This document shows positions 1 through 37,948 of a stretch of 37,948 bases of DNA, one piece after another (within the stretch, counting starts at the first letter, position 1; each line of letters begins with the position of its first letter). Made by a program: the position numbers and the translations under genes. The notes under the pieces are model-generated. The model saw only the letters and a list, made by a program, of their open reading frames with translations. It searched no databases and was not told the DNA's origin. Origin of the DNA: Neodothiora populina (lineage: Eukaryota); NCBI RefSeq assembly GCF_041146345.1, contig NW_027191411.1:1984001-2021948 (forward strand). The letters are read 5' to 3'.

Positions 1-2818
1 CAACCCATTCGTCCCACCCCAGTCTCTTCGTCGGATATCCTAGGTTTGCAAGGTCCTCGAACACATCCCTAGTGTCAACAGGGTCTGGATCTCCAACGTG
101 GAACACCGCTTGCTTTGATTGGACTTGGTTAGACAGATGAATGATAGCCTTGCTCACGAAGTCGACCGGCGTCATTTCGGCCCTCCAGCCTTCGACGTCT
201 GGAGCATATCCGAGACGCATTGACTCTACCAACAAGGCGTTGAACAGATCCCAGGCGTTCGCTGCTCCAGTTGTGCTGTGACCACTGATAGTTCCGACTC
301 GCATGACACGAATGGGCAGCCCACGACGGCCAGCTTCGAGGACAAGCTGCTCGGCAACCCATTTCGAATGCCCGTACCCATCCAACAATTTCTCCGGGAC
401 TTCCTCCACGTCAAGTATGGTATCTTCAGGCCAACCTTCTTGGGAAGGCGGGAGTACACCGTTTGTGGAGATGTATTGCACAGTTGCACCTCCAAGACAA
501 GCCAGTCGAAGAATCTCTCTTGTACCGCCTACATTGGCTGCTCGCATAGTGGCGTATGGGTAGACCAGATTGACAGTGGCTGCAGCGTGGATAATGACCT
601 GCACACGACTCGCAAGTGACTCGAAAGCGTCCATTGAGAGGCCGAGGTGTTTGCGTGAAAGATTTCCAGGGACTATCTCGATGCGTTCCATGATGGAATC
701 ATGCCATAGACCCAAGTCAAGCAAGTTCCTACGTATCCTGGCAAATCCGCTGGGTTGGTCGTCGTCGGACGGTTCACTGAAGCGGACCATGCAGAGAATC
801 TTAGCTGAGGTAGAATCCAAAAGATCGTTGAGTAAGAAAGCACCCAGAAAACCGGTTGCACCAGTCAGCAGTATCGTGTCGGCTTGATCCACTCGACACA
901 TCATCTTGTTAGATGGCTTGATCTCTTCTTCGAGCACTGAGTCTGCACGAAGGACTGCCGGTAAATCGGCCTGCACAGCAGCAGTGTATCCATCTCTCAC
1001 ATCACGAACAGTCTGCACGTGACCATCAAGAGTTGGCGGATCTGCAAGCCGAGTGATGGGAATGCGGAGATCGAAATGTTTGGAAAGCTTCGAGGCGAGA
1101 TTCGCGAGCGACAGAGAGTGACCACCGAGGTCGAAGAAGCTATGCTCCGGTGTGATGACACTACGAGGCGTGTTCAGCGTCGTTGCCCATATCTGAGCAA
1201 TTGCGTCGACACTGATCGGATCGTCTTCAACCTTCTTCCCATTCACGCTGTCTACCTCGGGAGTAGGTGGAGTTGGAAGACGTTTGACATCAATCTTTCC
1301 GGAGACCTCGTGAGTAGGTAATTCGTCAAGTTCCACCCAGACAGCGGGAATCATATACTGGGCAAGATATGGGGAGAGGGTGCGACGCGCAGCTGGGCTG
1401 TAACCTGACTTATCGATGTCGATGACGTCGGTTCCTGCATCAGAATCCTTAACGACGTATGCAACCAATTGCCGATCAAGGCCTTCGCCATGAGCTACAA
1501 CGATGCACTGCTTAGCCGCAAGATGAGTGACGATTGCTTTCTCAACCTTGGCAGGCACAACCGAATAACCACGTAGTTTGATCATGGCGCCGACGCGACC
1601 AGTAATCTCGAGCAATCCAGAGGGCAGGATGCGAGCAAGATCTCCCGTCTTATACATCAGAGCCCCTTCTCCTGAAGAGAACGGATCATGCGAAAAGGCT
1701 TTGGCAGTGGTTTCCGGAAGATTCAGGTACCCGCGGGCCAAGAGCGAGCCACCGACGAAAAGTTCTCCAGCATCGCCAGCTTTGACTTTCTGGCCATCCT
1801 CACTCAGAACATAGGTGTGCTCCAAGTCCATGGGTGGACCGACGGGACAATATAGGGCCTCGGAATCCAGCACATCCAGCATGCTTCCAATGTCGCCACA
1901 AGCGATCTCATGAGTTTCGCATGCGCTGTAACAGTTGAGAAGACGGACTTTGGGCATGGCTTTCAGGGCTCGACGAGCCAGGTCAACGGTTACAACTTCA
2001 CCATTGAGCCACAAGGTCCGGAGATCTGGAAGGCGTGCACCGACATTTGCATCACGCGATAGCACTGTTGCTAGAAGGGTCGGTGTCATCAGGGTTTCAC
2101 TGACCTGCTTAGACGATAGCAAGTCGACCAAAGCTGCTGGGTCATAGCTTGCTTCATCAGGGACAGCGACAACAGTTGCCCCACGTAGGAGAGGGCGTAT
2201 TATTTCCCAAACGAAGAACACGTTACACGCCACACGGTCTCCGGGACGAACGTCGCATAGGCCGAATCGCAGGTCATAAGAAAGCACAGCCGCTCGGTGA
2301 GGATTGGCAATTCCCTTGGGTCGTCCGGTGGTGCCTGAGGAGTACGCAACAAACGCCAGTCTCTCGAGATCATCTTCAGATGATATTGACGAGTGTGGTT
2401 GGGTATGACCATTTGCAGAGCTGGCAGGTTCATCGAGACAGATAAGAGGAACACTGGCCGTAATCTTGCCAACTTCGGCTCTGTGAGTAATTATCACAGC
2501 CGGTTGAGAGTCCTCGATGACCTCGGCGAGAAGATCACCGGGGTATGCGAGCTCCAGAACCAGGAAGGCTCCGCCAGCATGAAGTGATGCAAGACAAGCA
2601 ATTACGTAGTCTGCACTACGTCCTAGAAGCACTCCTACCAGACGATCACGACCGACTCCATGCTCACGGAGGCGCTGAGAGAGAGATTCGACCTTTGATC
2701 GTAATTGTGCATAAGTGTATCTCGAGGTTTCATCTTCTAGGGCCAATGCATCTGGAGTTGCTTCAGCTTGCTTTATGAACAAAGCCGATAAATCTTTAGT
2801 AACGTCGATTATCGTCAT
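1..2818 (-). CDS. ATRR: NRPS-like A-T-R(-R) glycine betaine reductase ATRR orthologue; 3' end runs off the window
   Basis: Manual translation from ATG at 2818: MTIIDVTKDLSALFIKQAEATPDALALEDE...LHAGGAFLVLELAYP; A-domain YSSGTTGRPKG; carrier motif FFDLGGHSL (~1115-1140); reductase Rossmann ILLTGATGFLGAFLL (~830-875). Frame spot-checked as continuous to base 2. The N-terminus closely resembles my recollection of A. nidulans ATRR. Absent from the ORF track because no stop lies in the window. Confidence 0.9.
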   Translation of the reverse strand, partial: MTIIDVTKDLSALFIKQAEATPDALALEDETSRYTYAQLRSKVESLSQRLREHGVGRDRLVGVLLGRSADYVIACLASLHAGGAFLVLELAYPGDLLAEVIEDSQPAVIITHRAEVGKITASVPLICLDEPASSANGHTQPHSSISSEDDLERLAFVAYSSGTTGRPKGIANPHRAAVLSYDLRFGLCDVRPGDRVACNVFFVWEIIRPLLRGATVVAVPDEASYDPAALVDLLSSKQVSETLMTPTLLATVLSRDANVGARLPDLRTLWLNGEVVTVDLARRALKAMPKVRLLNCYSACETHEIACGDIGSMLDVLDSEALYCPVGPPMDLEHTYVLSEDGQKVKAGDAGELFVGGSLLARGYLNLPETTAKAFSHDPFSSGEGALMYKTGDLARILPSGLLEITGRVGAMIKLRGYSVVPAKVEKAIVTHLAAKQCIVVAHGEGLDRQLVAYVVKDSDAGTDVIDIDKSGYSPAARRTLSPYLAQYMIPAVWVELDELPTHEVSGKIDVKRLPTPPTPEVDSVNGKKVEDDPISVDAIAQIWATTLNTPRSVITPEHSFFDLGGHSLSLANLASKLSKHFDLRIPITRLADPPTLDGHVQTVRDVRDGYTAAVQADLPAVLRADSVLEEEIKPSNKMMCRVDQADTILLTGATGFLGAFLLNDLLDSTSAKILCMVRFSEPSDDDQPSGFARIRRNLLDLGLWHDSIMERIEIVPGNLSRKHLGLSMDAFESLASRVQVIIHAAATVNLVYPYATMRAANVGGTREILRLACLGGATVQYISTNGVLPPSQEGWPEDTILDVEEVPEKLLDGYGHSKWVAEQLVLEAGRRGLPIRVMRVGTISGHSTTGAANAWDLFNALLVESMRLGYAPDVEGWRAEMTPVDFVSKAIIHLSNQVQSKQAVFHVGDPDPVDTRDVFEDLANLGYPTKRLGWDEWV

Positions 2819-3989
2819 ATTCTGTAGTACGACTGTTGGACATAGATAGATGCACAGAGTGTAGAGAGGACAACGACAGCTGGTGGCAGAACGAATACTG
2901 TAGACGACAGGCAACAACAACAACAGCCAATGAGATCAGGATCCAGTCACCCCGAGGACATGATTGGCTCAGCCTAACAAACCACGTATGACAGCTCGAG
3001 GTTCCACCTCCGTTGAAGAGTCTAAAAGTCCCACTGGCAAATAAGGTTTCTCCATTAAATCCGCTGTGCTGTGCTCACATTTACTGTACTTATACCGCAC
3101 TTGTGATGAACGACTCATGACTTTGACTCCACGGGGTAGCACAGGTCGCTGCCAGTGCACTGTTTGTGGTCCGTTCTCCAGCTGTTGATCTACTGGTTCA
3201 CACATCAGGAACTACTCCATTACCAACTTATACTGCTCTTACATTCTCAACCGACATCAGTTCGTTATTAGTCCACACTTGTACTCATGCTAGCCAGAGA
3301 GCACGTCGTAAGCCAAGCATACCTTATCTTGGTAATATAAGGTAAGGTATTGAGACTGTGGTGCTGTGCTGCACTATGTGCGCCTGGCACGCTGTTCCTT
3401 CAACGACAACAAGCTTTCGAAATTTAGTCGGTGCTTTCGATCCTCTAAGCTCTGACCACCTGCACCCAGCTCGCCTGCACTATACAAGTTCTGTACATGC
3501 ACAAATCTACGGATAAGCCTTCACATGAGCGTTCAGAACCTGCTTGTCTTTGTGAGTCTTGACGGACCAGAAGACCAAGAAACATGCACAGATGCAGATT
3601 TCTCATTGAGTCGTGTGGATATATGATTGGTTTAGACGACGTATATGAACGCTGCCACTCCCGAGCGACAACATTGCATACACTCATGCAAACACAAATC
3701 TTGTTACTGTGGAGCTTCGTTATGAATGTGACAGCCATACGACAAAAGACGGTAGGTCCTGATGGGTTTGTATAACATAAAGGCTTACTCATATGACTTA
3801 CGCCCTAATCGACATCTCTGCAAAACCAAGACGCTGTACTTGACAAATTGCCTGTCTCTCGATGTTTGATTTCTTCTTATTGCAATCGATCATGACATAC
3901 AAATGACACAGTTCTTTTGTTCTTCTCTCCTCCATACGCCTATCCTTCGAGTCACATTTTCACTTGCAAGCAACACGAGAATACCGACG

Positions 3990-4180
3990 ATGGCTGCTCA
4001 GAGCATACCGGCCACCAAGGAGCCCCTTGCCGCTGCGGATACGAAAGGTCTCGATATTACACTAGACATTGAGATCGGTCAATCAATTCGGGAAGTAGAA
4101 AGCTACCCCCGTTAAGACAGAGGAAAGGAAGCCTGGATTTTCCTGCTAGGTGCTTGCATCATCGAAGTCACTGCATGGGG
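3990..4180 (+). pseudogene. 5' remnant of an MFS monocarboxylate-porter-like transporter
   Basis: MAAQSIP...ESYPR*DRGKEAWIFLLGACIIEVTAWG: the in-frame TAA (4113-4115) precedes the D-x-G-x-x-AW TM1 motif typical of fungal MCT-family MFS proteins; it is followed by a GTTCGT donor-like site and no recognisable downstream exons. Confidence 0.6.
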
Positions 4181-5083
4181 TTCGTTATTAAACGAGTACA
4201 ATTGCGTACCTGACTTACGCAAGATACATGAGATAAACAACAGTGCTAAAGTACGGCCACTGTGGTCATAGAAAGCTCCAATCAGTCCTGGTGCTATTCA
4301 CAATCGGATTTCACGCATCATAAAAATCCAAGAAGATTGTTTTGAGTCATGATGCTACTGTATTAACCAATGGCTGCCGAAATATCACTGGATTTTGGCC
4401 AGGGTCCCCGTCTATCTCGGGCTTCGCGTTGTGCGGTGTTAATCTATTCCAAACCACATGTCAAGTAGGGCGTACGCGGGCGTCCAGGCAGCCAAATGCC
4501 GTTCGCGCTAAACCGCAAAGCGCTGAGCCCCATCATCGCACCGCGAGTTGGAGCATGATTATCAAGGTACGCTGACTGCACTATCGCCTTGGATGGTAAT
4601 GTTGAACGGAAGAATTTGTTATCATTACTATCATGCTTTGACATGCTGTTCTTGTCAAGTGCGACGAAATTAGGTTCTGGCGCAGGGGTAGTGTCGCGCC
4701 GCAATTCTGTGACACCAGCACCATAACTTGTAGTGTGGATACAGCGATATCATCGTTCAACGGCGGCGGGTACCTGAGCTTTGCTTGGCCACGGCTCACC
4801 ACAGGTAAGCTCTAATAGGCGGATCTCACAAATAGGGAGAGTTACTTGAAGGCGCCTGACCATCCTGCATATTGTCCTAAGATCTCGCATCGGTCCGGTC
4901 TCATGTTAGTCCTACCATAAATGGCGACCAATTATCTGCTACTTTATAGATATCTGCTTGTCTTCATGTTGGTACGCGGGCAGTAGTACAGCGAGAATTT
5001 AGACCTAAATTATGATCAAACCTTATCAACAACGCGGATATCGAGAAATTACATAGTCATCCTAGCACTGTGCTGGCAACGAT

Positions 5084-6763
5084 ATGGGAGACCAAGAGAG
5101 TCGTCACACCACTCCTGCCCGTAAGCATAACAACAGGGTATCTCTTGCCGCTTCTGCGGTTCTTAAGGATTGGATCAGAACCCACAATGACCACCCGTAT
5201 CCGAAAGAAGATGAAAAGGCTGCTTTAGCTTGCGAGGCAGGATTGAGTATCCGACAAATAGACAATTGGTTTATCAACACCCGTCGGAGAAGCAAGAAGC
5301 CAGGATCTGCCTCTGGTCCAAATCTCCGCACATTGTCTACAGCATCGAAGGCTTCTAGATGCATTTCGCCACCTGGAGTTGCGCTGGTGGCATCTGGTAA
5401 AATCGGCTCCGACTGTATTGGAACAATCGGCAAATGCGAAGCAGCACCAAGGATATCGAAGTGCAAGATCTACCAATGTACTTTCTGCTTAGACGCATTT
5501 ACCATGAAATTAGACTGGACGCGGCACGAGGCGTCGAAACATCTGACCATGAAGAGATATATCTGCTGTCCTTTCGCACCGATCACAAAAAATTCCGTCA
5601 CACAGAAGAAATTCTGTTCTTATTGCGGTGAACAGGAGCCTACGGCTGATCATACAGAAGCCCACAACCACAGCTCCTGTCAGGCCAGGCCACCCGAAGC
5701 GAGGATATTTAACCGTAAAGATCACCTTCGTCAGCATCTCAGAACGGTGCATGAATGTGAGATGATACCACATATGGAAACTTGGTGTCTCCAAGCTGAG
5801 TTCGTCAATAGTCGTTGCGGCTTCTGCAGCAAACGCTTCACTACTTGGTCAGAAAGGAACAGTCATCTTGCCATAAATTTCAAGCATGGCTACCGCATGG
5901 AGTCTTGGAGGGGTTGTAGGGGCTTGGATTCTGCGGTAAGCCTACTGGTGGCCGCTGCGGATCCACCTTTTCTCCTCGGCCGCGAAGTGTCGCGAACCTG
6001 CCTGACTACATCATCGTTCTATAATAATTAGCAGGGAAGACCAGTGACGAACACCTCTCTCACATCACCACCACCAAAGATTATCCTTCACGAGGCTCTT
6101 GCCGTAGGTCTGCAAGACTTTGTGCGGCAAATGTTTGCTGAAGGTGCTGTAGTCTCCGATGAAGATCTGCGAAAACGCACCCGTTTTCTTCTGTTCGGCA
6201 CAAGCACCATAGAGTCCGAAACAGCAGCTGACAATGACGAGTGGTTGGATCACTTCAAACGAGCACACTGTCTCGATATCATTCCTTACTCAGCTGACGG
6301 CAAGCCTGGAAGACTGCCAGAGGATCTGGAAGTCTACAACGATCTAGGTCTCCCGATGCCACCTATACCAAGGGAAGAGAATTCGAAAGCATTGATCACG
6401 ATGTTTTGGAATGACGGACCTTTATTAAAGACACACGCTCGATTCTCTTCTACAGCCGTGACTCTCAAGAAGGCGCGATGTTTTGAGACTATTGCTGAAC
6501 CTTGGCCAGCTTCAGGTGTTCTCGGCCGGAGCATAATCATCAGCGACCAGTTATTCGCATCTACGCTTGAGTCGCAAATGCGCTATCTTCCTTTCTCGGC
6601 TTCAATGTCGCCTGCACAGGACCCCAGTGCCCACCAGTCTGTGAATATACTCACAACGCTACACTACATGTTTCCAATGATGTTCAATCCGGCGCGACCT
6701 ATGAAGGACGTGGCTTCTTCTTCCACCATAGATAGCGCAAAATCTTGCTTCTATTCTTCGTGA
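5084..6763 (+). CDS. TALE/KN-class homeodomain plus C2H2 zinc-finger transcription factor (in-frame TAG at 6029-6031: small intron or nonsense mutation)
   Basis: LKDWIRTHNDHPYPKEDEK...QIDNWFINTRRR homeodomain; YQCTFC...WTRHEASKH, FNRKDHLRQHLRTVH and CGFC fingers. ORF 6044-6763 is in the same frame and carries ETAADNDEWLDHFKRAH, a motif seen in this fungal TF family. Confidence 0.75.
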
Positions 6764-8467
6764 TGTAATGGTTGAAGGGTCATGGTTGAATAGCCGTGCG
6801 GACCAGACTGCGATCCATGCGCACGGATGTTCATTGGTGGAATGGTAGCACTGCGACTGGAAGACGTTACTAAACAAAGAATTGGCAATTGGCTGGATGT
6901 TGTGGGATATTCGACCTCGATTGTATCGAGTGTCCCGGCAGGGACGGGCTATTTCTGATATCCGTCTTGACCAACCAGATCAAATACACCTCACATCAAA
7001 TATTTGCGCAGACATCAGTCACCGCAAAAGTGCGTGCTAGCTTATGATCGCAGCTATTAGAAAGCACAGACATGAGCGACTCTCAATTCGAAATGTTCAC
7101 AAAAAGGAGACTTATGAGGCGTTACCCCGAAGTCAGATTTCTGTGCCTCAGCTAGCCTTATTAGTTTTTGCTATGCCTGTATCCCTAAGCAGCTGTATAA
7201 GGATTCAGGCTGCGCGTTATAGGTCGCGATCCTAGAATTCCGATTGCTCACACGGTCAGATGAGCTGCTGAAAGGCCAAGACGACATCACAGTTCACCCG
7301 TGACGCATACTTCAAGAACCATGGATCAAGCAAGTGACGGAGACAGACCCACGAATGTACGACTTTTTGCAATGGTTTGATGAGTCATATGCAAAGGATG
7401 ATTCACTGCCACCACGGACTGCGCTCTACTACGATTTCGTGTAGTTAAGCGATCAGTAGGAAGGTGCTTGTACAGTGCTACAGACATTTTGAGATTGTGC
7501 AGATCACTGGGAGTGCTCTGAGCAGTCGCAGGAAAGCTCAGCCTCCACGACTGGCCAACGTGATGGTCGACAGGCCATTCGATCGACCTCGGCTTCTACA
7601 GCTCAGGCGTATGGCCAAGTCCTGGTGCATCAGATCTGCATCCTCTGCAGGAGGCGGGGCGCAGGATCCGAAATCAAAAACCGTTTGCATGAGGGGTACT
7701 GAGACGCTGTGATCGAACGTGTCGTTGATGAAAGCAGGAGCGCGAGCTGGCTATTCACCCGTCGAGGAAGTCGGCGTGAAGATCGCATTGACTGAATCGC
7801 CTGAAAATAGCTAGCGGCCGAATACGCTGTAGGAGACGAGATAAGTGGTCCTAATTCCAGCATTGTTCGTCGGCTAAGACATACTGCACAGCGACTCGTA
7901 CGAAAGGAGAGCAACAAGCAAGGCTTAGATGCTGCGCCTCGGCCGCTTCCACGTTTAGGTACGCCGCCGCGGAGTACTAAGCATATGCGAAGGCACCGCA
8001 AAGCAATTGAAGTGCCTCTGCCCGATGCTTCCGATACTTCCGATGTTGCTTGTCTCCATCAAGTATTGGCATCTGGAATGCGACTCGCATGAGGCGCCAA
8101 TGGAGAGAAAAGGCGCAAGAAATGGTTAGATTCGCAGATCTCTGACACTTCCATTTCCCTGCGCGTTTGACATCCTCGCTTACACTCTCTCAATGCAGTT
8201 CTGTACGATCTTGTCTGGGACCAGCTAGTCCGAGAACTGCGTCCATTCTAGCTTTAATTGTCCAAACTACGCGCTGGCGTGGTTTGTCGTGTGGGGACAG
8301 GGCGTTATGGCGTTCCGCCGGGCTTCTCGTGTCTGACTATCGGCGTGCCAAGATGTGGCTCTACAGTATAAGGCGTCCGTCGCAAAGTGCTTTATAGATC
8401 CCTTCCGCACCTCAGTAGATATGACAATATCCTCTGCTTGTCATCGGTTCGTTTGTTCCAATCTATT

Positions 8468-11400
8468 ATGGACAGACCACCACTTCCGCCGAGAAGAAGC
8501 GCCTCGTCTGTGACTCCGACCAATTTTCCACCACCACCAATTCACGAAGCCGGGGCTTGGCAAGCTTCGCATTCCGCGCCACCACCGCTTCCGCTATCCT
8601 CAAAGCCCGGCATCTCGCGGACAGATTCACGTGATCCGAGGTTCTATCCAGAGATCAGAACAACATCCACTTCACCACCACCCCCAGCTCTCCCACGCCG
8701 TCCAAGCAGTGTGCAAGTGGCTTCACCTCCACCTGAATACCTGACGCACACGGTCTCCGCACCACCAACTCTTGACAGATCGCTGACCCAGGAGTCAGCT
8801 GCCTCGCCTGTCGCTGCAGAACCGTCCACCTCGTCTACTGCTCCACCACAGGGTCAACCTGGCAAGCGGATTGCCCGTCGTGTACTGGTCGGAGCCGCCA
8901 AGACTGTAGGTCGTATATACATCGGTGATGAGGGCGTGAAGGCAGTGGAACGTCTAGTCGTAGGTGTAAAGCAGCGGGAATGGCGCCAAGAATTCTCAGC
9001 GCAGGTAGAGCAAGGCCAAAAGGATGGTGAAGCTGCCCGAGCAAATACGAAGGCTTACTTTGATCGTAAGGGTGCGACGCAACAAGAAAACTTGCAAAAG
9101 TGGAAGGAGAAACAAGAGCCCCAGCGACTGCAGTTACAGCAGCAGCGGGAGCAGCTTCGGCTTCAGCGCGAGCAGCAACAGCTCCAGCGAGAGCAGCTTT
9201 CTATCAACCGAGAACAGCAGCGCCAGCAGCAGGTTCAATCCAATCCTCGGTCCCAAACAGCATCGGCGGCGGCTTCACTAGTCCGCTCGGAAGACATGGA
9301 GGACGTACCAATCAGGCTTTTGGAGCGCCTGGACCTTCATGCTGAGGAATCTACAGGGCCCAATGATCAAAATTACCAGCAACATCAACGACCAGTAGCG
9401 TCATCATCAGGCGGGCCACAGGAACAAATCGAGACCTGGCGGGCCCAGCAACATGATCCGGTCTTCACAAATGAACATGCTACTGTAACTGTAACTGCCA
9501 CGGACGTACCGTATGACGCTCCTCCCCAACAGTATTGGCAGACGTATTCGGATGAGCAGCTTCGTAGGCCCTACGATGTGGTGAGCGAGGTATCGCAGCC
9601 TTCAGTCTTATACGTGGCGCCATACGTGGAAGAGTCCACGGCACCTGGTTCACCGTCTGAACTAGACAGTGGTCATCAGCAGCCACACAATGCATACCCT
9701 GCTTCGGTCGTAGATGAATATCCGCGCCAAGATCAGCACGATGTCACCGAACGCAATGTCCATGAGCCAAGCTTGACTACAGAGACCGCCAGCGTTAATC
9801 AAAGAGATCAGTATATGCCTAAAGACTCACCAGCAGCGCATGCACCTCTAACCGCATACCGAGAAATGCCTAGAGAACTATCGCCGCACCTAACCTTTGC
9901 GTCTGATGGAGCTTACTTGGTAGCCTCGAGTCCTCCATCTAACATTCCAAGCGACACTGCTCATGAGTACTTCGTCTGCGCGGAGTGTCCAAACTCAAGC
10001 ATTCTCTTCTACGACTCTTTCTGGTTCCGGCACGTCGACATTCCTCTCTTCCCCATCTGTAGCTATTGCTTTGAGCATTTCATTCGAGGCAGCCGTTTCG
10101 AACCATCTTTCCAGGGCGGACTCGAGCTTGGAGGTACGATAGCTGCTCGGTGCATGTTTGGCGTTCCCCGCATGACAGAGCTTCTCTGGCCACTCGCCAC
10201 GTCAACCTCTGATATGCAAATCGCCAAGTCCTACATGGAATCACGAGTCGCAATTCCGTCGTGTTATGGCGTCACTGGGGTCAATGGGCCAACGTCGGAG
10301 GGCCTAAAGTGGTTCGCACCCACAGATAGCGCCATTCCTGGCTTCGTTGCTTGTGCAGCTTGTTACGAAGCATTCATTGTCGGTACAGACTTCAAGCGGC
10401 ATTTCATGCAATACGGAGAGATACAAGCACCCGAAGCTACCTGGTCATGTGACATCTCTGTTCCATACATCCAGAAAGCCCTGGCAGCCTGCTCTGCGAG
10501 AAACGACTGGTCTGGGTTCGTTGCTGCTGCAAAGGACCGGCTGAACTCTCCAGCTTGTGCTGGTCTGACTGCAGTGAACGCGAAGTCCCGCAAGTGGTGC
10601 AGTGGGGTCCGAGGCAAGCTTCAGGTTCTGGCATGTGAACAATGCTATCTGGATCACGTTGCCTTGACTGCGTTTGACCCCGAATTTGGACTGGCTCCAC
10701 TTGATTACAGCAAGGGAGATTATGACTTGACCTGCGAGTTAGCCATCTTACCTCTCATAGTAGCGTTAGAGGAAGCTCTTGTTTTCCGTGACCTCAAGCG
10801 CTTCTGGGACACTTGCCAAGTCCAATCGAAGACACCGCTGTGCGAGAGGGGTGATCTCGTCGGCGTTACATGGCATACGCTGAAAGGTGGTTGCGATAAC
10901 TTTGACATCTGCCCCACTTGTTATACAGGTGTGATCTGCGCTTCTGGACTTCAGCATCTCTTCGAACCGCAGAAGCACGATTCCAATGCATCATCAACCA
11001 GAAGTTGTGACTTCTCAAAAAAGTCTCCACGCTTCTCATACTACATGAAGTATTACAACGTCGCACTACACACCCCCAACAAGAGAAAATTCACGAAATT
11101 CGTCAAGAATGTTTCTAATCTCCCATTCTGCACGAAAATGGAGTTCCAGAAGACACAATTCTACACGGTCGTGCTTAACAACGACGTAATGTTTGTGTGT
11201 CAGTCCTGCTATCATGAAGCCATCGAAGACAGTGCCCTGGGTCGCTACTTCACTTTTTCAGGGGAAGTTGGGAACCATATGTGCGAGATGTATTCCGCAA
11301 ACATGAGAACTCGCTGGGCAACGGTTTGCGCGGCAAGTGTGGACGAAAGCAAGCGGCGCGGCATAAACAATGAGCCCGTGATGCCATCGGAATCGGCCAT

Positions 11401-11761
11401 GTCCGATTTCATCGCCTACCGCACGAAACGGCTGCAAGTGTACAAGGAAACGATCCCAATAGTGAACCGGATTGTGAGCTCGATAAGGCTGCGAGGTATG
11501 CAGCAGCAATACAAATACGCCCAAAGCAGTTTCTACCGCAATCTGGACAATAACATGACTAACGCCATGGGCATTCATTATGGCCCAGAGCCAGCATACA
11601 AGACAGTCTACAGCAGCTCGTTGAGTGGACGTACCTATGAAACCCCCTATGGTGTAGAGAGCGATAAGTACGCGCGTCAAGCTTCCTCAATGAGTAGTCT
11701 CGGCGGTACAGATGTGGAACGGGGAACACAACTGGAGATGCTGTGGAGAGAATGGGAATAG
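8468..11761 (+). CDS. Uncharacterised ~1097 aa protein: Pro-rich N-terminus, Gln-rich coiled coil, five tandem Cys-rich repeats
   Basis: Single long ORF; first ATG at 8468 (MDRPPLPPRR); CxxC(Y/F) cores at 10058, 10352, 10634, 10910 and 11198. Confidence 0.85.
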   Translation: MDRPPLPPRRSASSVTPTNFPPPPIHEAGAWQASHSAPPPLPLSSKPGISRTDSRDPRFYPEIRTTSTSPPPPALPRRPSSVQVASPPPEYLTHTVSAPPTLDRSLTQESAASPVAAEPSTSSTAPPQGQPGKRIARRVLVGAAKTVGRIYIGDEGVKAVERLVVGVKQREWRQEFSAQVEQGQKDGEAARANTKAYFDRKGATQQENLQKWKEKQEPQRLQLQQQREQLRLQREQQQLQREQLSINREQQRQQQVQSNPRSQTASAAASLVRSEDMEDVPIRLLERLDLHAEESTGPNDQNYQQHQRPVASSSGGPQEQIETWRAQQHDPVFTNEHATVTVTATDVPYDAPPQQYWQTYSDEQLRRPYDVVSEVSQPSVLYVAPYVEESTAPGSPSELDSGHQQPHNAYPASVVDEYPRQDQHDVTERNVHEPSLTTETASVNQRDQYMPKDSPAAHAPLTAYREMPRELSPHLTFASDGAYLVASSPPSNIPSDTAHEYFVCAECPNSSILFYDSFWFRHVDIPLFPICSYCFEHFIRGSRFEPSFQGGLELGGTIAARCMFGVPRMTELLWPLATSTSDMQIAKSYMESRVAIPSCYGVTGVNGPTSEGLKWFAPTDSAIPGFVACAACYEAFIVGTDFKRHFMQYGEIQAPEATWSCDISVPYIQKALAACSARNDWSGFVAAAKDRLNSPACAGLTAVNAKSRKWCSGVRGKLQVLACEQCYLDHVALTAFDPEFGLAPLDYSKGDYDLTCELAILPLIVALEEALVFRDLKRFWDTCQVQSKTPLCERGDLVGVTWHTLKGGCDNFDICPTCYTGVICASGLQHLFEPQKHDSNASSTRSCDFSKKSPRFSYYMKYYNVALHTPNKRKFTKFVKNVSNLPFCTKMEFQKTQFYTVVLNNDVMFVCQSCYHEAIEDSALGRYFTFSGEVGNHMCEMYSANMRTRWATVCAASVDESKRRGINNEPVMPSESAMSDFIAYRTKRLQVYKETIPIVNRIVSSIRLRGMQQQYKYAQSSFYRNLDNNMTNAMGIHYGPEPAYKTVYSSSLSGRTYETPYGVESDKYARQASSMSSLGGTDVERGTQLEMLWREWE

Positions 11762-12086
11762 CTAAAGCTACAAGTATGTGGGAAATGCGTCGTTGAGTAT
11801 ATCCCCATTAAAAAGTTAGTAGAGCGTATGCATTCCTTCAAGACGTTGCTACGCCACTGGTATGACTAAGTAGATATACGTTGTAAGCAAGGTCACGGCT
11901 CGATAGATCTTTGTTGCAAGCAAGCACATAGGCTGTGTGAGTATTCATCTATTATTGAAGTAATTCGAATCTATAATTATATATCACTAAAAGTGTCATG
12001 AACACAAGAAGCGCGCATCAAAGGAGTCTTCATGTCAGCATTTAGTCGGAAACGCGTAAGTCATTCATGTGGTGAGGAGTGCTGGC

Positions 12087-14344
12087 CTAGTAGTGTATAT
12101 CGCGTGGTATCGTGGTGCCTTGATGTGCTCCAGACATGTCTCCTTCATACCTACAAGCGTACAGCTCATATGATCCTGCACGTGCAGTCAAGCTTTGCGT
12201 GACGGAGTCGAACTCGGCTAGTGACTCCACACGACAGAGCACTGGTATCTCACTTGTCTGCCCTGGTAGCAAAACCTCTTTGGAAAACCCAAGAAGGAAC
12301 ATGGCTGGTCGTGTGGAAGCTACACTGTCCTTCCGTCGAGTCTCGCGACATCCGTAAATTTGTACCACCGCTGCCGACTGTGTCGAGCCAGAGTTTTCCG
12401 CCCGAACGGTCACGTTGAAAGTCGAGTCTGTCACATGCGTTTTGCACCATAGTGGGCCCAATGAGATATCACCATACCCCAAACCGTAGCCAAAGGGGTA
12501 CGCTGGAGTAAGGTTGTACTTCTGGAAGACTCGGTACCCACACATCCCATCGTCAATTGCTTTATCGTCTCGTGCGATCCACTCCTGCAGTTGTCTCTCG
12601 GAATCCATGAGGACAAATGGCAGTCTACCAGCTGGCTCGCGGACGCCAAAGAGTACGTCCCTTAAGCCGTTGCCGAATTGGCGTCCGCTGTTGCCCGCAA
12701 AGAGAACTGCCATACACTTCTGCCGTAACCAGGCTGGAACGACAACACTACTGTCTGCTTGTACGACGACCACTGACTTGCTCCCCGCTACTTCCAGAAC
12801 AGCTCGTGCTAGGTCAAGGTCACTGGTATCCAACACTCCAGCATTTCGAGTTTTTGACCTTCGCATCTTGGGCGATTCAATCTTATGACTTCGAGATTGG
12901 AAGGGCTGTTTGAATGACAAAGACGACAGCGAGAATCCCACGTGGTATCTTGAGAACACGGCTGAATCGTGGCCACCTCTACACGACCCTAGGAAGATGA
13001 TCACGGTATCGGCCTGTCGAGCAAGTTGGACAGCCTGTGCGATCTTATGTCCGCTGTTGTGTTGAATCGTACTCCGGGCATCGTTACTGATTGCAGCTAG
13101 AGGGCTAATTCCAGAAGGTGTGTGTACGTGTGCTGATTCCTCAGCATGATCATTGGTTCTGTCGGCAATGACGCCGAGGAGTGCCACCTTCTTCCCAGTG
13201 GAGTCTGATAGTGGCAGGAAGTCGCGCTCGTTCTTGAGCAGAACCATGGAATTTGCTACTGCACGGCGGGCGAGGTCTATGTGACGCTTGCAACGAACTA
13301 CGCCGATATCTGGAACCGAGGCCTTCAATGTGCGACGGCAGAATTGTATCTGGGCTGCGATGACCCGTTCGACAATGCTTTGGATATTAGACCAGTCGAG
13401 TGTGCCGTATTCGAGAGCGAGCTCGACTGATGTCGTTCTTCCTTTTCCACGGGGGAGTTCGACATCGAGACCAGCCCTCACTGAAGTGACGGGGTTCGGG
13501 GAAGTTTCGCTGAAATTGCTGATCATAACGATATCGTGCATCTTCCACCTTTCTCGAAAGGCAGCCTTCAGCATTGATGTGCTCTTGCCGTGGACTGTGT
13601 CGTTGGCTGAGCTGTTAGAGCACAGGATAGCCTCCGCTCCGCTATCCCCAACCACATCTCGAAAACTGCATAGGTGCCGCAGTAGTTGCTCGTCAGCGGC
13701 CGGGTTTTCCGATGCTGCGTCCTTTGACTGTTGCTGGGTTATAGTTGAATCTGATATGGAATGACGAATGCCTGCCATGACATGCGTTCGAACACCTTTA
13801 GCTATGGCTGTTCCCATGCTCATTGCAACGAGTGGGTCTTCTCCATAGCTCTCCGGTGTGCCTCTTCGGGCCGGGTTTCGTGTAACGTGGAGACAGATTC
13901 CACTATACAGGTTACCTCCTAGAGCTCGAACTTCCGCACCAATAGCCTCGCCCTATCAAGACCTGTCAGCAACATATTTCACATCGGCTATTGTGAGATG
14001 GGATGTGGACGCACAATGAGCCGTTCCTGGTTACAATCGAATGACGCTGCTCGACTGAGCGGACTCGGAAACTCTGTCGAACAACCGACCACAGAGCCGC
14101 TAGGGCCATCTACTATATGAAACCCTGGGATACCAAGTCTAGGCGACGTGGACGCCGGGTATGGGACCATTTGTCCAGTGGTGAGCTGTCCTTGTGATAA
14201 ATAGTGGGAAAGCGACCAGGCGCCCTGTAACATTGCAATACGCTCGTCATCACGCATGAGACCGTAAACCAAGCCAGCTGCTTCGGCCACGGTGGTCTCG
14301 CCGGTGAGAGTCTGCGTAACAGCACGAAAGAACTGTGTGTGCAT
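12087..14344 (-). CDS. Glycoside hydrolase family 3 (beta-glucosidase-like) protein, probably catalytically inactive; 2 exons (14344-14015, 13952-12087), ~731 aa
   Basis: PRLGIPGFHIVDGPSG, FPSPLSRAASFD, ESYGEDP, SMVLLKNERDFLPL, EPAGRLPF, YPFGYGLGY and a C-terminal Fn3-like domain. Intron 13953-14014 GTGCGT..GCTGAC..TAG joins the frames. Confidence 0.85.
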
Positions 14345-16364
14345 CTTGACGGAACAAAGTCGGCGAATTTTCTTATAATGGCATGCAAAGTACGTACGGC
14401 CAGCGCATCAGAGGATTCACCGGCATATTTGAATACTTATCGTATCAAAATGAGAATAGCCAAGGATTGAGTTGTAGCAGTGACTTGTGCTTGAAACAAA
14501 TGCTTAATAAGATTTATCAATTACAACCACCCTCGTAAGGATAATCGAAGGGCTGGCATCGTGCTTGATAGTGTTTGCCGTGTCTAGCCAACATGTTCTC
14601 GGAAGTGAACGTTATGTATAGGCTTTCTTGGCAGTCTAAAGTGCCAAGGTAGCGTATGTCGCAGAGATTTGGTGCACAGATTGAGATCCGGCAGTCTGGA
14701 TGACCACATGGCGCAACGCTTTTATCAATAGCTCGCGATTAATCTGGATCAGTATTTAAGAAATCCTGGGGGTAAGTTTGACGACAACGCCGCCTAAACG
14801 AGCCGCCGTTATACGTTAGCCTGCGAGATTATGCTTGGCTCACAGTGTCTTGACAGAGAGCAGCATGACTTTTGCAAGCATCTGGAGCTCCGTTCACTTG
14901 TAACTCCGAGGACATTGTGAGACACCGGGCGCGGCTCTTGACCTGGTGAGATAACATAATCATTTGTCGCAGACTGCCGTGAGAACGTTGGCGACATCGT
15001 AAACCACACTACGTCAGCGCATGAACGTGACGCTGCTAAAGTGAAGGAAAACTCGATTAGTGGCTTACCTCTACGCCTATAACGTGCTTGTTAAGAACAT
15101 TCCCGATGCTCATATTGGTCGTCTAATACATGAATGGCAGCAAATTAGCTTCGTATCTTTTTGTTGTCTCCTCAGGCTTTCGTGGGTTTCGCTCCTCCAC
15201 ATCTCATGACGAGCGAGACATCGACATTGGCATCGTGGGCTCGACCCTGGAACACCTGCACACTCCGTTCTGCAAAATCGACCAAATTGTCCTTCACAAC
15301 ACTGTAATCATCGGAGATATTCTTACATGGCGGGTGAGTGATTCTCCGAGTTCTAGACAATTCCAGCGTTGAATGAATCCCACCTGGGGTTACATCATGA
15401 GAGTATCGAATATACAAGGTCGACATCCATCCATCTGATAGACATACATCGCCTGACGATTGCCTGCATCTTCAGCCACATCCAAGCAGGCAGCTGCATC
15501 CGGCGGGACCGAAGTCAGGGAGTCTGAAAACTATTACTTCCAGTATGATCTGGCGAGGCTGCGATAAGGGATGCTAGATGGGTAGATTATGTGCTCTGGC
15601 GCATGTCTTCACATTTTTCCTCGACTCCAAGTGTCCCAATGCAAGAAGGCAAGTCGCTGCAATAAAAGTGTTTTTTTTTTTCAAAGCTTCTAAAGCGTCA
15701 TGATTGGTTCGTGATGATGCAGATACGACAGATTGGCTTCTACTAGCTCCAGTTAAGACTACCTAGCGTCTTTACCCGCCGAACTTCCGGGCTTCTCACA
15801 GAAGCCACAGTGAGGCAAATAGGGCACCTTATCTACTGTACTATGGCGAAACAGTGAAATTTACAGCGCGATTGCCTGGCAACAACTATTTCATGGATGG
15901 CCGAGCTATATATGTGTTGAGGTGCTGCTCTGGCTTTCTTGGCTGCTGTCAAGCACGCTTCGAGCTTAGTTATGCCGGTTTCTTTGGAATTGAGTGAGTC
16001 TGTGGGTACTCCTGGTGACAGCAACAATACGTATGCCTCACCAATACGCGACTCCGAGATGACCCCCTCGCATTAGCAAGAATCAGGCAATTACCAGATT
16101 TGACCCAGTGGGTTCGAACTGTTGTTGATAGTAATAACGATCGCATTGAGTCTTGTGTTAGCAGGCATGCCGAGGGCATCTTTCTTCTTTCGTGAGGAAG
16201 AATAATCTCTAACGTCTCTCAAAGGAAGCTCAGATTGTAGCTACCGCTGTGCCACATATTTAGGCTCTGCTTTCTGCATTTAGGTGTGCTACGTATACAG
16301 ATGTGTCGCCCAGCTTGGATATGTCCCTTCGTGCTTCGAACAAACTTCTGGACTTACTTGTGTA

Positions 16365-17030
16365 TCATCCAAGTCTTGCATATTCGACTGCGTTACTAGA
16401 CCATCTACTTGTGCCAGTCCTCGAAGCGTGTCCACGGTCTATATCTCCTCGTAGAACAGTATCTCTAATGCATATCAGTCCCTGAAACTTGCCTCGGTCT
16501 TTGAGGCTGACCAGGTCGATAACAATGATGGAGACCAGTGAGCTGATCCCGCCTCCATCAACACCGCTCAATGCCCGGCATATGTATAGCCACAGAGGAG
16601 TCTGCGCCCATCCGCAGAACAGACCTCCTACGATGATACACGAGAGCGCCGCTAGAAGCATTGGTTTGCGACCTGCAATATCAGAAAGCCGGCCATGCAA
16701 GGGCTGGAAGGTCGTTTGACCGAGCAGATAGGCTGTACCAAGTAGTTCACTGGCGATGGTGGGAAGGGCTGTAGTGGTGGAATTCATGTTTACATACGAT
16801 ACGAGGTAGCACGCGCAGAGACGCAGATAAGCTGTAACTAAGCGAGGAAAGGAAAGACGAAGCGTCTGATCGTGCAAGCGGTGCACGAGTTCAGGTGGTA
16901 TTTTAGTGTCAGACCTTCGGGAAGGCAAAGCCATCTTTGCTAGCTGTACTGGTGCCCTTGTATTGCTCATGGCCGGGGCCTGTGATTGAATCTCGACGTC
17001 TATCGGCCTGAGTATGATCTCGGAAGCCAT
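16365..17030 (-). pseudogene. Truncated MFS drug:H+ antiporter (DHA2-like) remnant
   Basis: HDQTLRLSFPRL...TTALPTIA...GTAYLLGQTTFQPLHGRLSDIAGRK (MFS motif A)...RALSGVDGGG...DLVSLKDRGKFQG; similarity ends near 16475 after about 4 TM segments, and the TM1-TM2 loop looks deleted. Confidence 0.7.
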
Positions 17031-17885
17031 TCTATGCTGTGCACTCAAGGGTATACACTGTGCTGAAGACCTTGTGGGGAATCTGTATCTTTTGTAGCAC
17101 AATCTGCTATACCGCCGTCGCAGGATGTTGTATTCGATCACGACAAAATGCGACCCCCACTCACATGAGAGTCATACATATATAGAGTGGCCAGCTCTGG
17201 AAGGATTTCCATCCTTGCAAGCTTGATATGGTACAGAATCGTGACGTATAGGAGGGTACCGCAAGCACACGACCCCACGCCTTTTGTCCAAAATTGATAT
17301 TGAACAACACTCACCTAAGTGCTTCGTAATGCTTAAGGTATGATCTTCAGTACAAACGATACTTCACTAAGAACTTGTTCTTAAGATCGAATTAGTCGTC
17401 ACGAATATCAAACACGGATACGCAGCCCGACCAGGCCCGAATCATACCTACCACTACATATTTTGGTTTATCGACGACGGTCCTCCCTAACCTTTTACAG
17501 AAGAGATGAGATGATGGTAGTGTTATTGCAAGCAGTTTGACTTGCTTATGCGGTCTGATACTACTCGGCATTGTTTCCAATAAATTACGATGATCGGCAT
17601 GCGGGCTGAAGCCGGAAGTCGCTATCACACCCCGCATGGCGACATATACCCCACCTGTCACACGAGGTCGATCCAAATAACCAGATAGCTGCTGGTACCC
17701 AAGTCGAAACTCAATTCTTGACATGGTCCACGTTGCTACCATGTTTATAAAGAAAGTCACCCCCTGGTGGAAGCCTGGAAGGTCGTACAACATCTGCACG
17801 TGTAGAACAGTAGCAAAGTCAACAGGAAAAAGCATCGCCGACGAACATCGATAACGAGCAGTCGTCTTTGCTCCAGATTTCTACT

Positions 17886-19661
17886 ATGGCCGAAGCCGTA
17901 AATAACGTGAGGAACGGAAGGCCGGGAAAGAAGAAACAACTCATCATCAATGCTTTTGTTGAATCATGTATGTCCACCGGTGCCAGATTATGGTTACTAA
18001 AGGCTGAGAAGAGACTTCTACAACAGGCAGTGGACATCAGTCTCCTGGTCTATGGAGACATCCCGAAGACAAATCGTCCGGCTTCAACAAGATCAAGCAC
18101 TGGGTTGATCTTGCAAAACTACTCGAGAAAGGCAAATTTCACGGCATGTTCATCGCAGATGTCTTGGTAAGATTGCGTGGCGTCCATCTGGAAACAGTTG
18201 TGCCGCGAAGTCACAGCTAATGTGCGTCTTCAAAGGGTGCCTACGACGTTTACAAGGGACCTCAAAATCGTGATCCAGCCGTCATATCTGGTGCGCAATG
18301 GCCAGTCAACGAGCCTCTAGCGACTGTACCTGCGATGGCAGCTGCTACCAAGAGTCTTGGATTCGGTGTCACATTGGCGACTACTTATGAACAGGTGAGG
18401 GCTTATTGGACACCTTGTTGGAAACACCAAAAATCGAGTCTTGAAGTTCTAATCATTCGATGGTAGCCATATCATCTCGCACGACGACTCAGCACGGTTG
18501 ATCATCTCAGTAGTGGAAGGGTTGGTTGGAACGTAAGTGCTGCCCCTTTTGTCCCTCCAAACCTTTTCTTCCCATGGCGTAGACTCCTGTGTGACGCTTG
18601 CTCACGATGGGTTCTAGGTTGTGACTGGTTATCTTGACTCGGCAGCTAGAAACCTCGGTCATACTGAGCAGCCCGAGCACGACGAGCGCTATGCCATCGC
18701 CGAAGAATATGTGGAGGTCATGTATAAGTTATGGTAAGTCACAAATGCAACAACGGGTATCGTTCGCCGCTTACAGTTTCCTTCCAGGCAATCGTCATGG
18801 CGCGACGACGCAGTGAAATTCGACGCTAAGTCTGCTGTATACACTGATCCAGCATTAGTCAGGACGATTGATCACGTAGGAAAATACTACAAAGTTCCTG
18901 GCCCGCACATCTGTGAGCCTTCACCGCAACGCACCCCTATTATCATGCAAGCTGGGACCTCAAAAGCGGGAAAGGAATTCGCTGCCAAAAACGCAGAAGC
19001 CATCTTCGTCGCTGGCCACAGCCCGTCGGTTGTGGCGAAGAACGTTGCTGAGATAAGGTCTTTGGCCAGCACCAAGTATGGCCGCGACCCCTCGAGCATC
19101 AAATTCCTTGCCTTGCTCTGTCCAATAATCGGCAAGACAACAGAGGAAGCAGAGGCGAAGTACAATGAATATGTCAGTTACGGGTCTGAAGATGGTGCGC
19201 TTGCCCTATTTGGAGGTTGGACAGGAATCGACCTCGCCCAATATGATGACGACCAAGAACTTCGCCACGTTGAGTCGAACGCAATCCGCTCAGCCGTCGA
19301 GGGATGGTCGAAGGCTTCTCCCAACGTAGCAAAGTGGACCAAGAGGACAGTGGCAAATCATATCAAAGTGGGAGGGTTGGGCGCCACCGTCGTAGGTACT
19401 GCAGAGAAAATCGCCGATGAATTAGAAAGATGGGTCGAGGAGGCAGACGTGGATGGATTCAATATCGCCTATGCGGTTTTCCCCAAGACGTTTGAGGAAG
19501 TCATCGAAGAACTGCTTCCTGTCCTACGCCAACGGGAGTTGTTCTGGTCGGATTATGCTGTCCCCGGGGGAACATATCGTGAGAATTTATATGGTGTCAA
19601 AGGGCTGGCCTATCCGCCTAAGGATCATCCGGCAGCGGCATATCACTGGAAAGCGGAATAG
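17886..19661 (+). CDS. Luciferase-like FMNH2-dependent monooxygenase, DszA/NtaA/SnaA family (paralogue 1); 6 exons
   Basis: Spliced translation NAFVESCSGHQSPGLWRHP...FIADVLGAYDVY...[36 protein letters not shown]...PSPQRTPIIMQAGTSKAG...DGFNI. Introns 17968-18026, 18167-18235, 18395-18466, 18533-18617 and 18734-18787 are all GT-AG and frame-preserving. Confidence 0.92.
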
Positions 19662-19909
19662 ACAACGTAGACTGTAGCACGAGTAAATCTGCAATCAGCG
19701 TATATATGGAGTGAAAGTCCTGAAGTTTTAGTATTTCCATGCTTGTCTATGTCCCTTATTCAATCACCTTAAGTAAAGTTGCCAATGACGAAACAGTCAC
19801 ATTTGTACAGCACACGATCTGGACCTCCACATCTGGTAGGAGCTTCGCATCGAATTGTTGATTAATCTATATAGATGAATCTTGATCATCTCGTTCAGCT
19901 CGAGGCTGC

Positions 19910-21667
19910 TCACTCTGGGACAGGCGCGTCCTCACTCGCCACGTCCGCGCGCCATCTGTATTTGGCAGCAACATGTTCACTAGGCGGTCCGGTCTGTCCA
20001 GGTTTCTGGTAGAAGTTTTCTCTGTAAGTGCCTCCAGGTACGGCGTAACCATCCCAGAAGAGGCCTCTCGCGCGGAGTTCCGGCAGTAAGAGATCGATGA
20101 TGTCTTTGAATGTTTGTGGGAAGAGAGAGTATGCCTTGCACAGTATTAGCTGCCGTCATCTGGATATCTGCGGTTTTGTGTTGACTCACAAAATTGAAAC
20201 CATCAACATCGGCTTCAGTGAGCCATGTCTCGAGTGCGTCGGCAACTTGTTTTGGGTTACCCACAATCAAAGGACCATTGCCTCCAATGCTGATGTGCTC
20301 GGCGATAGTGTCCCTGGTCCATTTCTTGGTGCCAGGCGAGAATCGGGCATAGGCTTGAACGGTAGACCTAGAAGTCAAATAAGCAGTATGTTCATGCACA
20401 TCAGTCTATATGATCACTCACTTGACGGCATTACTCTCGACTTCTCTCAGCTCCTCATCGTCACCATACTTGCCGAGATCTATACCAGTCCAACCGCAAA
20501 ACAGAGCAAGGGCTCCTTCTAATGAGGCGTACTGACGGTAATCTGCCAATTTCTTTTGGGCAAGCTCCTCTGTTTCGTCGACGATAACAGTAACAAGAGC
20601 AAGAACCTTGATGTTGGTAGGATCTCTCCTATTCTGCTTGGCAAGTTCTCTCAAATCTCTGATACTGCCAGCAACGACTTGCGGGGCAAATGCGGAAACA
20701 AAGACTGCTTCTGCGTGGCGAGCACCGAAATCCTTACCAGCTTTGGATGTGCCCGCCTGCAGGATCAGTGGGGTGCGCTGAGGGCTAGGTTGGCAGATGT
20801 GAGGACCTGGGACATTGAAGAACTTTCCGTTGTGGTTAATCTCGCGGACGAGCTCGGGCTGGGTATAGATGCCCTTTTCGCGATCCAACTTGACGGCGTC
20901 ATCTCTCCACGATGACTCGAGGAGTTTGTAGATGACCTGGACGTACTCTTCGGCCTTGGCATAACGTTCGTCGTGGGCGAGCTGCTCCTTGCCGACCATA
21001 TTCCGCGAGGCACTATCCAGATAGGAGGTAACGATGTTCCATCCCAGACGTCCCTTGGTCAGATGATCAGCGGTCGACAGTCTTCGCGCCAGATGGTAAG
21101 GATACTCGTAGGAAGTTGAGACAGTGACGCCAAATCCGATGCTCTTTGTCGCAGCAGCCATGGCCGGGACAACACTCAAAGGCTCGTTGACTGGCCATTG
21201 TGCGCCTGATCTCTTTGCTGCATCAAGGTTCCCATTGTAGACGTCGTAGCCGCCTAGACTGATGTGTCAGGATTTGGGGAAGCATCTCTCGCACATACTG
21301 CGCTAGAATCACAGATCATATCCACGCAGCGCTCACGACTTACCCAGGACATCTGCAATAAAGATGCCGTGAAAAGACGCCTTTTCGAGAAGTTGAGCCA
21401 GTTTAATCCAGTGGTCGACGTCGTTGAATTTCCAGGATTCATCTTCGGGGTGTCTCCACAGACCAGGGCTCTGGTGCCCGCTGCCTGTAGTTCTGTGTTA
21501 GAAAATGTTCTAGCCAAATTCGGGAGTCTGGAACGACCGTGACGACCAGAGGATTGTTAACAAAAATAAGAAATCTACTAACACATCTCGACAAAGGCAT
21601 TGATAATAATGTTCTTTTTCCGCTCAGGTTGAACGGAATGACGCACGTCGCTGTTTGAGGCGGCCAT
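19910..21667 (-). CDS. Luciferase-like FMNH2-dependent monooxygenase, DszA/NtaA/SnaA family (paralogue 2); 5 exons
   Basis: MAASNSDVRH...NAFVEMCSGHQSPGLW...FIADVLGGYDVY...PSPQRTPLILQAGTSKAG...DGFNFAYSLFPQTF...DAPVPE* (TGA 19910-19912). Introns 21485-21582, 21254-21343, ~20368-20421 and ~20135-20190. Confidence 0.92.
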
Positions 21668-22512
21668 TGTTTGTGTGACTATTATTCTTGACGCCTAAGA
21701 CCTCGAAACGACAATAGTCTAAGTCTAACACACTTCAAGAAGAAATGTTGCACTTTATTGTTCAGAGGAAACCTTTAGTCGAGTGCCAGTCTTCTGGTAT
21801 ATTCTTAAGCTTCTAGCTAAAGTGCTTCATAGAAGTGTGTGCCTCGCCTTATTGACCCTTTCAAAAATCGACTTGACTGGACACAACCCATGCACTTATC
21901 GTACTTATCAATCTTTTAGTAAGGTCCTCTCATATCCACCACGCTCTTGGCCTGCCATGACTTGTTGTCGAAGGTTGTCGTCCAAGGCCTCGCATACCAA
22001 TGGTGTGATCGCACGTCATAAAGCCAGTCCCCCGAAGTTATGCAAATCTCCCCGCGATTCCGCGATAAGCCAGCGACACCCGCTCCCTTGTATAGCCCGA
22101 CTCCACTCGTTACTTTCTACGACGACCATTTGCCGTCTTTTACTCGTTATCTTCAATATTTGGTCCCAACAAAGCCCCTCTCTCAGAGATCATGCCCCGC
22201 TCTGGATGGACCAATTCGCATCGCCAATCACGTAAATTGTCGAGTCGGTAGTGGGCTGAATCAGTTGAGGGCGTAGGGGAAGACTCGACCGGCATCGCAT
22301 CTCGCGGCCGAGACTAGTAATCATGAATCCCACGTGCACTTGTTCATGTCTTTGCGTAAGATCAATATCGTAATCAAGGACTAGCATCTAAGTAGCTGCA
22401 AGCTGTTGCGTGTATCTATTTCCTGTCCGAAAAAAAAGATATATCAGATTCTCATCATTCTTGCATTCCTGGGAAGCCTATTCTTCTAACTGTCTCCAAA
22501 TATACGCATACA

Positions 22513-23857
22513 ATGGCATTCATTCCTTCGAGCCAAAGAGCTCTTTCATTGCCTGCCATCCGTCAGAAGTATCAGCTGGAAGTCGGGCACCCCGTCCCTG
22601 CAATTCGGGATGAACACGAGATACTCGTCAAGACCGAAGTCATTGGCTTGAACCCAATAGATTGGAAAGCACCGTATGATCGAGCCAGTCGGGTGTCCTC
22701 GATAGATGAAGAAATGACGCTGACACTTGCATTTCGTAGTGACTTTGGCTTTGGCATTCCCGTTCTGCCATATATCCCAGGGCGAGAGCTCGTCGGTCAT
22801 GTCGGACACAGCGCCCCGAATTCTACCTCATTGTTCTCCTCGCGGGTTAAACATGGGGACAGAGTCGCGGTGATATCCACAGATTACCGCGACCTCCGGA
22901 AAGCAACATATCAAGACTATGTTATATCCAGTCACTTCAACGTCGCCAGACTGCCCGAGCATATCTCATCCGAGCAAGGAGCCGCAGTCGGTGTGGCCTT
23001 TGTCACCTCGGCACTAGCTCTGGGTATATGCTTGGGTTTGGATTTCTCCAATGTGGCGGACGGGCCCGATCTGCTTGACATTGTGCGAAGTATTGACCCG
23101 GACCGACTCCCAAGCGACGTCCAAGAGGAATGTCTCTCAGGCATCGAAACACATGAGCGACCACAGAAAGGGGACTGGATAGCCATATGGGGTGGTATGT
23201 ATACCCACACTGGTCGACTCCGCCATTTCGGCACTAATAATTCATGAATCAGGATCTTCAACCTGCGCGTACATGATCAATCAGCTCAGCCGTTCCGTTG
23301 GTCTACGCACCATTCTTGTCCTCGACACTCAAAAGCATGGCCATTATCTAGCCAGCGATCCGGCCCTCCATGCAGACTTTATTGTCGACTCTGCAGACCC
23401 ACAAAGAGCAACGGAGATTATCCGATCAGTGACAGATGGCAAGCTGCGTTTCGCCATTGACACCATCGGTAGATCTACTTCAGAATTACTGGCGCAGTCT
23501 CTCCAGGCATACAGTGCAGATCTTGAAGTTCGCGCACAAACCCCACCGGGAACACCGCCATCTGACGCTGTAGACAAGGCGTCGATTCCGCAGAGGTCAC
23601 ATCTCACTGGGCTCGCAGCACTACCTAAAAAGCCAACGGGAGCTGTGTTACATAGTGTCCCTGTAAAGCTGTTCCATGACATTCCAGAGGTAGGAGAGGC
23701 TTTGGTGGCATGGTTGGAGAGGCTATTGGACTCTAGACAGCTATTGCCACCGAGAATACTTGGGGTAGTCGAAGGCCTTGAAGGTATCAACGATGGGCTT
23801 GACAGAATGCGGAGAGGAGAAATCAGTGGCGGGAGATTGGTTGCAAGGATTCGATAG
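22513..23857 (+). CDS. Medium-chain dehydrogenase/reductase (Zn-free enoyl-reductase/quinone-oxidoreductase-like); 3 exons
   Basis: EILVKTEVIGLNPIDWKAPDFGFG...PGRELVG (GroES-like), IAIWGGSSTC (Rossmann), GLEGINDGLDRMRRGEISGGRLVA. Introns 22674-22739 and 23195-23252. Divergent from DszA paralogue 2. Confidence 0.88.
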
Positions 23858-24193
23858 GTCGTGGGGCGGCGCAAGGTCGCGTGAGGTTCAAATTGATAAA
23901 TCGGTAGACGGAGTCGACTTACAAAGGCGATCCGAAAAATTTGCATGGCTCGGGCCTCCAATATACATATACCTGGCCGTTTTATGTTCACAAGAATTCA
24001 CATTCGCATATTCTCCGCATCATTTGCTACGTGTAATAAAGACTATTGTAATTAGGTATTATCCTTTTCAACAATCTGATCGGACTCGACCTATTCGTCT
24101 AGATCAAGCTGTTGGAATGTATGGCTTCGACATAGTTATCTCACATCAGGTCACTCCAATTTTTCCCCTCCTCATCCATGTCGTCGGTCATAA

Positions 24194-25852
24194 CTACCTC
24201 ACTTCTCCATCGGCAGGCGCTGTAACAGCTCTATCCAATACTCCCAACCCATTTTTCTCCCTCGCACTTCCCGCATCCGCATCACTGCTATCTGCTTCAA
24301 TCGTCCGATCTCCCTCTGAGCCAAAGTGCCTCAATACTAACCATACTGGAGCGAGACTAATCGCCCACAGTGCAAAGTTTAGATAAACACCACCGACCTC
24401 TGCGAAAAGAACAATCGATCCCAGTCCATAACTGACAGCCTGCCACGCCGACTCCGTTCCACGAAGCAGTGCAGCGTATCGCACGACTTCTTGCGAGTCA
24501 TCCGCCAGGTTTGCAACGATGAAGTACAGAAACAGATAGTTGAGTTGGAAGCCTGCACACAGAAGAATGTATGGTGCAAAGGCATGGCCGAATCCGCTCG
24601 AAGCCCAGTCATAGGTTGGCTGTGTGACCTTAAATCTCGTGACCAGTACTGTGGCCCAGATCCACCAGCCACCTTGCAGAGTGATGATGACGAAAAAAGA
24701 AATTCTGGTCCTCTTTTGTAGTGACACGACAGTCCTATCGAGGAAAGCACCAAGGACATTTCCCATTGTCACAGCGACGATTCCCGAGAGGAAAGAGCCT
24801 AGCGCGCGTGCACGAACCGAGAACCATAATGAGAGATAGGTATTGTAGACTGCCTCGCTGTAAACTGCCTGGCCAATAAAGAGGACAATGAGGAGAAATT
24901 TCTTGGTGAAGAAAAGGCGGGTCGTGAGTTTGATCTCCGACCATGGACTGTTGAGAATCGACAGTTCGACTTTGCGACCATCAGTACGCTCAACTTTGCT
25001 GGGGGAGTTGAGGAAAAACGCAACAAAGGGACCAGTGCATTGCAAGGCAATGAAAATGATGTATACTGTGTAAGACACGGAGCCGGCCTCGCTGCGATCC
25101 GAGTTGATTCCAAGGTTGATGGCTCCTCCGAGAATCTGTGTATGTTGTCAATACTTACATTTCATCAAATTTACGAGAGGTCTCGAGGAATGGGAAGCTA
25201 GTATGAATAGGACAAACTCACCTGTCCTCCGAGACGATAGGTTAGCCAGTAGCCCAAGACTTTGCCTCGATTATATGGCTCCGGGTAGACGATTGCAATG
25301 GCAGCCTCGGCCATCCAGAAGATACCCGCCGACATACCACACAGTGCCGCTCCTACGAGAACGAGCCATTCGTTGCCGTATCTATTGTTGGCATAGAGCC
25401 CCGCAGCATAGGGAGCGTATCCGATGGTGCCGACCATCAGAGCGCCTTTGATACCGATATAATGTACGATTGCGCTACTAAAGTAGCAGGAGATGACCAT
25501 GAGGCAGAAAGTCAGAGCATTGGCTGTGTTGACAAGGTACGGGCTTTGCGCTCCACCGGCTCCCAAACTGTTCATCGCACCCCAGATGCCTATCATCAAT
25601 TCAGTATCAGAGAGACATGGTCTGGAACTCGGCATAACTTGAGCTTCTTACCTGGTGCTGCGAAGTTACAAAGACCGAGAATGGTTGCATTGAATAAAGT
25701 GGAACGGTACCATCTAACTGTATCCTTCTTCAGTATCGATATTGATGTTGGTCTGCCACGATGTGCAAGCTGCAATATTATGCCATACCTGGATACTTTT
25801 GTACATGTTTCAAAGTCGGAGAAACATCACTGACCACGTAGTCTACTGACAT
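24194..25852 (-). CDS. UNC-93-like (DUF895) MFS transporter; 4 exons
   Basis: Spliced N-terminus MSVDYV...VRWYRSTLFNATILGLCNFAAPGIWGAMNSLGAGG, then GAALCGMSAGIFWMAEAAIAIVYPEP and RYAALLRGTESAWQAVSYG; about 12 hydrophobic segments. Confidence 0.85.
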
Positions 25853-26756
25853 GATGACTTGAGTCTTTGTCTGTATGCGAGTCGTGATACCGGTTCGCTT
25901 CCTAAGCTTTATGAGAGAGAGATAGGACGAGTGATATGGAAAACTTATTGCGTTGGTTAATCATGGTGGTAACCATCGTGTTTTATATTGTTGTCTTTTC
26001 AATTATACACATTGGAAATACCAGATGCGTGAGCCAGCCTCTTTGTGTCGAAGAAGCGGCATCCGCATCCAGCTGCATAGAGCCATCGAATGTCACCATT
26101 CATGGCGGCATGGCGCTATAGTTCAACCATCAAGTATTGCTACCAAGAAAGTCTTGGACGCTGCCGCGTCTTATCATAGTTTTATCCTTATTTTCGGCTA
26201 CTGAATCCATCGTCGGGTAGAGGCTTGAGAATGGATATTGTTGGTAGATGTTCGGTGGATACAGTTCCGAACCGGTTGCATTTCTCGCATGTCATCGCAC
26301 GCAATTGAGATGGTTCGGGCGGTGCCACGAAGTGGAGAGTTCAGCGGGACAGGGCATTAAATTGACGATCAGGGTTCAGAGAAAAGGTGCGTTTAGGCGA
26401 CAGTCAACTTATTGCGAAGGTTCTATCGAGATATCCCAGCACATGCGGCAGTTGACAGGATATCGGTGCGGTATTGAGTGGCACACGTCGTTATTGCGAA
26501 ACTCGGATTGACGACGAGAGGAACGATCCACCGTGATGCAAGACTGATCTCGTCGGGATGACAGGGGGTTTTATACGCTCCCCTTGTTTCATTTCACTTT
26601 TCGTATGCGAAGTAAATCATAGCGACAGTGATGAGCATTACCTGCTGGCGATGAACTGGTTCCATATTCTACCTTGTCTAATCCGCAAAGCACGGGATAT
26701 TTTTCTGTCGGTACCGCAAAACGTACTCAATTAGATAACCATGAGTACGCAGCTTT

Positions 26757-28704
26757 TCAGAAATCCCACCACCTCTCATGCAAATCTCTCAAGTCGACCC
26801 CAGGTAATTTTAGGTAACCCGTGATATCAAAGTCCGGATCCAGTTCCTGCTTCGTGTAACCATTTCCGAAGTAGGCAAACCGGTTGCCAGAGTCAGAATG
26901 ATACTCATACTCCCAGTCCTCCCACCTCGGCTCTCTCCTGACAATTGTCACATGACTTGCACTGCCTGGCCAGATGCCGTGAATCCTCTGCCCTGGTTTA
27001 CCGCCATTATACCACGAGCTACAGTCGTCGGAAAAGACTGTCTGAGGAAAGAAAGCGTCGGCGTACTCGACAAAATCATCTGCAGCTCGCTTCGATGGTG
27101 TGATTGTCTTGATACCTTGAGACGAGACCTTGCGCAGGACTTTTGCGTAGTACGTCAGCTGGACTTCAACAGCGTGAGGAATTGTGCCCGATGGTCCTGT
27201 CGCATTCGGGCCATGGACAAGGAACATATTGGGAAACTCAGGAACAGCGTGTCCCAGATAGCTATACGGCCAGCCGTACAGCCCGCCGGGCTTCCACGCT
27301 TGTGAAAGATCTTTTCCGTTTGCAAGGATAGGAAATGGGGGAACGAGATCGACATTTGCTCCTGTTGCGCAGAAGATGGCGTCAACCTCTCGATGTTTGC
27401 CGTCTGTAGTCTCGATGCCTGTCGAGGTGATCCTTTTGATGGGGGTTTGAATATAGTCGACGTTTGGCTCCGTCAGACTTTCAAGATAACCAGGCCCAGG
27501 AGTCAGTCGTCGGCAATTAGGACTGAAGTCTGGGACAATGGTGTTGATCAGCTCAGGTCTTTTGGCCGTCCTTTGTTTCATGACCTCGATAAATTCGTTT
27601 CGCTTCTTATTGTTGGCCTCAGAGCCGATGAAGAGCGAATCGAAGTTTCGCCAGTACTTAGCCTCAAGCTGCTTTCGAAACTGCAGATATTTCTCGGGAT
27701 CCTCGAAGTCCTTCAGCTGCTCGGCCGAGTAGGGCTGGGCCTCGAAAGTCCGCTCGTCGCCTGCCCAGGATGTCGCGATCCAGGTCTTACTGCGCGCGTA
27801 GTGGTCCACTCTCTTTGCAACCTTTTGCAGGTTTGGGACCACCTGGATACCGCTCGCACCATTTCCAATGACCGCGACATTCTTGTCCTTGGGGTCGAAT
27901 GATGGATCCCAATTCGATGTGTGTCGCAACACTCCCTTGAAATCTTCGAGACCGGGGTAATCTGGCAGCTGCCACGCATTGAAGCGGCCAAGTGCCGACA
28001 AGACAAAGTCGGTTTCAGATTCGTGGACTTGACCGGTGGTGGTATCCCGGGTTTCTGTTCGCCACACAGATTTGCCTTGATCCCATTCCAGATGGACGAC
28101 CTCTCGATTGAATTCTATCAGTCTATAGACGTCGTACTTCCGCGCCTGGTCCTGCCAATACTGTCGGATCTCATGCCCTTCGGCGAATTGCTGCGACCAT
28201 TGTGTGTTGGGAGAGAAGGTGGCTTGGTAGACATGAGCTGGGATGTCGCATCTGACGCCGGGATACACGTTCTCTAGCCATGTGCCGCTCTATAGATAGA
28301 TCGAGCATTTTGTTAGTCTATGAGAGCTCTTGGTCGTATGCATGTGGCTTTTGCGGACCACTTACCACATCGGAGTTTTTCTCCAAAATCGTGAGCTGGA
28401 TTCCAGGGACCTTTATTGGCAAGAGAATGCCGGCCAGGATACCAGCAAGACCTGCTCCTATGACAGTCACCCGAAGAGGGCGAACCTCGTCGATGTGACG
28501 ATTCTCCAGCTTCAGATTAGACTTGGGATACGAAGGCCGCTCTCCATCAGGGACTGGACCGCCCGTGAGCAAAACAGTCTCTGCCCCGTTGGGTTGGGTC
28601 GTTTCAATCCCTTTCGTGATCTCGTTACTTCCGTGATTGGTGGTTGCAGCATGACTGTTAACATGTCCACCCTGTTGCTCGGGTACTGATCCCTCATGCG
28701 CCAT
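26757..28704 (-). CDS. FAD/NADPH-dependent monooxygenase, Baeyer-Villiger (BVMO) type; 2 exons (intron 28290-28365)
   Basis: VIGAGLAG, SGTWLENVYPGVRCDIP, fingerprint FKGVLRHTSNWD (FxGxxxHxxxWD), second Rossmann IGNGASG, ATG motif (FCATG). Confidence 0.92.
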
Positions 28705-28865
28705 TATTGTCGTGTTTGGATAATTTCGAGTACATGTACAACCAAGCTCAGAGCCTTACAACAAGCTCTTTGGACAGGACTTGGTCTCATCGTTTACTAA
28801 ATACTCTGTATCACATTCTGGAAGGGTCCTAGGAGGGGTAAATTATCATGTCTTTATCAGTAGCG

Positions 28866-29216
28866 ATGGTGCAATCGACCCCGGTCGAAGTCTCCACATA
28901 ACGCGGAATCACGTCTTTGAGCTCGGGCGGCAGCCGCGGGGTGGAATTAGCGAATTGGCTTGGTGATTAGATGCGACCACATGCAAATTGATAACGACTA
29001 TACTCATAACTTCCACGTATTCGTAAGCTTGAGGTTGGGATCTACCATATCGCGAGCGTATTGTATCATGGCGCGATGAACGCGAGTGACTCCATGATCG
29101 CTGACCTCCTTTGGTCTATACAGCTCGTACGACAGATTCTAGAGTTCAAGATAGATGACAAGTATCTGGCACAGTATGCTGCACCAATTCCATGTAAGTA
29201 GTCACCATGGCGTAAT
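28866..29216. promoter_or_regulatory. Three candidate CYS-3/MetR-like sites upstream of the BVMO gene
   Basis: ATGGTGCAAT (28866), ATGGCGCGAT (29068) and ATGGCGTAAT (29207); each is one mismatch from ATGRYRYCAT. Confidence 0.45.
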
Positions 29217-29374
29217 AGCAGACTCCATCGTTATAGAATCAACAAGAATGATCACGCGGTTTTCACAGTAGTAAATGGCTAATCAATTTTCAATTTTCGA
29301 TAAGTTCATCTATGTCTGGGTGATGTGATAGTCATGCGTTCGACGTTTCCACAAGAACAGTAATCCTGTCATGT

Positions 29375-30475
29375 TCATGCTGCGGGGGCACTCTCGGCCC
29401 TCTTCTTGATCTCTTCGTGCACACTGGGCACCACGTATCGTCCATAATCAACTGCGTCGTTGAAGTTGTCATAGCCTCGTATACTGATGAGTTCGCAGCC
29501 GAGCTCCACATAGTCAAGGATGGAGTCACTAATCGTCTGCCAAGATCCGACTAACGCGGTTGATGCACCACGGGCGTTCGTCGCTGTCACCGTGGGATAC
29601 CATAAGCCACGATCTTGAACCTCTCCTTTGGCAGCAATGTCGAGCAGTCTCTGCGATCCGACATTCTGTGGCGGGGGTGCACTTGCAGGCACCTTGCCCA
29701 CCCCATTGGCTCGGTGAGTCTTCAGGGCATCGAGCGTGCGATGCGCCTTGTCCCACGCAAGCTCCTCCGACTCGGCACCAATTGGTCTGAATGTGACCCA
29801 GATGCGCGGCCTGTCGCTACGACCTGCCTTCTCCGCCTCGGCATAGATGCGATCGATCTGCTGCTTGGTCTCCTTGAGAGGTTCCCCCCAGAGACCGAAT
29901 ATGTCAGCCAGGCTGCCTCCGATGCGGTAGGCTTCGTCTGATGAACCGCCCACCGACACTGGGATTGTGCTGCCATTCACGGGGCGCACTTTGTTGCTGA
30001 ACTGCTTGAACTGGAAGTACTTTCCATCGAAATCAAACGGCTCTGAGGAAGCCCAAGCCCGGCGCAGGATCTGGATGTACTCCTCGAGCCGACCATATCG
30101 CTGTTCCTTGTCCAGAAAATCACCTTCGCGGGCTTGCTCGGCGTCGCTCCCGCCGGCAATGAGATGCACAACTGCGCGACCGCGGCTGAGCTGGTCAAGA
30201 GTGGCAAGAGCTTTTGCTGCGACTGTAGGGTAAAGAGTGTTTGGGCGGAGGGCAATGATGATCTTGAGCTTCTTGGTCGCAGCCGCGATAGTGGCACCAA
30301 TAGTGAACGGATCGTAGGAAGACGAGTCATAGGGTACAAGAGTGTAGTTGAACTCATAATCATCCAGAGCCTTAGCATAACGTGCGAGATAGTCCGGATC
30401 GATGGAGGCATTAGGCACAGGCTTAAGCTCTGTCGAGGCGTTGGGGAAGGTTACGCTGATGAACTCTGTCGGCAT
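29375..30475 (-). CDS. Intronless luciferase-like monooxygenase, SsuD/alkanesulfonate monooxygenase-like
   Basis: 366 aa ORF: IIALRPNTLYPTVAAKALATLDQLSRGR, FDFDGKYFQF, VGGSS, WGEPL, GASTALVGS; all typical SsuD/LLM motifs. Confidence 0.9.
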   Translation of the reverse strand: MPTEFISVTFPNASTELKPVPNASIDPDYLARYAKALDDYEFNYTLVPYDSSSYDPFTIGATIAAATKKLKIIIALRPNTLYPTVAAKALATLDQLSRGRAVVHLIAGGSDAEQAREGDFLDKEQRYGRLEEYIQILRRAWASSEPFDFDGKYFQFKQFSNKVRPVNGSTIPVSVGGSSDEAYRIGGSLADIFGLWGEPLKETKQQIDRIYAEAEKAGRSDRPRIWVTFRPIGAESEELAWDKAHRTLDALKTHRANGVGKVPASAPPPQNVGSQRLLDIAAKGEVQDRGLWYPTVTATNARGASTALVGSWQTISDSILDYVELGCELISIRGYDNFNDAVDYGRYVVPSVHEEIKKRAESAPAA

Positions 30476-31254
30476 GTTGTTGACGGTGTCAAGGATAGCC
30501 TCGAGACTTTTTGCTTGGTCTTTGTTTATCAGACAATGTTTATACAGGGAAAAAAGATAAAAGGCTTAGCCATTTCATCATTGCATCGACTATATTACTA
30601 TGTGTGAGGGTGTCGCCAAGACATGAGGATAGCAACATATGCACCGGAATCACGCAATGCAGCGTATATTGATAAGCAGCTATTATCACGGATCTCGCCA
30701 GCCGAGATCAGGCTGCTGTGGGTCTACCTTGAACTTCCGTTGAAATAAGTTATATGGATGTCGCCCTTTAGATGCGGGCATCGGGACAGCAGGTGACAGA
30801 TCAGTAGATACTTGTACTGTATCTGTGGTTACGGCAGTGTGTTGGGGTGGACGATGAGCCGTGGGGCGGCAAAACTGGGGTAAGTTACCTTATAATCCTA
30901 ATAACTCCTCCACAATCTATACCATAACAATTCAGTGGTTCGCCTATTCTTGCTTCGTTCCATCAACACAACTCATGAGCTGTAGAAGTAAATGATATCT
31001 AATGTTAGTGCATGCCTGTATAGAAACAACACACGGCTCAGGGAAACAATACACTACAATGGAATTACGTCTTACTAGATAAATGTCATCTTGTTAAGGA
31101 CTTTCTTGATCGATAGTGAATGTCAAAGTTCATTAATACTGATGCTCTATGATAGATCCCAGTGCTTTATCTCAGAATTACAAGCTCTATACCACATTTC
31201 AATGCTCCATAAATCCCTGATGTGATATTCTACCCATATCTGGATGCCACCTCA

Positions 31255-33512
31255 TCAACGTCTCCATTCCTTCAGTATCCCACGAGTGGCCTTCGCAATT
31301 GCATGCCGTCCGTCGTACACAGGGTAGACTATTACTGCATACATTGCAAAGAAATGCCAGATAATAGCCATAGTGACCCAGCCGCTGAAGAATGTCTTCG
31401 TAAAGATATAGTCGCGGTACAAAGGCAAGGGCCAAAGTACGATGGTAACCAAGACATTGACCACAAAATACACACTGGCGATTTTAAACCACCTCTTGAT
31501 GTGTTCGATTGTCGCCTGATCAAAGGGATGTTCGACTTGGTCCAGATCATCTGCGGTACTAGATTTTCTGGACTTAGGTAAGGTTGATCCCTCTTCTTCT
31601 CCGCTACTGAATCTCGCTTCTTTCTTCTCGTCGTCTTCACCTGCCGTAGTTCCTGATGCCTCTACAATCTCATCGCTCGCCATTCTGGATGGAGTGGAGG
31701 TGATCAGTTGGCTCTTATCTTCGATGAGATCAATTTTAAGGAATTCTCGCCAGTCGAAGCGTTTGGGCCAAGTCAGTGAAATGACCACCGAGTAGATAGC
31801 GGGCGAGAAACAAGACACAATCGCTCCGTAAAGACCCGGAAGCTGAACTTGAGTGGTTTGGATGTTGATCGCACCTGACCAATACCATGACAGGCTAAGC
31901 CATGTTGCAATGCCTGACAACAAACCCAGCACGGGAGCTAACATGGCTGCTAATCTTGTCTGCCCAGACCAGAGTAGGGTCAGTATCAATGGTATGATAC
32001 CCGGACATGCAATTATAGGTCGGAAGTAAGTAGACCAGTTGTTTGTGGCCCCGGCATATTCTAGCATGATGGCGAAACCCGCCATGAAACACCCATGAAA
32101 GACAACGCCCCAATGACTAACTTGGAGAGTCTTGCGATCCGAGGCTCTTGGATTGATGTAGGTACGGAAAAAGTCGAGAGATATGATGCTGCTGACTGCG
32201 ATCATGGACGACGACACGGTGCTGGTGATGGCCATAAAGACAAGTACGAGTAGACCGGCGGTGGCTCCCGTACCAAGCAAGGACCTCAGCACATATGGCA
32301 TCACAAGCCCAGAATTGACCTGTGTCAAAGTAAGTGTGTTCGGGAAATCGAACCAGACCGGAGTCGTCTCAATGACACGAGCACTCAAGCCAATGATGGT
32401 TCCCGTGCACCATGGTATGGCGATAATCACAATTGATACCAATCCGTACGCCGGAACGGTAGCGTGGACGTCAGACGCAAAGGACTTCTGCCAAAATCCT
32501 GTGTCCATCATGACAAGTGCTAGATTACCAAGCTTCAAGACCAAACCGAAAAGAACAGCTGCACACAACGATCAGCATTACGATTTCTGATTGCCGAGTT
32601 TTCTGGCGGGGCTTTCCTTACAGCTCTTGGACTTCATGGTCAGGAGTGAGCCTTGATAGTTGCCAGCAACGTGAACGTCGGCTGCTTTGACTTTTGCATA
32701 CAGTCCCGAGATGCCGCCAATATGCTCATTCGTCAAGACTGCTAGAGAAAAGTAGATTAGGAGGATTAGAGCCACAGTGGTATGCACAAAATCGGTAAGG
32801 AAGGTGGCTTTGAGCCCACCGACAGCGGTGTAGATGACAACTACGAAAGAGGTATCAGCCATTATATTTGGGAAGAAAGAGCTCGCAGACTGGACGGTAC
32901 TCACCCCCTGCGGGAATAAGGACACAAGCAGCAACGACATGCATGCCTGTCATGCCAGTCACTAGTTGAGCGCCTGCAAGAATCATGCTGCCGCAGCCGA
33001 AGATGTTGTTGATCAGGTTCAAGAGGATGAAGATCCAATGCACGTAAGGTCCATATCTGATCTTCATAATCTCAAGAGAGGTATGCGCGTGTGGCACACG
33101 TAACTTTGCCACGATTCCGAGTACAGCCATAAGTGCAATCTGGAATGAGAGGCCACTGGCCCACCATATTGGCAAAGCGATACCCCATTTGTACGTGTAG
33201 GCAGCCGAAAAGACGCTTTCATTGATCCACATCCTATGGTAATACTCGGGTCAGCAAAACATATTCCGGAAACTGCAAAGTCTCTATATCAAAGGCAATA
33301 CATAGCACATACCAGCTCGAGAAGACGGCCGAAGCTGTCAGACCAGTACCAACAGACCGGTTTGCAACCATGAACATCTCCGACTCATCACTGTCTTCTG
33401 AGAGATATCTCTTCTGTATCTGCACTGCACCCAAAATTATGAGGCAGAACAAGACTGAGAGCCCAATGATGATACCGTACCCGTCTGCCTGCGTGAGGAG
33501 TTCGGTGGCCAT
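31255..33512 (-). CDS. DUR3-like sodium:solute symporter family transporter; 4 exons
   Basis: EMFMVANRSVGTGLTASAVFSSWMW, PHAHTSLE, YTAVGGLKATFLTDFVHT, GNYQGSLLTMKSK, FMAITSTVSSSMIAVSSIISLDFFRTYINPRAS. First intron 33234-33312; two more near 32850-32905 and 32550-32620. Confidence 0.9.
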
Positions 33513-33667
33513 CTTTCCTGTGTTTCCTCAGCAAGCTTGTTCAGAAACCAGAATAGAACGAAATGCTTGAAATTAATGCATTTTCTTGTGACTATGTAGT
33601 ACCTACACCGTGGCTATCCACGGACGATCGACATGTCTACATTGATGAGCAAGGGGTGGTTTTGCGC

Positions 33668-33677
33668 ATGGTGTCAT
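33668..33677. promoter_or_regulatory. Candidate CYS-3/MetR bZIP site ATGGTGTCAT upstream of the DUR3-like gene
   Basis: Exact match to the Neurospora CYS-3 consensus ATGRYRYCAT, 156 bp upstream of the ATG. Confidence 0.5.
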
Positions 33678-34139
33678 TGCTGACGATGAATAATTCCTAC
33701 GCTCAACAATATAGCGGATGTCGCACTTGAGCACTGCATGATGATACAAAACGCTTTCCTCGGGAAGATAAGGTAAGCAAATGTTCTCTGTTGACCTACC
33801 TGATGGTAAGGTTTTGCATAATTGCGTTATGCATGTGGGGTAGCACGCGAGATCGCGTCTTCTTGATACACTTTGAGGAAACAATCGCCCTTCGCTACGA
33901 CACGTAATAATCGAGGACTAACTGTCTACCTCAGTCATGATTCCGTTCCAGGAAGGCTAGCAAGTATTATCACACTAGACAATGTATCAAGCGTATGGCA
34001 TCGAGACAGTCTAAATGCTAGCTGGTTGGCGCTCACTAAACCTGGCTCTGTGCATGTCATGCGCGAACATTGCTGGTTTCCAGAAGACTCGAATCACTTG
34101 TGCCTCTAGGATGCTTTAGAATCACAAGAGATTTTTGTA

Positions 34140-34620
34140 TTCGATGGTCTATTGTGAGTTCCAATTGTCGTTGAACTGTCACCTGGGGTCTTAGGGTACC
34201 CTTTAAGAAGCAAATAATATTAGTACTTAAGGAGATCTGTTTGCTTGCAAAGGGGGGTGATCTTTAAGACTAACTCTTATAATAACTTCCTATAATCCCT
34301 TTGTTAGTCTTAGTTAGCTTAAACAGATGCATAAAGTGTAAGGCTTACCTTACGTGCATTCTCTTCATGTAATGCGGAATAGTGCTATCCTATTTCCTGA
34401 TCACTCTAACTACAGTGCCTATAACAGTATCGATCGCAAACTCTGGGTGTGACTAGTCTGTTGTTTAGGTAGCAACCGATACAATTATTAATGATCTAGC
34501 AATAATTAGTATAAGTGCAGCGAAAGCTCTTAGCGGGTTTCGCAAAACAATTCTTTGTTGTTATCAAGTCTGGCTAGACTTGCTTGCCGTATATAGCCTA
34601 AAGTAATTGCCTTTCGCCTA
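34140..34620. other. AT/TpA-rich patch resembling RIP-mutated DNA
   Basis: Visibly dense TA/TTA/TAA words (e.g. taactcttataataacttcctataatccctttgttagtcttagttagcttaaac) compared with the rest of the window; no index was computed. Confidence 0.4.
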
Positions 34621-37600
34621 TATCAACTCGATGTGGGTGCCTACTTCAACAATGCGGCCTCCATCGAAGACATAGATCTTGTCTGCTTTAGCAATCGTAC
34701 TTAGTCTGTGGGCGACTGTGATGATCGTGCGACCTTTCCTAGCCGTCTCTAATGCCTGTTGGATAGCAACTTCGGATTGCGAGTCAAGCGCAGATGTAGC
34801 CTCATCGAGCAAAAGAATCTTGGCATTTCGTAGAAGAGCTCTGGCCAAAACTATGCGCTGCTTTTGCCCAACACTGGACTGGGTTCCTCTGGTTCCTACT
34901 TCTGTGTTGAGTCCATCCCTGATAGACGGTTAGAATCGAAAAACCCACCTTGCTCACATGATAATAAAGAACTCACGGAAGGCTCATGATAAAGTCGTAG
35001 ATGTTAGCGTCTTGACAGGCTCGTTTGAGCTCGTCATCAGTAAAGCCCAAGGGTCAAGTTCATCCGTACGGTTCCGCGAAAGAGATGTGGCTCCTGGCTG
35101 ACAAGCGCTATGCATCTTCGATAGGCGCAAAGGCGCAATGTCCTTATTGGTTTAGAACCAATGAGTATTGATCCATCAGTTGGGTCATAAAAGCGTTCAA
35201 TAAGTGAGAGGATAGTGCTCTTGCCAGAACCAGTCGCGCCGACAAGGGCTATGTTGGCACCTGCTGGAATACGCAAGCTGAGCTTGTCCAAAGCGAGATG
35301 GTCTGGGCTCGATGGGTACGCAAAACTGACCGAGTCAAACTCAACCTCACCGTGTATAGTACCAGGGTCGCTGCCGTCTGGAGACGATGGATCGATCGCA
35401 GACTTGCGAGCTAAAAGGCGCTGCAGAGACGTCGCAGCATGCTTCGCCTTGCCAAGGTCAGGCATCCAAGAGAAAATTACGCCAGCAGAGTTGGCACTAA
35501 GAAGCATCGAAGTTTGAACCGCGACAGCCTGGAAGAGACTGTATTCACTGTGAAGAATGAGCTGGCCACCGTACCAGAAGCCTAAGGCCATGCAGGCATT
35601 GTAAGCTGACTGTGACAAGGCGTACATCATTGACGTCTTGAGATTGATCTTCAAAGCCTCCGTCTGACTGGAGTCAAGTATGGTCTCGAATTCCTCGAGA
35701 ACCATCTTCTCTCTGGTTAGGGCTACAATCGTCTGAATGCCAGACAATGCCTCGCCTGCAAATGCCGCAGTATAGTTCGCAAGTTGCTCGTTCTCCTCTT
35801 CCGCAGCACTTACGAGCCAGATACTGAAGTATCCACCGCCGACTACCAAAGGTACAACCGACATGCATACTAGTCCTAGTTTCCAACCGAGGGCAAGCGC
35901 AACAATGATCCCAGACACAAGGGTGGAAACAGAAATCAGGATAATGCCCAATGCGCTGCCGTTCAAGCTAGCGAGTTCGCCGTTCGCGTCGGCTAGAAAT
36001 CCGGAAAGAGCTGCTGGTGGATTTTCTTTTCTGTCAAAGAATGACACATCCAACTTCAGATATTGTTGCAACACAAGGCTGCGTAGTCGATTGGTAAGAT
36101 TTCTAGTGCCGAATGAGAAAGATATGCCCTGGATAGTACAGCTGATAAACATTGTGAAAGCAAGCAAGAAGAATATCCAAGAGTAGAATGCTGTGTCAGA
36201 AAGAATCTTGTTCGTCTCGTCTTTCGGAAGCGCTAGTACTGTGATTACTTTACCGAAAAGCACGGCCGAAGCGGGCTCCTCACCTCCGGCAATAATACAG
36301 CAGATAAACCCAAGGAGTGGCCATTGTACCTCTTCTTTGTTGAGTTTGAATAAGAACACAATCGTGGAGAATATGGAAGAATGTGGCTCAATGTCTGAGA
36401 CTTGCGGAACCTCCGTAGCAACAGTCGCAGGCGTAAAGTTACTCCTTTGACCCGGACTGGCAGTGTCAGACCCGTCTGCTAGTGACTTGACCTCCAAGTT
36501 TGAACTCGTGGCCCTTATCCGCAGTCGACGCACCTTCGTAGTCTATGTTCTGTGCCTTAACGAATCCGTAGTAGTGAGATTTAGCAGTCACTAAGTCATC
36601 GTGAACGCCGCTCTCAACGACACGCCCTTTAGCTAGAACAATAATATTATCTGCATAGCGAATAGTAGAAAGACTATGAGCGATTACGATGGTAGTTCGT
36701 TGTCTGCCATGTACGGTCATAGACGACAGTAATCTAGCTTCTGTCTCGGCATCTAACGCAGACGTTGCCTCGTCAAGTATGAGAATGCGTGGATTGCCGA
36801 CAAGAGCTCTTGCGATAGCGATTCGTTGAAGCTGTCCGCCTGATAGTCTCGAGCCACGTGCTCCTACGATAGTGTCATATCCTTGAGGGAGTTGGTTGAT
36901 GAAGTCACTCGCTTGGGACATCTCGGCGGCCCTATAAACAAGACCTTGGCGCGTTTCCTTCGGTACGTCCTTCCAATTGGCGTTCGTCAACCCAAGTTCG
37001 ATATTCTCGAATACTGATCGGTTAAACATGAAGGACTCTTGTTTAACGATAGCAATCTGCTGTCGAAGCCAGTGAAGTTGGTAATTAGCAACATCCTTGC
37101 CATCCAATAATATGCGACCAGCGACAGGATCATAGAACCGCAATAATAAGCTCGAGATAGAGCTCTTGCCTGACCCGGAATGTCCTACTAAGGCGACAGT
37201 TTGACCCATGGGGAATGTAATACTGACGTCATCCAAGGCGATGGACTTCGGCCGGGTTGTGGATATATGCTTGATGCTCTGCAACTCTATCGTGCTGCCA
37301 AACTCGCGCGGAGCGTATCCTAAGTCAGATGATGGGTCGATGGGCGAGGTCCGTCGTAATATGCGGGATAGCCGCCGAATTCCCTCTGAAGCTGCCGCAA
37401 AGGCTTCATATTCGCTCCAACGCCTAAGACACGAAATGCTGCCGCTCTGGTAACATTTGCGATGGCCACGACAGACGTAAATGACGTCTCGTGACGGCTG
37501 AGGCGCCTAGACCCCTGCCAAAAGGCTAAGGCAACGCTGAAGTAGCCACTTGCAACACAGACAGCAATCAATGTTGAATTCAAAGATGTGAGGATAGACA

Positions 37601-37892
37601 CATTATTGGACGCGTTGCGTACAGACTTCATGTAGTTTTTGTGAACATAAGGCTGCATTCCTAGCGATGTCGTCGTCCTGATGGAACTCAGAGCTTCCTC
37701 GACGATAGCCGAGCCGGCGGAAGACGACGCCATACTTCGTCTGCTGTAGCGAACAGTCAACTTCACACCAAAGTATAGAACGGCGCAACCGAATGCGAGG
37801 GACCAGATGAGCTCGAACATAAGAACCCAATCTAGAGCAAAGCACACTACAACAGCAGCCACAAGCGTTCCAAGAGCACCGATTGTCTGAGA
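34564..37892 (-). pseudogene. ABCB/MDR full-size ABC transporter pseudogene, 5'-truncated by the telomere
   Basis: TMD1(partial)-NBD1([22 protein letters not shown])-TMD2-NBD2(GATGSGKS). Frameshifts at ~37408 and ~35042, a frame change at 36479-36533, NBD2 signature degraded to SSVGQ, and a premature TAG at 34618 before the natural end AKGNYFRLY...* at 34564. Intron 34919-34976. No start codon or promoter. Confidence 0.9.
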
Positions 37893-37948
37893 GGGTTAGG
37901 GTTAGGGTTAGGGTTAGGGTTAGGGTTAGGGTTAGGGTTAGGGTTAGG
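37892..37948 (+). repeat. Telomeric repeat (TTAGGG)n, right chromosome end
   Basis: AGGG followed by 8 perfect TTAGGG plus TTAGG running to the last base, with the G-rich strand oriented 5'->3' towards the end. Confidence 0.97.

Follow-up and report, generated by a model that had tools for sequence, protein, structure and literature searches.

What do seven adjoining genes, three of which encode luciferase-like monooxygenases (LLMs), do together in the genome of the fungus Neodothiora populina? An earlier note on this 37,948-nucleotide stretch of DNA (the window) had read them as an organosulfur-scavenging cluster, expecting the genes to co-occur in other genomes and to be induced together when sulfur is limiting. 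The reading is supported by co-occurrence, by co-induction of the counterparts in Neurospora and by enrichment of CYS-3-type sites in the cluster's promoters, and we consider it probable that the seven genes form a sulfur-starvation cluster which scavenges sulfur from organic compounds, made up of a core and lineage-specific additions. The substrates, and an order running from uptake through S-oxidation and C-S cleavage to sulfite, we infer.

Gene content and borders

Pfam was run on all 107 stop-to-stop open reading frames of at least 85 aa in the window and NCBIfam on 20 pieces. Together with the gene models, these searches bore out seven contiguous intact genes at 17886-33512 in families, order and coordinates: two NtaA/DmoA-family LLMs, an MDR-superfamily oxidoreductase (ADH_N), an UNC-93/MFS transporter, an FMO-like Baeyer-Villiger monooxygenase (BVMO), an SsuD-like LLM and an SSF/DUR3-like symporter. 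Both end coordinates are exact, and none of the seven models contains a frame break. The genes and their borders are:

16368-17171, minus strand: MFS transporter relic, left border; only the N-terminal third recognisable
17886-19661, plus strand: LLM1, NtaA/DmoA-family luciferase-like monooxygenase, paralogue of LLM2; 478 aa, 6 exons (17886-17967, 18027-18166, 18236-18394, 18467-18532, 18618-18733, 18788-19661); junctions solved against P0121, all GT-AG
21667-19910, minus strand: LLM2, DmoA/LadA-like NtaA-family monooxygenase, core gene; 486 aa, 5 exons (21667-21583, 21484-21344, 21253-20422, 20367-20190, 20134-19910); introns all GT-AG
22513-23857, plus strand: atypical MDR-superfamily oxidoreductase, core; 428 aa, exons 22513-23194, 23253-23857
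25635-24194, minus strand: UNC-93-type MFS transporter, core; 451 aa in a simple model, exons 25635-25222, 25135-24194; 5' end uncertain, up to 26099
28704-26757, minus strand: type I BVMO, core; 623 aa, exons 28704-28366, 28289-26757
30475-29375, minus strand: SsuD-like luciferase-like monooxygenase, intronless; 366 aa, 1 exon
33512-31255, minus strand: DUR3-like solute:cation symporter; 683 aa, exons 33512-33313, 33233-32905, 32840-32622, 32558-31255
34574-37948 and beyond the window edge, minus strand: right border, gene for a full-size ABC transporter, probably degenerate, with its four domain-bearing pieces lying in different frames

The models of LLM1 and LLM2 are homologue-guided and those of the MDR, UNC-93, BVMO and DUR3-like genes ab initio; as the ab initio finder misplaced three acceptors in LLM1, while reproducing LLM2 exactly, the exon edges of those four models are approximate.

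Pseudogenes had been claimed on both flanks. On the left the claim holds: the MFS gene, which resembles a drug:H+ antiporter, matches only positions 1-125 of the 347 of the MFS_1 profile, has no continuation by Pfam in 17 further downstream minus-strand reading frames (35 aa or longer, 14507-16438), and yields a best ab initio model with a score of 16, where the cluster genes score 54-131. On the right a pseudogene is probable: no credible intron was found at the three junctions between domain-bearing pieces of the ABC gene or at the junction to an unassigned 5' piece, the best candidates at the three junctions scoring 1.4-4.5 (a GTAAGT...YAG intron that has a branch site would score 8), and about 22 profile positions are missing from the second ABC_tran domain.

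A conserved core and its Neurospora counterpart

The expected co-occurrence is seen when accession spacing and equal contig size are taken as proxies for gene adjacency. Among the 22 species found in both match lists, 18 carry their LLM2-type and BVMO orthologues on contigs of equal size (115 kb or shorter in four of the 18); in 12 of 14 assemblies the accession numbers of the two are separated by 2-6, and in the other two by 55 and 125. The cluster is a conserved four-gene core (LLM2, MDR, UNC-93 MFS and BVMO) with variable additions (LLM1, SsuD-like and DUR3-like genes).

In product names and order the core matches NCU05888-NCU05885 of Neurospora crassa. The spliced LLM2 product shows 88.6% identity to P0121 of Elsinoe australis and 72.4% to N. 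crassa XP_959879.1. The latter is annotated as 'dibenzothiophene desulfurization enzyme A', the product name also borne by NCU05888, which suggests that the two are the same; the MDR and UNC-93 genes would correspond to NCU05887 and NCU05886, judging only by product name and position (the UNC-93 domain was formerly called DUF895; PMC2064135). According to the supplementary tables of PMC8550094, expression of NCU05883-NCU05888 increases about 100- to 1000-fold when sulfur is withheld, with the following FPKM on sulfate and without sulfur:

NCU05883, 'xenobiotic compound monooxygenase': 0.06-0.40 and 141-376
NCU05884, 'MFS transporter Seo1': 0.82 and 87.6
NCU05885, 'flavin-binding monooxygenase': 0.63 and 98.3
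NCU05886, 'DUF895 domain membrane protein': 0.15 and 50.9
NCU05887, 'oxidoreductase': 0.15 and 197
NCU05888, 'dibenzothiophene desulfurization enzyme A': 0.64 and 175

In cys-3- all six return to at most 1 FPKM, CYS-3 binding peaks are recorded for six of six, and NCU05889 and NCU05890 are flat on starvation (PMC8550094). NCU05884-NCU05888 are labelled 'CYS-3 bound and regulated'; for NCU05883, where the peak is 282 bp away from the ATG, the 'confirmed by differential expression' column of the DAP-seq table reads 'No', though its FPKM rises, and NCU05887 and NCU05888 have one common peak, 610 and 590 bp from their respective ATGs (PMC8550094). Co-induction on sulfur limitation is thereby shown for the N. 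crassa counterparts, in a cys-3-dependent manner. The same regulon holds alkanesulfonate monooxygenase genes (mox-7, 27 vs 187 FPKM) and the urea transporter urt (3.8 vs 16.9 FPKM; PMC8550094).

The two clusters are alike in core product types and order, in having a second DszA-family LLM and in a divergent LLM/oxidoreductase promoter. They differ in that the N. crassa cluster has a Seo1-type MFS gene, none of which is intact in the window, and carries its second LLM (NCU05883) at the other cluster end than LLM1, whereas alkanesulfonate monooxygenase and urea-transporter genes, which adjoin the core in the window, lie elsewhere in the N. crassa genome. The text of PMC8550094 names three of the six genes singly and describes no cluster. 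The earlier note's statement that no characterised fungal cluster of this composition is known is therefore to be softened: the counterpart already stands in a published regulon table, unremarked as a cluster, and the present one is not wholly new.

Sites of the CYS-3 type were sought in the window as ATGRYRYCAT with at most one mismatch, a consensus from another class of fungi. Six cluster promoters (5175 bp) hold 12, against none in the other non-coding DNA of the window (6.7 kb) and a mean of 2.99 in shuffles, 0 of 300 of which reached 12; in a stricter promoter set there are nine against 2.6, again with 0 of 300 shuffles holding as many. With at most one mismatch, ATGGCGCCAT occurs four times where 0.13 are expected. 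The sites lie as follows, without assigned strand:

17636-17645: CYS-3-type site with one mismatch, 250 bp upstream of LLM1
21668-22512: divergent LLM2/MDR promoter, one site (22000-22009)
25636-26756: UNC-93 promoter region, five sites (25704, 25777, 26090, 26102, 26110), of which only 26102 and 26110 count if UNC-93 starts at 26099
28705-29374: BVMO promoter, four sites (28866, 29060, 29068, 29207)
33668-33677: the only exact match in the window (0.81 expected), 156 bp upstream of the DUR3-like start

The SsuD-like promoter has no site at up to one mismatch, and an unbiased 6- and 7-mer search of the promoters gave nothing significant after correction.

Enzyme families and related systems

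The first two LLMs had been called DszA/NtaA-like, which is right as to family: LLM2 scores 349.5 bits against TIGR03860 (cut-off 279.7), and LLM1, 61.6% identical to it, scores 279.5 bits with its last exon piece and 34.2 with another. The closest solved relatives of LLM2 are, however, DmoA (dimethyl-sulfide monooxygenase, 6ak1; 298 bits) and LadA (long-chain alkane monooxygenase, 3b9n; 297 bits), both of the same family and matched over 270-280 residues, rather than DszA (181 bits), NtaA (136) or EDTA monooxygenase (100). Both are bacterial enzymes whose substrates are unrelated to each other, and the substrate of LLM1 and LLM2 is therefore not fixed by similarity alone. Adjoining bacterial relatives of LLM2, at 47-53% identity, are variously an SsuA-like ABC transporter, an NlpA lipoprotein, a Cys/Met PLP enzyme, a sigma-54 activator or ACAD-type monooxygenases.

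The MDR oxidoreductase is zinc-less: it has neither the GHE nor the GxGxxG motif, scores 26.7 bits for ADH_N (cut-off 23.5) and 15.4 for ADH_zinc_N (cut-off 31.8), and finds its best PDB match in quinone oxidoreductase 1yb5 at 36 bits. The UNC-93 gene matches PF05978 at 24.2 bits (cut-off 22.9) in addition to MFS_1, and in the Atlas it neighbours fungal UNC-93/MFS clusters, with a score of 0.98. The BVMO, with Pfam matches to FMO-like and Pyr_redox_3, bears the FKGVLRHTSNWD fingerprint (residue 230) together with two GxGxxG motifs, is closest in the PDB to cyclohexanone (144 bits) and phenylacetone (137 bits) monooxygenases, and is interrupted by a 76-nt GTAAGT...TAG intron. The DUR3-like gene has SSF matches on two exons and three well-formed introns, with the DUR3 urea-proton symporter as best PDB match (147 bits).

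The SsuD-like label stands in so far as the protein matches PF00296 (237.5 bits) and is closest among solved structures to Escherichia coli SsuD (154 bits) and Pseudomonas fluorescens MsuD (137 bits); it does not stand at the level of SsuD proper, the score of 180-182 bits being about a third of the 510-518 required by the equivalog cut-offs. Of the sulfonate-binding motif, Trp and the loop Arg and Ser (of Arg-Gly-x-Ser) are retained; Thr takes the place of SsuD's essential Arg226, and Arg that of His228; the MsuD R225A variant is inactive. Compared with SsuD and MsuD, the protein belongs to a separate subfamily common to ascomycetes and some bacteria; its orthologues among the matches listed, which come from four ascomycete classes, show at least 79% identity. 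Relatives 72-79% identical, encoded on bacterial-looking contigs, sit in sulfur-scavenging operons: in four of five annotated loci the neighbouring genes encode an Opp/Nik-type ABC transporter and an SfnB-family oxidoreductase, followed in three of these by an MsuE FMN reductase (one also with SsuA/TauC-like genes), and the fifth has a divergent SsuA/SsuC/SaoA-type transporter.

The bacterial ssuEADCB, msuEDC, sfn and dszABC operons likewise set FMNH2-dependent LLMs of the SsuD and NtaA/DszA/DmoA families beside uptake genes and are turned on by sulfur limitation. In contrast to them, the cluster has MFS and SSF carriers where they have ABC importers, contains an MDR and a single-component NADPH/FAD BVMO but no ACAD-type (SfnB/DszC) oxygenases, and is no operon but a set of separate eukaryotic promoters under a bZIP factor. 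The window also has no flavin reductase gene: none of the 107 reading frames scanned with Pfam carries such a domain, so that three FMNH2-dependent enzymes are without the partner that bacterial operons encode. For Acinetobacter baylyi ADP1, PMC13352529 describes dimethyl sulfide assimilation for sulfur supply by several flavin monooxygenases, from sulfide through sulfoxide, sulfone and sulfinate/sulfonate to sulfite, a stepwise sulfur oxidation like that proposed here. The S-oxygenations there are assigned to two-component enzymes of group D, which share the single reductase MsuE, and no group C (luciferase-like) enzyme is reported to oxidise dimethyl sulfide (PMC13352529), whereas the window's candidate S-oxygenase is a type I BVMO.

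Competing readings and a proposed working

One must consider that only the four-gene core may be a functional unit, with LLM1 and the SsuD-like and DUR3-like genes as chance neighbours, perhaps separately sulfur-regulated, outside the same pathway. We think this unlikely, if deserving of weight. The SsuD-like gene is a lineage-specific neighbour and a weak cluster member: it stands alone in most other fungi, shares no neighbour with the window in eight of eight annotated fungal-looking loci, is adjoined by BVMO, DUR3, UNC-93 or MDR genes in 0 of 79 metagenome loci, and lies on a different contig from LLM2 in seven of eight species. Its promoter lacks CYS-3-type sites, and LLM1-type genes in Lepidopterella and Lophium are on contigs other than the core's. 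Against this, the SsuD-like orthologue of Corynespora cassiicola is four accession numbers from the BVMO and seven from LLM2, the sole exact CYS-3 site of the window is in the DUR3-like promoter, and in N. crassa the cluster also holds NCU05883 and the sulfur regulon homologues of both the SsuD-like and DUR3-like genes (PMC8550094).

Catabolism of hydrocarbons or ketones for carbon, by subterminal alkane oxidation, would have a LadA-like LLM hydroxylate the alkane, the MDR turn the secondary alcohol into a ketone, the BVMO form an ester and the transporters move substrates or products. The parity of LadA with DmoA, the ketone-oxidising relatives of the BVMO and the placing of an alcohol-dehydrogenase-superfamily gene between LLM2 and BVMO fit such a scheme; it is nonetheless improbable, given that the Neurospora counterparts answer sulfur starvation via CYS-3 with carbon unchanged (PMC8550094), that CYS-3-type sites are enriched in the promoters, that Pfam finds no esterase in the window, that the MDR lacks zinc-ADH motifs, that bacterial LLM2 relatives occur in sulfur-type contexts and that an SsuD-like gene is attached to the cluster. 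Very improbable, too, is nitrogen scavenging by NtaA-type C-N cleavage of aminocarboxylates or similar compounds with DUR3-type uptake of urea or polyamines under a GATA factor (AreA/NIT2 type). Nitrilotriacetate and EDTA monooxygenases do belong to LLM2's family, the symporter is nearest to urea-proton symporters and HGATAR sites number 5.6 per kb in the promoters (eight in that of the SsuD-like gene) against 3.45 in control DNA, but this apparent excess is small, NtaA and EDTA monooxygenase score far below DmoA, and N. crassa urt is itself in the CYS-3 sulfur-starvation regulon (PMC8550094). The claim that a PKS or NRPS backbone is lacking holds within the cluster span (Pfam), but positions 2-2935 hold an NRPS-like A-T-R gene (AMP-binding, PP-binding, thioester reductase). 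That the cluster supplies tailoring genes for it, as BVMOs, MDRs and MFS pumps often do for tailoring or export, is scarcely credible, with 15 kb, a homeobox/C2H2 gene, a transposase remnant, a 1129-aa reading frame, a GH3 gene and the MFS relic in between, and no NRPS-like product name among N. crassa NCU05883-NCU05890 in the tables of PMC8550094.

If the seven genes do scavenge organic sulfur, a CYS-3/MetR-type bZIP activator would, on sulfur limitation, bind the ATGRYRYCAT-like promoter sites, and the UNC-93 MFS and DUR3-like transporters would import organosulfur compounds. The NADPH/FAD BVMO could then oxidise thioether sulfur to sulfoxide and sulfone, FMNH2-dependent LLM1 and LLM2 would cleave C-S bonds, and the SsuD-like enzyme would free sulfite from the resulting sulfonates; the MDR may handle an aldehyde or enone by-product or serve flavin supply, FMNH2 presumably coming from a reductase encoded elsewhere. 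We propose that LLM1, the SsuD-like LLM and the DUR3-like symporter joined the core in this lineage.

The seven genes and their surroundings

The best-supported reading of the genes at 17886-33512 is that they form an organosulfur-scavenging unit under the control of CYS-3/MetR. Gene content, intactness, synteny by proxy and enrichment of regulator sites are observed here; co-induction and CYS-3 binding have been demonstrated in the Neurospora counterparts only. Domain calls (Pfam on 107 stop-to-stop ORFs of at least 85 aa; NCBIfam on 20 pieces) place the following genes within the span:

LLM1, plus strand: luciferase-like monooxygenase (LLM) of NtaA/DmoA type; 6 exons, 478 aa, model guided by the Elsinoe australis orthologue P0121
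LLM2, minus strand: second LLM of this type; 5 exons, 486 aa, model guided by P0121
MDR, plus strand: oxidoreductase; 428 aa, ab initio dynamic-programming finder
UNC-93, minus strand: UNC-93-type MFS transporter; two exons, 451 aa, simple model with an uncertain 5' end
BVMO, minus strand: type I Baeyer-Villiger monooxygenase; 623 aa, ab initio dynamic-programming finder
29375-30475, minus strand: SsuD-like LLM; intronless, 366 aa
DUR3-like, minus strand: symporter; 683 aa, ab initio dynamic-programming finder

No frameshift or in-frame stop is required in any of the seven, and the span runs from the LLM1 start codon to that of the DUR3-like gene, in agreement with the earlier note's description of seven intact genes. 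All 9 junctions of LLM1 and LLM2 were solved, with GT-AG introns of 54-98 nt, intron calls being based solely on homology and splice signals. The ab initio finder recovered LLM2 exactly and LLM1 with three misplaced acceptors, so that exon boundaries in the four ab initio models are approximate. A 5' exon that the finder proposed for the SsuD-like gene was discarded, its orthologues being 358-390 aa long and collinear.

The same note held that pseudogenes flank the cluster on both sides. On the left this stands: an MFS gene covers only profile positions 1-125 of 347, none of 17 more downstream ORFs scanned has any Pfam match, and it is a relic, for which an atlas look-up returned generic MFS, Sugar_tr and TRI12 clusters and no Seo1/Soa1 assignment. 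The gene on the right, for a full-size ABC transporter, is only probably degenerate and extends past the window end. Its four domain-bearing pieces lie in differing frames, no credible intron was found at the three junctions between them or at the junction to a 5' piece without a domain, and one nucleotide-binding domain is short by about 22 profile positions; the ab initio finder was not relied on for this gene because it split an intact ABC_tran domain. Scans for tRNA and Rfam families found no RNA genes in the window. The remaining features are:

2-2935, minus strand: NRPS-like carboxylic-acid or amino-acid reductase with adenylation, thiolation and thioester-reductase domains, continuing past the window start; probably unrelated to the cluster
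5066-6028, plus strand: ORF with homeobox-KN and C2H2 zinc-finger domains, followed after one stop by an ORF at 6032-6760 with a Tc5-transposase HTH domain; 5066-6760 is either a single, intron-containing gene or else a fusion or relic of transposon origin
8372-11758, plus strand: uninterrupted ORF of 1129 codons, the longest unexplained ORF of the window, unmatched in Pfam and NCBIfam at E <=0.001
12087-14344, minus strand: apparently intact GH3 beta-glucosidase-type gene with Glyco_hydro_3, Glyco_hydro_3_C and Fn3-like domains; modelled ab initio with a single intron, it encodes 731 aa

The Neurospora counterpart, conservation and promoter signals

The regulatory part of this reading draws on Neurospora crassa, in which six consecutive genes, NCU05883-NCU05888, respond jointly to sulfur starvation according to the available text and supplement of PMC8550094.

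Expression of the N. crassa block with sulfate and without sulfur (FPKM; from the available supplement of PMC8550094)
NCU05883, xenobiotic compound monooxygenase: sulfate 0.06-0.40, no sulfur 141-376
NCU05884, MFS transporter Seo1: sulfate 0.82, no sulfur 87.6
NCU05885, flavin-binding monooxygenase: sulfate 0.63, no sulfur 98.3
NCU05886, DUF895 domain membrane protein: sulfate 0.15, no sulfur 50.9
NCU05887, oxidoreductase: sulfate 0.15, no sulfur 197
NCU05888, dibenzothiophene desulfurization enzyme A: sulfate 0.64, no sulfur 175

In a cys-3 mutant all six remain at or below 1 FPKM, each of the six start codons has a CYS-3 DAP-seq peak at a distance of 282-998 bp, and the adjoining NCU05889 and NCU05890 do not respond to sulfur starvation (PMC8550094). 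NCU05884-NCU05888 carry the label 'CYS-3 bound and regulated'; despite its FPKM rise and CYS-3 peak, NCU05883 is missing from the differential-expression sheets and marked 'No' under 'confirmed by differential expression' (PMC8550094, supplement files 2 and 3). Within the available parts of these published data, the block is among the most strongly CYS-3-induced loci.

The UNC-93 domain was formerly named DUF895 (PMC2064135). Read from NCU05888 to NCU05885, the Neurospora genes (DszA-like, oxidoreductase, UNC-93, flavin monooxygenase) thus have the order of the core of our cluster, namely LLM2, MDR, UNC-93 and BVMO. A divergent promoter between the first two genes is common to both, and in the available Neurospora data NCU05887 and NCU05888 have one joint CYS-3 peak. 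Spliced LLM2 and N. crassa XP_959879.1 are 72.4% identical, the latter being tied to NCU05888 by product name alone.

Conservation was assessed by two proxies taken from protein tables, same-length contigs and the spacing of GenBank accessions. Firstly, LLM2-type and BVMO orthologues lie on contigs of identical length (32.8, 41.6, 67.9 and 114.9 kb among them) in 18 of the 22 species present in both tables, the contigs differing in Glonium, Periconia, Coniochaeta sp. 2T2.1 and Cladophialophora bantiana; Rhinocladiella mackenziei was left out of this count because its listed LLM is LLM1-type. Secondly, LLM2 and BVMO accessions are 2-6 apart in 12 of 14 assemblies: 3, equivalent to two genes between, in 8-9 assemblies (both of Elsinoe australis, E. 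ampelina, E. fawcettii, Lepidopterella, Whalleya, Corynespora, Lophium), 2 in Myriangium and Delitschia, 4 in Cercophora and 6 in Apodospora, with distant pairs in E. batatas (55) and Pleurostoma (125). By both proxies the co-occurrence in other genomes on which the earlier note had staked its claim is found, for the LLM2 and BVMO genes of the core, and a core of the NCU05885-NCU05888 type is, on this comparison of protein tables, a conserved fungal cluster.

The claim of a seven-gene unit divides: the core recurs in other fungi, but the SsuD-like gene is normally a stand-alone gene. This follows from three counts. An alignment of 24 fungal SsuD-like orthologues scanned against metagenome contigs gave 79 loci, none with relatives of BVMO, DUR3-like, UNC-93 or MDR (tblastn, E <= 1e-10); none of eight annotated eukaryote-looking loci has the window's neighbours, two of the eight having neighbours that match each other; and the contigs that carry SsuD-like and LLM2 orthologues are of equal length in one of eight species. 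These counts lend some weight to the explanation that LLM1, the SsuD-like gene and the DUR3-like gene are mere neighbours of the core, outside one pathway. In Corynespora, BVMO and the SsuD-like orthologue are 4 accession numbers apart, and the extended arrangement therefore also occurs outside the N. populina genome; overall we consider the mere-neighbour explanation fairly possible, though less likely than not.

Promoter signals were sought with the CYS-3 footprint consensus quoted in PMC8550094 (ATGRYRYCAT), a Sordariomycete-derived motif. An exact match occurs just once in the 37.9 kb, 156 bp before the DUR3-like gene starts; with 0.81 expected, it is not significant by itself. At up to one mismatch there are 35 sites, some of which overlap each other: 23 fall within gene spans and the other 12 all lie in the six cluster 5' regions (LLM1 1, LLM2/MDR 1, UNC-93 5, BVMO 4, SsuD-like 0, DUR3-like 1), leaving none in the remaining 6.7 kb of non-coding window DNA. 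Five of the six promoters hence have at least one predicted site, and the 12 compare with 2.99 +/- 1.75 expected, a number reached in 0 of 300 dinucleotide-preserving shuffles; when the UNC-93 promoter is trimmed to 26100-26756, the total over the promoters is 9 against 2.6, which again none of 300 shuffles attains. Searched at up to one mismatch, the DAP-seq motif ATBRCGCCATC gives 12 against 4.24 over the whole window, and 3 against 0.5 in promoters alone, where 5 of 300 shuffles get there. An unbiased search of 6- and 7-mers yielded none significant after Bonferroni correction, and of the yeast-type sulfur motifs CACGTG occurs twice in the promoters and CTGTGGC not at all.

Enzyme families and the origin of the SsuD-like gene

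LLM2, from its 282-aa exon alone, scores 349.5 bits against the TIGR03860 cut-off of 279.7 and so passes as a member of the NtaA/DmoA family. Its best solved relatives are DmoA, a dimethyl-sulfide monooxygenase (298 bits), and LadA, an alkane monooxygenase (297), ahead of DszA (181) and NtaA (136), such that the DszA/NtaA-like label first given to it holds for the family and not for the nearest relatives. LLM1, whose pieces were scored separately, reaches 279.5 bits against the same cut-off with its last exon piece and 34.2 with another; it is 61.6% identical to LLM2 across 479 aligned positions and belongs to a distinct orthologue group: of 138 fetched relatives, 11 are closer to it than to LLM2. 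In Elsinoe australis the LLM2 exon is 90%, spliced LLM2 88.6% and the BVMO exon 80% identical; the BVMO exon is 81% identical in Sphaceloma murrayae, and Myriangium duriaei shows 81-84% for LLM2 and 75% for BVMO. As these are the best hits among named proteins, the window comes from a fungus related to the Elsinoaceae (Dothideomycetes).

Type I BVMOs are recognised by the fingerprint FxGxxxHxxxW[P/D] between two GxGxxG dinucleotide-binding motifs. The cluster's BVMO matches this pattern, with FKGVLRHTSNWD at residue 230, GAGLAG at 83 and GNGASG at 255, and among solved structures it is closest to cyclohexanone, phenylacetone and steroid monooxygenases. MDR proteins pair a GroES-like N-domain with a Rossmann cofactor domain, and those of the zinc-ADH branch have zinc ligands too. 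The MDR protein passes ADH_N (26.7 bits, cut-off 23.5), fails ADH_zinc_N (15.4, cut-off 31.8) and lacks the GHE zinc motif; judged by these scores it is an outlying zinc-less member of the MDR superfamily. The UNC-93 gene passes PF05978 marginally (24.2 bits, gathering cut-off 22.9) and has atlas neighbours with PF05978 and PF07690, whilst the DUR3-like gene has SSF matches of 25.5 and 30.8 bits on two exons (cut-off 22.8) and as its best solved match the DUR3 urea-proton symporter at 147 bits, the runner-up reaching 23.

For the third LLM, the SsuD-like label is right as to the nearest solved relative, E. coli SsuD (154 bits), but the protein falls below both alkanesulfonate monooxygenase equivalog cut-offs, with 179.6 and 182.4 bits, about a third of the 518.2 and 510 set for TIGR03565/NF001939. 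The sulfonate-binding motif consists, in MsuD numbering, of Trp195, Arg225, loop Arg296 and Ala/Ser299 (available text of PMC8234197). Three of these four positions are kept (Trp196 and the loop Arg302-Gly-Ala-Ser305), and the full motif is not present, Thr228 standing where SsuD has Arg226; Arg230 stands where SsuD has His228.

In metagenome contigs the SsuD-like protein has relatives of 72-79% identity, and many of the loci that encode them look bacterial, with a GC of 0.57-0.65 and ORF cover of at least 0.86 (L008-L010, L013, L020, L024-L025, L028-L049, L078). At four of the five that are annotated, the SsuD-like gene adjoins an Opp/Nik-type ABC importer and an SfnB-family oxidoreductase; three of these four have a second LLM before it and an MsuE FMN reductase after it, two a PanE-like reductase and one SsuA/TauC-like genes, whilst the fifth annotated locus has a divergent SsuA/SsuC/SaoA-type transporter. 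As an observation in its own right, the gene set at L020, L033, L045 and L009 (Opp/Nik-type ABC importer, TIGR04028-family binding protein at three loci, KPN_01858-like LLM at three, SsuD-like LLM, SfnB-family oxidoreductase, PanE-like reductase at two, MsuE at three) looks like an uncharacterised sulfur-scavenging operon, with sulfur-containing peptides perhaps as substrate. LLM2 has bacterial relatives further off (47-53% identity), and these likewise have sulfur-type neighbours.

In a quick, midpoint-rooted tree of 87 SsuD-like sequences, all named fungi and the low-GC loci form one clade (SH-aLRT 96) that sits among bacterial groups inside a clade with support of 99. This topology suggests one old transfer, from bacterium to fungus or the reverse. 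Evolution after the transfer looks very slow, the orthologues listed being at least 79% identical across four ascomycete classes.

A candidate pathway and its rivals

Sulfoxidation is a well-known side activity of BVMOs. If the encoded proteins follow the chemistry of their families, the UNC-93 and DUR3-like carriers would import substrates, the BVMO would oxygenate thioether sulfur, LLM1 and LLM2 would cut C-S bonds in the manner of DmoA, DszA and SfnG, the SsuD-like enzyme would yield sulfite, and the MDR would remove aldehyde products or aid flavin supply. The main gap in this mechanism is the absent flavin reductase gene: there is no FMN_red or Flavin_Reduct match among the 107 ORFs of the window, and no product name containing FMN, NADPH or quinone in the available Neurospora data set (PMC8550094). 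Bacterial two-component ssu, sfn and dsz systems encode an NAD(P)H:FMN reductase with the monooxygenase; the cluster would work alike but is not a member. Every bacterial sulfur operon compared differs from it in composition, as the cluster has a BVMO and an MDR and lacks both a reductase and an ABC importer.

Subterminal alkane oxidation by a LadA-like LLM, an alcohol dehydrogenase and a BVMO is a chemically coherent rival for the same enzymes, yet it leaves the sulfur-specific regulation unexplained. Nitrogen scavenging has little support as a role for the cluster; GATA sites are also somewhat enriched in its promoters, and the SsuD-like promoter (30476-31254), which has no CYS-3-type site at up to one mismatch, holds 8 HGATAR sites, the most among them, so the SsuD-like gene itself may be under nitrogen or some other control. 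A secondary-metabolite cluster, likewise with little support, would want a backbone synthase, and the earlier note was correct that none is present: Pfam finds no PKS, NRPS or terpene synthase within 17886-33512, and the nearest NRPS-like gene, the A-T-R protein at 2-2935, is 15 kb off with unrelated genes in between.

For organosulfur scavenging, a fuller joint reading is put forward tentatively, as a possibility. It combines a CYS-3/MetR-controlled core pathway for thioether and sulfone sulfur, widespread in filamentous ascomycetes, with S-oxygenation by the BVMO, partnership by the MDR and transfer of the SsuD-like gene. The core, often with a second LLM, would take sulfur from dimethyl sulfide, methionine-derived compounds or plant S-alk(en)yl compounds; the single-component BVMO would replace the bacterial ACAD-type two-component enzymes in S-oxygenation; the MDR would fill the place of the missing NAD(P)H-dependent partner, as a flavin or aldehyde reductase; and at least the SsuD-like member would have come from bacteria to fungi in one old horizontal transfer.

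As to novelty, the earlier note knew of no characterised fungal cluster of this kind. No published cluster description was found, but the Neurospora genes are already published regulon members. The full-text literature, with subscription journals mostly outside its coverage, describes no fungal cluster of such composition and, within the same coverage, yielded no relevant mention of the six NCU numbers beyond PMC8550094. The available main text of that paper mentions NCU05884, NCU05886 and NCU05888 singly and does not describe NCU05883-NCU05888 as a cluster.

How fungi cut C-S bonds in sulfides, sulfones and sulfonates is a standing question whose study is listed as a priority, and the fungal enzymes for organosulfur use are called uncharacterised in the available text of PMC5857272. 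Four to seven such genes are clustered in 12 of the 14 assemblies, from about 12 species of Dothideomycetes and Sordariomycetes, and the gene order is matched in N. crassa, where six adjacent genes make a defined, genetically tractable target. The near-bacterial SsuD-like gene is a probable case of inter-domain gene transfer. The cluster is the eukaryotic counterpart of the sulfur-starvation operons of bacteria, with another gene composition; it is conserved in more than one class of ascomycetes and here has two extra regulon-type genes attached. Because its composition is unlike that of the bacterial sulfur operons, its enzymology may be new, and useful for desulfurisation biocatalysis.

Follow-up and report, generated by a model that had tools for sequence, protein, structure and literature searches.

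How does a chromosome end come to lie inside a protein-coding gene? In the window, by which we mean the whole stretch of 37,948 nt of Neodothiora populina DNA analysed here, a truncated gene with additional lesions meets an outward-facing telomere repeat tract directly, next to an intact neighbour. A sequence-only reading of this stretch had explained the arrangement as a terminal deletion healed by de novo telomere addition and had implied that a working gene was caught at the moment of breakage. Our analysis makes it likely that the end arose by terminal truncation inside an ABCB transporter gene followed by de novo telomere addition. The anatomy of the end, with its direct junction, its seed of 1-2 nt and the loss of 204 codons, agrees with this part of the reading, but the gene does not look freshly broken. 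Residues of the gene are numbered here after P0001 (Epichloe bromicola EsDP_00003272, 1300 aa), the nearest homologue, which also served as the query for tblastn onto the window. The features at the end of the window are as follows.

31258..33512, minus strand: urea/solute symporter (SSF family), intact, with a Pfam SSF match and canonical GT..AG introns
34564..37892, minus strand: remnant of an ABCB (MDR-type) full transporter, a pseudogene, with TMD1 from TM3 on, NBD1, linker, TMD2 and NBD2, equivalent to P0001 residues 205-1300
37892..37893, plus strand: junction or "seed", the first base of the Ser205 codon and possibly the last base of the Leu204 codon
37892..37948, plus strand: telomere repeat array, AGGG and then TTAGGG units without mismatch (9.5 copies), up to the end of the window

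The telomere tract and its junction with the gene

Tandem Repeats Finder, run on the window, placed at 37892-37948 a single array of period 6 with 9.5 copies, 100% matches, a score of 114 and the consensus AGGGTT. In the assembly the array is 57 nt long and makes up the last 57 bases of the window. The plus strand carries TTAGGG at its 3' end, so that the G-rich strand points 5' to 3' toward the terminus, the arrangement found at a true chromosome end. A second array with at least two TTAGGG/CCCTAA units occurs nowhere else in the 37,948-nt window. On these grounds we infer that the tract is the physical terminus of the chromosome.

Alternatively, the tract may not be a physical end at all, having its origin in an interstitial telomeric tract at an assembly break, a mis-join or a chimeric read. 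We regard this as very unlikely, although the array of just 57 nt gives some reason to consider it: the 9.5 units in this assembly compare with about 20 to 30 repeats at native Pyricularia telomeres, as stated in an excerpt of a 2021 study (PMC8381367). The orientation is that of a true end, and the window ends within the tract. The reads point the same way, within the limits of a single source. Two runs, X1 and X2, are the only ones containing this DNA, with no RNA run among those listed, and all read evidence comes from one sample that is possibly the source of the assembly itself. The Logan contig of run X1 is 26,902 nt long and has a mean word depth of 29.8, a mean over the whole contig and not the depth at the junction. 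Over 33000-37900 it has no other letters and a single 1-letter gap, at 34252. It extends 21 letters beyond 37900 and stops there without a loose end, joint or alternative path; k-mer contigs necessarily stop inside any such repeat, terminal or internal, so that the stop itself is equally compatible with an interstitial tract. The junction and all lesions of the remnant described below are reproduced in this contig, in other words by a second, independent assembler working from the same sample's reads. Run X2 covers only about 34976-36302, at a depth of about 3, with no cover elsewhere. Even if the tract were interstitial, its fusion in mid-codon to a truncated gene would mark a place where an end had once been healed.

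The one-letter difference in length at 34252 is the sole disagreement between the window and the X1 contig in 4.9 kb, and it falls in the DNA that separates the symporter gene from the ABC remnant.

The sequence across the junction is gtctgAGAGGGTTAGGG; a longer reading of the region on the plus strand is ...ccgattgtctgAGAGGGTTAGGGTTAGGG.... The junction had been quoted earlier as gtctgAG joined to GGTTAGGG, a string from which two letters had been dropped. Zero bases intervene between coding DNA and perfect repeats, and neither a subtelomeric element nor donor sequence is found there. The direct abutment of the telomere on the transporter frame is thereby borne out, the perfect array at 37892 meeting the start of homology at P0001 residue 205. 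Homology to the gene extends to 37892, the repeat begins within 37892-37896, and the four letters AGGG at 37892-37895 are in phase with the repeat.

The conservation of the gene narrows this overlap further. The residue before Ser205 is Leu in all 10 full-length homologues (motif SKL[S/A]QTI), and Ser205 itself is present in 9 of the 10. Gene-derived DNA cannot pass 37893, because Leu204 is invariant and the middle T of its codon (A on the plus strand) is at odds with the G at 37894. It follows from the same invariance that the letters truly common to gene and repeat are A or AG, in line with the sharing of about 2 nt proposed earlier. Judged from the alignment, the position of the junction is fixed to within 1-2 nt, or 4 nt at most without the Leu204 argument, so that the "single-base resolution" claimed for it was an overstatement. 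De novo telomere addition is recognised by a short in-phase seed (0-4 nt), here 1-2 nt, and by repeats placed directly on unique, non-telomeric DNA, which is what we observe.

The ABCB remnant and its lesions

The minus-strand open frame 37895..37320 begins PSQTIGALGTLVAAVVVCFALDW, its leading P (CCC) being a codon derived from the repeat. Four minus-strand frames spanning 34618-37895 carry Pfam domains in the order ABC_membrane, ABC_tran, ABC_membrane with half of an ABC_tran, and the end of that ABC_tran. The first ABC_membrane match covers frame residues 3-145, equivalent to profile positions 121-263 of 274 (E 2.2e-15), and is followed by the first ABC_tran match (E 7.4e-35). The second ABC_membrane match spans positions 3-267 of 274 (E 2.8e-41) in a frame that also holds the first half of the second ABC_tran, the last part of which lies in the fourth frame. 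Of the full ABCB architecture, with ABC_membrane and ABC_tran twice each, the remnant has NBD1 and TMD2 complete, TMD1 in part, and NBD2 split across frames. Motifs that we take to be Walker A, signature and Walker B are visible in both NBDs in the tblastn alignments, including GHSGSGKSS and LSGGQ in NBD1 and GATGSGKST and SVGQ in NBD2. The signature SVGQ was considered as a sign of decay and rejected, since P0001 has FSVGQ as well.

Aligned by tblastn, P0001 falls on the window in five blocks.

37892-37404: P0001 residues 205-367
37407-36514: P0001 residues 367-665
36494-35043: P0001 residues 672-1155
35044-34976: P0001 residues 1163-1185
34944-34576: P0001 residues 1177-1299

Residues 1-204 are unmatched. 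The first 204 codons are thus missing, and with them the promoter, the start codon and TM1-TM2, as the sequence-only reading had recognised. It had also placed the start of the minus-strand frame correctly, at the repeat and within TMD1 of an ABCB protein: the Pfam match sets in at profile position 121 and the tblastn match at residue 205. In the alignment to solved human ABCB1 chains, residue 7 of the first fragment pairs with about residue 197 of ABCB1, which, with presumed helix boundaries, fits the assignment to the TM3 region. The stump would be non-functional because it has neither promoter, start codon nor its first two helices.

The truncation is not the only defect. The breaks in the remaining frame, and the one interruption that is a genuine intron, are listed here.

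37405..37406, minus strand: lesion 1, loss of 1 nt; two bases are left of the codon aligned to Glu367, and the frame shifts
36479..36533, minus strand: switch of frame inside the variable linker; alignment in one frame stops with the residue at 36514 and resumes in the next at 36494
35039..35045 (at 35042), minus strand: lesion 3, multi-codon deletion with a 1-base frame shift; 6-9 residues are gone
34919..34976, minus strand: genuine intron of 58 nt, GTGAGT...CTAAC...CAG, splitting a Pro codon at a conserved position
34618..34620, minus strand: lesion 4, premature in-frame TAG; 17 codons of the family C-terminus, AKGNYFRLYTASKSSQT, lie beyond it

Glu367 is invariant in the 10 homologues (motif N[MLV]E[AVI]F), and the space at 37405-37406 is too small for an intron. 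The residues deleted at 35042, which lie between 'LG[LFMI]' and '[TS][DE]', are likewise present in all 10. Past the premature TAG, the natural stop of the remnant is found at 34564-34566, after the 17 codons with homology to the C-terminus. The linker is more ambiguous. Its frame change (36495-36513) may be either a frameshift or a spliceable 55-nt GT..AG interval (36479-36533); similarity to homologues on both sides suggests a frameshift, in a linker that is highly variable among the 10 homologues. With breaks at 37405-37406 and 35042, the stop at 34618-34620 and the linker frame change, no single uninterrupted spliced frame can be drawn through the remnant. It is a decayed pseudogene with at least three disabling lesions beyond the truncation.

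The position of the intron at 34919-34976 is conserved, given that eight of eight intron-blind gene calls of other fungi end at P0001 residue 1184-1185. These shorter proteins (P0002, P0007, P0008, P0011, P0012 and P0121-P0123) were considered as relatives that share the truncation and were rejected: all eight start at an internal Met (P0001 residues 102-786) and stop at residue 1184-1185 through intron-blind calling.

Assembly errors were examined as the source of the frameshifts and rejected, as the X1 contig agrees with the window, the symporter is intact and long frames are uninterrupted. An assembly-wide indel problem is unlikely because the symporter is unbroken and so are two long frames in other parts of the window, of 1129 and 978 codons. 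The frame of 1129 codons, at 8372-11761 on the plus strand, has no Pfam match at E<=1e-5 and contains a 21-nt tandem repeat at 9117-9198 (3.9 copies, 72% matches).

The substitutions in the remnant add to this picture. For their analysis we aligned the 10 homologues, out of 120 listed, that are named, full-length and at least 60% identical, leaving out P0004 and P0016, whose species or genus was already represented by a kept row, and added the fragments of the window separately. In this alignment the window and P0001 are 75% identical to each other. At columns where all other rows agree, private changes number 35/461 in the window and 22/448 in P0001, a difference that is not significant alone (Fisher p = 0.10). 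Their severity differs: the mean BLOSUM62 score is -0.24 in the window, with 14 of 34 scored changes negative, versus +1.24 in P0001, with 1 of 21 scored changes negative. Among the conserved residues that have been lost are the Arg in AHRLST and the YPC triplet that precedes the NBD1 core. Relative-rate comparisons gave more changes unique to the window than to P0001 with all six outgroups (84-101 versus 54-79), with p<0.05 in three of the six. Similarly, the terminal branch measures 0.255 for the window and 0.131 for P0001 in a FastTree phylogeny of 26 named homologues, chosen from the 120 listed, and the 484-residue TMD2 fragment of the window. By these comparisons, the remnant has an excess of radical substitutions, a sign of relaxed constraint; its extra lesions mean that it has escaped selection for a substantial time. 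RIP was rejected as the cause of the decay, the remnant having a TpA/ApT of 0.82 and a (CpA+TpG)/(ApC+GpT) of 1.20, compared with window-wide values of 0.71 and 1.23.

Very recent inactivation of a working gene is contradicted by the stump because it carries these further lesions and radical substitutions, and the earlier picture of a gene caught in the act of breaking has to be given up. Two orders are possible: an old truncation with decay after it, or a subtelomeric pseudogene that had died before the end was cut back.

Origin of the end

We believe that the following sequence of events accounts best for this end. A Dothideales chromosome would formerly have been longer and would have lost its distal part through a double-strand break or terminal erosion, the loss extending into an ABCB multidrug-type transporter gene as far as TM3 of its first membrane domain. 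Of the exposed 3' end (...CTGAGA or ...CTGAGAG), 1-2 letters could then have paired with the telomerase template, and extension with TTAGGG would have created a new, stable telomere with no subtelomeric element between it and the gene. The stump may subsequently have accumulated, or may already have had, the 1-nt loss, the multi-codon deletion with its frameshift, the nonsense codon and the radical substitutions. The repeats would accordingly be the work of telomerase and not of recombination.

Within this scheme, the loss may have been gradual. Telomere failure and terminal erosion, in place of a discrete internal double-strand break, might have led to the healed end, possibly in several rounds of truncation and re-capping that walked inward, with the present junction as the latest. 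The decay of the remnant is in keeping with such a history, as it implies that the DNA at this end has been non-functional for a long time. Nevertheless, erosion and breakage give the same junction and no sequence feature separates them, and the 37.9-kb window holds no relic internal telomere tracts. We consider the erosive course rather unlikely, though one to be kept in mind.

The relatives of the gene bear on another possibility, namely that the subtelomere received only a partial ABCB copy, by duplication or transposition, and that recombination (telomere capture or break-induced replication) brought the telomere next to it. When proteins of 878-2505 aa were searched, 1939 matches resulted, of which 120 were listed. 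Best among those listed is P0001, with 74% identity; proteins of Ophiocordyceps, Trichoderma, Pseudogymnoascus and dermatophytes come next, with 60-68%. The full-length homologues in this list are at most 74% identical and all come from other classes. The closest of the 120 with a Dothideomycete name is 46% identical. Among proteins of 275-877 aa no closer relative was found, the best being 64% identical. In the FastTree phylogeny the remnant is sister to the Epichloe bromicola protein with a support of 1.0, in a clade that mixes Sordariomycetes (Hypocreales), dermatophytes and Pseudogymnoascus. Such a patchy family, together with the tendency of subtelomeres to collect partial duplicates, might fit an imported partial copy. 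Yet capture or break-induced replication would bring in donor subtelomeric sequence, and none lies between gene and repeats. Nor is a recent parent seen: a single X1 contig matches the stretch at 90% likeness or more, with no near-identical second copy. The remnant moreover keeps its native 3' end, conserved intron and stop codon and ends only where the telomere begins. This makes a recombined partial copy highly improbable, and we retain truncation inside a resident gene, healed by telomerase, as the preferred explanation.

How the gene reached the chromosome is a separate matter. The patchy distribution of the family could stem from horizontal transfer or from differential loss. Conceivably, the ABCB gene belonged to an accessory set, taken up horizontally from a Hypocreales-like donor, that lodged at the chromosome tip of this tree-associated Dothideales fungus and lost its distal part in a later terminal deletion. 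The sister position of the Epichloe protein and the low identity of the closest listed match with a Dothideomycete name are hints in this direction, but we regard the scenario as doubtful. The level of identity alone says little on horizontal transfer, because the symporter next door likewise keeps about 76-78% identity between fungal classes. An old paralogue that was lost differentially would explain the pattern equally well. If the transfer reading is true, the chromosome end records a cycle of gain and then loss of accessory genes at a fungal subtelomere.

The symporter itself lies 1 kb from the ABC remnant. In tblastn of P0242 and P0247, its alignment to full-length relatives continues unbroken through two canonical introns, and its exons 1 and 2 are 100% identical to Neodothiora populina AAFC00_007129. 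Within 31258-32841 on the minus strand, the named symporter protein P0391 (683 aa) has 21 residues fewer than the open frame of the window, the difference falling in the last exon; the deposited P0391 gene model probably removes a further 63 nt there by splicing. Open reading frames of a redox or secondary-metabolism type are abundant in the window (2-2935, 18738-19661, 20418-21266, 22396-23247, 26757-28289 and 29375-30565). They include an NRPS-like A-T-R carboxylate reductase that runs off the start of the window, three luciferase-like monooxygenases, an ADH_N protein and an FMO-like protein. It is possible that this subtelomeric stretch is a metabolic gene cluster. The window further contains an MFS transporter, a GH3 glycosidase and a homeobox gene.

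Comparison with known systems

As a transporter, the remnant has much in common with ABCB full transporters: the order of its domains, its identity of 74-76% to P0001 by tblastn (residues 205-1300), the NBD motifs and the position of the intron. Its solved relatives include ABCB1, ABCB4 and the yeast a-factor exporter chain 7qkr_A. In contrast to a working ABCB protein, it lacks residues 1-204, has at least three further frame breaks and has lost the YPC triplet and the AHRLST Arg.

A full-text search on the species name returned no paper on the genome or telomeres of Neodothiora populina, judged by titles and the opening lines of abstracts. For comparison we turn to other organisms, as described in excerpts of the sources cited. 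In Pyricularia (Magnaporthe) oryzae, 19 of 24 de novo telomeres arose from seeds of 1-4 nt (Rahnama et al. 2020, NAR, PMC7367193), and ends that have been healed go on to suffer variable truncations (2021 Front Genet, PMC8381367). The likeness to the present end, as far as these excerpts go, lies in TTAGGG placed directly on non-telomeric DNA, short seeds, shortened ends and features truncated at the junction. The Pyricularia events, unlike ours, were caught in culture or in planta or were mapped by comparison of strains; rDNA or MoTeR retrotransposons take part in many of them. The end described here is known from a single genome, involves a protein-coding gene with no telomeric transposon, and leaves a decayed remnant.

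Closer in taxonomy is Zymoseptoria tritici, also a Dothideomycete, in which TTAGGG telomeres form de novo after breakage (Moeller et al. 2019, PLoS Genet, PMC6510446; related 2018 preprint, 10.1101/304915). The excerpts describe (TTAGGG)n at the breakpoints of truncated chromosomes, similar to what we find. Those are new events in experimental evolution or in chromatin mutants, validated by PFGE and Southern analysis, whereas the end in Neodothiora is a standing feature known from the genome assembly alone. Telomere healing is also described in Plasmodium falciparum and Saccharomyces cerevisiae (PMC5550746, PMC10055226), organisms with other repeat types than ours; the yeast study, from its excerpt, concerns hotspot sequences.

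The practical value of the present analysis is in the annotation of a pseudogene and a healed end and not in discovery. In a Dothideales fungus that has been little studied, the locus is a clean example from nature of the way in which the shortening and re-capping of an end remove subtelomeric genes. Events of this type drive the gain and loss of accessory genes by plant-pathogenic fungi. The junction is placed within 1-2 nt, and the decay of the stump serves as a rough clock. In conclusion, this end is a further instance of a phenomenon that is well known from Pyricularia, Zymoseptoria, yeasts and Plasmodium.
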